Part shown: piece after piece, positions 1-57,580 of the stretch
Numbering within the stretch: position 1 is the first letter of the stretch
Layout: each line of letters starts with the position of its first letter
Virus record (IMG/VR): IMGVR_UViG_3300014911_000006
DNA: 57,580 nucleotides
Reading direction: 5' to 3' (one strand)
DNA from: a virus
The notes under the pieces: generated by a model
Told to the model about the DNA's origin: nothing
Seen by the model: the letters and a program-made list of their open reading frames with translations, nothing else
The model's database searches: none
Made by a program: the position numbers and the translations under genes

Positions 1-42
1 ACTATACTAGAATATCTTAAGATATTAAGAGTGATAGGATAG

Positions 43-456
43 ATGTGGGTATATATGGATATTCTAAGAAAGTTTCTATATATAAAGAGAGAAGAGATAC
101 ATGAAGCACAATATGTTAAGAGATTCACTCTATATGAGAGAAAAACAGGATACTACTATAAAGACTATCTATTACTAGAAACAGGTATAAGAAAAGAAGA
201 CAATAAAGAGAAGATAGTATATCAGAAGATAGTGATACCCTATGGACTATCATATACAGTACTCTCCTGTATCCTCAAACATCTAAACACTATAATAGAG
301 AGATTGAAATATCTAAGAGACTATAAGAGATATCTAATAGATGATGAACTAATAACTAGACTAGAGCTACTAAGAAACATATACTATACAAGTGAGAGAG
401 ATATTCATAAGACAATAGAGAACCTGTATAGAATATCCAAGACACTATTAACCTAA
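43..456 (+). CDS. hypothetical protein (137 aa)
   Basis: ORF track; first gene of the + strand block; no recognised motif. Confidence 0.7.
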   Translation: MWVYMDILRKFLYIKREEIHEAQYVKRFTLYERKTGYYYKDYLLLETGIRKEDNKEKIVYQKIVIPYGLSYTVLSCILKHLNTIIERLKYLRDYKRYLIDDELITRLELLRNIYYTSERDIHKTIENLYRISKTLLT

Positions 457-545
457 ACAGTATTCTCTTTCTACTAATACCTGTTAATCTCTAGTATCTT
501 CTATCTCTCTATTATACATCTTCTTATAGAAATACCTTATATAGG

Positions 546-1130
546 ATGATATATAGAGATACACTCATGATGGAGAGAGAGACTATGGAGATAGGTCTAG
601 TATCAAGATACACTCTAGAAGACTATAGTAAGCTAACAGTAGATATTATAACTAAAGATAGAGAAATAGAGAGAATGTATAACAAGAATGATAGAGACTA
701 CAATATTCTAATAAGAAATATGAAGAGAGGAGTAACAACAGTATATCTATCAGATAATATAATAGAACCTAGCATACTGAAGACATTATTCTCTCCTATA
801 GATATCTTAGACTTTTACTCTATAGTTAAACCTACAGTAACCAGAACTATCTATCTTCCCTCTTCTCCTTTTTATCATAAGAAGATAGAGAGAACAGTTA
901 AGATTACACCTATCTTAATATCTGGATTTGATAGCTCTATTAAGAAACACTTCATCTTCTATCTAACAGATAACATATCCTTCAAGAACAATATCAAGAG
1001 AAAAGATATATCTACAATACTGCTATTTGAGAAAAGAGATAATATAATACAGGGATATGGTATAGCCTTCTATAGTCTCTCTCTCCATCATAACAATAAG
1101 AGATATAGAGATAAGAGTATAGAGAGGTGA
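546..1130 (+). CDS. hypothetical protein (194 aa)
   Basis: ORF track; typical genome codon usage; stop overlaps next start. Confidence 0.7.
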   Translation: MIYRDTLMMERETMEIGLVSRYTLEDYSKLTVDIITKDREIERMYNKNDRDYNILIRNMKRGVTTVYLSDNIIEPSILKTLFSPIDILDFYSIVKPTVTRTIYLPSSPFYHKKIERTVKITPILISGFDSSIKKHFIFYLTDNISFKNNIKRKDISTILLFEKRDNIIQGYGIAFYSLSLHHNNKRYRDKSIER

Positions 1131-1381
1131 TAATATATATGGGTATTAAAACCCTACTAAAAGAAGAGATAAATCTAACAGATATGAGAGACATACATAT
1201 ACAGCTAATAGAGAAAGGTAAAACACTATTAGTAGATATTAGAGGATATGTTAAGACAAGTAACTATACAGGATACACTAATAAGGGTATAACATTCAGA
1301 CTAGATAAGCTACCTCTATTCATGAATAAGTTAAAAGAGTTTATGGAGAAGGTTAGAGACACATATGGGGAGAAGGACTAG
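1127..1381 (+). CDS. PC4/YdbC-like ssDNA-binding protein (true start probably ATG 1139 after GAGGTGA)
   Basis: VDIRGY...TNKGITF motif matches the PC4-fold signature VDIRxY...TxKGIxL. Confidence 0.7.
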   Translation: MIIYMGIKTLLKEEINLTDMRDIHIQLIEKGKTLLVDIRGYVKTSNYTGYTNKGITFRLDKLPLFMNKLKEFMEKVRDTYGEKD

Positions 1382-1460
1382 AAAGCTAATACAGAACATC
1401 ATATCTCTTATCCCTCCTATACTACTCCTCTTATTTTTTTATCTATTAACTATAATATAG
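1365..1460 (+). CDS. 31-aa single-pass membrane peptide (not in ORF track)
   Basis: MGRRTRKLIQNIISLIPPILLLLFFYLLTII: basic N-terminus plus hydrophobic helix. Confidence 0.5.
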   Translation: MGRRTRKLIQNIISLIPPILLLLFFYLLTII

Positions 1461-1473
1461 AGTTGAAAGAGAG

Positions 1474-1572
1474 ATGATAGAGTCTTATCCTACTATCATA
1501 ATGTTTCTACTAGGATATATTCTAGGATTATGTGTAGGTATCTCTATATGCCCAATAAGAAAAGAAAAGTAG
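1474..1572 (+). CDS. 32-aa single-pass membrane peptide (not in ORF track)
   Basis: MIESYPTIIMFLLGYILGLCVGISICPIRKEK. Confidence 0.55.
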   Translation: MIESYPTIIMFLLGYILGLCVGISICPIRKEK

Positions 1573-1579
1573 AGAAGAA

Positions 1580-1598
1580 ATGTAACACCGTGTTACAT
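1580..1598. promoter_or_regulatory. palindromic site ATGTAACA-N3-TGTTACAT
   Basis: perfect inverted repeat, intergenic; recurs at 29448, 32990, 57411, 57450, 57478. Confidence 0.75.
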
Positions 1599-1618
1599 AT
1601 ATCTAGAGGTAAAATATC

Positions 1619-1699
1619 TTGAATATAGAGATAGACATAGGAGTTAAACTCTTCATTATTCTTCTAATACTGGTTCTAGCATATGCTAGTAAAGAATAG
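1619..1699 (+). CDS. 26-aa single-pass membrane peptide (TTG start; not in ORF track)
   Basis: GAGGT RBS upstream; MNIEIDIGVKLFIILLILVLAYASKE. Confidence 0.5.
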   Translation: MNIEIDIGVKLFIILLILVLAYASKE

Positions 1700-1883
1700 A
1701 GTTGATAGAACTATGTTAGAAGAGATAAAAGATGAGAAGCTTAAACAAGAGATACTTAGACTTATGAAGAAGAGTAAACCTATCAAGCTAGAGAAAGATA
1801 AACCAGTAAAGATAGATGACAATCTATATGTTATCTGGACTAACAATAAGCTAGTCTTCTATGAGGAGATAGAAGATGAATAA
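1683..1883 (+). CDS. hypothetical protein (66 aa)
   Basis: ORF track. Confidence 0.65.
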   Translation: MLVKNRVDRTMLEEIKDEKLKQEILRLMKKSKPIKLEKDKPVKIDDNLYVIWTNNKLVFYEEIEDE

Positions 1884-1962
1884 TATAAAGAGAAGAGTAG
1901 ACTACTGGATAAGACTAGATAATCCTTATCATATTAAACAGATAGTAGATAGATGGAAATAG
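1876..1962 (+). CDS. 28-aa hypothetical peptide
   Basis: fills the gap between neighbours; overlaps previous stop; MNNIKRRVDYWIRLDNPYHIKQIVDRWK. Confidence 0.35.
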   Translation: MNNIKRRVDYWIRLDNPYHIKQIVDRWK

Positions 1963-1980
1963 CAGTAGAAGTGATACTAG

Positions 1981-2343
1981 ATGAGTGATACTCCTAGTGA
2001 TAAAGTAAGAGAGATATTTGAAGACATATATCAGAATATAGGATTATTGAAAGCTATAACAGATAAACAGAAGCTACTAGAGGCATTAAAGATAAGAGTA
2101 GAGATGCTAGAGGATAGAGTATATCACTATGATAGATGTAGAGGATGTCTAAAGAGGTATTCTTCTGGTATAAAGGATCTAGAGATAGAGATTAAGAGGG
2201 ATGGAGATATAGTATTCTCAGGTAAAACTAGATTATGTGCAGATTGTTATCAACGATTAAAAGCAGATATCGTAACTATAATGAACACTAAATACTCTAA
2301 TACTCTTCTAGATAAGTATAGAGAGATACTAAGTCAACAGTAG
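1981..2343 (+). CDS. coiled-coil + Zn-finger protein
   Basis: CRGC...CADC pairs. Confidence 0.65.
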   Translation: MSDTPSDKVREIFEDIYQNIGLLKAITDKQKLLEALKIRVEMLEDRVYHYDRCRGCLKRYSSGIKDLEIEIKRDGDIVFSGKTRLCADCYQRLKADIVTIMNTKYSNTLLDKYREILSQQ

Positions 2344-2374
2344 ACTATTTATCATATAAGATACAACAGTATAG

Positions 2375-3286
2375 TTGATGATAGATATGTTCATAGAACA
2401 ATCTAATGAGATAAACAAGTTCCTATCTATAGCTACTAGAGTAAGAAATGTTAGACTACTTGGTCATACTGGAAGTGGAAAGAGTTTTCTTGTTCACTAT
2501 CTCAAGAATAAATATAACTGGAAACTATGGGAGTATTCTCTATGTAGTGAAACCACTAGATGGGATCTAATAGCAGGAGATATACTAGAGAAAGGAAGTA
2601 CTAGAGTAAGAAAGGGTATAGTTACACTATGGTTAGAAGATAAACCAGATAGAGGATACTGTAGATGTAAGAATCCTATAATAGATAGAAGAGATAATAG
2701 ACTATACTGTAAGAGATGTAAGAAGAATATACAGCTTATAATACTCTTTCTAGATGAGTTTAACTTCTGTAGAAATGATGTTAAGACTTTTATCAATCAG
2801 TTAGGAGACTTTAGACAGTCTATATGGATACCTGAACTACAGAGAGAATATAGAAGAGAGTGGTATCATATACTGGTTATAGCTCATAATCCACATGAGA
2901 AGACAGGATATACGGCTACCTATGAAGAGAACATAGCTCTAGTAAGAAGATTTGAGACTATAGTACTAGAGTGGTTACCTATAGAAGAGGAGACTAAACT
3001 GTTACTAGAACTCTATGATGACTATAGATATACTAGAAAGCTATCTGAATATGCATGGAAGATAAGGAATCTCTATAGACAGGGTATACTATCTACAGTA
3101 TTAACTACAGAGAATCTAAAGAACTACTGTATAATGAGAAAGCTAGACAATCTATCAGAGAAAGAGATAATAGATATAGTTAAAGGACTATTCCCTGAAG
3201 AAGAGAGAGATATCGTAGATAGACTATGGGAGACAGATACAGATAGAATAATAGATCAACTAAGAAGAGAAGGAAGAATAAGATGA
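2375..3286 (+). CDS. MoxR/CbbQ/NorQ-family AAA+ ATPase with Zn-ribbon insertion
   Basis: Walker A GHTGSGKS, Walker B LFLDEFN, NP...RRF sensor/Arg finger; adjacent vWA gene. Confidence 0.85.
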   Translation: MMIDMFIEQSNEINKFLSIATRVRNVRLLGHTGSGKSFLVHYLKNKYNWKLWEYSLCSETTRWDLIAGDILEKGSTRVRKGIVTLWLEDKPDRGYCRCKNPIIDRRDNRLYCKRCKKNIQLIILFLDEFNFCRNDVKTFINQLGDFRQSIWIPELQREYRREWYHILVIAHNPHEKTGYTATYEENIALVRRFETIVLEWLPIEEETKLLLELYDDYRYTRKLSEYAWKIRNLYRQGILSTVLTTENLKNYCIMRKLDNLSEKEIIDIVKGLFPEEERDIVDRLWETDTDRIIDQLRREGRIR

Positions 3287-3642
3287 TATACACTATAAGG
3301 AGAAGAGATAGAGAGTTTAGAGACACATACTGTAGATACTGCTCTAGAAGACTACTAGATACATCTAGATACTATGATGGTAATGAGAACACAGTAGTAT
3401 GCTTCTATGATAACAGAGCTATAGAGAGAAAGATAAAGGATCTAATAAATCAGGTTAAAGATCTAATGAAAGAGAGAAGAGATACTAAAGATGACAATAC
3501 AAGATCTAAGATAGATAATATAGTAGATAGATTAAGAGAAGAGATTAAAACTCTAAAGATAGAGAGACTAAACAGACCTTATCTATGTGATATGGAATGG
3601 ATAAAGATAAAGGATCAGATAGACAGAAGAGGATATCTATAG
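3283..3642 (+). CDS. Cys-containing coiled-coil protein
   Basis: CRYC motif plus helical hairpin; lies between the AAA and vWA genes. Confidence 0.65.
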   Translation: MIYTIRRRDREFRDTYCRYCSRRLLDTSRYYDGNENTVVCFYDNRAIERKIKDLINQVKDLMKERRDTKDDNTRSKIDNIVDRLREEIKTLKIERLNRPYLCDMEWIKIKDQIDRRGYL

Positions 3643-5234
3643 TAGATGATATAAAGCTACTAGATGAGCTAAGATCTCTAGCTGTATCTATAACCAATCA
3701 ACCTGATCTAATAGTAAAGATAAGTGATACTGAACCTGTATCCTATATTCTAGATAACACTATTACTCTTACCACTAGAACTATACCTAAGAACATAGAT
3801 GATATAGATATTAAGATGAGGATACTAGATGGAGAGATAATACATGAATCCATACACTATCTCATATCTCATCCTATAAGGAGAGAAGCAGAGAGATTCA
3901 TAGATAGTAAGAGAGACTATACTCTAGCATGGTTAGTAGTACAGCTAGTAGAGGATACCAGAGTATATAACTATGGTAGACTAAGATATCCATATGACTT
4001 CAATATTAGACTAGAACTGTTAAGAGATATACTTAGAGACTCAGATATAGAGGTAAACAGAAGATATAGATCTCTAAAGAATAATGAGAGATATCTTATA
4101 GCTCTAATACAGAGAACACTATTCAACAAGAAGACTATACTATATAATACTCTAAACAGTAAACAGAGGAAGAGTATAGAGAGAGTTAGAAGACTACTAG
4201 ACAGTAACAAGCATATATTCTCTCCAGATAGACTATATGATCTCTATGAGAAGATATACTCTATACTATCAGACAATATAGATAGAAGAGAAGAGATACA
4301 GATAGAACAGATACCATACTATGGAGGAGATCTAAAATATAATACTAAGAAGCTAGATACTCTAAAGAAGAAGATAGAACATATACAGACAGCTATACAG
4401 AGAAGAGATATAGAGAAGAAAGGAGATCCTCTAAAGAACATACAGATATATGACAGTATAGGAGCAGGATCAGGAGAGGGACTAAGACTACCATCTCCTA
4501 AACCAGATAGAGAAGACTATCTAAGAAGATACTATAGACTAGAACATATAGTTAAAGAGATACTTAGAAGACTAAGAACCAATCAGTATATTAAACTAGA
4601 GAAAGAGGAGTTTAGAAAGAAGGGTAGAATGATGAGTGAGATAGTATCTAAATACTATCCTCTATCTCTAACTAGAAAGATAGAGAACATATATGAGGGA
4701 TATATAGAGACACTTAAGAGTAGACCTATGAAGATAGCTATAATAGTAGACATATCAGCTAGTATGAATCTAGATATGAGTAAAGATCTACTTGTAATAT
4801 TAACAGAAGTATTTGGAAGATATCTAAGAGAGAGTGATTTCATGATACTAGCATACACATCAGACTACTATAAGATAAAGTCATTAGAGGAGAACTATAA
4901 GAACACTAGATATAGAATAGGAGGACTACATGATCAGAGAGGAACAGTACTATACAATCCTCTACTAGAGACATATAGAATATTCAAGAATCTAAGACAG
5001 TATAGAAGAATAGTGATAATAGGATCAGACTTTGAGATAGAGAAGAGAGAGGATACAGCTAATCTAATAAGACAGATGGAGAGAGACAATATAGATATTA
5101 TAGGTTTAGCCTATGGTAAGATATCCTTCAATATATCTAATATCATTAGAAGATACAGGATAGTACAGGATCTATCTCTTCTCCCCTACTACTTTATAGA
5201 TCTATTAGAGGAAGTATTAAGAGGAGGTGAATAG
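3639..5234 (+). CDS. zincin-like (HExxH) + vWA domain protein, MoxR partner; probable ATA start at 3639 (track start 3597)
   Basis: IIHESIH and LVED..V in the N-half; MIDAS DISAS, T and SD motifs in the C-half. Confidence 0.8.
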   Translation: MVDDIKLLDELRSLAVSITNQPDLIVKISDTEPVSYILDNTITLTTRTIPKNIDDIDIKMRILDGEIIHESIHYLISHPIRREAERFIDSKRDYTLAWLVVQLVEDTRVYNYGRLRYPYDFNIRLELLRDILRDSDIEVNRRYRSLKNNERYLIALIQRTLFNKKTILYNTLNSKQRKSIERVRRLLDSNKHIFSPDRLYDLYEKIYSILSDNIDRREEIQIEQIPYYGGDLKYNTKKLDTLKKKIEHIQTAIQRRDIEKKGDPLKNIQIYDSIGAGSGEGLRLPSPKPDREDYLRRYYRLEHIVKEILRRLRTNQYIKLEKEEFRKKGRMMSEIVSKYYPLSLTRKIENIYEGYIETLKSRPMKIAIIVDISASMNLDMSKDLLVILTEVFGRYLRESDFMILAYTSDYYKIKSLEENYKNTRYRIGGLHDQRGTVLYNPLLETYRIFKNLRQYRRIVIIGSDFEIEKREDTANLIRQMERDNIDIIGLAYGKISFNISNIIRRYRIVQDLSLLPYYFIDLLEEVLRGGE

Positions 5235-5442
5235 TATATTGTACTTCTCTCTATACTGTAAACTAGATAAGATAACAGTAGATATTGATGGTAGAATACA
5301 TCTAATACTATCCAAGAAAGATAATAGAATATTTAATGGTATAGCTAGAGAGATAAAGCAATATGAGAATAGAGATATAGTAGTTAGAATATCTCCTCTA
5401 AGATATAGAGATGATAGTAGATGTCTAGAGAACAGACACTAG
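5227..5442 (+). CDS. hypothetical protein
   Basis: ORF track; GAGGAG RBS with GTG start. Confidence 0.6.
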   Translation: MNSILYFSLYCKLDKITVDIDGRIHLILSKKDNRIFNGIAREIKQYENRDIVVRISPLRYRDDSRCLENRH

Positions 5443-5558
5443 AGGAAGACATCAAGAGACTTAAGACTATAATAGAGAGACAGGATGAACTGATAAGACT
5501 ACTATCTAGTGAACTAGAATACTATAAGAGTAAGATAAAGAAGAGAGGTAGAAGATAG
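5421..5558 (+). CDS. 45-aa coiled-coil peptide (not in ORF track)
   Basis: MSREQTLEEDIKRLKTIIERQDELIRLLSSELEYYKSKIKKRGRR fills the gap. Confidence 0.55.
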   Translation: MSREQTLEEDIKRLKTIIERQDELIRLLSSELEYYKSKIKKRGRR

Positions 5559-5561
5559 ATA

Positions 5562-5762
5562 TTGAAGATATGTGTAGACTGTCTAAGAGAACTACTAAGA
5601 AACTCTAATATAGATAATAACAGATATAGAACATACTATCCTGATACCTGTAGTATATGTGGAGAGAGAAAAGCATGTACCAATATATCTAAGAGAGAAC
5701 TAGACTATCTTAGAGGAGCTATACTAAGAGTAAAGATAAAGATAAAGAGGTGTCTCTATTGA
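5562..5762 (+). CDS. small Zn-finger protein
   Basis: CVDC...CSICG. Confidence 0.65.
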   Translation: MKICVDCLRELLRNSNIDNNRYRTYYPDTCSICGERKACTNISKRELDYLRGAILRVKIKIKRCLY

Positions 5763-5938
5763 CATATAGAGTATCCAATAAGATAAAGATTAAAGGAGAT
5801 AAGATGATAATAAAGGGAGATAGTAGATTGTTTGATAGAATACTAGATCTATTTAGAGAAGAGAGCTATAGAGTTAGATGTCTACATATACTGGAGAGAG
5901 TTGAGAATCTAGATGACATTGAACTCTACTCTATTTGA
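5750..5938 (+). CDS. hypothetical protein
   Basis: ORF track. Confidence 0.55.
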   Translation: MSLLTYRVSNKIKIKGDKMIIKGDSRLFDRILDLFREESYRVRCLHILERVENLDDIELYSI

Positions 5939-6656
5939 TATAGATCTAGCTAAGAGATCAGGAGTATTCATTACAGGTAAGAGAGGAGTAGGTAAAACCA
6001 ATCTAGCTATGAATATAGTAGACACTCTAATACAGAACAATATAGATGTAATAGTGTTTGATCCCAGTAGAGCATGGAGATACTCTAGCATAGAGAACTA
6101 TACAGAGATACCTGAACATATAGAACAGATAAGAATAGAGTGTCCTACTAGAGACTCCATAGTATATGATCTATCTCTACTATATGTATATGCTCAGAAA
6201 GAGATAATAAGAAACATAGTAGCAGGATACTTTAGAAGACAGGTTAGAGATCCAGATAGATGGAGAATATTCGTATTTGAAGAGTGTCAGACACTTATAC
6301 ATAGAAACAGACTATCTAGTAGAGAGGCACAGGAGATACTTAGACTGATAACTGTAGGTAGAAACTTCAAGCTATCATATATACTTCTAACTACTAGACC
6401 TTCTCTAGTAGATACCTCTCTAGTAGCACTATCAGATCAGATCTATATAGGTAGACTAGATGATATCAATGATATTAGAAGAGTAAAGAGATGGATAGGA
6501 GTATATGAGCATAGAATATCTAGACTAAAGACAGGACAATTTATCTATAGAAGAGAAGGAGACACTAAACTGATAGATACTCCTCTATTTAGAAATATAA
6601 GAGTAGAGAAGAAGACTATCCCAGTAACTGTACTAAGAACAAGAATAGAGGTATAA
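5913..6656 (+). CDS. HerA/FtsK-superfamily (DUF87-like) P-loop ATPase
   Basis: GKRGVGKT, FVFEECQ, GRNF...TTRPS arginine-finger region. Confidence 0.8.
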   Translation: MTLNSTLFDIDLAKRSGVFITGKRGVGKTNLAMNIVDTLIQNNIDVIVFDPSRAWRYSSIENYTEIPEHIEQIRIECPTRDSIVYDLSLLYVYAQKEIIRNIVAGYFRRQVRDPDRWRIFVFEECQTLIHRNRLSSREAQEILRLITVGRNFKLSYILLTTRPSLVDTSLVALSDQIYIGRLDDINDIRRVKRWIGVYEHRISRLKTGQFIYRREGDTKLIDTPLFRNIRVEKKTIPVTVLRTRIEV

Positions 6657-6882
6657 GAACACTACATGTGGAAAGAATAATCTTAATCTTCTCCTTTCTA
6701 ATAAGATATACTCCTTTTAATCTAATCTCTATCTCTTCTATCTTCTTATCTAGTTTATGAAGCATATTAGAGTGAGTATCTATCTTATGTTCTATAGTAT
6801 CTAGTCTAGAACTGATCAGATTGGTTAATAATGTCTCTAGAGGAGAAGGATCATCATTCTCTTTCTCATATGACATATCCAC
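6616..6882 (-). CDS. coiled-coil protein with C-terminal TM helix (XhlA-like)
   Basis: heptad region followed by IILSTCSVLIPLFLFLVQLLG. Confidence 0.6.
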   Translation of the reverse strand: MDMSYEKENDDPSPLETLLTNLISSRLDTIEHKIDTHSNMLHKLDKKIEEIEIRLKGVYLIRKEKIKIILSTCSVLIPLFLFLVQLLG

Positions 6883-6924
6883 ATCATCTCTAAATAGATA
6901 ATAGAAAAAGAAGAGAGATATATC

Positions 6925-7209
6925 TTACTCTTGAACATCTACTATTATAATAGTTAGATCTTCTCTCTTTTTATTAACAGAAGAGCTATATGCTATCTCA
7001 GTCTCCTCTAATACATCCATCTCTCTATTATATAGATAGAAGTTACCTCTAATAGTGGGATCATTACATATCTTAACTATTATCTGATCTCCTATAACAG
7101 TATATCCCCATATATCTCCATTATCCTTTCTAAACAGTACTATCTCATAGGTATCTAGTCCTAGATATGATAATACTAGATCTCTAAATGTCTTAAATCT
7201 CATAATCAT
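6925..7209 (-). CDS. hypothetical protein
   Basis: ORF track. Confidence 0.65.
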   Translation of the reverse strand: MIMRFKTFRDLVLSYLGLDTYEIVLFRKDNGDIWGYTVIGDQIIVKICNDPTIRGNFYLYNREMDVLEETEIAYSSSVNKKREDLTIIIVDVQE

Positions 7210-7216
7210 ATATAGA

Positions 7217-7852
7217 CTACACCTCCTCTCTAAGTACCTTTAACAATAGATATGCTCTCTTATTGCTTATACCCTCTATCTTCTTAAGATCCTCTATACT
7301 AGCATTACAGACATCTCTTATAGTCTTATATCTCTTCAATATATTCTTAGCATTTCTTATCCCTATCTTAGGTATACATGCTAACATATTCTCTCTAATC
7401 TCCTCTATAGACTCATACTTCTTCTTAACAGGTATAGGTCTCTCTCTACTCTTATCCTTACCACATGATAGATACATCTGAGATATAAAGTAAGAGGCAT
7501 CCATATCTGATCTAATCATAACTACAGGTATCTGTATAGACAGCATAACACTAGATATCCCTCCTATGATTATATTCCTCCTCTTAATATCCTCCTTAGA
7601 GAATATAAGAGGTAACTCTCCTGTAACTAGTAGTAGACATCTATCACTATTATCCTTTAGAGTAAACAGTTGATTCCATAGTCTACCAGACACTATACTA
7701 TTATAGAGATCATGTACAGTCTTCCTCTCTATAGTTATACCATAGAAATAGTAGTCTCCTACATCTAGCTTAGTCCTCTCTGTCTTAATACCTAGACTAC
7801 TGATATGTCTCTCTATATCATCTGGTTCATGTATATCAATATAGACAGTCAT
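7217..7852 (-). CDS. xpf: XPF/ERCC4 structure-specific nuclease, short archaeal form with (HhH)2
   Basis: GDY...IERKTVHDL...GRLWNQL; HhH motifs IPKIG and IEGIS. Confidence 0.9.
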   Translation of the reverse strand: MTVYIDIHEPDDIERHISSLGIKTERTKLDVGDYYFYGITIERKTVHDLYNSIVSGRLWNQLFTLKDNSDRCLLLVTGELPLIFSKEDIKRRNIIIGGISSVMLSIQIPVVMIRSDMDASYFISQMYLSCGKDKSRERPIPVKKKYESIEEIRENMLACIPKIGIRNAKNILKRYKTIRDVCNASIEDLKKIEGISNKRAYLLLKVLREEV

Positions 7853-8159
7853 CTACTATAGCCTCCAACATAGTAAGCTTATCTATTATATCTCTATAGA
7901 AGTTTCTTCCCTTATCTGTTAGATAGTACTGTCTTATCTTCTTAGATCCCTTATAGATATATCTAAATCCTATATATCTTCTAGCTACTAGAACATCTAA
8001 TATCCTCTGTAGATGACTATAGTGTAAACTCTCATCCATACATCTATCCACTATCCTCTTAATCTCAGTTATCTTCATATCATCTCTATCCAGTACTCCT
8101 AACACTATAAAAGATATTAGAGGCATAAACTTACCATTCCTAAATCTAGATCCAGACAT
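7836..8159 (-). CDS. PadR-like winged-helix transcriptional regulator
   Basis: C-terminal YYLTDKGR wing motif. Confidence 0.75.
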   Translation of the reverse strand: MSGSRFRNGKFMPLISFIVLGVLDRDDMKITEIKRIVDRCMDESLHYSHLQRILDVLVARRYIGFRYIYKGSKKIRQYYLTDKGRNFYRDIIDKLTMLEAIVDDCLY

Positions 8160-8164
8160 CTATA

Positions 8165-8308
8165 TCACTCCTCTGTTACTCTCTCCTCATATTCATAGCA
8201 TGGTGGATATGCAGGATCTAGTCTCAGTAGTATCTTATCTCTAGTACATCTATTGAATCTATTATATTTACAGTCAGTATATGGACAGTATACCTCAGTA
8301 GTAATCAT
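8165..8308 (-). CDS. 47-aa Cys-rich protein (DUF1540-like; not in ORF track)
   Basis: MITTEVYCPYTDCKYNRFNRCTRDKI...C; fills the gap. Confidence 0.55.
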   Translation of the reverse strand: MITTEVYCPYTDCKYNRFNRCTRDKILLRLDPAYPPCYEYEERVTEE

Positions 8309-8312
8309 ATAT

Positions 8313-8582
8313 CTATCTATCCTCCTCTATTCTATAGATTGGTTTCTTCTTAGAATAGGCATACTCTAGATCTCTAACTATATCTTCAGGGAGAGAAGGG
8401 AGATATGCTATCATATCTGCTCTCTCTATCATCTCCCTCCTCTCCTCTATATTCTTACAGTCTCTACAGTACAGTACTCTATATCTCTTCATTAGAGAAT
8501 AGAGTATATGCTTCTCTCTATCAGTATCATAGTCTACATGAGAAATTAGTAGATATACTGTCTTCCTCTTTCTTCTTCTCAT
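8313..8582 (-). CDS. nucleoside 2-deoxyribosyltransferase-like (DUF4406-type) small protein
   Basis: IERADMIAYLP...DLEYAYSKKKPI resembles the AD...E..yA...KPV signature. Confidence 0.5.
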   Translation of the reverse strand: MRRRKRKTVYLLISHVDYDTDREKHILYSLMKRYRVLYCRDCKNIEERREMIERADMIAYLPSLPEDIVRDLEYAYSKKKPIYRIEEDR

Positions 8583-9192
8583 CTACTTCACTCTCTCTAG
8601 GTTCACATATAATAGATCTATTATATTCTTTCTCTCTTAGATATCTAAGATCCTCTAACATATCAGGTACAATCCTATATACTATATCAAATATTCTACA
8701 TGCTAGTTCTCTAATCTCCCATTGAGATCTCTTCTTCATTCTTAGTCTAAGGAAGTGTCTTATCTCTCTAAGATTCATAGTCATATAGATACTGGTACAC
8801 CATGCATTAGGCAATATATATCTAGCATCCTCTACAGGTATATTCTTCTCTATCATCTTTCTATATAGATCATAGCATCTATCAATCAGATCACAGTATC
8901 TCCTATAGAGAGAAGAGAACAGTATACTGTCAGGAGTAACATATCTCTCCTTACTATCATCTCTATATACAGTATATCTCTGAGACTCCTGTGTATAACT
9001 AGCTATTCTATGTCTAACCAACTGATGACTACATGCTCTACTAATATCAGATATCTTAAATGTGAACACTATATGCTCTAGAGGAGACTCTGCTCCTACT
9101 CTAATAAGATCCTTAACATCAGGAGACTCTCCTGTTATAGATATTATCTTATCTAGATCAGGTATAGAATAGCTAACTAGTTCTACTTTCAT
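8527..9192 (-). CDS. thyX: flavin-dependent thymidylate synthase
   Basis: ESPLEH, QLVRHRIASYTQESQRY, AQWEIR-like SQWEIR. Confidence 0.95.
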   Translation of the reverse strand: MKVELVSYSIPDLDKIISITGESPDVKDLIRVGAESPLEHIVFTFKISDISRACSHQLVRHRIASYTQESQRYTVYRDDSKERYVTPDSILFSSLYRRYCDLIDRCYDLYRKMIEKNIPVEDARYILPNAWCTSIYMTMNLREIRHFLRLRMKKRSQWEIRELACRIFDIVYRIVPDMLEDLRYLREKEYNRSIICEPRESEVDEKKKEEDSISTNFSCRL

Positions 9193-9217
9193 TTTATATC
9201 ACCTCTCTATACTGTTT

Positions 9218-9448
9218 TTAATATAATCTCTTATGATAGAAGCTTCTACTCTTCTTCTCTCTTATTCTAGGTTTACAGTATATCTCTCCATTCTTCTCTT
9301 CATAGATAGATTCAACTATAAATGTCTTATCACATATATGACAGGTATACTCTATACCCTCTAATACAGGTATAACTAGATGAGGACATAGTCTAAACAC
9401 TCCTAGAAACCTACCATATAGTATTTTAGCCTCCTCTATATTCCACAT
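9218..9448 (-). CDS. small Zn-binding protein
   Basis: CPH...CHIC. Confidence 0.6.
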   Translation of the reverse strand: MWNIEEAKILYGRFLGVFRLCPHLVIPVLEGIEYTCHICDKTFIVESIYEEKNGEIYCKPRIREKKSRSFYHKRLY

Positions 9449-9455
9449 CTATATA

Positions 9456-10337
9456 TCATCCTTTAAGAGATATCTTCTTAGTATCCTCTATATCTATGAA
9501 ACCAGTATCCTTCTCTAGTTTAACTAGTACTATAGCTTCTTCTTGATATGGATATCTATATCTCATAACTCTTCTAGCTCTATCTCCATACTTCTGCTTC
9601 TGATCCTTAAGAGGATCTAGTATAGATACCCAGTACTTAACCTCATATAGTAGATTGTCTCCTCCCCAAGGAGATAGAGCATGTTGCATCATAGGAGATC
9701 TAACAGCATGATTAGTGAATATTACTCCCATATTGAATCTCTTAGCTAGTATCTTGAGAGCAGATATGATGAAACTGATAATAGTACTTCTAGCAGGAAA
9801 GTTCTGGGTAACAGTAGGTATCTTCTCCTTTATAGGTATAGTTAGACTATCTAGTATCAGTAGATCATATCTATTCTTCTCTAGTCTCTTATATATAGGA
9901 CTATACTCTATCCAGTCTCTAGTCTGCTCAGTAGTCTTAGCTACCTCTTCTCTATCTCTCTTGGGAAACTTGACTGTAGCAGATACCCTATCCTGTTCCT
10001 GTTTCAATACTAGATCCATACCTAGCTGTCTAAATAGATCAAACAGATCCTCTGTCAATAGAAACTCTATCCTCTTCTTATAGCTATCATCTATCTTCCA
10101 TCTATTCTTATACCAAGAATAGAAGCTATCTATAACATCATCTAGAAACATAGCCTCAGTATCTATATAGAGTACTCTACTATCTCTATTATCTACCACA
10201 GTCTTAACAGCAGTCTGATAACATAGAACAGACTTACCTATCTTCCATAGACCAAACAATCCTAGAGGAGATCCTCTAGGTATACCTCCTAATAGAAGAT
10301 CATCTATACTCTTACATCCTGTAGATAGTTTACTCAA
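9456..10337 (-). CDS. RecA-family ATPase, RadB/aRadC-like (no N-terminal HhH domain)
   Basis: LSTGCKSIDDLLLGGIP, Walker A GLWKIGKS, YIDTE, LILDSL, FTNH. Confidence 0.85.
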   Translation of the reverse strand: MSKLSTGCKSIDDLLLGGIPRGSPLGLFGLWKIGKSVLCYQTAVKTVVDNRDSRVLYIDTEAMFLDDVIDSFYSWYKNRWKIDDSYKKRIEFLLTEDLFDLFRQLGMDLVLKQEQDRVSATVKFPKRDREEVAKTTEQTRDWIEYSPIYKRLEKNRYDLLILDSLTIPIKEKIPTVTQNFPARSTIISFIISALKILAKRFNMGVIFTNHAVRSPMMQHALSPWGGDNLLYEVKYWVSILDPLKDQKQKYGDRARRVMRYRYPYQEEAIVLVKLEKDTGFIDIEDTKKISLKG

Positions 10338-10346
10338 GATATATAC

Positions 10347-10586
10347 TCACCTCCTCTCTTTCTTCTTCTCTCTCTTCTCTAATATACTTCTCAACATATT
10401 CATAATCTTACCTCTAATATCTCTAGTCTCCAGAAATAGAGATAGTAGATCCCAACAGTTATCACATAGATCTAGCTCTATATTCTCTTCTACCTGTTGA
10501 TCTCTATTAAAGAGAACAATCTCTATAGAGTATCTATTATCCTCATGTAACTCTGTGTTACAGAAATCACACCATACTCTCCTCAT
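10347..10586 (-). CDS. Zn-ribbon protein
   Basis: CDFC...DLCDNC. Confidence 0.65.
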   Translation of the reverse strand: MRRVWCDFCNTELHEDNRYSIEIVLFNRDQQVEENIELDLCDNCWDLLSLFLETRDIRGKIMNMLRSILEKREKKKERR

Positions 10587-11167
10587 ATATTACCACCTAA
10601 CAGTACTCTAACCAGATAGTCTCTAATCCTCTTCTTAGATCTCAATATATCATCATCTAACTCTATTATCTTATATCCTAGTATCTTAAAGAACATATAC
10701 TTAACACTATCACTCTTATCTCTATTCCACATAACAGGGAGAGATATATCCTTAAACTGAATACATCTCTCCTTTCTGTGCCAAATAGATGGAGACACCT
10801 CTATTATAGTATTATATCTAGGAAGATAGAAGTCTACCCAATATGTTATCTTTCTATTATTACTGTTAACAGTCTTAAACTTCTTGTTATGTTCATAGTC
10901 TATATTCATCTCTTCTAGTATATCTCTAACCATTCTCTCCTGATTAGTATAGTAGTTAGGATCTCTATTAGGAGAAGAAGCTACTCTACTACAGAATACT
11001 CTGAATGCTATAGATCTCTTAACAGATACACTATACTCTCCATGCTCTCTACAGTAGATATATGCTCTATCATCTCTAATCTCAGGTCTATAGTATACTC
11101 CACACTTAGGACATGGTACACCTTTACTGATAAGATTATTATAGAATCTAGATAGATCTCTATCCAT
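10583..11167 (-). CDS. Zn-ribbon + Vsr/DUF559-like PD-(D/E)xK endonuclease
   Basis: CPKC...C..H; E..V..IL, YWVDFYL...IIEV...WH. Confidence 0.7.
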   Translation of the reverse strand: MDRDLSRFYNNLISKGVPCPKCGVYYRPEIRDDRAYIYCREHGEYSVSVKRSIAFRVFCSRVASSPNRDPNYYTNQERMVRDILEEMNIDYEHNKKFKTVNSNNRKITYWVDFYLPRYNTIIEVSPSIWHRKERCIQFKDISLPVMWNRDKSDSVKYMFFKILGYKIIELDDDILRSKKRIRDYLVRVLLGGNI

Positions 11168-11181
11168 ATAATATCACTCTC

Positions 11182-11388
11182 TTAATAGGTAGATAGAATA
11201 GCATAGTCATCTAACACTCTAATCTCTAGATCTATATCATGTTCAAACTCTCTATTGATATTAGGCTTAAAGTCTACTATCCATATATCACTATATCTCC
11301 TCATATACTGGAACATCTCATCTAGACTAGAGAACTCTCTAATCTCTCTATACTGACTATCACTAACCTTAGTAATGAGTACTCTCAT
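11182..11388 (-). CDS. hypothetical protein
   Basis: ORF track. Confidence 0.6.
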   Translation of the reverse strand: MRVLITKVSDSQYREIREFSSLDEMFQYMRRYSDIWIVDFKPNINREFEHDIDLEIRVLDDYAILSTY

Positions 11389-12335
11389 TATATATCTCCT
11401 CTCCTTATCTTATACTGTAGCTCTCTAAGATCTTCTAACAGTATTCTGGTATCCTGATCCTCTCTAAGATATCCTCCACTATATCCACTATGTCCTCCTA
11501 TACTATACTTACTACTAAGATACTCTTTCAATAGATCAGATAGCACTCCTCTAATAGATAGTATCTTCCTCTTTCTATTAACCACTATAGCAGTCTTCTT
11601 ATAGATAGACTCTGCTCTACTAGCTAGATATCCTGTTAACTTCAACTCACTATCAAACTCCCAATATATATAATATCCTAGATCTATAGGCTTAAATTGT
11701 TTAATGATTCTAGACATCTCCTCCTCTACTCTCTTCTTACATGCTTGTAGTGCAGGATCAAATATGATATCATAGGGATCTCTAGCATCTCTAACTATCT
11801 TGAATGCTATCTCCTCCATGTTACATCTACATGCACTATTAACAGGACTAGACAGTAGAGACCATACAGGAGATCTATAGAATATTAAATCTCTCCTATC
11901 TACTATACTCCCTACTTCTTCTAATAGTATAGGATACTGTCTCCATATCTCTACAGGTATAAGCTCTGGTTGACCATCTCCCACTAGAGATCCTACTACC
12001 TTCCATCTATGTCTCTCTGGTATCCTATCTTTCAATATATTATATACTATGAGACCTGTAGGTACAGTATCATATATTAGTCTATATTTTCTCTCTCTAG
12101 GATGATGAGGATGATGATCTATCACTATACCAGTATAGTTACTATCTACAGGTACTTGATCTAGTATAATATCAGGTATACTGTCTCCTATAACAGTATC
12201 TCCAAATCTCTCTGGAAACAGTACTGTCTCTACTTCTATAGCATAAGAGAGTAGTACTCCACTATAGATACCATCTGCATCAGTATGCACAGATATCTTG
12301 ATATTAGATAAACCTGTAATATCTAGCTCTGACAA
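11388..12335 (-). CDS. DHH-family phosphoesterase/exonuclease with DHHA1 domain
   Basis: HTDADG, ILD, IDHH, SIRG...GGH. Confidence 0.85.
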   Translation of the reverse strand: MSELDITGLSNIKISVHTDADGIYSGVLLSYAIEVETVLFPERFGDTVIGDSIPDIILDQVPVDSNYTGIVIDHHPHHPRERKYRLIYDTVPTGLIVYNILKDRIPERHRWKVVGSLVGDGQPELIPVEIWRQYPILLEEVGSIVDRRDLIFYRSPVWSLLSSPVNSACRCNMEEIAFKIVRDARDPYDIIFDPALQACKKRVEEEMSRIIKQFKPIDLGYYIYWEFDSELKLTGYLASRAESIYKKTAIVVNRKRKILSIRGVLSDLLKEYLSSKYSIGGHSGYSGGYLREDQDTRILLEDLRELQYKIRRGDI

Positions 12336-12471
12336 TTCTAATCTCCTCTTCTAGCTCTAGTATAACTCTACTCCAGTATCTTCTCTCTGATGATGTAGAA
12401 GCATATCTTCTTCTAATATATGCTCTCCTTATATATTCCTCTAGAAGATCAATATATCTCTCTATATTCAA
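12304..12471 (-). CDS. 55-aa helical peptide (TTG start coupled to upstream TGA; not in ORF track)
   Basis: LNIERYIDLLEEYIRR...; fills the gap. Confidence 0.45.
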   Translation of the reverse strand: MNIERYIDLLEEYIRRAYIRRRYASTSSERRYWSRVILELEEEIRIVRARYYRFI

Positions 12472-12827
12472 AGATCTATCCTTCTAAAGTCTGTACATCT
12501 TCTAGGAGGATACTCATCATGATAACACTTATGAACCACTATAGTACCCTTAACATCATTCTCTCTAAGATACTGTATAAGCTTCTTAACAGTATCCTCA
12601 TCATCTACTCTGAATATACCCTCTATCTTCCTTCTACCTGTCTTCCTAGTCTTATATTCTCCTGTACTCTCATCAAATATATCCTCTAGCTCATCTACAG
12701 TATCTATATAACAGTCATCTCTATCAAACTTCTTAACTATATACTTCTTAACAGTATCTCTAACAATATCTTTAACAGTATCCTCATATATAGAGAACTG
12801 TATACAGTATTTCATATTATCTATCAC
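12468..12827 (-). CDS. hypothetical protein
   Basis: ORF track. Confidence 0.65.
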   Translation of the reverse strand: MIDNMKYCIQFSIYEDTVKDIVRDTVKKYIVKKFDRDDCYIDTVDELEDIFDESTGEYKTRKTGRRKIEGIFRVDDEDTVKKLIQYLRENDVKGTIVVHKCYHDEYPPRRCTDFRRIDL

Positions 12828-13242
12828 CTCTCCTATATTTCTTAGATAGATATCTACCTTTAATAACTACTCCATCTCTAAGAGATCTCTCTACTACTAT
12901 ACCATCATAGTATTCAGGTTGTAACTCAGATAGTATATATTCTACTCCATCCTCTGGTATACCCTTACCACAGGTATAGACATCTAGAGCAATATATCTC
13001 TGTTCACTCCATACATGGACAGATATATGAGACTCTACTACTAGAGACAGTATACTATATCCATCTCCTAACTGTGCACTCCATGTCTCTATCTCAGTCA
13101 TGTTACTCTTCACTATAGCCTTCTTTACTATATTGATCATCTCCTCTAGTCTAGGTATCCTACAGTTATAGAGATCTATTATAACATGTCTACCATATAC
13201 GTTCTCCATATCTCTAATCACATCCTCTACATCTCTCTTCAT
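12817..13242 (-). CDS. speD: pyruvoyl-dependent S-adenosylmethionine decarboxylase proenzyme
   Basis: GRHVIIDLYNC; VES|HISVHVW...ALDVYTCG self-cleavage motif. Confidence 0.9.
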   Translation of the reverse strand: MKRDVEDVIRDMENVYGRHVIIDLYNCRIPRLEEMINIVKKAIVKSNMTEIETWSAQLGDGYSILSLVVESHISVHVWSEQRYIALDVYTCGKGIPEDGVEYILSELQPEYYDGIVVERSLRDGVVIKGRYLSKKYRRGDR

Positions 13243-13327
13243 ACTGTATCATCTTAGAAGAACAGATATCACATATATTACTGTTATCAGATATCTCTCT
13301 ACCACATATAATGCATCTACTAGTCAT
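13214..13327 (-). CDS. 37-aa Zn-ribbon peptide (not in ORF track)
   Basis: CIICGREI...CDIC. Confidence 0.55.
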   Translation of the reverse strand: MTSRCIICGREISDNSNICDICSSKMIQYEERCRGCD

Positions 13328-13329
13328 CT

Positions 13330-13647
13330 CTATACTACACCTACCTCCTTATCCTTCTTATAGAACTTCTCTAACAGTTTAGACAATACTCTAGACTTGA
13401 AGCTAGATGACTCCATAACATACTTAAGAGTATTCAGTCCCTCTAATCCACATGCCAGTATATAGTCTACCTGTAGATTGTTAACATCTAGCTCAAATGC
13501 TTGACTAGATAGATTAATAGTAAACAGAAGTATCTTAACCACTATATCTACAAACTCATCCTGTAGCTCTCCTAACTCCTGACTAGACTGAGACAGTAGA
13601 CTCTGAAATGTATTAATCATTCTTGAAATGTCTATCTCTTCTGTCAT
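13330..13647 (-). CDS. hypothetical helical protein
   Basis: ORF track. Confidence 0.6.
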   Translation of the reverse strand: MTEEIDISRMINTFQSLLSQSSQELGELQDEFVDIVVKILLFTINLSSQAFELDVNNLQVDYILACGLEGLNTLKYVMESSSFKSRVLSKLLEKFYKKDKEVGVV

Positions 13648-13840
13648 AGACTATCTCACCTACAATCTCTTTATTCTTTATCACTTTTAAGATTAACTGT
13701 ACAGGATACTCTTCTCCAATAGTATATACAGGTTCTATCATAGTCTCTATATGACTGTTCTCACACTCTACAGCTTGTTCTCTAGTATCATATATCTCTT
13801 CACATATCTCACACATATATCCTCTAACTTCTCTAACCAT
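13613..13840 (-). CDS. C2H2-like Zn-finger protein
   Basis: YMCEICEEIY...A..CE..H. Confidence 0.65.
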   Translation of the reverse strand: MVREVRGYMCEICEEIYDTREQAVECENSHIETMIEPVYTIGEEYPVQLILKVIKNKEIVGEIVYDRRDRHFKND

Positions 13841-13866
13841 ATAGACATCACCTCTCTTTTCTTCTA

Positions 13867-14085
13867 TTATATTAATCTCCTTTTAAGATATTCTCTCTTC
13901 TGATTATAGACTATTCTCCCTATCTTATCTGTATACTTTTTCTTACACTTACAACAAACAAAACCATCCATAGAGTAATATAACCCTATGACTTCCTCTC
14001 CCTCTTCTAAATCACATCTAAAGCATACTATATAGTTAATGTTTTGTTTCTCTTCTATAAATAGATTAGTGTTTAGTTCAAACAT
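13867..14085 (-). CDS. small Zn-finger protein, atypical composition
   Basis: CFRC...CCKC; AAA/TTT-rich, unlike its neighbours. Confidence 0.6.
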   Translation of the reverse strand: MFELNTNLFIEEKQNINYIVCFRCDLEEGEEVIGLYYSMDGFVCCKCKKKYTDKIGRIVYNQKREYLKRRLI

Positions 14086-14344
14086 CTATTATACCTCTCA
14101 ATAGAGAGGATACTCTACTCCAATGTTTAAGTATTGCTAATAGTATCTGATAACATCTAGAACATACTCTATATCTTAGTAGACCTATCTCTATATCTAT
14201 CATACTCTGATAGTGATATACTCTATTACAGAGATCACATGGATATACTGCTTCTACTGGTATCTCAATATAGAAGGAAGAATTAGTATCATTATTGGTA
14301 ACTGTAATTTGATTCTCTGTATTAGTATAACAGTTTAAGCTCAT
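14078..14344 (-). CDS. small Zn-finger protein
   Basis: CDLC...CSRC. Confidence 0.6.
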   Translation of the reverse strand: MSLNCYTNTENQITVTNNDTNSSFYIEIPVEAVYPCDLCNRVYHYQSMIDIEIGLLRYRVCSRCYQILLAILKHWSRVSSLLRGIIDV

Positions 14345-14347
14345 ATT

Positions 14348-15433
14348 CTATAACACCTTCTCTATAGCTCTAGTCAACTGATCTACTGCTCTATCCCAAG
14401 TATACTCTCTAGCTCTATTTGATAACTGTAGTCCTATCTTCTTACCCTTATCTCTATCATAGTATAGATCTAGCATCTTCTCTCTAAGATCATCTATATC
14501 ACACAGTCTAAGATTACCCCACTCTATAGTTATATGATCAGATACTCTAACATAGATAGGTAGATCTCCTAATATCTCTCTTATAGCTGGTAGATCAGTA
14601 GTGATAACAGGTCTAGCACATGCACTAGCCTCTAGATGAGGTAGAGAGAAAGACTCTCCAGAGGAGGCACTAACAAACACATTCATCAACTGATATATCT
14701 GTACTAACTCCTCATAGTCTAAAGGTACAAATGATGTTAGATTCTTACTATATCTCACTCTACCTCTAGGTATCTTGAATACAGACTCTATACTAGGGAG
14801 ATCATATCCATCTGGATCATATACAGGAGCATAGATGAAGAGAGAGTGATCATATCTATCAAATGGAAATCCACTATATGCCTCTAGTATCCTAGTAATC
14901 ATCTTCCTCCACTTATTAGTACTAACAGTACCATAGATATATTCTCCACTATCTCTAATAACAGTAGGATAGAATATATCAGTATCCACTCCATGATATA
15001 CTACTCTAACATCTATATCTGTAACCTCTTCTAGTACTCTCTTACAGTAGTTAGAAGGTACAAGTAACATATCACTCTCCAGTATCATCTTTCTAGTATC
15101 AGGAAAGGGATCAGCATCTACCACTAGATACTTAACAGTCTTACCCTTATAGAATCTAGATTTAAACTTATCATATTGTTCTAGATGATAGTAGCTACCA
15201 TATACTATGGTAACATCAGGTTGAATAGTATTCTGATAGTACTGTATACTATGACTCTTAACAAAAGGACATAGAGTAACATTACCCTTATACATATCTA
15301 TAAACATACCCTGATAGTACTGATCTAGTACCCATACTCTATAGTCTACAGGTAGTCTCTTTAAGAGTTCTCTAGTTACAGTACCAAATCCTGTAGACTC
15401 TACTATATCTCCTATCCACAATATCTTAACCAT
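14348..15433 (-). CDS. GT-B fold glycosyltransferase (GT4-like)
   Basis: TGFGTV, HGVDT..F, ESFSLPHLEA.AC..PVITTD. Confidence 0.9.
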   Translation of the reverse strand: MVKILWIGDIVESTGFGTVTRELLKRLPVDYRVWVLDQYYQGMFIDMYKGNVTLCPFVKSHSIQYYQNTIQPDVTIVYGSYYHLEQYDKFKSRFYKGKTVKYLVVDADPFPDTRKMILESDMLLVPSNYCKRVLEEVTDIDVRVVYHGVDTDIFYPTVIRDSGEYIYGTVSTNKWRKMITRILEAYSGFPFDRYDHSLFIYAPVYDPDGYDLPSIESVFKIPRGRVRYSKNLTSFVPLDYEELVQIYQLMNVFVSASSGESFSLPHLEASACARPVITTDLPAIREILGDLPIYVRVSDHITIEWGNLRLCDIDDLREKMLDLYYDRDKGKKIGLQLSNRAREYTWDRAVDQLTRAIEKVL

Positions 15434-15441
15434 ATAGACAT

Positions 15442-15813
15442 CTACCTCTTCTCTATAGGATAACCTGCTATATTCTGTTCTCTAGGAATATATCTAAAGT
15501 TTACTCTAACATTCTTCTTCTTAATAAGATCATGTATAAGGAAGAAGTATTCTCTAACTAGAGGAGATCTAATCTTATACTTAAGAGACAACTGATTAAC
15601 TATAATCAGATTATCAGAGTAGAGATCTATATCTATATTGTCAGGAGCATGATATAGTGCCTTATAGATAGCCTCCAACTCATTCATGAAGGGATCTACT
15701 CTAGATACAGGATCAAAGTGCAGTATTCTAGGACACTCTTTACTATATACTATAACTATACCTCTAGTAGGAGATCCATCTACATATATATCTAGAGTCA
15801 ATATATATCTCAC
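15442..15813 (-). CDS. ribonuclease HI-like protein
   Basis: YVDGS, NELEA, SDN..IVNQ, IPREQN. Confidence 0.8.
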   Translation of the reverse strand: MRYILTLDIYVDGSPTRGIVIVYSKECPRILHFDPVSRVDPFMNELEAIYKALYHAPDNIDIDLYSDNLIIVNQLSLKYKIRSPLVREYFFLIHDLIKKKNVRVNFRYIPREQNIAGYPIEKR

Positions 15814-15814
15814 C

Positions 15815-16402
15815 TCACATATACTCTTCTAGATCTAGATATCTTAGACTATCTATCTCAGGTATATAGACTCTACCTCTCCTTCTCATAGACAGTCTAT
15901 CTATATCCTCCTGTTTAAGATACTCTATCTCTTCATAGGTTAAAGGTATACAATATCTCCTAGTCTTAGGATTATATGTATTGGGTACTATTATCATCTC
16001 CATGGGATCATAGATTATAGATACAGGAAAGGTGAGATTAGGTTCTAGTCTCTTCATAGCAAATAGAGCTACTGATCCTCCTATATCCAGATATCTTATA
16101 GGCTTAGTTAGTATAAAGAGATAGTATCTATCTCCAGTATATGATATTAGATGTTTGATCTTTCTATCTATGAGTACTCTATGTAGACTCTTAACCTCAG
16201 ATAGAGTATCCAGTATTATCAGTAGCTTGTCTATTATAGCACTATCAGGATCAGGTCTATTATCCACTATTCTTTCATAAGAGTATAGAGACACTAGACA
16301 CTCACTATATCCCTCTTTCTCTCTAATATATTCTAGTAGATCCTCTTTAGAGTATAGTATCTTATCATTAGCATATCTAGGATATCTCTCAAATAGAGAC
16401 AA
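15815..16402 (-). CDS. archaeo-eukaryotic primase small-subunit homologue with degenerate catalytic motifs
   Basis: SLY..., IDKLLIILD (DxD lost), SYTGDRYY (His lost), VPNTYNPKT..YCIP. Confidence 0.65.
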   Translation of the reverse strand: MSLFERYPRYANDKILYSKEDLLEYIREKEGYSECLVSLYSYERIVDNRPDPDSAIIDKLLIILDTLSEVKSLHRVLIDRKIKHLISYTGDRYYLFILTKPIRYLDIGGSVALFAMKRLEPNLTFPVSIIYDPMEMIIVPNTYNPKTRRYCIPLTYEEIEYLKQEDIDRLSMRRRGRVYIPEIDSLRYLDLEEYM

Positions 16403-16406
16403 TATA

Positions 16407-18842
16407 CTATAACACCTCCAATAGACTACTCTGTCTATTCTTATCTAGAGATAGTAATAGAGAGGGATCATATACTCTCAATATAGGTTCTATCTTCTTT
16501 CTCAATAGATCTAACATCTTAGAATAGTCTATACTGAATCCACTAGGTATCCTAGTATTCTCATCAAATGCTATAACATCAGTATCAGGATATCCTACAG
16601 GTACACTATTAACATATATTCTTCTAGGCTTATCTCCCTCTCCAAATCTAGTATTAAGATATCTGTTACTGTACCATACTGCTCTAATACTAGAGGAAGG
16701 TTTACTCTGTCTCTTACATCTAGGACACCAGAATATACACATCTCCTCATCAAATATCATATCACTCTTACATACACATCTTCTATTATATTGATCTATC
16801 TCTTTCCTTATACTGGAAGGTATACCCAGATCAGAGAAGTCATATATACCAGATAGTATATTGTCTCTAACAGTCTTAAGATAGCTAGATATCTCCTCTC
16901 TATCACTATCAGACAGTATCATCTGTATAACTCTCTCTTGACACTCCTTGAACACAGGACTATTATCTGATCTCCTTATACCCATACCTCTATAGTACCA
17001 CTCTTCAGTATACTCTCCCTTCTTATATATCAGTCTACCTGCATAGTGTTTCTTAGCTATAAGTAGTAGACTAGAGAATATCATCTCACTCTTAACATAG
17101 GCATGTCTATACCTGTTTTTCAATATATTATTAATAGAGGACTCTAGTATCTTAGCCTCTTCTATCAGATCACTTGTCTTTAACTGTACAAATACACTAT
17201 CAGTATCTCCATAGATAACAGTATAGTTCATCTCTCTAATCAGATCTATAAGCTCCTGTAGAAATCTTCTACCTAGATTAGTTATAATCTCAGCTATTCT
17301 AGGAGAATATAGTCTAAATGATGGTAATCCAAATATACCATATAGAGCATTTGCCTTTATCTTCAATAGAGTCTGCTGTCTATCTAGTAACTTAGCTCTC
17401 TCTATATCTCCTCTATGTATAGCTTCCTCTAGTTCTCTCTGTTTACTCTCTCTTAGAGACAGTATATTCTCTACTACCTGTGGTATTATACCTCTCCTAT
17501 CACTAACAAATCTATTTCTATTATCTACCACTATATCTCCTAGTCTAGAATAGGTATCTAGAGAGATATTATACTCTAATATGATAGAAGGATATAGAGA
17601 CTTATAGTCTAGTACAAGTATGTTTCTATAGATACCTGCTATAGGATCTAGTACTAATCCACCAGTATATCTCTTCTTTCTAATATGACTCTTATTAGGT
17701 AACACTATATTCATATTCTTACAGTATCTAAGGAAACACATATCAGCTAGTTTAGAGGTAGATAGAGCATCCTCTATAGGTACACCAAACATAGGTAGAG
17801 ATCTAGTCTCATCTAGATCATCTATAAGATAATATTTCTCATCTAGCTTAACTGTTAACTCTACATCTACTATGTTTCTCTCTATTATTCTACTAGGATC
17901 AGTATCATAGACACTAGCAAATGTATTATCTATCTCTATCTTCCTACCTATCTGTTCTCTCTCAGCTATATACTCTAGACTCATAGACTCTACCATAGTC
18001 TCCTGTTTATCTAGATACAGTTCATTTAGATCTATTACATTGACTCCTAGTATCTTTATTCTATATCTGTTACCTCTTCTCCTCATCTTAACTATATTTA
18101 TAGGAGATAGTCTACTATAGTCTACATCTAGCTTCTTACATCTCTTAATGATATAAGGTAAATCAAATCTAGTGATAAACCATCCTGTAATAACATCAGG
18201 ACAGTTATCGGAGACATAGGAGATAAATGACTCTAGTAGATCTCTCTCATCTCTACATGATATTAACACAGTATTCTCTCTATCTATCTTAACATCTCTA
18301 TCTAGATAGAATACTCTATATTCTCTAGTATAGCTATCATATAATCCTATAACTCCTATAGGATATCTAGCCTCTCTAGCATCTATCTTAGTCTCCTCTA
18401 TAGACAGTACCTCTATATCTAGATACATCTTTCTAAGATCTACTCTTACATCTCTATCTATACCTCTAATCTCTCCACTCTCTGTAATAGTATAACATGA
18501 TATGATATCTCTATCCTTCATAAACACCTTGACAAATGGTATATCTCCCTCATATACTCTAGCTCTAATAAGATCTCTAACCCTCTTAAGTATCTTAGGA
18601 TTCTTGAATGATATCTTGATAACAGGATCACCAAATATAGTAGTCTTATCTGTAGGAGATATCTCCATATTCTCTATGAGAGGTAGAGTCTTAGTATCAT
18701 TCTTAGCTAGATAGAAGTATGGTTTAAAGTCAGATACAGTATGAATATATCTATTACCCTCTCTATCTCTACTAAACAGATAGATGATGGGATCTTCATT
18801 CTCATCTAGAAGATAGGTGATATAGACAAGCTTATAGTCCAT
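16407..18842 (-). CDS. polB: family B DNA polymerase with 3'-5' exonuclease
   Basis: DIE, FDLPY, DYKSLYPS, KIKANALYG, YGDTDS. Confidence 0.97.
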   Translation of the reverse strand: MDYKLVYITYLLDENEDPIIYLFSRDREGNRYIHTVSDFKPYFYLAKNDTKTLPLIENMEISPTDKTTIFGDPVIKISFKNPKILKRVRDLIRARVYEGDIPFVKVFMKDRDIISCYTITESGEIRGIDRDVRVDLRKMYLDIEVLSIEETKIDAREARYPIGVIGLYDSYTREYRVFYLDRDVKIDRENTVLISCRDERDLLESFISYVSDNCPDVITGWFITRFDLPYIIKRCKKLDVDYSRLSPINIVKMRRRGNRYRIKILGVNVIDLNELYLDKQETMVESMSLEYIAEREQIGRKIEIDNTFASVYDTDPSRIIERNIVDVELTVKLDEKYYLIDDLDETRSLPMFGVPIEDALSTSKLADMCFLRYCKNMNIVLPNKSHIRKKRYTGGLVLDPIAGIYRNILVLDYKSLYPSIILEYNISLDTYSRLGDIVVDNRNRFVSDRRGIIPQVVENILSLRESKQRELEEAIHRGDIERAKLLDRQQTLLKIKANALYGIFGLPSFRLYSPRIAEIITNLGRRFLQELIDLIREMNYTVIYGDTDSVFVQLKTSDLIEEAKILESSINNILKNRYRHAYVKSEMIFSSLLLIAKKHYAGRLIYKKGEYTEEWYYRGMGIRRSDNSPVFKECQERVIQMILSDSDREEISSYLKTVRDNILSGIYDFSDLGIPSSIRKEIDQYNRRCVCKSDMIFDEEMCIFWCPRCKRQSKPSSSIRAVWYSNRYLNTRFGEGDKPRRIYVNSVPVGYPDTDVIAFDENTRIPSGFSIDYSKMLDLLRKKIEPILRVYDPSLLLSLDKNRQSSLLEVL

Positions 18843-19581
18843 CTCTAGCTATACCTTCCAGTATATACTCTTCTGCTAGTTCATCTATAGGTATATTTCT
18901 CTTCTTAGATGCACTAAATAGTCTCTTATAACACTTCTCAGATATCTTTATAGTATATCTTCTCTCTATAATAGTAGTAGACTCTTTCTCTTTCTTTATC
19001 TCCTCTAGTTTAGAAGGTATCCTCTCTGGTTCTAGTCTAGATATCTTCTCAGCAGTTCTCTGAGGTAACTCCTGTATAACCTGTCTTAGCTCTTGTCTCT
19101 TATCTTCTTCTATCTTGGTTTCTTCTAGCTTCTCTTCTATAGCTCCATATCTAGTCCATCTATAGATAGTCTTTCTGGTTACTCCTAGTCTCTTAGCAAC
19201 CTTATCTATACTCCCCAGCTTCTCTACTAGAGATTCTATAGCCTCACATCTCTCTAGAGGAGTAATATCCTCTCTAAGAATATTCTCTATAAGAGACTCT
19301 ATCTTTCTCTCTGTCTCATCTACTTCTTTAACTATAACAGGTATCTTTACTCTATATCCCTCATTATATAGTTCTCTTAAAGCTAGTAGCCTTCTCTGTC
19401 CAATATATACTAGATACTTATCATTCTCTCTTCTAGCTACTAGAGGTTCTAATACTCCACTCTCTCTAATAGATTCTTTAAGAGACTGGAAAGACTCATC
19501 CTTAGATACTAGCTTCCTAACATTACTCTCCTTATCTAGCTCTAGAAGAGATATATCCTCTAATATCTGAAAATGGGACAT
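18832..19581 (-). CDS. parB: ParB/Spo0J-like protein: ParB domain + HTH + C-terminal RHH
   Basis: GVLEPLV...GQRRL..L, EN..REDI, HTH KVAKRLGVTRKTIYRW. Confidence 0.85.
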   Translation of the reverse strand: MSHFQILEDISLLELDKESNVRKLVSKDESFQSLKESIRESGVLEPLVARRENDKYLVYIGQRRLLALRELYNEGYRVKIPVIVKEVDETERKIESLIENILREDITPLERCEAIESLVEKLGSIDKVAKRLGVTRKTIYRWTRYGAIEEKLEETKIEEDKRQELRQVIQELPQRTAEKISRLEPERIPSKLEEIKKEKESTTIIERRYTIKISEKCYKRLFSASKKRNIPIDELAEEYILEGIARDGL

Positions 19582-19591
19582 CGTGTCCCAT
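19573..19591. promoter_or_regulatory. palindrome ATGGGACA-N3-TGTCCCAT overlapping the parB start codon
   Basis: perfect inverted repeat; second copy at 57208-57224. Confidence 0.7.
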
Positions 19592-19597
19592 CCTCCT

Positions 19598-20596
19598 CTA
19601 TTTCCATCCTAGTATATCATCTAGATCTATCTGTGTAGTCTCTCTAATAGATCTATATTCTGGATAGACATATACTCCATACACATCTAACACTATATCA
19701 TCTCTTATCCTTCTAGTCTTACCTATAGCTATCACTTTACTATACTCTGTAAAGTCTAGCTTATACTCTTCATGTAGAAAACATCTAAGAGATAGAGATC
19801 CTATCTCCTCTGGATCTATCAGTATAAACATTCTCTGATTAGTATATGGTGAAGGTAACATTATTCTTCTTACTATACCCTCTACTCCTACTATTCTAAA
19901 TGGATTCTTACTGTTCTCTTGATGATAGCTATCTAGTGTCCTTATAGTCTCCATAGGAATATGAGTCTTAACTAGATCAGATATATTCCAATCTGTCTCT
20001 ATAGTCTTAAACTGAGTATACTTACTAGAGTTGAGAACTATCTCTCCATTCTCCTTCTTAACTATAGCTCTAAACTCAGAAGGTGTAAACAGATCAGTAT
20101 CTATATCTACTCTATCCTGAGATAGTGTTAGTCTACCTCTCTTCCATCCATGATCTCTCTGTACCAATAAGAATAGTCTTCTAATGAGTATCTTCTCTGG
20201 TAGAGGTTTCTTATAGTTAGGAGAACTAGGATCTCTTCTATCCAGTACATTACCATCCTCATCTGTTAATCCCATCTGTATAGCTAACAGTCTATCCTCA
20301 TTATATATCTTCATAGCTTTTCTTCTCATTAGATCAGCTATATTGATCTTACCTGTATCTCCTATCACTATACCTCTCAATATCTTACTAGGAGATCTAG
20401 TTATACCCTCTAGTCTAAATGATATTTCTGATACTAGTCTATTGTAAGCTATATCATATAACAGACTATCACTAGCATTAGGATTACTCTTCTTCTCTAT
20501 CTCTACTATTCTCTCTAGAGCAGTAGTAAGCTTATCTAGAGGTATATCTGATCTCTCAGATATCTTCTTTAACTTAGAAGTATATTTCTCTATTAT
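19598..20596 (-). CDS. RPA-like OB-fold ssDNA-binding protein; reading frame extends 72 codons above track start 20380 to an ATA at 20596
   Basis: open frame IIEKYTSKLKKISERSDIPLDKL... in frame with the track ORF; GAGGTGA upstream; OB-like beta strands in the C-half. Confidence 0.6.
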   Translation of the reverse strand: MIEKYTSKLKKISERSDIPLDKLTTALERIVEIEKKSNPNASDSLLYDIAYNRLVSEISFRLEGITRSPSKILRGIVIGDTGKINIADLMRRKAMKIYNEDRLLAIQMGLTDEDGNVLDRRDPSSPNYKKPLPEKILIRRLFLLVQRDHGWKRGRLTLSQDRVDIDTDLFTPSEFRAIVKKENGEIVLNSSKYTQFKTIETDWNISDLVKTHIPMETIRTLDSYHQENSKNPFRIVGVEGIVRRIMLPSPYTNQRMFILIDPEEIGSLSLRCFLHEEYKLDFTEYSKVIAIGKTRRIRDDIVLDVYGVYVYPEYRSIRETTQIDLDDILGWK

Positions 20597-20727
20597 TGTT
20601 GATCACCTCTCTTCTTCTCTCTAAACATATGCCCTCTTAAAACAGATATAATAAAGGAAGATATATCCTCTTTAGTAGATAGATATTCTTCTATATCATC
20701 TGGTATCTCTAATAACAGTCTTCTCAA
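20593..20727 (-). CDS. 44-aa ribbon-helix-helix (CopG-like) regulator (not in ORF track)
   Basis: MRRLLLEIPDDIEEYL...ISSFIISVLR strand-helix-helix pattern. Confidence 0.6.
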   Translation of the reverse strand: MRRLLLEIPDDIEEYLSTKEDISSFIISVLRGHMFREKKRGDQQ

Positions 20728-20731
20728 TATA

Positions 20732-20974
20732 TTAACCCTCTCTAGCAGACTGTACAGATCTTGTACCAAAGTACCATGCTACTATCATAGAGAAACAGGT
20801 TATAGCAGTAGTAATAACATTAGAGAAGACATCTGCTCTTATATTACCAGATACTTCTATATGAGAAGTAATCCACCATGTAAGATAAGATACCTCTCCC
20901 ATAGCCCATATAGTAACTAGCTTCCTCATAGGAGCTTTAATCTTAGTAAAGAATGAACTCATATATAGATACAC
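20732..20974 (-). CDS. holin-like membrane protein
   Basis: two hydrophobic segments ending IVAWYFGTRS. Confidence 0.55.
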   Translation of the reverse strand: MYLYMSSFFTKIKAPMRKLVTIWAMGEVSYLTWWITSHIEVSGNIRADVFSNVITTAITCFSMIVAWYFGTRSVQSAREG

Positions 20975-21086
20975 CTCCCTCTTCTTCTATCTTATTTCTA
21001 AAGCTCTTATAACAAGAAAGAGATATCATTCCTCTTCATCTCTTAAACAGATAAGAGGTTAAGATAATAGTAGATAGGAGAGATAT

Positions 21087-21272
21087 TTAAGTCTTCTTTC
21101 TAGACTCTATATAGATATCAACTAGATAACAGAGAAAATAAAGAGGTATAGAGACAACTAGACTAGGAGGAAACAGTATACCTATCAAGAGTACAACTAT
21201 AGCCCATCTATGATGATTGAGTCTTCTCTTAACTCTCTCTAGCTCTCTCTTAATATTCTCTATTTCACTCAT
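21087..21272 (-). CDS. small membrane protein
   Basis: WAIVVLLIGILFPPSLVVSIPLYFLCYLV. Confidence 0.6.
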   Translation of the reverse strand: MSEIENIKRELERVKRRLNHHRWAIVVLLIGILFPPSLVVSIPLYFLCYLVDIYIESRKKT

Positions 21273-22093
21273 AGATGTACCCTTCTTATAATATACTTAC
21301 TCTTAAATGGAGTATCTCCTCTCTCATTATCTTCCTTAGACCAGTATGTATTAGTCTGAGGTTCAAAATAGTAGAACTTGTAATTATCATTCTCCTTTAC
21401 TAGAAATATATTGAATCCATGCCCACCATATCCTTCCACTATACCTATACAGTATCCTACATTGTTGATATAATAGTACATATTACAGAATGACTTAAAG
21501 GATATAGCAAAGTCTTCACAGTCAAATAGTTCAGCTATATAGTTCTGATAGTGTACCCAACATGAGTCTATGATCTTCTTCATATCCTCTAGTGTAGGTA
21601 TCCTGTATTTCCAATCTAGAGGTTGATGTTCTACTGTAGAATCCCATCTATAAAGTAGATCCTGTATCTTGTCTCCTGTTAACTCTGTATCTACAGTTAT
21701 CTTAGTACCTAGATATGCAAACAATGCTCTATTAGCAGTATACCATATTGCAGATCTCTCTACTAGACTCTTATCTTTCCAGTATGATACTAGCTCTCTT
21801 AGACTCTTAATAAGATCACTAGAGTTACTAGGATGTAACATATCAAACAGGATCTTATTCTCCTCTCTAATCTCATCTAACTGTTTCTGTAGATTCTTAA
21901 TCTCTTCTTTATATTGAGATACTCTATTAAGAGTCTCCTTTAACTGTTCATCTAGAGACTCATATCTCTTAACATACAGTAGCTTCTCTATATTACAGTC
22001 ATGTAGACTCTTCTCTAAACTCTTAACCATACTCTCTAAACTATCTATCCTCTTCTTATATCTAGAACAGATAAGATCCATAAAGATAGACAT
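21269..22093 (-). CDS. coiled-coil + papain/transglutaminase-like cysteine peptidase (candidate lysin)
   Basis: FDCEDFA...GHGFN...YFEPQ putative C-H-E triad. Confidence 0.65.
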   Translation of the reverse strand: MSIFMDLICSRYKKRIDSLESMVKSLEKSLHDCNIEKLLYVKRYESLDEQLKETLNRVSQYKEEIKNLQKQLDEIREENKILFDMLHPSNSSDLIKSLRELVSYWKDKSLVERSAIWYTANRALFAYLGTKITVDTELTGDKIQDLLYRWDSTVEHQPLDWKYRIPTLEDMKKIIDSCWVHYQNYIAELFDCEDFAISFKSFCNMYYYINNVGYCIGIVEGYGGHGFNIFLVKENDNYKFYYFEPQTNTYWSKEDNERGDTPFKSKYIIRRVHL

Positions 22094-22101
22094 ATATCAT
22101 A

Positions 22102-22344
22102 TCACCTCCAATCTGTAATAATATGTTCTTCTAATCTCTTAACTCTTCTCTCTAACTTCTCTAATCTATCTAATATCTCTCTCATAATATCAGACTCATA
22201 TCTCCTAATATATCTAGATAGAAAAGGCTTAGACAGTATCTCCCTAGCTAGACTATCCTCTATATCTAAAGGAACACCTACCCTAAACTCTATATCTCTA
22301 TCTCTAATCTTAACCCTCACATTCTTACTAGATACAAGCTTCAA
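22102..22344 (-). CDS. hypothetical protein with C-terminal coiled coil
   Basis: ORF track; follows the tail hub gene. Confidence 0.6.
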   Translation of the reverse strand: MKLVSSKNVRVKIRDRDIEFRVGVPLDIEDSLAREILSKPFLSRYIRRYESDIMREILDRLEKLERRVKRLEEHIITDWR

Positions 22345-22394
22345 TATCTAAACCACCTCTTTTCAATATATTATATTATATAATAGATAAGAGA

Positions 22395-25300
22395 TTACTT
22401 GAACCATCCTCTAATCTCATCTATCTCTCTAATCTTCTCTCCTATTCTCTTAGCCTTTGCTGTTATCTCTAGATCAGCTAGCTCTCCAGAGTCATCTATG
22501 GTTCTCCTTACTCTCTCTACTCTGTATCCTCCCTTTAGAGATAGATCATCACTATCTAGATAGATATAGTCTCCTGCCTCTATTCTCTCTGCCTTCTCAT
22601 CTAACTCTTTAACTGTTCTCTTATATGTAGGATCTTTATGCTTTCTAACCAGTTTCTCTGCCATATTCAGAGCACTAGATCTAGTCTCTAAACGATTATC
22701 AATATATACTGAGCTTCTTTCTCCATATAGATTTATAGAGGTAGTGTCAGAATATTCTGCCTCTATACGTTCATTTCCTATAGTTGCACCTATCACTTTC
22801 CATTTATTTACTAAGGGTAGTGTTTCAGAGTGTTCTATCATATCACAATCTTCCCCTTCAGTAATAGTTAATGTTAGATCCTTCCTGACACCTCTTCCAG
22901 TAGTAAATGCAAGAAGACCCTTAGAGTCAAAATAGATCTCTAAACTAGCAAGATCTCCTATTCTCTTTAATGCATCACTCAATGTCTCATAATCTACCTC
23001 TAGATTAAGAGCATTATTATAGTAAGTAACATCCCAATTAAGTAGATCAGGTGAGACATTCTTCTGACTGGTCTCAAACTTAGCTTTTAGTTTTATACTA
23101 GAAACAGATATACTAGATATATCATAAGGCAACTGAGAAGGAGTAATGTCAGATATCAAAACATTATCAGCTGAATCAAGGATATCAAATTTCAAAGTCT
23201 GACCATTAAGGCTGACACTAGCATCCAACTTATCCCAGCTAAGATGATAGGGAGGGGAGATAGTAGCAATCATCTCTCCATAAGTTGGAAAGATAACTAT
23301 CTTGAAAGCAATATCATGTGCTGACTGTGATGACCATGTAGAACCACCATCATCAGAAGTATATTTATTGCCATTAGGATATTCACCAGTTAGCCAATAA
23401 CAAACATAATAATAATGTGAAGAGTCCCCTTCAGAGGTATAGAAGACTAGATAATAAGTAGTATTTGCTTGAAAGAGATAGTTAAGATCTCCAGTATCAA
23501 ACTCTATGGTAAACCAATCCTCAGTAGTAGGTACTTCACCTGATTCAAGTGATTTAGAAATAATATTGCTACCAGTTAGACTTTCTCTTATAGCTACAGT
23601 TAACGGGTTAGGTGGATGATAAGAAGTTCTTGATAATTTGACTATAGCTTTTAAAATGTAGCCAGATGTACTTAATTGAAAGCTTTGAGCAAGTTGATAA
23701 CCATCATAAATTTGGTAACCAAGTTCATCTGTACCTGAAGTAGATTGCTGATCTGTATCTTCATCCTTGAGATTTACTTTAGCATCTGCTCCAGTACCTT
23801 CTACTTCTACATGAGAAAGAGTATTACCATTAAAGTCTTCATCTGTTGTTTGTAACCACTCATTATAAACATAAGCAATATCTGGTGTCTGTTGAATCAT
23901 TACTTCTCCTATCACTCCATGATGACTCCATACTGCTCCTGTTATACTAGCATTATATCCATTACCACTTGTATCTGTTAATGTAGATCCACTACCCTCT
24001 GTAAACTTATACTCTATAAACAGACCATCTCTAATATCAGTATTATTGATATATCTATCTTTAACCTCATCTGGAGATAGTGCTCTACTATATAATCTTA
24101 TTAGACAGATATCTCCTCTAAAATAGTTACCAGATGAGAATGTATCTGGAGAGAAACTGAAACCAGAATAGTAATCACTAGATGTTATCTCTCCATCTTT
24201 ATATGTTACTAGATATTCACCATCATAGGTAGCTACAAAGTGATGCCATCTGTTATCCTGTATCTTCCAGTAATCATGGGTGTGTCTAAGAGTAGTAGAG
24301 TTTACTTTATCATAAAGCCAGAAGTTAAAACCCCATGCATTCAAATAGGATCCAGCTAAGTAATTTGATTCTTCTAGTCTAGCTAACCATCCCTCTCCTC
24401 TAGGTTTAGCCCATACTTCAAATGTAAAGGAAGATAGAGATGTAGCAGAGAATGTAGCTTGTATATAGTCATCACCATCAAACTGTAGACAGTAGTTTCT
24501 ATCTAGAAGATCAGATACTATATCCTCTACCTTCTGATCTACATATGATATACTACCTGTAAGCTTCTTCTCTAATAGAGAGGAGAAGTCTCTAGCTATT
24601 ATTCTACTCCTCTTACTATATCCTTCTTCTTCTTTCTCTATCTGTTCTATTACTCCTGTAAATACAGGATCTATACTATCTCTCTTAACTATTATACTTC
24701 TATTCACTACAGGTTCTTCTAGATGATCAGATACTATCTCTACTCTACTAGGAAAGTTAACATTCTCCTCTGTCTTTATCTCTTCTACTTCTAATCTTCT
24801 AACATAAGACTTCCATCTAGCTCCATATATAGTACCATCATTACCATTACCTGAATAATCTATAACAGTAGTACCTGCTCTCTCATCAAACTTATACCAT
24901 AACACTAGATCAGTCTTATCTTTAGGTGCTCTATATAAATAACTATAGATAATCTCTTCCTGTGTTAACGCTTTCTTGTATATTCTAACTTCATCTATTG
25001 CCCCGTTTAACCAATCTGTAGAACCAGTAGTCGCTAAATAGAAATTATCACAAGTGTTGATAGCTCCAACAGAGGATACATCCATCTCAGTAGAACTCTT
25101 CTTACCATCTAGATATGCTTTCACTTTATTGTCTGAACGATCTAATACTATAACTATATGATGCCAGTTACCATCTAACCATTCTACATCTGAGAATGTA
25201 GTTACAGCTACATTAGAACCATCATCAAATCTCACTCTTAATTTACCATTAACGCCATCTGCTCCTGCATAACAGTAACGATCAGCTACTCCATTGATAG

Positions 25301-26705
25301 GTCTAAAATCATAGAATCTATCATAGTGAGAACCAGACCATGTACCCTTTATCCATGCCTCTATACTCCATGATCCATCCTCTGGTAAGAGATTACTGTT
25401 ATTGGGAGCATTAACATAGTCATCTACTCCATCAAAATCTAGACATCCCTCTATTGTTTCAGCTATAGGTGAAGCAGGAGAACTACAGTAAGAGTTATCA
25501 TAAAAGAAACCTAAACCTCTTCCTGTAAGAGAGGATATTCGGTGTCCTCCTTCCTGTTCAAAGTTGATCCACCATCTCAGCTTACTCTTATTCTTAGGAT
25601 AGAGAGTAGAAGATAGATATTTAATCTCTGAAGAAGAGAGAACTCTATCATAGATCTTGACATCTCTTATCCAACCTTTAAAATATCTACCTAGACAGAC
25701 ATCATTGGTAGAGCTAACATCTGTCTCTATTCCTGTCTGTTCAGACATCAATATACCATCCTTATACAATCTAAGAATACCATTCTGTTTATCATATACT
25801 CCAGCTAGAGTTGTCCAAGTGTTTCTAGGGAACTTATCTATCTCTAGATATCTCCATCCACCATAGGAAGAAGAGTATACTCCCCATCTCATCTTATCTG
25901 TATTAGCTGGAATATAGAAAGCATAACAAGAATATTTGATAACAGGATCTTGCTCAGATGAAGAAGTCTCCTTCCACTTTAGAGTAACCAGAACAGTTAC
26001 TCCTTCTGAATCTATATTTCTTCCTCTCTCATATAAAGGACATCTACCTCCACTTCCATCAAAATATACACATCCTCTATCTACTGTATGTCCTTCAGTC
26101 CATACTGCTCCTACTATAGATCCATCATTATAGGAATAGTGTCTATTGTAAACAGTATTTCCTCTACCTTCATCTATCTCTAGTAAGAGCTTAGGAGAAG
26201 TAGGATGATAAAGTCTACCAGAGATATATGATCTTCTTATCTCTTCAGCTGTTAGTGCTTTCTGATAAACAGCTACAAAAGAGATAGCACCTATACAGTA
26301 TTGACCAATATAGACAGGATTAGTATTAGTCTTAATAGAAGTTGAAACATCTTTAGTAGCTTTCTCTTCACCATCCAAATAGAATCTAAGAACACTACCA
26401 TCATAAGTACCTGCAATATGATGCCACTTACCATCAGGAGTCCATCCTATCTCTGCAAAGTATCTGTTACCATCTGGATTCCAGAACTCTACACCTAGTC
26501 TTCCTGTAGGAGTAAAGAAAAAGAGAGACCATGCTCCATTCTTATAAACTAAACGATTCATTGATTGAGTAGTATTGGATTCATCTAGCTTAAACCAACA
26601 TGCTACTGTAATCACATCACTTATATTCAGAGCATCATAGTGATCTACCTTAACATAGTCATCTCCATCAAAGTATAATCCATATCCTATAGTCTTCTGA
26701 ACCAT
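22395..26705 (-). CDS. baseplate hub/tail-tip protein with multiple LamG (ConA-like) domains
   Basis: repeated LxFDGxDDY...WHH...YDG..IDEVRIY..AL LamG units; hub segments VFTGVIEQIE and LKRIGDLASLEIYFD; downstream of TMP and Dit. Confidence 0.8.
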   Translation of the reverse strand: MVQKTIGYGLYFDGDDYVKVDHYDALNISDVITVACWFKLDESNTTQSMNRLVYKNGAWSLFFFTPTGRLGVEFWNPDGNRYFAEIGWTPDGKWHHIAGTYDGSVLRFYLDGEEKATKDVSTSIKTNTNPVYIGQYCIGAISFVAVYQKALTAEEIRRSYISGRLYHPTSPKLLLEIDEGRGNTVYNRHYSYNDGSIVGAVWTEGHTVDRGCVYFDGSGGRCPLYERGRNIDSEGVTVLVTLKWKETSSSEQDPVIKYSCYAFYIPANTDKMRWGVYSSSYGGWRYLEIDKFPRNTWTTLAGVYDKQNGILRLYKDGILMSEQTGIETDVSSTNDVCLGRYFKGWIRDVKIYDRVLSSSEIKYLSSTLYPKNKSKLRWWINFEQEGGHRISSLTGRGLGFFYDNSYCSSPASPIAETIEGCLDFDGVDDYVNAPNNSNLLPEDGSWSIEAWIKGTWSGSHYDRFYDFRPINGVADRYCYAGADGVNGKLRVRFDDGSNVAVTTFSDVEWLDGNWHHIVIVLDRSDNKVKAYLDGKKSSTEMDVSSVGAINTCDNFYLATTGSTDWLNGAIDEVRIYKKALTQEEIIYSYLYRAPKDKTDLVLWYKFDERAGTTVIDYSGNGNDGTIYGARWKSYVRRLEVEEIKTEENVNFPSRVEIVSDHLEEPVVNRSIIVKRDSIDPVFTGVIEQIEKEEEGYSKRSRIIARDFSSLLEKKLTGSISYVDQKVEDIVSDLLDRNYCLQFDGDDYIQATFSATSLSSFTFEVWAKPRGEGWLARLEESNYLAGSYLNAWGFNFWLYDKVNSTTLRHTHDYWKIQDNRWHHFVATYDGEYLVTYKDGEITSSDYYSGFSFSPDTFSSGNYFRGDICLIRLYSRALSPDEVKDRYINNTDIRDGLFIEYKFTEGSGSTLTDTSGNGYNASITGAVWSHHGVIGEVMIQQTPDIAYVYNEWLQTTDEDFNGNTLSHVEVEGTGADAKVNLKDEDTDQQSTSGTDELGYQIYDGYQLAQSFQLSTSGYILKAIVKLSRTSYHPPNPLTVAIRESLTGSNIISKSLESGEVPTTEDWFTIEFDTGDLNYLFQANTTYYLVFYTSEGDSSHYYYVCYWLTGEYPNGNKYTSDDGGSTWSSQSAHDIAFKIVIFPTYGEMIATISPPYHLSWDKLDASVSLNGQTLKFDILDSADNVLISDITPSQLPYDISSISVSSIKLKAKFETSQKNVSPDLLNWDVTYYNNALNLEVDYETLSDALKRIGDLASLEIYFDSKGLLAFTTGRGVRKDLTLTITEGEDCDMIEHSETLPLVNKWKVIGATIGNERIEAEYSDTTSINLYGERSSVYIDNRLETRSSALNMAEKLVRKHKDPTYKRTVKELDEKAERIEAGDYIYLDSDDLSLKGGYRVERVRRTIDDSGELADLEITAKAKRIGEKIREIDEIRGWFK

Positions 26706-26711
26706 ATATCA

Positions 26712-27134
26712 TCACTTCTGAGAGGATACCTTCTCAAACTGTAATATATAGGAGATAGTGGGAGATGCATTCTGATCTGTATCCCACTTCTTAGCCTCTT
26801 CTAGAGTGAATCTAGCATCCTTCAATATTACTAGATCAGCATTAACCTCTCCCTGTAGAGGATACTGTAGATCATATGCAGATCCCCATGTCAATACAGA
26901 CTCTAACTGTGATCTCTTATATGGATTAAGCTTACCTTCTAGTGTTATTCTAACCACTATCTTTCTTCTCCATACAGCTAGAGGATAGTATTTAGGATCT
27001 TTAGATCTCCTTATTCTCCACTCTGGTATTATCTGCTTAGTTATCTTACTAGGCTTAGGAGAGAATGTAAATAGAGTCTCTCCTGTATCCTTATCTCTTA
27101 TCTCTACTGTTGTATCATTAGCTACCCATACCAT
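26712..27134 (-). CDS. distal tail (Dit)-like protein
   Basis: position directly after TMP; size. Confidence 0.55.
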   Translation of the reverse strand: MVWVANDTTVEIRDKDTGETLFTFSPKPSKITKQIIPEWRIRRSKDPKYYPLAVWRRKIVVRITLEGKLNPYKRSQLESVLTWGSAYDLQYPLQGEVNADLVILKDARFTLEEAKKWDTDQNASPTISYILQFEKVSSQK

Positions 27135-27138
27135 ATCT

Positions 27139-28857
27139 CTACACTCCCTCCCTCTGTAGTCTAGATAGTTCTTCTGCTATCCTATAGATATCTGCCTCTT
27201 CTCTAACTGTAGCCTCTACATTGAATATATTGTTGATAACTATCTCTCCAGTAGAGGGTACAGGTTCTCTATATGGTACTACAATTTCAGCAGGATGAAG
27301 ATATGCTAATCCTCCCCTCTCTACAAAACCTCCTCTTTGAACTTTAGGTACTTTAACCATTTCTTCATAACTCCGATAACCCAAATAAACTGCTCTCTGA
27401 GCTTCAATAGTAGTAACTACTCCACCTCCTCTAATCTTAGCTAATTCTCTAAGAATATTAAGAACAGCTACTCTAGTCTTATCCTCCATTTTCTTTAAGA
27501 TGTCACCCCAAGTTTTCAACATACCTTCCCAAGGTTCTTCCACATTTTTAGGAATACCTTTAAAAAGATCTTCTATTGTGATTATTTTAACACCTGATTG
27601 ATCCATCTTCTTATCAAGTTTAAAGAATGAAGCTCTTAAACTATCTGATGTTATTGTTCCTGTGATTCCTAACTGTTGAAGTGAAGAGTTCAAAGTAGCC
27701 AAAGTGAACTGACCTAGTGCTTGTAGTTCAGGGAAAGGCTTACCTAACTCTATCAATCCTTGCTTAGTAAGAGTCAAAACGTTTCTTAGATCTACAAACC
27801 CTCCTGCAAGTAGAAGAGGCACTCCTATATAGGGTTGACCAGAGAGTGTAAGGAGAGCTCCTGCTAGAGTTATTCCTATTCCTGCTACCATCCCTAAAAT
27901 ATCACCTAGTAAAGCCCAGAGACCAGTACTCTCACCTAGAGAATCCTCTATATCATATAATATATCTTGTATAAACTCAAATACTGGAGCAAAGTAGTCT
28001 CCTAGTATATCTCCTATAATATCAAATGTCTCTGATACCTGTTCTCCCATCTCTCCTGAGAAGAGAAACATCATACCTAGACTAGCTATAGCTCCTCCTG
28101 CTATCATAGCTTTCTTACCTAGCTTCTTTATGCCTCTAGTCATTCCCTTTACTCCTCTATTTATCTTTCTACCTAGCTTATTGAATACTGTAAACTGAGT
28201 ATTGGTTTCTATCATATTGTTGTTAACAGGGATTAAACCTCTAACTAGAGCAAAGCTACCTTTCTTGTTTTCAGCTAGATTCTTGGCTAACTGTTTAGTG
28301 GTCTCTACTGCCTTACCACTACTAGAAAGAAAACTCTTCATCTTAGCTGTTAATGTACCTATACCTGAAGCTAGATATCCTACAGTAATACCTAGAGATA
28401 ATATAGGCATAGCTAATCTCTCTAATAGGAAGAAGAATGTGAAACCTACAGCTAACAGATATCTAGTTGCCATACCTAGAGCATCTTCTCTCTCCACTAG
28501 ATCTCTCATAACCTCTAGGAAGGGAGTAAGAGTATCTAGAATATTAGCTATAGTCTCTCCTAGAGGCATAAGAGCATCTGATACTATGATACTCCACTCA
28601 TCCATCAGTACTCCTACATCTACAGACTCCTCAGCTATAGTTCTCCACATTCTCTCCCATACAAACATGACTCCCAGTAAACCCATAATCCTCATAAAAG
28701 CCCATTTAGCAAATCTATCAAACTTACTCCATGTTCTCTCTGTTATCTGTTCAGCAGTCTTACCAGTCCTCTTTATCTGCTCCTCTGTCTTCTTTATCTG
28801 TTCTGCTCCTCTAACATTTACATCTACAGTAATTCTAAATGGTTGACTACTGCTCAT
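27139..28857 (-). CDS. tape measure protein
   Basis: helical, with hydrophobic stretches and C-terminal GGFV..GG.AYLH..E.VVP motif; synteny. Confidence 0.85.
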   Translation of the reverse strand: MSSSQPFRITVDVNVRGAEQIKKTEEQIKRTGKTAEQITERTWSKFDRFAKWAFMRIMGLLGVMFVWERMWRTIAEESVDVGVLMDEWSIIVSDALMPLGETIANILDTLTPFLEVMRDLVEREDALGMATRYLLAVGFTFFFLLERLAMPILSLGITVGYLASGIGTLTAKMKSFLSSSGKAVETTKQLAKNLAENKKGSFALVRGLIPVNNNMIETNTQFTVFNKLGRKINRGVKGMTRGIKKLGKKAMIAGGAIASLGMMFLFSGEMGEQVSETFDIIGDILGDYFAPVFEFIQDILYDIEDSLGESTGLWALLGDILGMVAGIGITLAGALLTLSGQPYIGVPLLLAGGFVDLRNVLTLTKQGLIELGKPFPELQALGQFTLATLNSSLQQLGITGTITSDSLRASFFKLDKKMDQSGVKIITIEDLFKGIPKNVEEPWEGMLKTWGDILKKMEDKTRVAVLNILRELAKIRGGGVVTTIEAQRAVYLGYRSYEEMVKVPKVQRGGFVERGGLAYLHPAEIVVPYREPVPSTGEIVINNIFNVEATVREEADIYRIAEELSRLQREGV

Positions 28858-29018
28858 CTCTTCCTCCTCATAGATTTACTTATCTTTCTATAATATATCT
28901 GTAGTCCTTCTAGTAGGAATGTTATCTCTTTAAATGACATCTTCCTTATATCCTCAAATGTATATCCAAACTCCTTCATCACTAACCAGATTCCCCATCC
29001 TGTATTTGTGGTAAAAAA
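28854..29018 (-). CDS. tail chaperone GT extension reached by -1 frameshift at T TTT TTA (29012-29018)
   Basis: canonical X XXY YYZ heptamer; -1 frame open (TTNTGWGIWLVMKEFGYTFEDIRKM...) until an ATGA overlap with TMP. Confidence 0.8.
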   Translation of the reverse strand, partial: FFTTNTGWGIWLVMKEFGYTFEDIRKMSFKEITFLLEGLQIYYRKISKSMRRKR

Positions 29019-29368
29019 TCTTTGACCTCTCTCTGTGCTTCCTCTGTTAATCCTGATAGCTCTACTATCTTAGTAAATATCTGCTGGAATGTCTCAAACT
29101 TCATCTCTCTTATCTCTGTTAGAGACTTAGGCTTAGGAGACACTATACCCTTGTATACTACAAAGAGCATTCTCTCCTCTGGTGTCTTAACTGCCTTGAA
29201 TATATCTGCTATCTCTCCTGTCTTTAGTCTTCTAACAGTAATCTTCTTCTTCTTATCCTTAATAGTTACCACTATATCTTCTGTCTCCTCTGATGCTAGT
29301 AGATCCTCCCATGTAGCTTCCTCCAATTCTCCTAGAGAGGATAACTCTTCTTCTATTCTCTTATTCAT
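28982..29368 (-). CDS. tail assembly chaperone (G)
   Basis: between tail tube and TMP; carries the slippery site. Confidence 0.75.
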   Translation of the reverse strand: MNKRIEEELSSLGELEEATWEDLLASEETEDIVVTIKDKKKKITVRRLKTGEIADIFKAVKTPEERMLFVVYKGIVSPKPKSLTEIREMKFETFQQIFTKIVELSGLTEEAQREVKDFLPQIQDGESG

Positions 29369-29447
29369 ATTCTATCTAAACCTCCTTCTTGGAATATATA
29401 TATTTAGAGTGAAAATAAGACTCCTTCTTGGAAGGATATAGAGAGTA

Positions 29448-29466
29448 ATGTTACACAGTGTAACAT
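29448..29466. promoter_or_regulatory. palindrome ATGTTACA-N3-TGTAACAT (half-sites swapped)
   Basis: perfect inverted repeat just downstream of the tail tube gene. Confidence 0.65.
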
Positions 29467-29475
29467 AAGACTGCT

Positions 29476-29847
29476 TTAGCTTACTGTTATACTCTTAGCT
29501 CTGAAGTCATAAGATCCTCTGATCTCTCCATCCTGTGGTACATCTATACTACCAGTCTCAAACTTACATCCCTGCATCTTAACCTTCATAGAACCAACAT
29601 AGACATCTATAGTAAACTCTGTTAGAGTAGATCCAGATACCAAGCTTAGAAGAGTAGTGTCAACCCACAGTCTCTCTATAGTCCCTGTAACCTCTTGATT
29701 ACCCTCTACTAAATCTACAGGTGTCCTACTACCTATCTCATAGTATGCCTCTAGATTATTCTCTATATCAAATGTAACTGACTGAGCATATCCTAACAGA
29801 GTACCATCCTTATAGATCTTAGCATTCCAACCCCTGTAAACAGGCAT
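29476..29847 (-). CDS. major tail tube protein
   Basis: all-beta pattern LGYAQSVTFDIEN...GNQEVTGTIERLW; synteny. Confidence 0.75.
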   Translation of the reverse strand: MPVYRGWNAKIYKDGTLLGYAQSVTFDIENNLEAYYEIGSRTPVDLVEGNQEVTGTIERLWVDTTLLSLVSGSTLTEFTIDVYVGSMKVKMQGCKFETGSIDVPQDGEIRGSYDFRAKSITVS

Positions 29848-29889
29848 TTTTCTATTACACCTCTATATTATATTAGAAGATTAGAGATA

Positions 29890-30375
29890 TTAATAGGTTT
29901 CTAGAGCTAATATCTGTATGGTTATAGTCTTTCTGAATAGTCTAGTTTCTGGATCTAGAGGAGCATTAGACACATTTAATATAAGAAGATCTAGATAACC
30001 ATGAGAACTACAGAACTCTCCTCTCTTACTTATAAGAGTCTTTACTATCTGGTCTCCTAGATACTCTCTTAACTCATTTCCTCCAGCTGTTATCTGTCCT
30101 AGATCTGGATCTGTAAATGTGAATGACTCTCCCATCTTATTCCATGTATCTATATCAAAGGTAACAGTAAATATTCTACCCTTATCTCCTAGACTAAGTT
30201 CTCTACTATCTACTCCCACTTGTGAAATAGATATTCTAGGGAAAGTAGCATCGACACGAGGCAGATCGGGATATACCCATGATCTACTAGAGTTCTTACT
30301 ACCTGTTCTAGGATCAAGTATATTCTCATGTAGAAGTGTCTTCAGATTCTTAAACATATCCATTAACATAGTCAT
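29890..30375 (-). CDS. tail terminator-like protein
   Basis: VYPDLP...FPRISI...FDIDTW; synteny. Confidence 0.65.
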   Translation of the reverse strand: MTMLMDMFKNLKTLLHENILDPRTGSKNSSRSWVYPDLPRVDATFPRISISQVGVDSRELSLGDKGRIFTVTFDIDTWNKMGESFTFTDPDLGQITAGGNELREYLGDQIVKTLISKRGEFCSSHGYLDLLILNVSNAPLDPETRLFRKTITIQILALETY

Positions 30376-30381
30376 TCTATA

Positions 30382-30882
30382 TTACACCTCTCTCATCAGT
30401 TTATTGATTCTTCTAATAATTATCCTTCTAAAGGAGGGAGTAGCTTCTCTGATAGATCTAGATACTATCTTAGGATAGGATGATGGAGGTTTCCTTACTA
30501 TAGATACTAGAACCTCTTTAGTCTTTATTCCCTCTGGTGTCTCTTCTTTCTTTACTAGTCTTAGTGCTCTACCCACTATAGGTCTTATAGGTCTCTTTCT
30601 ACCAAACTCCATAGCTAGTACAGCTAAACTTCTCTCTGGAGGATCTACATAGATAGTGAATCCTCTTCTCTCTAACTGATATCTGAATCTAAATCTCTGA
30701 GGTCTACCATGTTTACCTACCTTAGGAGCAGTCTTAACTCTATATGGTCTATTCTTGTTAAGGATAGAAGTTAGTCTCTTACCCCATGATTGAGTACCAC
30801 TAACGATAGCATCTATTAATCTTCTACCTAGTACTCTATATAATCTTTCATCTACATTGATACTGAGATTGATCTGTATCAT
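30382..30882 (-). CDS. tail completion/neck protein
   Basis: basic protein with AMEFG motif; synteny. Confidence 0.55.
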   Translation of the reverse strand: MIQINLSINVDERLYRVLGRRLIDAIVSGTQSWGKRLTSILNKNRPYRVKTAPKVGKHGRPQRFRFRYQLERRGFTIYVDPPERSLAVLAMEFGRKRPIRPIVGRALRLVKKEETPEGIKTKEVLVSIVRKPPSSYPKIVSRSIREATPSFRRIIIRRINKLMREV

Positions 30883-31253
30883 TCTACTCTCCTCAATCTA
30901 AGTTCTTTAATGAATACTTCTCCTTTCTCATCATAGTGATTGGTTATCCACTCTATTCTATATTGAACATTATTGAAGATAAGATAGTCATCTATATCTA
31001 CCGTTACTGTGGTAGAGTTTATAGTATAGCTAGGTAGAACAAATGCTCTAGCATCTCCTAGATCTATAGTACCATAGGGATTATATCTTAGATCTTCCTC
31101 TGTTATGGGGACTAGTTCTCCCTGTATACTGTAATCAGTATATGACTCTTCAGATGATCCCCATGTATCATCTATAGTCTTAGATATCTTTCTTAGAGTA
31201 AGAGTCTTAGACAGTATCTTATTGAGAGTTATCTTAGGTGCTCTTATTATCAT
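30879..31253 (-). CDS. head closure protein
   Basis: SPP1 gp16-like beta pattern; synteny. Confidence 0.65.
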   Translation of the reverse strand: MIIRAPKITLNKILSKTLTLRKISKTIDDTWGSSEESYTDYSIQGELVPITEEDLRYNPYGTIDLGDARAFVLPSYTINSTTVTVDIDDYLIFNNVQYRIEWITNHYDEKGEVFIKELRLRRVE

Positions 31254-31261
31254 ATTCTAGA

Positions 31262-31927
31262 TCACTCTCCATAGATAATATTAGACTCTGATATTAGATG
31301 TGGAAACAGTCTCTCTGCTTCTCTATAGCTATATCCTCTCTTTATTAGCTCTATTATCTTTAAGAAGTCATTGTAGATATCTATATATGGATAGAGTCTT
31401 CTAGATCCCATTCTTATTCTAAGAGTACCTACACTCCATGATTCAGGTATCAGTAGTGTCTCTGATATCAGATATCTATATCCAGCATATAGAGTAGATG
31501 CTAGTTCTACTAGACTCCAATCTACAGGATTAAGATAGTAGGAGTAGTCAGCTGTAATCTTCTTATAGGTATCTGAGGATGGAGCACTAGAGAGTATAAT
31601 GAGACCTTCATTACTATCTACACTAGATACTGTTAACTCTGTCTTGGTTGTAGGATCACTAGCCTTAGTCCATCCATATACTGTTACATCACTAGCATCA
31701 ATAGTCTTATCTAGATTGGTATCTGCTATAGGTTTAAATGAAGTATAGAACTTAGTGTTAGATCCATTGATATTACCCTCTAACTCATCATCTATAACTC
31801 TAACTGTAATCATAGATAGAACTATCTTATCTGAGTACTCTATAAAGTTAGATAGAGTCTCATCTGATACCTGTGTCTCTGATAATCCTAGTAGACTTCT
31901 AACCTTACTAGGAGTAGTATATGTCAT
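31262..31927 (-). CDS. head-tail adaptor
   Basis: YTTPSKVRSLLG N-terminus; directly after MCP. Confidence 0.7.
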   Translation of the reverse strand: MTYTTPSKVRSLLGLSETQVSDETLSNFIEYSDKIVLSMITVRVIDDELEGNINGSNTKFYTSFKPIADTNLDKTIDASDVTVYGWTKASDPTTKTELTVSSVDSNEGLIILSSAPSSDTYKKITADYSYYLNPVDWSLVELASTLYAGYRYLISETLLIPESWSVGTLRIRMGSRRLYPYIDIYNDFLKIIELIKRGYSYREAERLFPHLISESNIIYGE

Positions 31928-31993
31928 ATAGATTATCTCCTCTATTAAGAATTATATTAGAACTAGAATAAAAATATGGTCTTTATCTTGTTA

Positions 31994-32021
31994 GAGACTA
32001 ACTATCTATCTAGTTAGCCTC
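31994..32021 (-). terminator. 11-bp RNA hairpin downstream of MCP gene
   Basis: GAGGCUAACUA-GAUAGA-UAGUUAGUCUC, with one G-U pair on the sense strand. Confidence 0.5.
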
Positions 32022-32071
32022 TACATATATTAATAGAAGATAGAGAGAAGAAGAAAGAGATATTGGAGACT

Positions 32072-32905
32072 CTAGCAGTTGTTTATGATACAGATGGCAT
32101 CATCATTAACGATCTCAACACCATACTCCATATAGAAGTTGAGTTCTACTGAGTCTGTTGATGGATTATCCCATCTCTTGAGTGTAAGTTCCCTCTTTAT
32201 AGCTAATACTGCCGCTCTAGTAGTATCTAAGACTATAGCCTTACCACTAGTCATGTTCTGAGTAACAAAGACCTTTAGACCAGCTATCTTCCCTATTTCA
32301 CCATTGAGTATAGGTTCTCTAGCTCCATAGGCACTAGCATCTATGAATCTATCATCCTGTAATAGATCTGCTTCTTGGTCTGGATGTATAACTAGAGCAT
32401 TAGGATTGTACTTAGCTGTTAACACCTTGTTTCTGGCTTTAACTATATCACCAAATGCTAGAGTACCAGTAGTAGCGGCATCTATACTTGTACTAGCAGT
32501 TAAGAGTTCTGTTATGATATCCTTGTCTTCCTTGTCAGCTATAGCTTCACCTGCTTCTAATATGTGATCCTTGATAAGATCAAACTCACATCCATCTATA
32601 GCTTCCTGTGTAATCTTAACTTGTAGACCTATCTTTGAAGGAGTAATCTGTACAGTAGAGTATGTAGCCTTAGTAGAGTAGCTTGATAGATCTTCTCCCT
32701 CACTAAGACTGTAGGCAGTGAGAGCACCTCTCTTAGGTATATAGAGACTCCTACCCTTAGCACCTACAAGATCCCTGTTAACTCTAACAAGAGACCTACC
32801 AACCCTCTTAGCTCTAGCAACTTCCTCTACCTGATCTACTATGATCTTAGGGAGAACAGAGGCTATATCTGTAGTAGTAAGAGCTAGTTCTTCTAAACCT
32901 TTCAT
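32072..32905 (-). CDS. major capsid protein, HK97 fold
   Basis: G..LYIPK, P.KIG..V.IT.E, LVIHP, GEIGKIAGLKVFVT. Confidence 0.9.
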   Translation of the reverse strand: MKGLEELALTTTDIASVLPKIIVDQVEEVARAKRVGRSLVRVNRDLVGAKGRSLYIPKRGALTAYSLSEGEDLSSYSTKATYSTVQITPSKIGLQVKITQEAIDGCEFDLIKDHILEAGEAIADKEDKDIITELLTASTSIDAATTGTLAFGDIVKARNKVLTAKYNPNALVIHPDQEADLLQDDRFIDASAYGAREPILNGEIGKIAGLKVFVTQNMTSGKAIVLDTTRAAVLAIKRELTLKRWDNPSTDSVELNFYMEYGVEIVNDDAICIINNC

Positions 32906-32950
32906 CTTTGATATTCACCTCTTCACTATGATATATATTAGAAGAAACAG

Positions 32951-32957
32951 ATATAAA
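32951..32957 (-). promoter_or_regulatory. TATA-like box (TTTATAT) upstream of MCP
   Basis: about 46 nt upstream of the start and about 30 nt above the GAGGTGA RBS. Confidence 0.45.
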
Positions 32958-32989
32958 TATTATCTATAAGAAGAAAGAAAAGAGAGAGA

Positions 32990-33008
32990 ATGTAACACTG
33001 TGTTACAT
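32990..33008. promoter_or_regulatory. palindrome ATGTAACA-N3-TGTTACAT upstream of the MCP promoter
   Basis: perfect inverted repeat, intergenic. Confidence 0.7.
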
Positions 33009-33024
33009 AAGTGAAACAAAGAAA

Positions 33025-33354
33025 CTAGAGTTCTCCTCTTAACCATTTTCCTAGTATCCCCTTCTTAGCCGCATATTCTAGTATCTCCCAGTTACTATAT
33101 CTACCTAGCTCCTCTACTCTTCTATCTTCTCTTTTGACCTCTCTTGTTACTATAACTGGTTTGGAGAGTTCTATCTTAGCTTTCTCTAGTTGATCCTGTA
33201 GCTTCTGTATCTCTGACTGATAGTTACTGATCTCTCTCTTATATACTTCAACCTCTTCTCTTAGAGAGGATAACTCTTCAAACTGTCTCTCTATTATCTT
33301 TAATAGCTCTTTCTTAGGCATCTTATTGATCTTCTTTATAATATCTTCACTCAT
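33025..33354 (-). CDS. coiled-coil scaffolding protein candidate
   Basis: heptads; lies between protease and MCP. Confidence 0.6.
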   Translation of the reverse strand: MSEDIIKKINKMPKKELLKIIERQFEELSSLREEVEVYKREISNYQSEIQKLQDQLEKAKIELSKPVIVTREVKREDRRVEELGRYSNWEILEYAAKKGILGKWLRGEL

Positions 33355-33404
33355 AAAAAGAGACCTCTCTTTTATCTTATATTAGAGAAGAAAAGATATA
33401 TTGA

Positions 33405-34787
33405 CTAATCTTCTTGGCTTACAGCTATCTTGAAGAGTTCTCCTAGATGTACTTTCCCTTCTCTTACTAGCTGTCTAAGTTCATTGAGTACTTCTTCCTT
33501 ACTCTTAGGTTTAGGTGTCTCTTCCTTCTTCTCTTCTACAGGTGTCTCCTGTTTAACTTCCTCTGTCTTAGGAGCTTCTTCTTTAGGAGTCTCTACTTCT
33601 GGTTTTACTTTAACTTCTACTGTTACTGGTACTTTGGCTACTGGAGTCTCTTCTTTAGGAGCTTCTTCTTTCTTTTCCTCTATTACTGGTTGAGACTGAG
33701 GTTGTGCTTCCTGTTGAGGTGTCTGAGTTACCTGTGGAGTCTGAGAGGCACTAGGAGATGGAGAAGTCATCTGATCCTGACTAGGTTGAGGAGACTGAGG
33801 AGTAGCACTTAGCTCTTGAGACTTCTCTTCTGGTTCAGGATATTCATAGGGATACTCTTCTTCCTTCTTCTTCTTTTTCTTCTTCAGATATTCCTGTAGT
33901 TCTTTTAATCCTTCTTCTCCTAGCTTCTCTGATATGAATGCTAATATATCTTCTATATTCATCTTTTCAGGATATTTATAGTAACCATAGGGATAGTAGT
34001 AACCATAGTAACCATAAGGATATGGATAACCATAGTATATCACTATCTTCTTACCTACTGCTCTAGCTTCTTCAGGTATCTTGGTACTATCCTCTCCAAA
34101 TCTAACTATAACATGATCTCTCAGTTCCTCTGGTAGATGCTTCAAGATAGACTGTAAGAACTCATAAGCCTTATTCTCTATTTTAGCTAGTTCTTCCATT
34201 CCTATATCACCTTCCCTATGATATATAGACTTATCTTTATTACTTAAGCCTTCCTCTGTATGAATAATGAAACAGGTACTACAAGCAGGATTTCTAACTA
34301 GAGATAGTTCTCTAAACTGGAAATCATATCCCTCTGTACCATTCTCTGTATTCTTATAACTCATATAGGTGCTCATAGATACTGCTTTAAACTCTCCCTC
34401 TTTAACCAGCTTCTTAGCTTCAGGATCATCTATCTCTGCTTCAAACAGTATACCCTTAAAGAGATCCTCCCATTTAACCTTAGTAACTCTACCTACTTCT
34501 CTATCTTTAAACTTCTCATCTCTACCATGCTCTACTAGTATAGGTTTACCCTCTAACTGTTTCATAGCTTTCTTTAGCTCTTCACTAGGATAGAATACTC
34601 CATTCCACTTACCTTCTTTTAGAGCTATTCCTCTAATGATTAGAGGTTCTTCTGATAATATCTGGAATCTCCATACGTTATCTGATAATCTAGATAGACA
34701 CTTTAGATGCTGTACCTCTGACTGTAGCTCCTCTATCTGAGCTACTAGCTCCTGTATAATAGATTCCTTAGAAGACAAATACTTCAC
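33405..34787 (-). CDS. prohead maturation protease with low-complexity scaffold tail
   Basis: NGVFYPSEEL...KPILVEH, AVSMS, ELSLVRNPAC; then Tyr-rich and Pro/Gln/Glu-rich regions. Confidence 0.8.
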   Translation of the reverse strand: MKYLSSKESIIQELVAQIEELQSEVQHLKCLSRLSDNVWRFQILSEEPLIIRGIALKEGKWNGVFYPSEELKKAMKQLEGKPILVEHGRDEKFKDREVGRVTKVKWEDLFKGILFEAEIDDPEAKKLVKEGEFKAVSMSTYMSYKNTENGTEGYDFQFRELSLVRNPACSTCFIIHTEEGLSNKDKSIYHREGDIGMEELAKIENKAYEFLQSILKHLPEELRDHVIVRFGEDSTKIPEEARAVGKKIVIYYGYPYPYGYYGYYYPYGYYKYPEKMNIEDILAFISEKLGEEGLKELQEYLKKKKKKKEEEYPYEYPEPEEKSQELSATPQSPQPSQDQMTSPSPSASQTPQVTQTPQQEAQPQSQPVIEEKKEEAPKEETPVAKVPVTVEVKVKPEVETPKEEAPKTEEVKQETPVEEKKEETPKPKSKEEVLNELRQLVREGKVHLGELFKIAVSQED

Positions 34788-34832
34788 CTATAAGATAAAG
34801 ATAAGAGTAATATCTATAAAGTTTACTCTGTA

Positions 34833-37800
34833 TCATGGTTTGCTCACTATCTCTGGAGGATTGTCTCCTCTCTTCATTATCCACTCATATCTAGATAGTC
34901 CCTTACCCTTCATCCATGCTCTAGCTGTCTCCTCTGTCCACTTGTCCTTATAGAACTTGAGATATGCTATTCTAGCATGATGAAATGTACCTTCTATAGG
35001 ATATAGACATACACCTATCTCTACTCCCTCTGGTACTTCTAATCCTATAGTCTTGAGATATGGTTCTGGATCTTCACATCTAGTGAACTCTCTAGGATCA
35101 TATAGTCTAAGATAGAAGTAGTCTCTATGATCTTCTAGTAGAGCTGGTTTATATGATTCTCCTGTATATGGATCTCCAGTAGATAGAGACTTATCTGTAG
35201 GTAGTTTAGATTTCATGAATATCCATCCTTTATCTGTCTTCTTAGTTATATAGTATCCTTTAAGCTTCTTGCCATGAAAGATCATAGACATGAAGATATC
35301 ACTATCCTCTATTATCTCTACTTCTCCTTTGTCTAATCTATCTACCTTGGTCTGTAGTTTACCTACCTTTACAAATCCCTCTGTTACCTCATCTGTTATC
35401 CACTTTAGATCTGTACACTTCTTTCTAACTGCTTCTATAGGTTCTTCTATATCTGTCTCTAGAGGATTACTGTATAGATTAAACTCATCTAGATAGTCTC
35501 TATTATCTATTCTCATTCTAATATCATAGTGAGATGTTATCTGTCCTCTAACAGGATATAGAGTATGCTTATCTAGAACAAATATACCCTTAGAGAGACT
35601 GTGTTTAGATATTCTAGAGAGAGTATAGATATCTGAGTCTGGTTCTTCTTGTCTTAATATATATTCTCCTTTTAGAGTCTTACCATTAAACTTTAACTCT
35701 AGTATCTCTTCTCCTAGAGATCCTTCTCCTGACTTGATGTCTACTGTACCTGTATCTAGTAGGACACAATGACATGGTATCTCTTTAGTAGGGCAGTATT
35801 GAGATCTAGGTTTAAGTTCTCCCTCTCTCTTCATCCATCTTCTATCTACTCTACCTTCATAGATAGCTGTTAATGGAGTCTCCCATACTGGATCTCCCTC
35901 AAACATCCATGATCTGACTGATCCTCTACCTCTATCATCTATCCTGATAAACCATCTTCTCTGAGGTATATCTCTAATTACTTTCTGTCCTTTCCAGTAT
36001 ATCATGGAGAATGAGAATCTAGGTTTAGCTAGAGACTCTTCTTCCTTCCACTTCTCCTTAACCCATTCTAACCATTCTTCATACTTCTTCTTGTTCTCTT
36101 CTATCCACCATTTAGGTATAGGTATATGTCCCTTGGGAGGATACCATCCCTTCTTTCTAGCTCTCTTACTTACAGCATAGGGTTCTTGATCTTTAGGTAT
36201 CATCACTCTCCACAGTAGCTCATATTCTCCCTTGATAGGTTTCTTGGTTTCTGGATCTATCTTCTGTGCCTTTACTCCTCTTATTACTACTCTAAGCTTC
36301 TTAAACTTCTCTCCATCTAGAAAGTACTCATGGAAGTATGGTTTCTGTGCTCCTATGGTTATCTTACCCTTATCTAGAAGATAGAACCATCCATATTCAT
36401 ATCTAGTAGCTCCTACTGATCCTTTAGGTATCTTTACTATATCTCCTATCTTCTTTAGTCTTCCTCCTAGATCTAACCATACAACTGGTTGTCTAGCTTT
36501 GGTCTCTGCTCTTAGTCCTACTCCTTTCTTGTTTGGAGTAAACTTCCAGTCATGTTTCTCTACTAACTCTTTAACTTCTTCCTTAGAGTCTGGTTTATCT
36601 TCTAGTCCATTATCTAGTATAGTCCATCCTATTAGATGATTATCTATCTTGAATCTGAAGTCTATATGTACACTATTGTGAACCCTTAAGAAACCTACTC
36701 CTGCTAAGAAATCTTGTGTCTCTGTTTCTACATCATATACATATCTCTTATGAGAATAGAAGAATGTTTCTTCATCAGTAGGAGTATTGACAAGATGTTT
36801 ACCATCCTTGTAGTTTGGATTCTTTTCTCCAATGAAATCTACTGCTTTAGATTCAACTATCTTTCTAACTGTATTTCTGTTCTTGACAGTAAGATTATGT
36901 TCTTTAGAAATTAGTCTAACTCTAATTAGATCTCCTTGTCCTCTTATGTAAAACTCTTTATCAGGATAAAGATTCTTCAGAATGATTAAGATTCCTTGTA
37001 TTAGAGACTGAGAAGAGGAAGCAAACTCTATCTTCTCAGGGTAGCCTATACCATCTCCTTTTAGGTAACCATCTAAAAATGCAGAGAGAGACTCTCTGTT
37101 CCAGTTGAAGATAAAGTCAGGAATGATCTTCCATCTTGCTTTTCTTTCTTTTACCTCATGTACACCTGTAACTGTTCCTTTTGTAAACCTGTAATCTCTG
37201 AAATAGAGATCAGTAATTTCTTTGAATCCTTCTTTCTTACTTTTAACAATGTGATAGTTGAAACCATATCTCTCAAGATAAGATATAACAGGTCTCAAGA
37301 TCTCTGGATCAGTAGTTGTAATCTTGACCACACCATTCCTCTTAACAGAACCCTCTGCTAGAAAGAGTCCCCAAGTATAGGCATAGTCAAGATCAACACT
37401 AACTTCAAGAGGTAATCTAGGAACAGGAATCTCATCTAGAGATACTCCTATCTGTAGATCCTTAGTAGCTATTTCTTGTCCGTTAGAGAAGAGAGAATGA
37501 TCCTCAGTTACTTCAACTACAGAATCCCAAGTAAAGACTCTATATATTCTTTTTGGAGGATGTTTATAGAATCTTTTTAGTTTCTTCCAACCTTTAGATG
37601 TCCAGATCTCTATGCTAGAGAGATCTTCTCTGTTTTCTAGAGTCTTTATAGGTATTACTCTTATTCTATCCTGTTCTCTAATAACTATTGGAGTTCTATC
37701 TGAGACACTTCTTCCTCTTATATGATATTGTAGGACATAGGGTAGCTTACCATTCTTGTTAGGAGGAGGTAGCTCCATATATCTAGCTATGTTAGCTTGT

Positions 37801-37844
37801 AGACTCTGATATCTATCTTTCAACATGTGTTTATAGATTATCAC
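34833..37844 (-). CDS. intein-containing protein with three LigD 3'-phosphoesterase-like domains plus a C-terminal unknown domain
   Basis: spliced YVLQYHIRGR|SVHIDFRF...GW matches LigD PE QxH...HxDFR; repeated LDxG...GxxLKG units. Confidence 0.7.
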   Translation of the reverse strand: MIIYKHMLKDRYQSLQANIARYMELPPPNKNGKLPYVLQYHIRGRSVSDRTPIVIREQDRIRVIPIKTLENREDLSSIEIWTSKGWKKLKRFYKHPPKRIYRVFTWDSVVEVTEDHSLFSNGQEIATKDLQIGVSLDEIPVPRLPLEVSVDLDYAYTWGLFLAEGSVKRNGVVKITTTDPEILRPVISYLERYGFNYHIVKSKKEGFKEITDLYFRDYRFTKGTVTGVHEVKERKARWKIIPDFIFNWNRESLSAFLDGYLKGDGIGYPEKIEFASSSQSLIQGILIILKNLYPDKEFYIRGQGDLIRVRLISKEHNLTVKNRNTVRKIVESKAVDFIGEKNPNYKDGKHLVNTPTDEETFFYSHKRYVYDVETETQDFLAGVGFLRVHNSVHIDFRFKIDNHLIGWTILDNGLEDKPDSKEEVKELVEKHDWKFTPNKKGVGLRAETKARQPVVWLDLGGRLKKIGDIVKIPKGSVGATRYEYGWFYLLDKGKITIGAQKPYFHEYFLDGEKFKKLRVVIRGVKAQKIDPETKKPIKGEYELLWRVMIPKDQEPYAVSKRARKKGWYPPKGHIPIPKWWIEENKKKYEEWLEWVKEKWKEEESLAKPRFSFSMIYWKGQKVIRDIPQRRWFIRIDDRGRGSVRSWMFEGDPVWETPLTAIYEGRVDRRWMKREGELKPRSQYCPTKEIPCHCVLLDTGTVDIKSGEGSLGEEILELKFNGKTLKGEYILRQEEPDSDIYTLSRISKHSLSKGIFVLDKHTLYPVRGQITSHYDIRMRIDNRDYLDEFNLYSNPLETDIEEPIEAVRKKCTDLKWITDEVTEGFVKVGKLQTKVDRLDKGEVEIIEDSDIFMSMIFHGKKLKGYYITKKTDKGWIFMKSKLPTDKSLSTGDPYTGESYKPALLEDHRDYFYLRLYDPREFTRCEDPEPYLKTIGLEVPEGVEIGVCLYPIEGTFHHARIAYLKFYKDKWTEETARAWMKGKGLSRYEWIMKRGDNPPEIVSKP
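36675..37709 (-). mobile_element. intein (345 aa, Ser1, HN/Ser+1) with LAGLIDADG endonuclease
   Basis: SVSDRTPI, TEDHSLF, GLFLAEGS, GYLKGDG, VHN|S. Confidence 0.9.
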
Positions 37845-37987
37845 TCAAAATCACCTTCCCATTCTCTTATTATAGGTGTTCTAAACTCTACCCATACTCT
37901 ACCACACTTCTGACATCTATAGATACATGAGTCTGCTGTACAGGACTCTATACTCCATTCATGTTTACATTCTTCTTTCTCACTCAT
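37841..37987 (-). CDS. 48-aa Zn-ribbon protein linking the ligase and PE genes (not in ORF track)
   Basis: MSEKEECKHEW...YRCQKCG; abuts the upstream stop and has a GTGA overlap downstream. Confidence 0.65.
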   Translation of the reverse strand: MSEKEECKHEWSIESCTADSCIYRCQKCGRVWVEFRTPIIREWEGDFE

Positions 37988-40900
37988 CTATTTACTCACC
38001 TCTATATATTCAGGTAGATCAGTTATATCTCTATACTCATAATAGTAGTCTTTAACATAGACACACTTGTATCTGTTAGCTAGATTACATCTAATGGGGA
38101 ATCTCAATGTCTCTACTTTTACTGATAACTGTTCTCTTATTCTTCTCTCTCTTTCTCTCCATCCCTCTGAATATAGAGGATATAGTGGACATATCTCTGG
38201 ATTATCAAAGTATGGACATCTCTGTAGAGGTATTCTTATCTCTGTCTTGGAGAGAGGATGTGTACCTGCCTCTGCTATTCTCAATGCTGTATCTAATCCA
38301 TCTGGTTCTTTCTTATCTATTCTCTTTCCTCTAAATATAGGGAACATCCATGTTAGATACTTCTTACCCTCTTCATCTCTGAATACTCTTATTCTGATAG
38401 GAGATACTGTTATTATATCTCCCTCTTTACACTTAACATCAGTATTATATGTTCTACCTATATGAAGATACCACTTACCATCTATCTCTACTAGAAACTT
38501 ATCACTCCACTTATCCTTCTCTTTAGGAGGTATTCTAATAACTGCTTCATAGTTATATGTACCTGCCTTAGTCTTATTTATCTTCCATACCATAACATCT
38601 ATCTCCTTTACATTCTTTATCTTGGAGTTATGAAGTATAAGATAAGGAGTGATATAGGAATCTTCTCCCTCTATTTGGAGATCATAGACTGTCTTTTTCT
38701 CATAGATCTCTCTAATCTTGATGGTTAGATCAGGTTCTCCTTTAAGGAATCTAAATCTGAAGTATCCTCTACCTCTTCTTGGCTTTAGTTTCTGAACTGA
38801 GACTTTAAATCCTCTATACTGAAGTATGAGGAAGAGTCTACCTGCAAGAGAACTACTAGATGTGGAGAACCCTACTCTCTTAGAAGAAGACTCAATCCAT
38901 CCATCACCCTCAAGATATCCTTCCAAGAATGCTTTAAACTTAGAATCATCTAACTTAGCAAGAAAGAGAGGAACAGTCTTACGGTCAGACTCATCTAAGA
39001 AGTGTTGACTTAACCAAGATGCAAAGGGAAGATCCCAGAATCTAAGAAGAGCAATCTTATATTTATAGAGAGAAGGTTTGACATTGAAGAGTCTTTCTAT
39101 TATCTTAGAATATTTCTCAAGAACAGAGGGATCTTTCTGACAGACAACTATGTCTCCTTTGTTTCCTTCTTTAGTCTTACTACTTCCTATCCATCCTTCT
39201 GCTACCCAGAATCCTAGGAATCTCCAGAAGTCTTCATTACACTCTATCTTCTTCTTGTAGCCATGCCAAGATAGAACTAAAGTCTTGGGAGGTTCTTCTG
39301 TATAAATCTCTAATTTTGGAAAGAGAGATTTCCTATCCCCTATTTCAGAGACTGGTATCCAAGAATCTGTTGTCAACAGTTCATGATTACCTGTTAATCT
39401 GATTGCTAAACCTGATAATGTTCTCACTTCAAATAATCTTTCCTCTGGTAACATTCTTCTCTTTTGGATAGCTACTATTCTATGTGGTTTTCCATCTTTA
39501 GAGTAAACTAAATCTCCTATCTTGAGATCCTTTACTTTCCTGAAGCCTTTAGGAGTAAGAAGATAAGATCCTCCTGTAATACACCACAGATCTGTTCTAG
39601 GAGTGCTTTTATATGATATCTTGTAAGTAGAGTTAGCTGTCTTTAACATAGCACCTTCACTATTAGGATAGTATCTAGCTTTATCTAGATATTCTTCAAA
39701 CTCATCCTTGTCTCTAGCTATCCATGACTCTACTAGAGACCAATGTCTTAATCCTTTAGGTACTAGCTTCTTTAATAGATTGAGTCTCTCTATATATGGT
39801 TTATCTGTTAACTGTTCTCCATCATAGTAGAGGATATCGTGTATATGGAAGACTACGCTTCTATCATCTAATCCCTTCTTAGCTACTATCCACTTTATCA
39901 TATCCTCTCTCTGATATTGTTCACACTTCTGTTCTATTTCTTTACCTGTCTTATATTTCTCTGCACATTCTGAAGGATAATCCACAAGTTCCGTGTCGAT
40001 TATATAGTCTTTCTCTGGAAACTTCTGTAGCATCTCTCTTACTGATTCTTTGAAGTATTTAGCTCTATCTCTTAACTGATCCTCTGTAAATATCCATATC
40101 TTATCTCCTGCTCTGTGTATCTGTAATCTAAAGCCATCATATTTAGGTTGTATCACTATACCATCATCTATATACTCTGATCCCCAGTTCTTCCATAACA
40201 TAACAGGATCAAAAAACTCATTCTTATTGAAGGTAGTACCTGTCTTCATAGGCTTAAATGGCTTACCTACTGTTATCTTCTTCTCTTTAGATAGAGACTC
40301 ATCTCTACTTACTCTAGTATATGATAGCTTGTAGAGAGGTATATTGTATCCTACCATAGCACCATGAGGAGAGTATATGAAGTGTAGTCTCTTAAATAAC
40401 CAATCTGGTAACACTCTCTCTAGTTCTTTTATCAATCTAGGATCAGGATATCTCTGCTTGATAACTATATCTATATCATGATCTACAGGTATCTCTCCTT
40501 CATTGACTATTCTACCTACTAGGAATATATGAGCAGGAGGATCATTGATAGTGAATGTATTAGGAAATGCATCTAGTACCTCTTTTAGTGTTATCTTATC
40601 TTTCTCTAGTCCTTTAGGAGGAGAAGGATATTCTACTACTATAAGTTCAGATTCTCTATCTAGTTTATCTTTGATAGTATGAGGTATGTTTCTCTCTAGC
40701 ATCTCTTTCCATACAAATATGTGAGCATTGATAGTCTCTTCTGATATTCTACCCTTTTCTTCTAGTTCTCTATTTGCTACTTCATGTAACCAGTCATGTA
40801 GAGATATTAGATCTTTATCAGATAGACTTCTAACTAATCTATCATCTATTTTCTCTATACTCCATTCTGCTAACTCTTCTATCTCTTCTAGATTTATACC

Positions 40901-43576
40901 CTTCTTCTTCAATCTCTCTTTAACCTTCTCATAAAGTTCTCTAGCATACTTCTTCATCTCTTTAGGTCTAAACGTATGTTTTAACTTACCTGCTTTAACT
41001 CTTCTATAGATTTCCTCTACTATCTTTTCTCCAAATTCTACACATTTGTCAGGAGTGAGTTCTATCTTTTTACCAAACTCATGAACATGAATCTTCTTGC
41101 CTCTTCTAATACTGCTATGCCATCCACAGTTATGAACGATAAATGGGATACAGTAAGTATGATCTCCATCAACCACTAGATTATAGACTTTACCAGAATA
41201 ATGTTCTTTCCAGACTTTCTTGATTGGAAGTATTAGATAACCATCTTTCCTAAAGATTACTTGTCCTAGTTTAGGATTAGCTGTAATAGTGTAAGCAATA
41301 GAAGAACCAAAATTAGTTTCTTTAGTGCTCTCAGAGATTGAACCTATCTTTCCTAGCTTAAGTAGACAGAGAAATGCAGAGTAGACCAACTTCTTACTAA
41401 CTGTTGAAACACAGAATGGATGACTCTTCTTTCCATCTCCCTTCCTCCAACAATCAAGAAGTAATTGAATCTTCCTAGGTTCTTCATCTATAACCCATTG
41501 AGGTATAACTTTATTCTTAGCTCCTTTCCCAAAATTGTTTACAAGGAAATCTCTTAGTTCTTTAGAATAAAGATTGATCCTTATCTCTTTTTCTAGTTTC
41601 TTCATAGATCCCTTAATGCCTAATCGTTTAGCTAGTTGTAGGATCTCTTCAGCATATTCTATCTCTAGAGGAGATAAAGAGAAACGTATACAGCCAGAAG
41701 ATGCAGGGAATCCTTCTGCTAGATACCATCCTGCCAGACTGAAGATTTCATCTGGTAGTCCTGAAGGGATAATCTTTTGTGGAATTGGTATCTTAACACC
41801 ATGTCTCTTAGGCTTAAGATCTCTAGCTTCTATCCATTGTTCTTCATATTTATATCCAAGAGATACCCTTCCACCATATGTATTCTTCCAACCTAGATAT
41901 CTTCCTAATCTAGGAACGTAAGAGTTTCTATCATGATCTATTGTAACAATTAGAATAGGATGTTCAGGAGTGGTAGCAAACTCTCCTAGATAAGCTACTC
42001 TAAACTTGATAAGTTCACCATCATAATCTCTACTAAGAGTTTTTAAAATTCTACTTTGACCACTAGAACCAAGGATAGTCTTACTTTCTGGTTGAGAGAT
42101 AAAGGAGAGGGTAGGATTAGTCCATATTAGTGTGTCTGGTGGAAAACATAATATCCTCCAATCATCGGCTAACGGGAGATTGTCTACTTTCTTAGGATCA
42201 TATTTCCCTATATCCTGTATAAGATCTACTCTATCTAGGATACAGTAGCTAGTATCTCTCATACCTTTAGGATGAGGTATCTCTAGTCTATTGAAACACT
42301 CTACTAGATAGTTATGATACTCTATATCTTCATCTGTTATCTCTTCTTTAGAGTGTATCTTAGCATGTTCTAATATTAAATCTTCTAGAGTGAGATCTAA
42401 TACTATATTCTCTGGTTTAATGAATACCTGTGCTCCTCTAGGATACTCTACTGATATAGGAGTAGAGAACTGTTTCAATACAGAGACATGATAGGAATAT
42501 AGTTTATCCTTCTTAGAGAATGACCATCTATCTGCCTCTTCATCTGTTATCTTATGATATTCTCTTAACTGTTTAAACTGTTCTTGTGTTATCTCTTCTG
42601 GTTCATCTAGTCTAATTATACCTAGAGCTTTCTTATCTTCTATTAACAGTAGAGGTTCATTGATATGTTCAGTATACTTCTTAGATTTGATTACTAGTGT
42701 CTTCTCTCCTTTCATAATAAGAGTACCATGAGGAGATACTAGGATATATCCAGCTGTATATTCAGGTATATCTGCTATCTTCTTAGGAGTAATGATATCT
42801 TCTGTGGTAACAGTAAGATCTTTAGAGGATATCTCCATCTTGTCTCTAGCTACTGTTATCTTTATATCTCTGTCTCCCACTAGATCCCCTATCTTCTCTT
42901 TCAATTCTCTATCTCCCATCCCTACTGCTTCTTCTCCTAGATGTGTAAGTATAAGATGTCTAATATCATTTTCTTCTAATATATCTAGTAGCTCTCTAAC
43001 AGAGAGATGACCATATATCTCTCCTGTATCCTTATCTCTTCTAGTTATAGACTTATCTATTGTAGAGGTATCTCCTATCCATACATCTATGTTCTTAAGA
43101 TACTTCTCCTGTTTATCTTTCTTTATCCATCTCATATCTGGAGCATATATTATTCTCTTGTTATCTACTTCTATTAAGAGTATATCCATAGGATGTTTAA
43201 CAGAGTGTAGTACAGGTATAGGAGTTATCTTAAAGTCTCCTAGAGTATTAGTCTGCTCTGATTCTAGTATCTTCAGTCTATTCTCTTTCTTGAAGTGTTC
43301 TATCCAAGAGGGAGTACAGGTATCAAATGTTAGTCTAGTAGCATAGATATCACAGTTAGGATCTTCTTCCTTTAATCCTCCTATATGATCTTTATGTGAG
43401 TGTGTGATTACTATATAGTCTGGTTTGATATTCTCTATCTTCCAGTCTCTATCTACTCCTACATCTACTAATAGCTTCTGTCCACTATTACTGATAACAA
43501 GAATAGAAGAGTGATTTCTATGATTACTATTCTCTTTATCTATTTCTCCCTTAGTACCTAGAAATACTATCTTCAA
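37988..43576 (-). CDS. 1862-aa polyprotein: MBL-fold hydrolase + ASCH-like + His-rich repeats + Pol-beta NTase-like + ATP-dependent ligase (adenylation + OB), two inteins
   Basis: THSHKDH/HSVKH/LTHL; GYILVSPHG..I.KGEKT; LVGRIV...HDIDI; PKYDG, DTELV, HDIL, EGAMLK, W|SKIK, PIFRGKR.DK. Confidence 0.85.
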   Translation of the reverse strand: MKIVFLGTKGEIDKENSNHRNHSSILVISNSGQKLLVDVGVDRDWKIENIKPDYIVITHSHKDHIGGLKEEDPNCDIYATRLTFDTCTPSWIEHFKKENRLKILESEQTNTLGDFKITPIPVLHSVKHPMDILLIEVDNKRIIYAPDMRWIKKDKQEKYLKNIDVWIGDTSTIDKSITRRDKDTGEIYGHLSVRELLDILEENDIRHLILTHLGEEAVGMGDRELKEKIGDLVGDRDIKITVARDKMEISSKDLTVTTEDIITPKKIADIPEYTAGYILVSPHGTLIMKGEKTLVIKSKKYTEHINEPLLLIEDKKALGIIRLDEPEEITQEQFKQLREYHKITDEEADRWSFSKKDKLYSYHVSVLKQFSTPISVEYPRGAQVFIKPENIVLDLTLEDLILEHAKIHSKEEITDEDIEYHNYLVECFNRLEIPHPKGMRDTSYCILDRVDLIQDIGKYDPKKVDNLPLADDWRILCFPPDTLIWTNPTLSFISQPESKTILGSSGQSRILKTLSRDYDGELIKFRVAYLGEFATTPEHPILIVTIDHDRNSYVPRLGRYLGWKNTYGGRVSLGYKYEEQWIEARDLKPKRHGVKIPIPQKIIPSGLPDEIFSLAGWYLAEGFPASSGCIRFSLSPLEIEYAEEILQLAKRLGIKGSMKKLEKEIRINLYSKELRDFLVNNFGKGAKNKVIPQWVIDEEPRKIQLLLDCWRKGDGKKSHPFCVSTVSKKLVYSAFLCLLKLGKIGSISESTKETNFGSSIAYTITANPKLGQVIFRKDGYLILPIKKVWKEHYSGKVYNLVVDGDHTYCIPFIVHNCGWHSSIRRGKKIHVHEFGKKIELTPDKCVEFGEKIVEEIYRRVKAGKLKHTFRPKEMKKYARELYEKVKERLKKKGINLEEIEELAEWSIEKIDDRLVRSLSDKDLISLHDWLHEVANRELEEKGRISEETINAHIFVWKEMLERNIPHTIKDKLDRESELIVVEYPSPPKGLEKDKITLKEVLDAFPNTFTINDPPAHIFLVGRIVNEGEIPVDHDIDIVIKQRYPDPRLIKELERVLPDWLFKRLHFIYSPHGAMVGYNIPLYKLSYTRVSRDESLSKEKKITVGKPFKPMKTGTTFNKNEFFDPVMLWKNWGSEYIDDGIVIQPKYDGFRLQIHRAGDKIWIFTEDQLRDRAKYFKESVREMLQKFPEKDYIIDTELVDYPSECAEKYKTGKEIEQKCEQYQREDMIKWIVAKKGLDDRSVVFHIHDILYYDGEQLTDKPYIERLNLLKKLVPKGLRHWSLVESWIARDKDEFEEYLDKARYYPNSEGAMLKTANSTYKISYKSTPRTDLWCITGGSYLLTPKGFRKVKDLKIGDLVYSKDGKPHRIVAIQKRRMLPEERLFEVRTLSGLAIRLTGNHELLTTDSWIPVSEIGDRKSLFPKLEIYTEEPPKTLVLSWHGYKKKIECNEDFWRFLGFWVAEGWIGSSKTKEGNKGDIVVCQKDPSVLEKYSKIIERLFNVKPSLYKYKIALLRFWDLPFASWLSQHFLDESDRKTVPLFLAKLDDSKFKAFLEGYLEGDGWIESSSKRVGFSTSSSSLAGRLFLILQYRGFKVSVQKLKPRRGRGYFRFRFLKGEPDLTIKIREIYEKKTVYDLQIEGEDSYITPYLILHNSKIKNVKEIDVMVWKINKTKAGTYNYEAVIRIPPKEKDKWSDKFLVEIDGKWYLHIGRTYNTDVKCKEGDIITVSPIRIRVFRDEEGKKYLTWMFPIFRGKRIDKKEPDGLDTALRIAEAGTHPLSKTEIRIPLQRCPYFDNPEICPLYPLYSEGWRERERRIREQLSVKVETLRFPIRCNLANRYKCVYVKDYYYEYRDITDLPEYIEVSK
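38627..39583 (-). mobile_element. intein (319 aa) in ligase motif V, LAGLIDADG
   Basis: W|CITGGS...LTGNHELL...GFWVAEGW...GYLEGDG...LHN|S. Confidence 0.92.
41129..42148 (-). mobile_element. intein (340 aa) in an uncharacterised domain, LAGLIDADG
   Basis: RIL|CFPPDT...TPEHPIL...GWYLAEG...CWRKGDG...VHN|C. Confidence 0.92.
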
Positions 43577-43624
43577 TACTTGTTCACTATAGATAAATAT
43601 AATAGAGGAGATATTTAAGATGAG
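43577..43624. promoter_or_regulatory. short divergent promoter region (probably leaderless transcripts)
   Basis: 48-bp AT-rich gap with TATTTAT/TAAATATAATA about 20-30 nt from both starts. Confidence 0.4.
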
Positions 43625-45712
43625 ATGTCTACAATGAAGAAGCTCTATAGATATTTTGATAACAAGAATATTCTGATTACAGGTGGAGGAGGATTTATAG
43701 GAACTAATCTAGCTAGGAGATTGGTATCTAACTATAACTGTAATGTTACTGTAGCTGATATTAGATTTATAGATTGGTATCTAGAGGATATAGATAGGAA
43801 ACTAGAGAAGATAAGAGTAGATATAAGAGATTATTGGAGATGTCTAAAACTAACTAGAAGAAAGGATATAGTGTTTCATCTATCTGCTAATATGGGAGGT
43901 ATAGGATTCATAGTTACCAATAGAGCTAATGTTATGAGAGATAATCTGAGAATGAATATCAATATGTTAGAGGCTAGTAAGGAGAATAATGTAGAGAGAT
44001 TCTTCTTCTCTAGTTCTGCTTGTGTATATCCAGAAGAGAAGCAGACTACTCCTGATGTTAAGCCTCTAAGAGAGGAGGATGCTATACCTGCTAACCCTGA
44101 TACCTGCTTTACACCTGAAACTATAGTCTACACACAACCAGAGATCAAGAAGATAGAAGAAGTCAAAGAAGGAGATAAGATTCTGAGTGGAGATGGAACT
44201 CTCAGAGAAGTTAAAAGGATCTTCAAGAGACATTATGATGGAAAGATTAGGAAAATAAAGACTTGGATGTATAATATACCCATAAGAGTAACACCAAATC
44301 ATCCATTCTTAGTAGCTAAACGAAAGAAATCAAGACTAAGAGCATTTGAAAAACCAAGATGGTTACCTGCGTTTTCTGTTAAGAAAGGAGATGCATTAGT
44401 GATACCAATAATGAAAGAGATTGAAGAGAAAGAAGTAGATGAGGGATTCTTGAAATTAGCAGGCTATTATCTAGCTGAAGGTTCAATAGATCACAAGAAG
44501 TGTTTTGATAAGCAATATGGTAAAAAGTATTTCAATGGTTGGAGGGTAGCTCTATGGTTTAGTGAGAAAACAAGAGAATTAATGGAAGATATTGAAGAGT
44601 ATCTTAAGACTAGGAAGATAGGATTCACTAAGTATCAACATAAGAATCTTATTGGATTTGAGATAACCTCTAAAGAAATAGCAAGAGAACTAGAAGAATT
44701 TGGGAAAGGAGCTTACAATAAGAAGATTCCTCTATGGATCATGAAATTGCCAAAAGAGAAACAGAGAGTATTCTTAGATGCATATCTTCAAGGTGATGGA
44801 GCAATCTTCAGAGACAAGAATATTGGAAGAGAAATAATAGTAGCAACTACGGTCTCTAGAAGCTTAGCTTTCCAATTAGTTCAAATGTTTCTTAGACAAG
44901 GATATTGTCCTTCAATTACTTTAACCGAAAACAAGGATAGTAAATTAGAAGGCAGAGTCATTAAGGGTGGCTTGATCTTTAGAGTAAAGGCAACAAAGAG
45001 AAAGGGTGACAAGAAATCCAATTGGGCATCTTGGATTGATAATGGTTTCTACTATGTCTTGGTAAGAGAAAGCAGAGAGGAAGACTATTCTGGTCTGGTT
45101 TATAATAGTGAAATAAGCACAATACATAGCTATACTGTAGGAATAGGCTTAGTTGTTCACAATTCCTATGGATGGGAGAAGCTAACTACTGAGAAGCTAT
45201 GTGAAGCATATTATCTAGACTATGAGCTAGAGACTAGAGTAGCTAGATTCCATAATATCTATGGAGAATACTGTAGTTTTGATGAGAGAGGTAAAGCTCC
45301 TGCTCATCTTATAGGTAAAGCGTTACTGTATCCTAGAGTTAGATTTACTATATGGGGAGATGGTAGACAGACTAGATCATTCTGTTATATAGAAGACTGT
45401 CTAGATGCTGTATTACTGTTAACATCATCTGATATTAGAGAACCTCTAAATATAGGATCAGATAGACTTGTTACTATAGATGAACTAGCTAATATGATTA
45501 TAAAGATATCTGGTAAGTATATTGAGAAGGAGTATATAGAAACAGGTATACAGGGAGTAAGAGGAAGGAATGCTGATCTAACTAAGATAAGACAGTTACT
45601 AGGATGGTATCCTAAGTATAGTCTAGAAGAGGGATTAGAGAGAACATTTACATGGGCTTTAAAGAATATTAATAGAATAGATTGGAGTTATCTTCTTAGA
45701 AGTGTTTCTTGA
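43625..45712 (+). CDS. NAD-dependent nucleotide-sugar epimerase (GDP-mannose 3,5-epimerase-like), intein-containing
   Basis: TGGGGFIG, ANMGGIGFI, SSSACVYPE, spliced PANPDT|SYGWEK, GDG.QTRSF. Confidence 0.9.
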   Translation: MSTMKKLYRYFDNKNILITGGGGFIGTNLARRLVSNYNCNVTVADIRFIDWYLEDIDRKLEKIRVDIRDYWRCLKLTRRKDIVFHLSANMGGIGFIVTNRANVMRDNLRMNINMLEASKENNVERFFFSSSACVYPEEKQTTPDVKPLREEDAIPANPDTCFTPETIVYTQPEIKKIEEVKEGDKILSGDGTLREVKRIFKRHYDGKIRKIKTWMYNIPIRVTPNHPFLVAKRKKSRLRAFEKPRWLPAFSVKKGDALVIPIMKEIEEKEVDEGFLKLAGYYLAEGSIDHKKCFDKQYGKKYFNGWRVALWFSEKTRELMEDIEEYLKTRKIGFTKYQHKNLIGFEITSKEIARELEEFGKGAYNKKIPLWIMKLPKEKQRVFLDAYLQGDGAIFRDKNIGREIIVATTVSRSLAFQLVQMFLRQGYCPSITLTENKDSKLEGRVIKGGLIFRVKATKRKGDKKSNWASWIDNGFYYVLVRESREEDYSGLVYNSEISTIHSYTVGIGLVVHNSYGWEKLTTEKLCEAYYLDYELETRVARFHNIYGEYCSFDERGKAPAHLIGKALLYPRVRFTIWGDGRQTRSFCYIEDCLDAVLLLTSSDIREPLNIGSDRLVTIDELANMIIKISGKYIEKEYIETGIQGVRGRNADLTKIRQLLGWYPKYSLEEGLERTFTWALKNINRIDWSYLLRSVS
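44105..45163 (+). mobile_element. intein (353 aa) just before the catalytic YxxxK, LAGLIDADG
   Basis: T|CFTPET...TPNHPF...GYYLAEGS...AYLQGDG...VHN|S. Confidence 0.92.
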
Positions 45713-46631
45713 TATTACTAGCTAGATCTAGATGATGATATGCTGGATACTGATACTCTTCAGCATAATATTTGACCACACTATATGAATCAGAGAACAG
45801 ACCTACTATCTTATGATTTTTCAAAACAGAGGAGTAGAGAATAACATGCTTCCTATTTGTAATATGATTAGGGATAAGATGTACTATTCCTTTAACTGTA
45901 GCTGGATCTAGTTCTAGATTTATCCATTCTAGTAGCTTATTCTTCTCTTCTTTAGATATATCTAGATTAGAGATAACATAGGAAAAGAGTATATGATCCA
46001 TCTCTGGTGTATAGAATCTATGTTTACACATTATGATAGGAACAACAGTATAGTCTCTAGATAATATCTGATATGACTTGAACATAGGAAGGATAAACTC
46101 TGATCTGTTTCTGCATGATAAACCTATTAAAGGCTTATCAGTATCAAAGTATCTCTCTATTAGCTGTTTTGCTTTATCTATATTAGGTGTAATCTCTAAT
46201 GCTGGATCTCTAACTACCTCTACATTCTCTATTCCTATCTGCTCTAGATTTCTCTTATCCCAGTTGGTTCTAACAGATAGATAGTTTACTCTATTGAGAG
46301 CATACTTGACTATTAAGACATCTGATATCATTATATGAGATCCTACTCCATATACTGTTACTGGTTTATCTTGTCTAAGATATGCTATCACTCTCTCCAT
46401 ATAGTTTCTAGCTGATCCATCATATAGTATACCTCCTCCTCCTAGTATCAGTTCATCCAGATCATCTCTAAACTTAGTAGTAAAGGGAATATCAGGACAG
46501 TAGTCTCTATGTTCTTTAGGAGCTAGAGAATATACCATAATATCTCTAGTACCAAATATCTTTAGACATCCTAGTAGTATAGCATCATCTCCTCTGTTTC
46601 CTGCTCCATAAGCTCCTATCAGTAATCTCAT
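45696..46631 (-). CDS. polysaccharide pyruvyl-transferase-like (CsaB/WcaK) protein
   Basis: GAYGAGNRGDDAIL, GGGGILYD, YGVG, SVR. Confidence 0.8.
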   Translation of the reverse strand: MRLLIGAYGAGNRGDDAILLGCLKIFGTRDIMVYSLAPKEHRDYCPDIPFTTKFRDDLDELILGGGGILYDGSARNYMERVIAYLRQDKPVTVYGVGSHIMISDVLIVKYALNRVNYLSVRTNWDKRNLEQIGIENVEVVRDPALEITPNIDKAKQLIERYFDTDKPLIGLSCRNRSEFILPMFKSYQILSRDYTVVPIIMCKHRFYTPEMDHILFSYVISNLDISKEEKNKLLEWINLELDPATVKGIVHLIPNHITNRKHVILYSSVLKNHKIVGLFSDSYSVVKYYAEEYQYPAYHHLDLASNIKKHF

Positions 46632-46879
46632 TGTATATCTCCATATAGTTTAACTTCTTCCTTTACATAAGGAGTCTTCTTACCTGTAACTAGATCTGCT
46701 ATTAGTCTATCTATCTCACTCTTAACTATCCATCTCTCCATGTTTAGTTGATCTATCTTCTTCTTACACTCTGTAGTTATCTTGGGATCATAGTTAGACT
46801 TTCTTATCTTACTTTCTAGATGAAATATCTTGTTATTGATAATGGATAATCTCTCTATTAGATCAGATAGTGTCTCCAT
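46628..46879 (-). CDS. small helical protein (DUF4254-like)
   Basis: LSDLIERLSI.N.KI.HLE...LN.ER. Confidence 0.5.
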   Translation of the reverse strand: METLSDLIERLSIINNKIFHLESKIRKSNYDPKITTECKKKIDQLNMERWIVKSEIDRLIADLVTGKKTPYVKEEVKLYGDIQ

Positions 46880-46883
46880 ACTC

Positions 46884-48665
46884 TTATAACACCTCTCTTA
46901 GATCTCTATTAAAGAAGAGTTTTTCTACTATAAGAGTATACATATTCTCTAGGTTATCTGTCTTACTATACCAGTAGTCTACTGTCTCTATATATCTATC
47001 TATCTGTTGTTCTCTAGCAGAGAACTTTCTAGGATCATTAGACTGTATCTGAGTATCTCTATTAGGGAGTATATGTATGCTAGGAGTTCTAGTTAGAATA
47101 GACAACCACCATATACCAGTATCTATAGATACAAGGAGATCAGTATTAAGGAGTTCAGATATTACTCCATCTATATCTAGCTTAGATCCTCTATTATCTA
47201 TCTCTGTTCTTCCCTGATATGGTTCTAGACTTAGATTAACTATCTCTATATCTCTTGTCTTCTTTAATCTATCTAGTAGATTATCTATTTTAGAGTAATC
47301 TAGTCTAACTATACAGGAGAGACCTGATAGAGATAATCCTATCTTATATCTCTTCTTCTTAGGTCTAGGAGTGTATCTATCTAGAGAGATAGAGGGGATA
47401 AGTGTTCTATTTATACCACATCTAACATAGATAAATCTATTAAAGGAATAACTAGATTGATAGAACTCTCTCTCATATTCAGGATTTATCTGTGGTATCA
47501 GTAGATCTCTATATTGTTCTCCTATCTTTCTAGCTTTATGATAACCTATACCGAATATATTCTCCTGTATATTACTGGTTTCTCTTATAGAGATTAACTG
47601 ATCTATATATGATATCTTAGAGAGAAAGTCTTTATAGTGATGAGAACATAACCATACTATCTTGTCTCCCTGTCTCTTATAGTATTCTGCTACTGGTAGT
47701 GTAGCTACTATATCTCCTAATCTACCTAGCTGTAGTATACAGGTAGCATCTATCTTTATGTTGCACTGTGCAACATTACCATTATAGGGTATCTTATAAG
47801 TTCCTCCTCTACATGGATAGTTCTTAGTTAAATCATAGAGAGGAGGATGCTGTTGTGCTCCTCTAGGTAGATCTCCCCATTTACTATAGTAGAGTAAGAG
47901 ATTCTTCTTGAATAGATCTATCTTCTTAGCTCTCTCTTCTGGATGATCATAATAGTATTTACCTCCAAAGTGTCTGAATCTACATCTCCTGTTTCTGTAG
48001 CCTCTATATCCTGCTAGATATATTCTATGGAGAAAGTCATTGTCCTCTACATATCTAGGTTCATATATCTCATCAAAGTATCCTACTATCTCTATTGTCT
48101 TAGGAGTAACTAGAAAGGCAGAGAAGTCTCCAGTATATACTGTATCATCCATATCTTCATATATTCCTCTAGATATTCCTCTAGGAGGAGATAGATAGTC
48201 TACTCCATTCATGAAAATACAGTCATCTAGCTTATTATAGTCTTCTATCATCTTCTCAATATAGTTTCTCTCTAGATCTATATCATTATTGAAGACAAAG
48301 ATATAGTCTGCATCATGTTCTATAGCATATCTTATACCTGTATTCCATGCATGAGCTACACTCTTTCTACCTTTAAGGATAATGTGATTTATCTGTTCAC
48401 TAGATAGATATTCTAGAGTGCCATCTGTAGAACAGTTATCTACTACTAGGATAGAACACTTATCTATTATACTCTGATTTCTTAGAGACTGTATCGTTAA
48501 TCTAGTATCCTCTAAACATTGAAAGGTAGTAACTATTAAGAAGATAGATTTAGGAGACAGATCTATCTTCACCTCTCTCTTTCTCTTCTTCTCTTCTTCT
48601 ATTCTAGATAAAATATAGAACTGATCTCTTCTCTTTCTTCTTAGAATCTTCTTTCTTCTCCTCAT
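46884..48665 (-). CDS. bifunctional glycosyltransferase: GT2 (GT-A) + GT9-like (GT-B)
   Basis: VVDNCSTDGT, NNDI, GYFDE..EDNDF; RLGDIV..LP, SIDTG. Confidence 0.85.
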   Translation of the reverse strand: MRRRKKILRRKRRDQFYILSRIEEEKKRKREVKIDLSPKSIFLIVTTFQCLEDTRLTIQSLRNQSIIDKCSILVVDNCSTDGTLEYLSSEQINHIILKGRKSVAHAWNTGIRYAIEHDADYIFVFNNDIDLERNYIEKMIEDYNKLDDCIFMNGVDYLSPPRGISRGIYEDMDDTVYTGDFSAFLVTPKTIEIVGYFDEIYEPRYVEDNDFLHRIYLAGYRGYRNRRCRFRHFGGKYYYDHPEERAKKIDLFKKNLLLYYSKWGDLPRGAQQHPPLYDLTKNYPCRGGTYKIPYNGNVAQCNIKIDATCILQLGRLGDIVATLPVAEYYKRQGDKIVWLCSHHYKDFLSKISYIDQLISIRETSNIQENIFGIGYHKARKIGEQYRDLLIPQINPEYEREFYQSSYSFNRFIYVRCGINRTLIPSISLDRYTPRPKKKRYKIGLSLSGLSCIVRLDYSKIDNLLDRLKKTRDIEIVNLSLEPYQGRTEIDNRGSKLDIDGVISELLNTDLLVSIDTGIWWLSILTRTPSIHILPNRDTQIQSNDPRKFSAREQQIDRYIETVDYWYSKTDNLENMYTLIVEKLFFNRDLREVL

Positions 48666-48937
48666 TGTACTTCAAAGTAGTATCTCTCTTTACCTGTCTT
48701 ATCTGACTTCACTACCTTCCACTCTACATACCAGACTCCTGTATTAGAATCAGAAGGAATATTATAATCAATATAATAGACACCTGTAGATTCCTGAGTA
48801 GGAGAAGTATTGGTCTCTTTAAGAGTATTTGATGGATCATATATCTTTATCTCTTGACTATCTGGATCAAACAGATTACCATTAAAGTCTTTTATAGTAG
48901 CTTTTATTCTTACTGTCTCTCCTCTATATACTGTCAT
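48662..48937 (-). CDS. Ig-like/BppU-like small virion protein
   Basis: all-beta pattern, STGVYYIDY..P...GVW. Confidence 0.6.
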   Translation of the reverse strand: MTVYRGETVRIKATIKDFNGNLFDPDSQEIKIYDPSNTLKETNTSPTQESTGVYYIDYNIPSDSNTGVWYVEWKVVKSDKTGKERYYFEVQ

Positions 48938-50412
48938 TTCTCTATCATCTCTATTTCAATAATATATTCTTTCTCTATTTGAATGTTTATATTACTGATG
49001 CCTCTTTCTAAGAGACTTAACAAGAGAGTATATCTTAGTTTCTCGAGAAATAGAACAACTCCTCTCCAAGGATAAGGAGTTAAAATCTGATCTATTAACT
49101 GTATGCCTTCTAAGATAAAAGAAGAGATAGCTCTACTTATTACTTCACTAATTATTAGATCTTCTAATAAGACCTTTCTAATATCTCTAGTGTAGAGATC
49201 GGACAGAGAAAGAGTATCTAGGAGAGATCTAGAGAGAGTTCTTCTACCAATATCAGAAAGAGTAAGAGAGAGAGCTATCAGTTTATCTATACTCTTTATG
49301 TGTTGTTCTAACAGATCTATCTCTTCTCTAATATTCTTAGAAGAAGATCTAATAACAGTTTCAGTTAATCCTATAGTCTCAGTTAACTCTTTAATCTTAG
49401 CTTTAAGATAGGATATAGTATCTGTTAGATCTAGAATATCTGTTATCTTCTTATCTGTAGCTCTAACATACTGATCTAGAAGAGTTAGAGTCTCTAGTAG
49501 AATCTTAACTTTAGCCTTAACTATATCTAGAACATCTGAGGTAGAGAAAGATTCTTCTATTAACTTGGAAGGAGTCTTAGATATTGTATCACTAAGAGTA
49601 ACTGTATCTGTCAATATTCTATATGCTGTTAGAAGTCTAGATAATTCTTCTATAAGAGAGATATCTTCTACTAGATATTTAGATGAAGATCTAATTAGAA
49701 CATCAGATAAGGAGACAGTATCTTGAATAAGGAGAGTAGAAGACTTTATTAGAGAATCTAATAGAGAGATGTCTTCAGAATAGACTCTATAAATATCCCA
49801 TACTCTAGAATAAATATCTGTTAAGGAGAGACTTTCAGTAGATAGCTTATTAGTCTTCTTTAGAAGAATATCAGAGAGAGAAGAGGTATCTGTAAGGATC
49901 TTAATAGGAGATGTTGTAAAGACATGAGATAGAGAGAGATCCTCTGTCTTTAGAAGAAAAGTAGATGCTATCTTAACTTCTCCTAGAGATACTGAATCAG
50001 TTAAGAGAGAAGAAGGACTCTTAATAGAAACATCAGAAAGACTGAGAGAATCTGTACATTCCTGAGTGTAAGTTACTCCACTTGTTTCCTCACTTCCCCA
50101 TGCACCATGACTAGGCTCAGGCTCAACATACTTACGCATAAAAACCCAATCTACATATAATGTTCCTGTACCCCAACTTGAGAACCTTATAGGTATGTTT
50201 ACTTGAGGTATATTTGTTGTATGCTCAACCTCCAAAACACCATCTCTTAAATATTGTACCTTAGACGAAATCCAATTGTATTCTTCCTTATGATAGTTTT
50301 GTGTTTCTACACTACCAACTTGAATTGTTGTTTCTGTTCTTGAATCATTAGCTGCTGTTACAAACCTCCAATCTGGCTGAATTGTGTACCAAGCAAAAAC
50401 CCATTCGCCCAT
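48934..50412 (-). CDS. fibre-like protein: C-part of a DUF2341 domain + about 18 tandem 18/20-aa repeats
   Basis: VDWVFMRKY.EPEP, then (T/S)(D/E)xLxLxD repeats. Confidence 0.7.
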   Translation of the reverse strand: MGEWVFAWYTIQPDWRFVTAANDSRTETTIQVGSVETQNYHKEEYNWISSKVQYLRDGVLEVEHTTNIPQVNIPIRFSSWGTGTLYVDWVFMRKYVEPEPSHGAWGSEETSGVTYTQECTDSLSLSDVSIKSPSSLLTDSVSLGEVKIASTFLLKTEDLSLSHVFTTSPIKILTDTSSLSDILLKKTNKLSTESLSLTDIYSRVWDIYRVYSEDISLLDSLIKSSTLLIQDTVSLSDVLIRSSSKYLVEDISLIEELSRLLTAYRILTDTVTLSDTISKTPSKLIEESFSTSDVLDIVKAKVKILLETLTLLDQYVRATDKKITDILDLTDTISYLKAKIKELTETIGLTETVIRSSSKNIREEIDLLEQHIKSIDKLIALSLTLSDIGRRTLSRSLLDTLSLSDLYTRDIRKVLLEDLIISEVISRAISSFILEGIQLIDQILTPYPWRGVVLFLEKLRYTLLLSLLERGISNINIQIEKEYIIEIEMIEK

Positions 50413-50981
50413 GTTCCATCATAAACATTATCATCTGTTACACCTGTCCCCATACGGTCAGATGCTAATCTTGCTCTACACTTCATTGAAGTATTGTAAC
50501 TAAAGGTTTCAACTGTTTTTATCTCACTTGTTGCAGGAACTTGTAAAATCCCATCAGAAACACTAGGTGAACCTGTAACAGTACTCCATTTATTTGTATC
50601 CAAACTTGGGAAGTCATCAAAAAATGGGAAGGTAGCTTCTCCATTTGATATGCTTGTTGCATCAGATTTTCCATAGTATATGTAGATTGTCTTGGTGTTT
50701 GGTGATGCAGGTATGCTATCTACTTCAACCCAAAAAATTGCGTAATCTCCATCTACCTTTTCCTCTATCCAATAGTCTAGTAGTGTTTCACCATCACTTG
50801 AAGCAAACCTTACATCTCCAAAATCCGTTCTACAATGCTCATTTAAATAGACATCTTCCCCACTATCACTACCACTACCATAATGAGCTTTTATCTTAAT
50901 CTGATAATTGCTTTGAGCACCTGCACTAGAACCATTTATAGTATGAGATTTCCTGTAGCTCCATCCTGATAACCATCCCAA
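50358..50981 (-). CDS. DUF2341-domain protein, N-part (split from the downstream ORF by a -1 frame change)
   Basis: WSYRK...DFGDVRF...LDYWIE...WV.V..IP..IYIYYG...FPFFDDF. Confidence 0.75.
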   Translation of the reverse strand: MGWLSGWSYRKSHTINGSSAGAQSNYQIKIKAHYGSGSDSGEDVYLNEHCRTDFGDVRFASSDGETLLDYWIEEKVDGDYAIFWVEVDSIPASPNTKTIYIYYGKSDATSISNGEATFPFFDDFPSLDTNKWSTVTGSPSVSDGILQVPATSEIKTVETFSYNTSMKCRARLASDRMGTGVTDDNVYDGTWANGFLLGTQFSQIGGL

Positions 50982-50990
50982 CCTTTAAAC

Positions 50991-51443
50991 CTACTCCAAC
51001 ATCTTATAGTTTAATTTGCCTTCCTTCTCCCACACCAGAATCTTAGCTTCTCTACACTTATCAGTATTACTATCATATTTGAATGCTCTTAAAACCGCAT
51101 ACTTCTTTTCCTCACTACATTCCACGATAACTGCTTTCTCTATTTCAGGTTTATCTTCTTGAATCTTTGAAATTTCTTTCTCTACTGTTTCCCTGAAAGT
51201 TCTTGTAGGTGTAGGCATTAAAACACTTGGAACTCTATCCTTCCAATATGCATTCTCATTTCCCTGTTCATCTACCAAGACATGGATACAACACACATCA
51301 CTCCTCAAAACATTTCCATCTTGCCAGTAATATCTAAAGAATTGATAGTAATCTTTACCATTTACCTCTGTATACTTATCAAGTTCAAAGACTCTAACTG
51401 CTTTCTCTTCTAACTTAGCAACTAAATCATTAAGAGTAGTCAT
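50991..51443 (-). CDS. hypothetical protein, atypical composition
   Basis: ORF track. Confidence 0.7.
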   Translation of the reverse strand: MTTLNDLVAKLEEKAVRVFELDKYTEVNGKDYYQFFRYYWQDGNVLRSDVCCIHVLVDEQGNENAYWKDRVPSVLMPTPTRTFRETVEKEISKIQEDKPEIEKAVIVECSEEKKYAVLRAFKYDSNTDKCREAKILVWEKEGKLNYKMLE

Positions 51444-51540
51444 TCTCTTCTCACCTTATAATAAATTGATTTTAACTTTAATAAAGATAGTTTAAAGAGG
51501 AGTTTAGCTTACTGTTATCTTCCATGTTATCTGTAGACTA

Positions 51541-51960
51541 TCACCTGCATCCCCAGTCTACATTGATAGCTGAGAATGTCTTTCTACATAGCATGTTTCC
51601 ACCAGTAGAGGCATCAAATACTCCTGACTCTGTTACTGCCTCTGTTCCTGTATATCCTGAGAATGTAGCTTGTAGCTGTGCAGTATCATTTGTAACATTA
51701 GTAGTTACTCTAGAACAGGTAGCAGACTCTCTATGAGTCTCTGTTTCAAGAGCAGTATCTGATGCTGACTCTGCTGTAGTACCTGTACCTATAGCTATAT
51801 ATGTGAAAGCGGTAGTAACAACACCATTAATAAGACCAGCTGTCTGTGCTTTCCCTGTATTAGTGATAACATTAGTGATTCTCCTAACATCTTTTATCTT
51901 ACCATCCTTGTCTAGTAATAATATCTCTATTTCTCCTTTTAAACCTAGTTTCTCTTTCAT
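51541..51960 (-). CDS. virion fibre-base-like protein
   Basis: NVITNTG...YIAIGTGTTA...DTALETE...E.GVF motif typical of phage fibre N-termini. Confidence 0.65.
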   Translation of the reverse strand: MKEKLGLKGEIEILLLDKDGKIKDVRRITNVITNTGKAQTAGLINGVVTTAFTYIAIGTGTTAESASDTALETETHRESATCSRVTTNVTNDTAQLQATFSGYTGTEAVTESGVFDASTGGNMLCRKTFSAINVDWGCR

Positions 51961-52000
51961 ATTATATTCTCACCTATAAGATAAAGAAGTAGAGGTAGAT

Positions 52001-52013
52001 AAAAAAAAAAAAA
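52001..52013 (-). terminator. oligo(T)13 archaeal-type terminator after the portal gene
   Basis: 13-nt T run 9 nt past the stop, in a genome that otherwise avoids homopolymers. Confidence 0.7.
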
Positions 52014-52021
52014 GTCTATCT

Positions 52022-53257
52022 TTATTGAGTGATATCTTCTTTTTGTATCTCTATCTCCTTCTCTGGTAATCCTTCTTCCTTTCTTAGATAGTTTTCTAGT
52101 GTCTTGTCATGCTGTATTAGTCCTGCTCTAGCTAGTACTCCTATTCTTCTAGCTCTAGATAATAGAGACTGAGATGAGTATGATCTCCATACTATATCTG
52201 GTATAGTCTTAAGATTCTTGATACTCTTGAATCTCTTGAATATCTGTTCTTTGATTATACTGGATAGCTTCTCCTGATATGATGCTATCTGCTTTCTGAA
52301 GTCTTCTTCTCTTATATCTAGATCGGACTCTCTACCTGATACTAGTAATCCTTTAGGTATACCTAGACCTGCACATATCATGTTTACAAAGTGATCTAGC
52401 TCTTTATCTATCTGAAAATCTGATCCCTCTAGTCTCTCTATTTTGAAATAGTATGGGAAGACAAAGGCAGACTTCTGATGTGCCTTATTGAGATCCATAG
52501 CTAGTTTCTCCATTACCTCTGCTGGAGCTTCAGGATGCTTATCATCACCAACATAACCTATATAGATAGGGAAACCTGATCTGAACTTAGCTTCTCCATA
52601 GGATTCCTCTAGATTCAGCTTTATGATGACAGATTTATAGATAGGTTCTAGAGGAGATATACCATTGAGATCATCTCCTAGAGTGAAGAACTTGACATGT
52701 ACTACTCTGTCTCTAGGTAGCTCTTTAGTCTCTCCTACCTTATTGATGAATATATATCCTTCTGGTTCTCCATATTCATCTAGTACTATGTCTCCTGTTA
52801 TATTGTTCTCTCTTTTGAAGTCTATCTTAGCTGGATCTATAGGGATAAACTTGACTATATCATCTCCTGTCTTGTTATATACTATCTCTAGATAACCGTT
52901 ACCTGTTACTAGGGCATCTGTTACTGCTGACTCTAGTGCTTGTCTAAGATTGGTTCTAACTATGAAGTCTTCCCATATCTGTCTCTCTTCTTCACTAATA
53001 TCTTGAGGATAAGATAAGAAGAATGGAGATAGTATCTGTCTCTTTAATAGATTTACACCAGAGAAGACTAGAGGTTCTAGTCTATATAGCTTCTCTAGAT
53101 TCTCTATTAGAGTAGTATTCTTCTGGAATCTCTCTTTAGGTTTAGTGAGTATCTCTTTAGGAGTATCTTTACTTAGAAGTTCTACCAGTATATTCTTACC
53201 TGAGTTTCTATCTAGAGAATAATAGTCTTGTATCTTCTTCTTTCTACCAAATATCAT
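52022..53257 (-). CDS. portal protein
   Basis: GNGYLEIV, G.SPLE; directly after TerL. Confidence 0.9.
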   Translation of the reverse strand: MIFGRKKKIQDYYSLDRNSGKNILVELLSKDTPKEILTKPKERFQKNTTLIENLEKLYRLEPLVFSGVNLLKRQILSPFFLSYPQDISEEERQIWEDFIVRTNLRQALESAVTDALVTGNGYLEIVYNKTGDDIVKFIPIDPAKIDFKRENNITGDIVLDEYGEPEGYIFINKVGETKELPRDRVVHVKFFTLGDDLNGISPLEPIYKSVIIKLNLEESYGEAKFRSGFPIYIGYVGDDKHPEAPAEVMEKLAMDLNKAHQKSAFVFPYYFKIERLEGSDFQIDKELDHFVNMICAGLGIPKGLLVSGRESDLDIREEDFRKQIASYQEKLSSIIKEQIFKRFKSIKNLKTIPDIVWRSYSSQSLLSRARRIGVLARAGLIQHDKTLENYLRKEEGLPEKEIEIQKEDITQ

Positions 53258-53262
53258 TATTC

Positions 53263-55527
53263 TTACTCCTCTATATTATATTGTCTTGGAAGTGATATAT
53301 ATGTCCATGTACTAGGAGATGAGGAGATCTCTCTGTCTCTGATTGCTCTACAAGCTAACATGAGAGAATCTACATAGTCATCATTTCTCTTGCTATCATA
53401 AGTGTAGGTTCTCATCTGATTAAGTAACTCTACAAAGTCCTCTGGTATTCTGAGTCTCTCTCTTTCCACTAGGAATCTAAGATTTCCTATCATGTGATCT
53501 TTCTCATTTCTGAATGCTACTTCCTCTACATATACTCCCTTCTTTAGAGCTATATCTCTTAGTCTCTGATTACTATCTATATGAGATCTATCTACATATA
53601 TCTTCTTGATGGGATATTCTTCTAAGAGTTGAGCTATTCTCTTAAGGAGATCATCAAACTTGGTTTGAGAGTGTCCCTCTGTATGGAGAACATTAACATA
53701 CTCTCCTTCTATCTGGACTACAGTAAATACTGTAGGGTGCATATTGTGTATAAGAAATGGTTTACCATTCAATCTAGCTAGTATGATCTTGTTGGGGACT
53801 TCAACTGATGCTAGAGATATCTTCTCTATAGAGTACTGGAAGTCTTTTCTTCTTACATGTTTTCTAGGTATTATGAAGTCTACTACATATTGAGAGTTAC
53901 GATCAGGTCTCTTCTTTATCCATGCACAGAATCCACATTTTAAAGCTATCTCCTGTACATCATCTGCTAGTCTCTGAGAGCTAGTATAGAATCTCCATAC
54001 CTTACTCTTAATCTTGTTTTTACACTTCCATCTCCACTCAGATCCATTTCCTTTGAGGAGACCATCTAAGAGTAGTCTCAATTTATCAGGAGATAGATCC
54101 TTAAGTTCAGTTGGTATATATCTCTCTTCTCTATATCCCAATCTCTTAAGATATTTAGCAAGTCTTCTATCATAGATGATGAATCTATTATCCTTATACC
54201 AATGTTTAGGGAACTGAGTAATGAGATCTCTAAGTTCAGAATAAAATCTAGACTTTGGAGTTTGAGATATAATGATCTTTCCTATAGAAATATCCTCTAC
54301 ATATCCCTCTGCTATAAACCATCCTATCAGTCTTAGTGTCTTATCATCAAATGGACTTTCTCTCTTACTCCTATAGAGTCCTGTTCTTGGAATGTAATGA
54401 TGTCCTATCTCAAATGGTCGTAGAAACTGATACTCCTTCTTTTCATTTACTAGACAGAGCTTGTGGTTAGGTGTCATCCTGATCTCTATATTCTTCTTGG
54501 CTAGACTACAGATCTCTACTCTTCTCTCTGGTTCTATCTGAACTGTCTGAACAGGTTGGAATTCCAAGTAGCCAGTAGATTCATCAAATGTTAAGATTTC
54601 CTCTCCTCTGGATATCTTCTTGAGAGACTTCCATCCATCTCTAGTTAAGACTTCTGTGGAACTATCTAAACAGAACCCCCAGTCAATACCTAGATAGCAT
54701 GGTTCAGGTGATACTACTGGCTTACCTCTTATTCTACATTCTCTTAATTCTTTCTCTGGAAATACTCTACCTAAGAGAGGAGAGGGTTCTCCTAGATAGT
54801 TTATTCTAAATGTAGCTTCATCTAGAGTGTTTCTAGCTCTCTCTATACTTTCTTTGTCTATCCAGTTACAGTCCTCTGCTCTCCAGTATGGATATTTCTT
54901 GAATCCCCATCTATCACTAGACTCTGATATTTCTACAAAGAGAGATAGATAATCATAGGGAGTGGATGCTAGTATCACTCTAGAGTACTTCTCTGTCTCT
55001 ACTATAGGTAATGCTTGTTTCAATAGATTATCATCTACATTACCTGCCTCATCTACTATTAATAGATTGACATGAGATCCTAGTACCTGTGTCTCACTAT
55101 GAGCTATTATTCTAAGTTCTGATCCATCTTTAAACTTGGTTCTAGTTTTGAGAGGATCACCATCTATCTCTTCTCTTATCCATCTGTTTCTCTGATATGC
55201 TTCTAGACAGTATTCATATAGATATCTAGACTGTTCAAATCCTCCTGATAATACTAGTACTTTGAAAGGCATTCTTAGATGTTTAGATAATACTAGAGGA
55301 TACCATAGAGCTACACTAGCTAGACACTTAGTCTTACCTGTACCTCTAGCTGAACATAGAAGCATTCTATCTATATCTAGATTAGAGATGTCATCTAGAA
55401 ATTCTCTCTGTTTAGGAGAGGGTTCTAGATTGAATATATCTTGGAAGAAGAGAGATGGTCTCCTGTACCATAGAGATAGCTTTAAAGCCATGTAGAGAGG
55501 ATCTTGATATTTATCTCTATGTTCCAA
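53263..55527 (-). CDS. terL: terminase large subunit, intein-containing
   Basis: ARGTGKT, LIVDEA, LASTP, GIDWG, DDYVDS. Confidence 0.92.
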   Translation of the reverse strand: MEHRDKYQDPLYMALKLSLWYRRPSLFFQDIFNLEPSPKQREFLDDISNLDIDRMLLCSARGTGKTKCLASVALWYPLVLSKHLRMPFKVLVLSGGFEQSRYLYEYCLEAYQRNRWIREEIDGDPLKTRTKFKDGSELRIIAHSETQVLGSHVNLLIVDEAGNVDDNLLKQALPIVETEKYSRVILASTPYDYLSLFVEISESSDRWGFKKYPYWRAEDCNWIDKESIERARNTLDEATFRINYLGEPSPLLGRVFPEKELRECRIRGKPVVSPEPCYLGIDWGFCLDSSTEVLTRDGWKSLKKISRGEEILTFDESTGYLEFQPVQTVQIEPERRVEICSLAKKNIEIRMTPNHKLCLVNEKKEYQFLRPFEIGHHYIPRTGLYRSKRESPFDDKTLRLIGWFIAEGYVEDISIGKIIISQTPKSRFYSELRDLITQFPKHWYKDNRFIIYDRRLAKYLKRLGYREERYIPTELKDLSPDKLRLLLDGLLKGNGSEWRWKCKNKIKSKVWRFYTSSQRLADDVQEIALKCGFCAWIKKRPDRNSQYVVDFIIPRKHVRRKDFQYSIEKISLASVEVPNKIILARLNGKPFLIHNMHPTVFTVVQIEGEYVNVLHTEGHSQTKFDDLLKRIAQLLEEYPIKKIYVDRSHIDSNQRLRDIALKKGVYVEEVAFRNEKDHMIGNLRFLVERERLRIPEDFVELLNQMRTYTYDSKRNDDYVDSLMLACRAIRDREISSSPSTWTYISLPRQYNIEE
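53743..54672 (-). mobile_element. intein (310 aa) in the TerL nuclease domain; +1 residue is Met
   Basis: DWGF|CLDSSTEVLT...TPNHK...GWFIAEG...GLLKGNG...IHN|MHP. Confidence 0.88.
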
Positions 55528-56062
55528 TTATCATTCTCCTCTCTAGATGTGTGAGTAGTTTCTCCATCTGATCGGGAGATAGATCTAGCTCCTTTATCAG
55601 ATCCATTAGAGTCTTAACCATATCTCTAAAGGTAGACTTAGGTCTTGTAGGTATCTTGGAGTATAGTCTCTCCTGTGCCTCTAGTGTAAGTCTAGCCTCT
55701 GATAGCAATCCTCTAATTGCATTTGCTGTTCTAACATCTAGAGGCTTAGTCTCTATTATCTTCTTTGTCATTGATCTAATTATCTCTAGATTCTTCTTTA
55801 TCTCTCTTAGTATAGCCTCTATCTCTTCACTCTCCTTCTCTACTCTTCTTCTAGTTTGTGCCTCTACTAGCTGATCATAGTATGCTCTACAATGTTTAGA
55901 GAAGTGTGATTGAAATGACCAGTAGGATATATCTTCATTGAGTGTTCTAGCTAACTCCTCTAGCTTATCATAGGAATATCCTTCCTCAAATCTCTTCTTC
56001 TCATAGAGAGGTCTATTCTTACTCTTACACACTTTACATCTAGGTTCAAAATAACTGGTCAT
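55517..56062 (-). CDS. terS: terminase small subunit candidate
   Basis: CxxC + HTH + coiled coil, directly upstream of TerL. Confidence 0.65.
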   Translation of the reverse strand: MTSYFEPRCKVCKSKNRPLYEKKRFEEGYSYDKLEELARTLNEDISYWSFQSHFSKHCRAYYDQLVEAQTRRRVEKESEEIEAILREIKKNLEIIRSMTKKIIETKPLDVRTANAIRGLLSEARLTLEAQERLYSKIPTRPKSTFRDMVKTLMDLIKELDLSPDQMEKLLTHLERRMIIGT

Positions 56063-56065
56063 ATA

Positions 56066-57154
56066 TTAATACACCTTTGGTTCTCTTATTATATATTTAG
56101 CTGTTTCTCCATTATAGTCTTCTATTATTATCCATCCTAGTTGAGGTGTTAGTCCCTTCCATATAAGATATGAGTTCTCTCTTTGTAGAGTACCTGACTG
56201 TACTATATAGTGTCCTTTACCTTTAGAGAAGACTGATAATACATGGAGATGTCCTAATACTAGAAAGTCTGGTTTCTCTAGTAGAGAATCCCATAGTCTC
56301 TCTGGTTTGTATGATCTAGCATATCCTGCTCCTCCACTACCATGAGTCATAACTAGACTCCAGTCTTTCTCTAGTCTCAGTTTTGCTACTGCTCCATAGT
56401 AGTATGCTGTATCTACTCTCTGAGCTACTACTCTCAATGCATCTAGACCTACATCTATACTTCCCTTAAGATGTTCCTCATGTCCTCCTATGGTCATATG
56501 GAATCTAGTCTTCTCAGGAAAGGAGTGGAGTATATCTACTAGAGTATCCATCTGTCTCTGTATGTCTGGTTCAACTAGATCTACTAGCTCTCTCTTGTGT
56601 ACTCCTCTCCCTTGAAGTAGATCTCCTGCCATAACTAGATCTTTTACATTATATTCTTCTACATCCTTCTGTAGTTCCTTCATAAGGAGAGGAGAGTATC
56701 CCACTGATCCCACATGCCAGTCAGATGAACAGATGAAGGGTATCCTGATCTGACCTAGAGTTCTATATAGAGATGAGAGATTTCTATCTCCAAATCTAAC
56801 AAGAGTATAGTATTTCTTCTTGCCTGAGGGTATCTCCTTTATATCATATCCCTGTCTCCTGAGAATGGAGATATAGTGTGAGAGATCCTCTAGCTCAAGA
56901 GGAGAGTCCAGATCAGCATTCATGAAAGATAGAAGATCACTAGCCTCTATAGGGAGAGAGGACTCTCTAAGAGTCTCCAGTATATAATCTTCAGGAGAGA
57001 CTCTAATATCAGACTGCTTCTTCTTTAGAGAATAGATCTTGTATCTAACAGAGCTAAGAGATCTGTGAGGAAAGTGTTTAGCAATCTCTATCTCAGGGAT
57101 GTTCTCCTTCATAAGTCTCTTAAGAAGAGAGATCTCATCAGGTGTCCAGTTCAA
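56066..57154 (-). CDS. HTH/wHTH-fused calcineurin-like metallophosphoesterase
   Basis: WT.DE..LL N-terminal HTH; SDWHVG, GDLLQG, GGHE, THG, GHLH. Confidence 0.85.
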   Translation of the reverse strand: MNWTPDEISLLKRLMKENIPEIEIAKHFPHRSLSSVRYKIYSLKKKQSDIRVSPEDYILETLRESSLPIEASDLLSFMNADLDSPLELEDLSHYISILRRQGYDIKEIPSGKKKYYTLVRFGDRNLSSLYRTLGQIRIPFICSSDWHVGSVGYSPLLMKELQKDVEEYNVKDLVMAGDLLQGRGVHKRELVDLVEPDIQRQMDTLVDILHSFPEKTRFHMTIGGHEEHLKGSIDVGLDALRVVAQRVDTAYYYGAVAKLRLEKDWSLVMTHGSGGAGYARSYKPERLWDSLLEKPDFLVLGHLHVLSVFSKGKGHYIVQSGTLQRENSYLIWKGLTPQLGWIIIEDYNGETAKYIIREPKVY

Positions 57155-57194
57155 GATACAAATAACACCAAGAGAAAAAAAAGAGAACTAACCA

Positions 57195-57203
57195 TTTATA
57201 TAA
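57195..57203 (-). promoter_or_regulatory. TATA box (TTATATAAA) for the late/packaging operon
   Basis: about 40 nt upstream of start 57154; palindrome directly upstream. Confidence 0.55.
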
Positions 57204-57207
57204 GTTG

Positions 57208-57224
57208 TGGGACACCGTGTCCCA
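57208..57224. promoter_or_regulatory. palindrome TGGGACA-N3-TGTCCCA
   Basis: same arms as the site at the parB start. Confidence 0.7.
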
Positions 57225-57410
57225 TCCTTAGATCTTCATCTTAGAGGAATAGATATGAGAATAACAGAAACTAGAATAAACAGATAACAGATATTAGAAT
57301 AATAGTCAACCTATCTCTAGTGATATTCTATATATTTATTCTTGAATTTTATTTTCTTATTAGATATTCTCTAGTTTAGATATTCTAGGCTAGTTTAGGC
57401 TACTATACTA

Positions 57411-57496
57411 ATGTAACATGATGTTACATGAGAAAACAAAACAGTAAAGATGTAACATGATATTACACTCAAGAATAATGTAACATGATGTTACAC
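57411..57496. repeat. three tandem ATGTAACA-TGA-T(G/A)TTACA sites
   Basis: copies at 57411-57429, 57450-57468, 57478-57496, followed by TATATATAA. Confidence 0.8.
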
Positions 57497-57580
57497 TCCC
57501 TATATAATAAGAAACACTATTGCCAAAACCTGACATGAGCATTTAAACAACCAATCCCTTATAAGCAAGTCCTTTAACAC

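Follow-up and report, generated by a model that had tools for sequence, protein, structure and literature searches.

A ligase and LigD-PE-fold polyprotein module beside the head genes of tailed viruses: a candidate for protease-processed virion cargo

Why should a large ligase polyprotein and a protein with three LigD-PE folds be encoded directly ahead of the head genes of a tailed virus? The window that raises this question, 57,580 nt of the virus record IMGVR_UViG_3300014911_000006 (features are numbered on this whole stretch), is a tailed-virus fragment that itself encodes PolB (16407-18842) and a RadA-like protein. Gene A (37988-43576), a 48-aa Cys-rich ORF (37841-37987) and gene B (34833-37844), all on the minus strand, are followed on the same strand by a prohead protease (33405-34787; weak PHROG matches, E 5e-4), a coiled-coil scaffold-like protein (33025-33354; assigned from weak matches and position) and an HK97-fold major capsid protein (MCP, 32072-32905). 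An earlier note on this DNA had placed these genes correctly, and had proposed that the first three form a complete heal-extend-seal toolkit for nucleic-acid ends – possibly packaged, cut by the prohead protease and delivered with the genome. We find a conserved, apparently undescribed module that is widespread in viruses and that probably represents a variant of the head-packaged-protein strategy.

Gene A probably opens a unit that extends to the MCP gene, and lies about 19 kb from PolB. The portal (52022-53257, within a terminase and portal region at 52022-55527) is located 8.4 kb upstream of gene A; the genes in between are virion-accessory and glycosyltransferase or other glycosylation genes, the last of them an epimerase on the opposite strand. 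Hence, the slot between portal and protease, in which the module had been pictured, is not a tight one in the window, whereas many relatives have it in tight form. Similarly, the reported absence of a MuF-type gene holds for five genomes of the window's clade but not for distant members, which carry a separate MuF gene in addition to the module; we therefore rejected the module as a general replacement of MuF. The same genes are present in independent assemblies. Among the contigs that carry relatives are ones binned with Archaeoglobales, Thermoprotei, Aenigmatarchaeota, Ignisphaera and Methanophagales; an archaeal LonB gene is present in some relatives. No TBP was found in the five genomes checked. 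The host of the window virus is likely archaeal.

The 48-aa ORF, a Zn ribbon, is a lineage-specific insertion outside the conserved module: it is present only in the window virus and in its 98% identical relative, and in nearly all other loci genes A and B overlap or abut. It was accordingly rejected as a component of the system.

Domain composition of the two polyproteins

Both proteins are interrupted by inteins, whose removal restores the motifs in A and B. Gene A encodes 1862 aa, or 1203 aa without its two inteins (659 aa in total, residues 477-816 and 1332-1650); gene B encodes 1003 aa, or 658 aa without its single intein (345 aa, residues 46-390). Structure models were based on naturally intein-free homologues of A (P0001) and B from a complete 120-kb genome (pLDDT 82). 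The domain order in A is MBL, ASCH, helical repeats, a minimal nucleotidyltransferase (NTase), an ATP-dependent DNA ligase with OB domain, and a C-terminal four-cysteine (Cys4) domain.

The MBL-fold hydrolase (42827-43576) is PhnP/RNase Z-like, with intact HxHxDH, H, D, H, H motifs and a Pfam E-value of 2e-17. Structural Z scores are 21.8 for PhnP, 21.6 for ZipD and 17.8 for Apyc1; fold and binuclear metal motifs are thus present, and the domain may belong to the RNase Z, PhnP or Apyc1 subfamily. The adjacent ASCH domain (42404-42757) aligns with TTHA0113 over its full length (E 1.1e-6), and is optional and mobile in the family; the MBL domain is optional too. The three helical repeats comprise H1 and the N-terminal part of H2 (about 42149-42400), and the C-terminal part of H2 with H3 (40622-41128), the repeats H2 and H3 being homologous to each other. 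Intein 1 (41129-42148, LAGLIDADG type) lies within H2 and is polymorphic in the population, as it is missing in the 98% identical virus and in three other runs. For both H2 and H3 the top Pfam family is T4 endonuclease V (Pyr_excise), an identity that, if true, would complete a base-excision pathway. However, E-values are only 0.01-0.02, the hhalign probability is below 5%, and the catalytic residues Thr2, Arg22 and Glu23 are unconserved in the alignment. A search of archaeal genomes found no Pyr_excise members, and the ESM Atlas contained no usable match for H2 or for the C-terminal domain of B.

The minimal Pol-beta-superfamily NTase-like domain (40301-40594) displays the pattern GRxxNEG...HDID. 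The superfamily is characterized by hG[GS]x(9-13)DxD and a third acidic residue. In the viral domain the G..N..DxD motif is invariant in 50 of 50 aligned rows, GR is found in most of them, and a downstream Asp in 46 of 50. Five of 43 members match NTP_transf_2 (best E 4e-5), and all three PDB matches are NTases, though weak (E at least 0.36); the NTase-like identity is weakly supported, and the minimal domain shows no sign of templated extension.

The ligase is the best-defined part of A (Pfam E 2e-26). Its NTase domain (39584-40261) carries motif I as KYDG with K1145, and motifs III, IIIa and IV are intact; intein 2 (38627-39583) is inserted just ahead of motif V (KxK), which is followed by the OB domain (38270-38626). 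Across motifs I (KxDG), III, IIIa, IV and V, the residues K, D, G, E, D, EG and KxK are invariant in 48-50 rows and kept in the window. Residues 735-1094 of the model superimpose on human LigIII and LigI and on archaeal and T4 DNA ligases with Z scores of 22-23 (rmsd 3.0-3.5 in the case of closed forms), and no RNA ligase is among the top 50 structural matches. The RNA ligases Rnl1 and Rnl2 are not known to carry an OB domain at the C-terminus. The Cys4 domain (38033-38233), whose four cysteines are invariant in 48 of 48 rows, probably binds Zn. The MBL, ASCH-like and ligase identities given in the note are hence borne out by Pfam E-values, the TTHA0113 alignment and structural Z scores.

Gene B contains three PE folds, as the note had recognized, but only two of them keep metal ligands and none has the full LigD active site. 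In PE1 (36045-36674; profile match E 6e-4) the first strand, with Q39 and H41, is located upstream of intein 3 (36675-37709), which separates the first from the second metal-binding His; H41, H393, D395 and R397 are kept. PE2 (35607-36026; model residues 263-398) matches the archaeal PE 3p4h with Z 16.0 and an rmsd of 2.0 over 115 aligned residues, and lacks metal ligands. PE3 (35202-35591; E 2e-12 to 3p4h) keeps H760, H772, D774 and R776. Equivalents of the metal triad His42/His48/Asp50 and of Arg52 are thus fully or almost fully conserved in PE1 and PE3, and absent in PE2. In the Pseudomonas aeruginosa LigD PE, His84 and Tyr88 are essential, and Glu82 is required for the phosphatase step (PMC8656161). 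According to the sequence alignment, the Glu82, His84 and Tyr88 positions of PE1 are occupied by Ala, Gln and Trp, while PE3 has lost the His84 equivalent and has Trp in place of Tyr88. Because PE1 and PE3 lack His84 and Tyr88 and PE2 lacks the metal ligands, B is not a canonical LigD PE, and 3'-healing by its PE domains is putative given the altered residues. The conserved C-terminal alpha/beta domain (34869-35177) is apparently limited to the ligase-PE family: a profile search returned 83 proteins and no trace of another family.

Taken together, the complete toolkit of the note was overstated. The PE domains are without residues essential in LigD, the NTase is minimal, MBL and ASCH are dispensable, and the Zn ribbon stands outside the system.

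Linkage to head genes and a linker motif that follows the protease

Searches yielded 63 close homologues of A and 43 of B, and 105 non-redundant ligase loci were assembled from viral, metagenome and genome contigs; the low-scoring ligase matches L061 and L109-L114 form an outgroup and were left out of the tallies. A downstream flank of at least 5 kb is available for 59 of the non-redundant loci; a PE gene is present in 58 of these, and 52 have a head gene (portal, terminase, protease or MCP) nearby. The latter number rises to 56 once four further neighbours are identified as portal, terminase or MCP; the link to head assembly made in the note is thereby supported. The constant core consists of ligase and PE, whereas homologues may lack MBL, ASCH, helical repeats or NTase or carry them in another order, and Dam-like or C5 methyltransferases or NUDIX domains are added in distant members. 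A and B form a single ORF in 12 homologues. A few relatives (L017, L030 and L087) have a rearranged cassette or one that is divergent from the head genes, an observation that counts against a role as head cargo. The module ligase is the only ATP-dependent ligase in eight of ten genomes, many of which encode PolB, and may also serve replication there; the other two viruses have a second ligase elsewhere, in a frame of 547-582 aa.

The region from portal to protease is variable and accepts many unrelated genes, so one might suppose that accessory genes have gathered by chance in an insertion-prone place, but the linkage in 56 of 59 loci across very distant viruses, the protease fusions and the motif switch described below make this reading highly improbable.

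The fusions connect the module to two protease families. The PE part is in frame with an HK97-type protease in three loci (L092, L158 and L038), and ligase or PE with an XkdF protease in seven proteins (L044, L050, L089, L091, L095, L097 and P0112). In a quick, preliminary version of the ligase tree, the two types fall in different regions.

A short motif, (E)x-L-[S/A], is conserved in linkers of A and B that are modelled with low confidence, on both sides of the protease domain, and at the N-terminus of the MCP; it is also found in the protease tail and in the scaffold-like protein. Candidate protease sites in A are ESLS in the linker between NTase and ligase (40289-40300), EELA (40868-40879), HPLS (38249-38260) and EQLS (38123-38134); those in B are HSLS between PE2 and PE3 (35592-35603), ESLA (36027-36038) and KSLS (35181-35192). 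In the protease, which has an acidic, Pro-rich tail, EEGLS (L181) stands right behind the catalytic domain, and the MCP carries EELA at its N-terminus. Within the window's protease family, L[S/A] occurs in 119 of 185 domain linkers (64%) and in 22% of composition-preserving shuffles – figures for a motif first spotted by eye, in related loci, for which p-values overstate the difference. Random 20-residue windows contain it in 8% of cases in domain interiors and in 17-23% in control proteins. Enrichment over shuffles is seen in A between NTase and ligase (28/37), between OB and Cys4 (25/37) and within Cys4 (32/37); in B between PE1 and PE2 (10/18), PE2 and PE3 (22/27), and PE3 and the C-terminal domain (16/26); and, further, behind the protease (27/32) and where the MCP begins (23/27). 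The shuffle test detected none at the MBL/ASCH and H1/H2 linkers. When all dipeptides were ranked in 14 low-pLDDT segments, LS came first in three, and LS or LA was among the top four in three more.

The motif changes with the head module. In viruses with an XkdF or a third protease family, L[S/A] is found in 6 of 24 linkers (25%), which equals chance (24%), and K[A/Q/S], a class picked post hoc from these same 24 linkers, occurs in 17 of them (71%) compared with 30% in shuffles; in the window's protease family, K[A/Q/S] is present in 50 of 185. Correspondingly, the residues after the protease domain are EELS-like in 26 of 29 members of the window's family, and VKS or VKG in three of three K-type proteases. 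Three loci (L032, L033 and L040) are the nearest relatives of the window's ligase (SH-aLRT 93), yet their head module is of the other type and their linkers carry the K motif. Because these loci switch to the K motif, the linker motif tracks the head protease and not the ancestry of the ligase.

Proposed function and competing readings

Based on synteny, fusions with proteases of two families, and a motif in the linkers that recurs in MCP and protease and co-varies with the head module, we consider it probable that A and B are packaged and cleaved, as the note had suggested. Cleavage of the MCP, of internal cargo and of the protease itself at a single motif is known for prohead proteases (SPN3US, PMC10052503), and packaged cargo has precedents in DarB (PMC5512222) and in the repair enzymes of African swine fever virus (ASFV; PMC12172490). 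According to this model, A and B would be two halves of one head-associated polyprotein cargo, expressed together with the head genes, incorporated into the prohead, and split by its protease at (E)x-L-[S/A] into single domains; no capsid-targeting signal was identified. The released core, some 360 aa of NTase and OB, would be a minimal ATP-dependent DNA ligase with a predicted fold and intact catalytic motifs. Most likely, it would enter the host with the genome and seal nicks or ends in viral DNA – cuts by host nucleases, lesions acquired outside the cell, or the termini of a genome to be closed. PE1 and PE3 would probably prepare DNA ends through a remodelled active site, with a chemistry unlike that of the textbook LigD PE. 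The lack of His84 and Tyr88 in all three PE folds counts against this part of the explanation. The MBL, ASCH and minimal NTase domains, like the Dam and C5 methyltransferases and NUDIX domains of relatives, may be exchangeable cargo for early protection or counter-defence that uses the same route of delivery.

Ejection and action on viral DNA are somewhat less secure than packaging, though on the whole we favour them, and we hold the reading as a whole – head-packaged, protease-cut cargo that is delivered with the DNA and seals its breaks after entry – with the same modest confidence. A wider version is tentative and in our view rather doubtful: across a widespread group of tailed viruses from archaea and bacteria, the prohead protease would be a general route for processing enzymatic polyproteins, a head-borne ligase and PE domains of new chemistry would restore or close the viral chromosome directly after entry, as a particle-borne repair of DNA breaks against host nucleases or lesions acquired outside the cell, and the cleavage sites would re-evolve whenever head modules are swapped.

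What has to be weighed first against delivery in the virion is a late but non-packaged ligase, which would seal nicks or process ends of concatemers ahead of packaging or while it proceeds, or serve as the sole replicative ligase of the virus, and would stand beside the head genes for timing only. A late-operon position is in itself no proof of packaging, and the scarcity of other ATP-dependent ligases, in genomes that often encode PolB, suits such a role. Yet two genomes hold a separate ligase, and neither the fusions to proteases of two families nor a linker motif that tracks the protease would be explained. We regard this reading as unlikely.

Still less likely, in our judgement, is that the proteins are packaged into the prohead and never ejected, so that their domains work while DNA is being filled in, at the portal or in the head interior, or that the motifs mark them for scaffold-like destruction. 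The occurrence of the motif in the protease tail and in the scaffold-like protein could be understood in this way, as could the site inside Cys4, where a cut might inactivate or release the domain. Against this, most sites lie between catalytic domains and not within them, and the methyltransferase, MBL and NUDIX cargo requires substrates or cofactors from the host.

More challenging to place are the domains that recall RNA biology. The note had left room for host or viral RNA as substrate, and one can imagine a packaged RNA-repair or anti-signalling kit in which PE and MBL repair RNA ends that bear a 2',3'-cyclic phosphate or a 3'-phosphate, or degrade cyclic nucleotides, while the ligase reseals tRNA cleaved by the host's defences. 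The MBL is nearest to PhnP and RNase Z, with Apyc1 close behind; ASCH and a minimal NTase suit conflicts over RNA or nucleotides, and an altered PE active site is compatible with more than one substrate. However, the ligase, with its NTase and OB architecture, matches DNA ligases, MBL and ASCH are dispensable beside the ligase-PE core, and relatives fuse DNA methyltransferases. Because of the OB-type ligase and these methyltransferases we favour a DNA substrate, and RNA repair by the whole module appears improbable; for MBL, ASCH and NTase alone, it may hold.

Comparison with known systems

A full-text search of the literature returned no paper that describes the module; a passing mention in the RNA-repair review of Burroughs and Aravind is possible. 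Among 50,697 GenBank phage records, the only match is AJP62006 of ANMV-1 (KP703175), annotated as 'ATP-dependent DNA ligase'. This 866-aa protein is a true member, a fusion of NTase, ligase and PE without MBL, ASCH or a third PE, and it directly follows a gene annotated as MutT-like whose position and sequence suggest a portal. The annotation of AJP62006 covers the ligase only, and we found no discussion of this protein in the literature. For Nidhogg, Rambo et al. described a 'ligD' that they assign to replication and that has a TFIIS-like finger.

LigD and archaeal NHEJ (LIG-POL-PE with Ku; PMC8656161) have some features in common with the module. There, too, an ATP-dependent ligase and a PE come together, often fused, and the PE metal triad is conserved in both. 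In contrast, the viral module has three PE copies with His84, Tyr88 and Glu82 replaced, and a virion-module context; neither A nor B contains a primase-like POL domain, and Ku (PF02735) was absent from five viral genomes, four of them complete. An assignment to LigD/Ku NHEJ was thus ruled out.

As for processing, the ejection proteins of SPN3US and other phiKZ-like phages and of T4 (PMC10052503) share one short motif among MCP, protease and cargo, as is the case here. The motif is different, however – L-[S/A] or K-[A/Q/S], not AxE – and the predicted cuts fall between catalytic domains and do not remove N-terminal propeptides; moreover, it is a ligase that is carried. In ASFV, too, the particle contains a repair kit that includes a ligase: its packaged base-excision-repair enzymes (ligase NP419L, Pol X and AP endonuclease; PMC12172490) are proposed to mend the genome before replication. 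ASFV, however, is a eukaryotic NCLDV, and its enzymes are separate, without PE, and unfused to a maturation protease.

If our reading is true, repair after cutting would be a virion-borne strategy in a large group of uncultured viruses. The head-packaged defences known from tailed viruses act by shielding, methylation or inhibition, and we found no report of a packaged DNA ligase with end-processing folds among them. Furthermore, reading the protease motif would amount to a prediction of internal head proteins from sequence only in uncultured viruses, and the family offers PE variants and minimal ligases – probably thermostable ones, as some holders are hydrothermal – that are testable without culture.

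The closest concept is that of the polyvalent virion proteins and other MuF-, portal- or protease-fused head cargo such as P1 DarA/DarB and T4 Alt (PMC5512222, PMC9503650). These are likewise large multidomain proteins encoded amid head genes; their counter-defence domains, adenine methylases and NUDIX among them, can be swapped, and packaging, processing and injection have been predicted or shown. Polyvalent proteins are reported to be rare in archaea (Iyer et al. 2017, PMC5512222); that survey lists neither DNA ligase nor LigD-PE or ASCH among the cargo, its main text having no match to LigD or ASCH. In the viral module, on the other hand, an MPTase or MuF anchor was not detected – a Pfam scan of A and B, run without an MPTase profile, found no metallopeptidase – and its processing appears to use the prohead protease. 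In the papers that we found, ligase-PE cargo tied to a prohead protease does not appear, and polyvalent virion proteins are the nearest counterpart of the module.

Inteins and their polymorphism

Across 21 kb of the window, five inteins are found: two in the ligase polyprotein gene (gene A, 37988-43576, minus strand) and one each in the gene of the triple LigD-PE-fold protein (gene B, 34833-37844, minus strand), in that of an NAD-dependent epimerase (43625-45712, plus strand) and in TerL (53263-55527). The 98%-identical virus G001 possesses neither the epimerase intein nor the first intein of gene A, a LAGLIDADG element inside helical repeat H2; hence, the inteins are polymorphic within the population.

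Other genes of the window

The epimerase belongs to a glycosylation cluster (43625-48665) located between the portal gene and gene A, which also includes a pyruvyl-transferase-like gene and a GT2 gene, and which probably serves glycans of the virion or the host surface; a GT4 gene (14348-15433) lies apart from it. At 48934-50981, neighbouring ORFs of 207 and 492 aa correspond to a single 787-aa ORF in G001, and the split of this virion-accessory gene could reflect a frameshift or an assembly error.

A block of replication and metabolism genes spans 7217-20380. PolB and a RadA-like protein were identified there by Pfam; by reading, we additionally assign an XPF-like nuclease, ThyX, a DHH/RecJ-like protein, SAM decarboxylase, RNase HI, a small primase subunit, ParB and an SSB-like protein. 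A MoxR-like AAA+ ATPase and a vWA gene form a pair at 2375-5234 (plus strand), and HTH and calcineurin-like phosphoesterase genes (56066-57154) directly precede the small terminase gene.

The head module in related viruses

The tail of the window prohead protease (33405-34787) carries repeats rich in Tyr, Pro and Gly (YGYPYPY), which have expanded in relatives (L008:6962-8779; L009:9482-11644) and are followed by acidic, Pro-rich, scaffold-like sequence; a Cys-x-x-Cys motif is conserved where the catalytic domain ends.

In many relatives, an archaeal LonB-type protease gene directly follows the portal gene within the head module (L010:985-3363; similarly in L016, L018, L019, L022, L031 and L168). 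One subgroup (L020, L017, L035, L027) has a rearranged head module with a second or displaced MCP-like gene, L020 containing two (358 and 354 aa). In distant members, large MuF-domain proteins adjoin the ligase polyprotein (L096:2946-5015, L095:3353-6514, L172:383-4177), one of which matches an ATLF-like metallopeptidase fold. In ANMV-1 (KP703175), the ligase-PE fusion gene (AJP62006) is preceded by AJP62005 (L196:1913-3193), annotated as 'MutT-like phage hydrolase', whose location and sequence suggest a portal protein.

Follow-up and report, generated by a model that had tools for sequence, protein, structure and literature searches.

We found that the intein carried by the gene for the large terminase subunit (terL) of this virus belongs to a lineage in which, judging from the aligned alleles, the first residue of the C-extein (+1) is unconstrained, and the lack of a Cys, Ser or Thr nucleophile there extends across the lineage as a whole (12 of 14 alleles). 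Because this old lineage is established at its site without a +1 nucleophile, it must mature by a route other than the textbook one. Our reading, which by analogy with known intein-like domains we hold to be somewhat likelier true than false, is that this is a functional, old and mobile LAGLIDADG intein lineage, seated in the β1–β2 hairpin of TerL (GxDWGx|x[HD]PT), that splices without using any nucleophile of the C-extein. The window here means the whole stretch of viral DNA that was analysed, 57,580 nucleotides long.

The terL gene lies at 53263-55527 on the minus strand, as given by the ORF list and its translation, and holds one intein. Its ORF encodes 754 residues from a TTG, and an ATG at 55489-55491 is the likely start, which leaves 742 residues. 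The product has the layout of a TerL, with an N-terminal ATPase that includes Walker A (GTGKT, 55330-55344) and Walker B (LLIVDEA, 55045-55065) motifs, and a C-terminal RNase H-like nuclease with the first-Asp motif GIDWG. The N-extein (residues 1-285; 54673-55527, minus strand) comprises the ATPase domain, the linker and nuclease strand β1, and ends in GIDWGF (54673-54690), in agreement with the first-pass annotation, which had placed the intein directly after this first nuclease Asp motif. The C-extein (residues 596-754 and the stop codon; 53263-53742, minus strand) supplies the remaining RNase H-like nuclease and starts with MHPTVFTVVQ (strand β2). Pfam Terminase_6C scores 21.9 bits on the C-extein, slightly under its cut-off of 22.6, as the domain is interrupted by the intein; an intein-free homologue 41% identical to this TerL (P0003) carries PF17289. 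TerL has 214 homologues at E ≤ 1e-10 and also matches the annotated terminases of HGTV-1 and of an Altiarchaeum virus, and the virus is an archaeal-type tailed virus. Between strain lineages A and B the N-extein shows a dN/dS of 0.074 at a dS of 0.18, and is thus under strong purifying selection. A tblastn search of the window found no second, intein-free terL, the gene being single there, and from these two results we conclude that the host gene is functional.

The intein itself comprises 310 residues (286-595; 53743-54672, minus strand), which form a Hint splicing domain and a LAGLIDADG homing endonuclease. On the same strand, the N-terminal nucleophile Cys286 (Cys1; TGT, 54670-54672) opens block A (CLDSSTEVLT), where 13 of the 14 alleles have Cys and the remaining one has Ser. 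Block B reads T-P-N-H (residues 352-355; 54463-54474), where His355 is invariant in the lineage and Thr gives way to K, R or A in 8 of 13 ingroup alleles, often to Lys or Arg. It is followed by a lineage-specific motif, [TS]H[HD]..[IL].R (54385-54402), which is missing from the canonical relatives and contains the invariant His376 and Arg381 (invariant columns in A1 and A2). LAGLIDADG motif 1 (LRLIGWFIAEGY, 54301-54336) has its catalytic Glu407, motif 2 (RLLLDGLLKGNGS, 54040-54078) has Asn494 at 54046-54048, and blocks F and G (VEVPNKIILARLNGKPFLIHN, 53743-53805) end in His594-Asn595 (53743-53748), the codon of the terminal Asn595 being AAT at 53745-53743. The F:4 residue is Ser and varies across the lineage. 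Over the C-terminal junction the sequence ATA CAC AAT ATG CAC CCT (53751-53734, minus strand) gives I-H-N|M-H-P, just as first described and at the same coordinates, and the +1 residue, Met596 (ATG, 53740-53742, minus strand), is the first of the C-extein. The premise that the standard splicing route is barred by Met at +1 was correct.

This insert is an intein by homology, and no chance resemblance. In addition to the Hint residues Cys286, His355 of block B and His594-Asn595, its AlphaFold model (pLDDT 87.9) matches TliVMA, PhoVMA, PI-PfuI and PI-SceI in Foldseek with E-values from 4e-17 to 1e-11. Pfam detects LAGLIDADG_3 (1.4e-6) in the insert, with weak matches to Hint and Intein_splicing. 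A PDB search with the single intein sequence gave no match, and one with the intein profile gave weak matches, the best being the Spl DnaX mini-intein (E 3e-4). Canonical class 1 inteins have Cys, Ser or Thr at +1, where this one has Met596; each of the other four inteins of the window carries Cys or Ser there.

At this TerL site (GxDWGx|), 14 distinct intein alleles were found, with M, F, F, R, R, R, E, Y, Y, A, A, D, T and T at +1, so that the comparison over homologous TerL alleles proposed in the first-pass annotation leaves 12 of 14 same-site alleles lacking Cys, Ser or Thr. A pattern of this extent cannot be explained by one recent mutation. These nucleophiles occur at +1 in 2 of the 14 intein alleles and, at the same position, in 19 of the 149 intein-free alleles, i.e., at equal rates, whereas at the other insertion sites of this TerL family the +1 residue is Ser or Thr in 8 of 8 inteins (Fisher p = 1.4e-4). 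Related inteins elsewhere in genomes and viral contigs have Cys, Ser or Thr there in 110 of 110 cases, and the sole exceptions in that survey were the window intein and three loci of a Phe+1 allele, which is of the same lineage. Two proteins (P0082 and P0050) even hold a canonical Ser+1 intein beside a nuclease-site intein without the nucleophile.

In the phylogenetic tree, the window intein is monophyletic with the 13 other same-site alleles (support 95/93), and the divergence within this lineage is deep, with 29-32% identity to the window intein and branches of about 1 change per site. All 14 alleles nevertheless keep Cys1 or Ser1, the block-B His and the terminal Asn. The nearest canonical relatives in sequence are the 'RRNGK...GN|S/T' inteins, which occupy the Walker B site in this TerL family, and P0171, which shares the nuclease site; the nearest relative of the window intein, P0061, has Thr+1. 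The penultimate residue is His in 13 of 13 ingroup alleles and Gly in 5 of 5 canonical relatives, and F:4 is Cys in the canonical relatives and variable in the ingroup. Both F:4 and the penultimate His belong to the known assisting residues, and in one intein structure an Asp at F:4 was seen to form a hydrogen bond with Cys+1 (PMC4031507). The substitutions seen in the alignment at the penultimate His, F:4 and block B would fit the loss of the transesterification step.

The intein is inserted three residues past the catalytic Asp of the nuclease. In the AlphaFold model of an intein-free TerL homologue (pLDDT 88.9) the first Asp closes β1 (271-276), and the insertion point lies in a 6-residue loop ahead of β2 (283-291). 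Such a position in a β-hairpin loop would make the two extein ends neighbours, a predicted geometry favourable to their joining. In 149 distinct alleles without an intein, the sequence GxDWGx|x[HD]PT runs on uninterrupted. Moreover, an allele with the intein (L042) and one without (L071), whose exteins are 97% identical, differ by exactly 951 nt between TGG and GCT, at a W|A site, and a second presence/absence pair (P0044 and L082) has 98% extein identity. On these alignments, the insertion is precise, in frame and recently mobile. Shifted boundaries, which would put the end of the intein behind xHP and make the Thr the +1 residue, were considered and rejected, as the intein-free alleles hold x[HD]P and the L042/L071 pair sets the borders at W|[C...N]|A. 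The +1 ATG as an internal translation start likewise fails as a general explanation, because the Met is peculiar to the window allele.

The KGNG of the second LAGLIDADG motif was also correctly noted in the first-pass annotation, and represents an Asp-to-Asn change at a catalytic position of the endonuclease. Residues 490-496 read LLKGNGS, with Asn494 at a position that is Asp in 12 other ingroup alleles (KGDGD/E/N/S), and thus the Asn is a replaced catalytic Asp (D494N). The fold of a double-motif LAGLIDADG enzyme is present, with the catalytic acidic residue (Asp/Glu) missing from one of its two helices, and the endonuclease has a dN/dS of ~1. These data suggest that the homing endonuclease of the window allele is probably inactive and evolving neutrally, and that double-strand cleavage by it is doubtful.

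The first-pass annotation had offered four explanations for the Met, of which non-canonical splicing and cleavage-only behaviour survive, with the former ranked first, and a sequencing error and a recent defect-causing mutation do not. For splicing without a side-chain nucleophile, the mechanism we infer is modelled on that of type-A bacterial intein-like domains (BILs). Cys1 would form the N-terminal thioester via an N-S acyl shift, and cyclisation of Asn595, assisted by His594, would cleave the C-terminal junction, no branched intermediate being involved. The α-amino group thereby released on Met596, kept beside the thioester by the hairpin, would then attack it to give a normal peptide bond between F285 and M596, and the product would be a TerL laid out like those of the intein-free alleles. 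The only candidates to position or deprotonate the amino group are His376 and Arg381. Against this proposal we count the predicted fold, which resembles that of ordinary endonuclease-bearing class 1 inteins and not that of BILs, and the broken or two-piece TerL versions described below. In addition, cleavage products dominate in the BILs tested, and the M. magnetotacticum element with Tyr+1 spliced only after the Tyr was changed to Cys (PMC4031507, PMC7664689), which leaves efficient aminolysis in a natural intein a hypothesis. The chances are about even, in our view, that the lineage represents a fourth mechanistic kind of genuine mobile intein, in which efficient ligation proceeds via the thioester, an uncoupled Asn cyclisation and attack by the new α-amine. 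Our literature searches found no published description of a natural intein without a +1 nucleophile.

If the Hint domain instead cut both junctions without ligation, by hydrolysis or thiolysis of the thioester at Cys1 and by Asn595 cyclisation, TerL would consist of two non-covalently associated chains, with β1 of the ATPase fragment paired with β2 of the nuclease fragment. We consider this rather unlikely. It would agree with the mostly cleaved products of BIL domains that lack a +1 nucleophile (PMC7664689, PMC4031507), and a chain break could be tolerated in the loop of the β1–β2 hairpin. It also finds a parallel in strain lineage C, where two deletions, at 54588 and 53721-53722 of the window, flank the intein body and break the terL frame, leaving the TerL halves separately readable, the N-part and the C-part (with its own ATG) being called as separate ORFs, while the exteins remain 100% identical in protein to those of the window across ~30 synonymous differences. 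Another assembly (L032) has a stop codon inside the intein, so that broken or two-piece versions of terL do occur in nature. An exact-match scan of viral contigs for the deletion junction of lineage C gave no match. However, the indels of this strain lineage may be lesions of recent date or short-contig errors. Furthermore, intein-free alleles with 97-98% identity encode a single chain, each homing event would turn an essential one-chain enzyme into a two-chain one, and apart from lineage C a terL split at this site was not seen in ~170 family members.

It is improbable that another nucleophile stands in, whether a host or viral factor or the Thr at +4/+5 (x[HD]P-T), which would attack the thioester ahead of a long-range acyl transfer to the freed α-amine. 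A Thr at +4 or +5 is indeed present in 12 of the 12 alleles without a +1 nucleophile, but it is near-invariant in the intein-free alleles as well (T283 in A3), and is therefore a feature of the extein. Its spacing to the junction also differs (+4 or +5), and an ester on an internal Thr could not be resolved by the normal adjacent O-N shift.

Slightly less probable again is that terL is non-functional or the intein not processed, the intein being either a tolerated insert or, as the first-pass annotation had suggested, the mark of a defective or helper-dependent virus after a recent Thr (ACG) to Met (ATG) change. The Thr+1 of P0061, a genome with almost no CpG (observed/expected 0.04), which fits the loss of ACG codons, the terL lesions of some assemblies, and the neutral rate and D494N change of the endonuclease all point in this direction. 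A Thr-to-Met change is possible in the window allele's own history, given its nearest relative, and would be neutral in a lineage that mostly lacks the nucleophile. As an account of the whole pattern it is unneeded and poorly supported, given the 12 of 14 alleles, the selection on the N-extein and the lack of a second terL in the window. Besides, Cys1, the block-B His and the terminal His-Asn were kept over deep divergence and would be needless in an unprocessed insert, 310 residues placed past the catalytic Asp would part β1 from β2, and full-length genomes of ~57 kb were assembled repeatedly from several samples. Finally, nothing was found in favour of a base-call or assembly error at 53740-53742, a negligible prospect refuted at the assembly level by the same ATG in the window and in six other assemblies (ERZ650341, JGI 3300028891, ERZ27227320, SRR6823441, Ga0180300 and ERZ27245482), the seven representing three strain lineages, different assemblers and different samples.

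Inteins in TerL are known from mycobacteriophages (Kelley et al. 2016, PMC5050341) and actinobacteriophages (10.1101/2025.01.02.630785), where splicing is required for motor assembly and homing between related phages was demonstrated. The mycobacteriophage inteins are of class 1 or 3 and occupy sites in the ATPase domain in 7 of 7 cases, whereas the present one is in the nuclease domain and has no +1 nucleophile; the term 'non-canonical' used for actinophage inteins covers endonuclease architecture only. All three intein classes proceed through a branched intermediate on Cys, Ser or Thr at +1 (PMC4031507), a step that is impossible in the TerL lineage where this residue is lacking. With the class 1 inteins (TliVMA/PhoVMA, 7QSU/7QST; PI-PfuI, 1DQ3; PI-SceI, 1VDE) the lineage shares the fold, Cys1, the block-B His, the terminal Asn and the LAGLIDADG endonuclease, as well as a conserved active-site motif as insertion site and homing-type polymorphism, and it differs from them in the +1 residue of 12 of 14 alleles, in the penultimate His in place of Gly and in the unconserved F:4. 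A class 3 mechanism was also rejected, since this class has no N-terminal nucleophile and relies on Trp(B:12)-Cys(F:4)-Thr(G:5), whereas here Cys1 is present and F:4 is Ser or variable; class 3 inteins likewise require the +1 nucleophile (PMC4031507).

The closest functional parallel would be the type-A BILs, such as BIL4 of Clostridium thermocellum (PDB 2LWY; Dassa et al. 2004 JBC and Aranko et al. 2013 FEBS J, as cited in PMC4031507 and PMC7664689), which also combine a Hint domain, an N-terminal Cys and a C-terminal His-Asn with no C-flanking nucleophile, and for which the same course has been proposed, from the thioester via Asn cyclisation to an attack by the amino group so released. BILs lie in hypervariable parts of bacterial proteins that are not conserved, lack a homing endonuclease (PMC7765530) and mostly cleave (PMC7664689). 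The TerL intein, in contrast, is lodged in the catalytic core of a viral enzyme that is both essential and conserved, contains a LAGLIDADG endonuclease, shows precise presence/absence polymorphism and has a predicted fold like that of the archaeal VMA, PI-PfuI and PI-SceI inteins. Neither the variable region nor the lack of an endonuclease domain that marks BIL-A applies to it, and by this comparison it may work in a BIL-A-like manner outside the BIL-A family.

In intein annotation the +1 residue is treated as obligatory, and in practice it limits intein-based protein engineering because a scar remains. Should splicing prove true, the lineage would show that exteins are joined in nature, presumably efficiently, with no side-chain nucleophile, and the candidate determinants would be the invariant penultimate His, the loss of the F:4 residue and the new His/Arg motif. 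A fourth mechanistic kind would mean that inteins could invade sites without Cys, Ser or Thr, and that they could serve as natural templates for ligating proteins at any residue without leaving a scar. If there is cleavage only, a packaging motor can run with a nuclease sheet built from two chains. Pipelines that require a +1 nucleophile will miss or mis-call such genes. As for the members of the lineage, a word-indexed protein search with the family alignment added few new ones, and the productive approaches were an exhaustive representative search and a metagenome scan.

The terL gene of the window, an ORF of 754 aa on the minus strand (53263-55527), encodes a large terminase subunit with Walker A (GTGKT), Walker B (LLIVDEA) and the nuclease motif carrying the first Asp, GIDWGF. 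As listed, the ORF starts at a TTG (region 55489-55527), overlapping the tail of the 181-aa gene upstream; elsewhere, gene callers start terL at an ATG 12 codons downstream (55489-55491 in the window), giving 742 aa. Directly after GIDWGF lies an intein of 310 residues (286-595; 53743-54672, minus strand), which begins with CLDSSTEVLT (block A), has T-P-N-H as block B and two LAGLIDADG motifs, and ends in NGKPFLIHN, followed by MHPTVFTVVQ. The first-pass annotation had read ATA CAC AAT ATG CAC CCT across the C-terminal junction, which places Met at +1 (the first C-extein residue), and KGNG in the second LAGLIDADG motif, and re-reading of the sequence bore out both. Pfam gave a match to LAGLIDADG_3 (1.4e-6) and weak matches to Hint and Intein_splicing, and an AlphaFold model of the intein based on eight members of the family (pLDDT 87.9, pTM 0.88) matched in Foldseek the solved structures of TliVMA, PhoVMA, PI-PfuI and PI-SceI (E 4e-17 to 1e-11), all endonuclease-bearing. 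The element is an intein by every feature but the +1 residue.

Homologous TerL proteins were retrieved by an exhaustive HMMER search with the intein-free homologue P0003 (41% identical) as query, yielding 214 relatives at E<=1e-10, nine of which, as cluster representatives other than that of the window, carry an intein at exactly the same point. Further alleles came from viral-contig and metagenome scans, and the more distant homologue P0171 from a word-index search. The 14 distinct intein alleles at this nuclease site have M, F, F, R, R, R, E, Y, Y, A, A, D, T and T at +1. The comparison of +1 residues across homologous alleles, which had been proposed with the original reading, finds Cys/Ser/Thr in only 2 of 14, so that the lack of a nucleophile in the window is shared by most of the lineage. 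Intein-free relatives read GxDWGx-x-[HD]PT, with a highly variable x at this position, and Cys/Ser/Thr occur there at the same rate (19 of 149 distinct alleles). Where an intein lies at another site in this TerL family, +1 is Ser/Thr in 8/8 cases (Fisher p = 1.4e-4), and an HMM-anchored survey of related inteins in genome and viral collections found Cys/Ser/Thr in 110/110, the sole exceptions being the intein of the window and three loci of one Phe+1 allele from the same lineage. Both kinds can occur in one chain: P0082 has GN/S at Walker B and HN/A at the nuclease site (slashes mark the junction), and P0050 has HN/F at the nuclease site and GN/S further downstream. Some TerLs of the family (P0082, P0050, P0102, P0064) hold two or three inteins, the sites being Walker A, Walker B, the nuclease hairpin and one more towards the C-terminus, and canonical GN/S or GN/T junctions stand beside the nucleophile-less HN/x junction within one protein.

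The boundaries follow from two related loci with 97% extein identity, L042 with the intein and L071 without it: the difference is an insert of exactly 951 nt, placed between TGG (Trp) and GCT (Ala). The unit to be excised thus runs from Cys to Asn, and a nucleophile is lacking at the empty site. The homologue P0044 and the locus L082 share 98% extein identity. In the intein tree, the 14 nuclease-site inteins form one clade relative to the canonical inteins of the window (support 95/93), with P0171 (GN/T) basal, and the TerL intein of the window groups with those of P0061 (Ser1, Thr+1) and P0088 (Asp+1) (support 99/97). The lengths of the terminal branches come to about 1 change per site.

Residue 1 is Cys in 13 of the 14 alleles and Ser in one, and the block-B His and terminal Asn are present in all 14. 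His-Asn at the C-terminus and an Arg in the block of RRNGK type are further features common to the 13 ingroup alleles (those other than P0171). The nucleophile-less clade was set against five canonical relatives that share its structural type. Before the terminal Asn it has His in 13/13, where the relatives have Gly in 5/5; at F:4 (position 4 of block F) it has lost the Cys (S, S, T, A, Y, G, G, A, A, D, R, T, T); and in 8/13 Lys, Arg or Ala stands in place of the block-B Thr. PMC4031507 counts F:4 and the penultimate His among the assisting residues and describes one intein structure in which an Asp at F:4 is hydrogen-bonded to the Cys+1 thiol. A clade-specific motif between block B and the endonuclease, [TS]H[HD]..[IL].R (54385-54402 in the window; His376 and Arg381 invariant), is absent from the canonical relatives compared and is a candidate catalytic adaptation. 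We infer that the altered residues fit a loss of transesterification and a reliance on uncoupled Asn cyclisation.

To our knowledge, bacterial intein-like domains (BILs) are the only Hint domains described without a +1 nucleophile, and a search of the openly accessible literature turned up no account of a natural intein without it. All of classes 1-3 require this nucleophile (PMC4031507). Type A BILs, which end in His-Asn, can splice, with cleavage dominant, by a route in which a thioester forms, Asn cyclises and the freed amino group attacks (PMC4031507; PMC7664689). The TerL element may work in an analogous way, but it is not itself a BIL, since it has an endonuclease, an essential conserved site and an intein-like fold. 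It differs as well from the mycobacteriophage TerL inteins, whose sites are all in the ATPase domain and which belong to class 1 or class 3 (PMC5050341). In a model of an intein-free homologue, the insertion falls in a 6-residue loop between beta1, which ends in the catalytic Asp, and beta2, so that the new amino terminus would adjoin the thioester after Asn cyclisation. We rank first, with slightly better than even confidence, splicing of this aminolysis type: a thioester would form at the N-terminal junction, Asn cyclisation would cut the C-terminal one, and the freed amino group would attack the adjoining thioester. The same predicted loop geometry would also allow a TerL made of two chains, which is conceivable though rather unlikely.

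A base-call error at +1, as the first-pass annotation had allowed, can be set aside: the 90% protein cluster of this TerL contains near-identical genes from several assemblies, and the window and 6/6 others share ATG as the +1 codon, the fully independent samples being somewhat fewer than seven because some ENA assemblies may reuse JGI sample reads. At the DNA level they form three strain lineages: A (the window, ERZ27227320, SRR6823441), B (ERZ650341, JGI 3300028891, Ga0180300), with 48 nucleotide differences from A within terL, and C (short contigs from JGI 3300010332 and ERZ27245482). The lineage C exteins are 100% identical in protein to those of the window, with about 30 synonymous differences, and in its three loci (L272, L274, L273) two deletions bracket the intein body, 1 nt at 28 codons into the intein (window 54588) and 2 nt at 7 codons after Met+1 (53721-53722), a net loss of 3 nt. 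The two exteins thereby share one frame, and that of the intein remains open but is shifted out of phase; three ORFs are then called, one for TerL-N, one for the intein body and a third, starting at a new ATG, for TerL-C. These contigs are short, the middle of the endonuclease falling outside all of them, and they may stem from defective genomes, reflect a TerL in two pieces or contain errors. In lineage B, the full-length 56.9-kb contig Ga0180300_10000018 (L032:2168-4429) has GGA>TGA at terL codon 408, a stop in LAGLIDADG motif 1 that truncates TerL.

The window has a single terL, and its N-extein is under strong purifying selection, as expected of a working gene. For lineage A against lineage B, dS is 0.18 and dN/dS 0.074 in the N-extein, about 0.016 and 0.35 in the intein, and about 0.02 and 0.13 in the C-extein. 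Within the intein, the endonuclease part has 4 non-synonymous changes and 1 synonymous, and the Hint parts have 0 and 2. Over 53263-57300, divergence between the window and the related locus L001 is mosaic, with a dense patch that ends at the intein start and only about 1% difference in the intein, C-extein and portal, which suggests recombination or co-conversion around the intein.

The window represents a tailed virus of about 57 kb, whose PolB and TerL have their best matches in haloarchaeal tailed viruses. Its four further inteins (34833-45712) all have a canonical +1: two in a 1862-aa MBL/ligase polyprotein (HN/C and HN/S), one in a sugar epimerase (HN/S) and one in a 1003-aa LigD-PE-like protein (Ser1, HN/S). 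Not every strain has all of them: in lineage B the epimerase intein is missing (339 aa vs 692-695 aa), as is one of the two in the polyprotein (1522 aa vs 1862 aa). CpG is almost absent from the window (1-57580), where CG occurs only 69 times in 57.6 kb (observed/expected 0.04). The dinucleotide GC is scarce too (0.53), and CT and AG are in excess (1.68 and 1.87).
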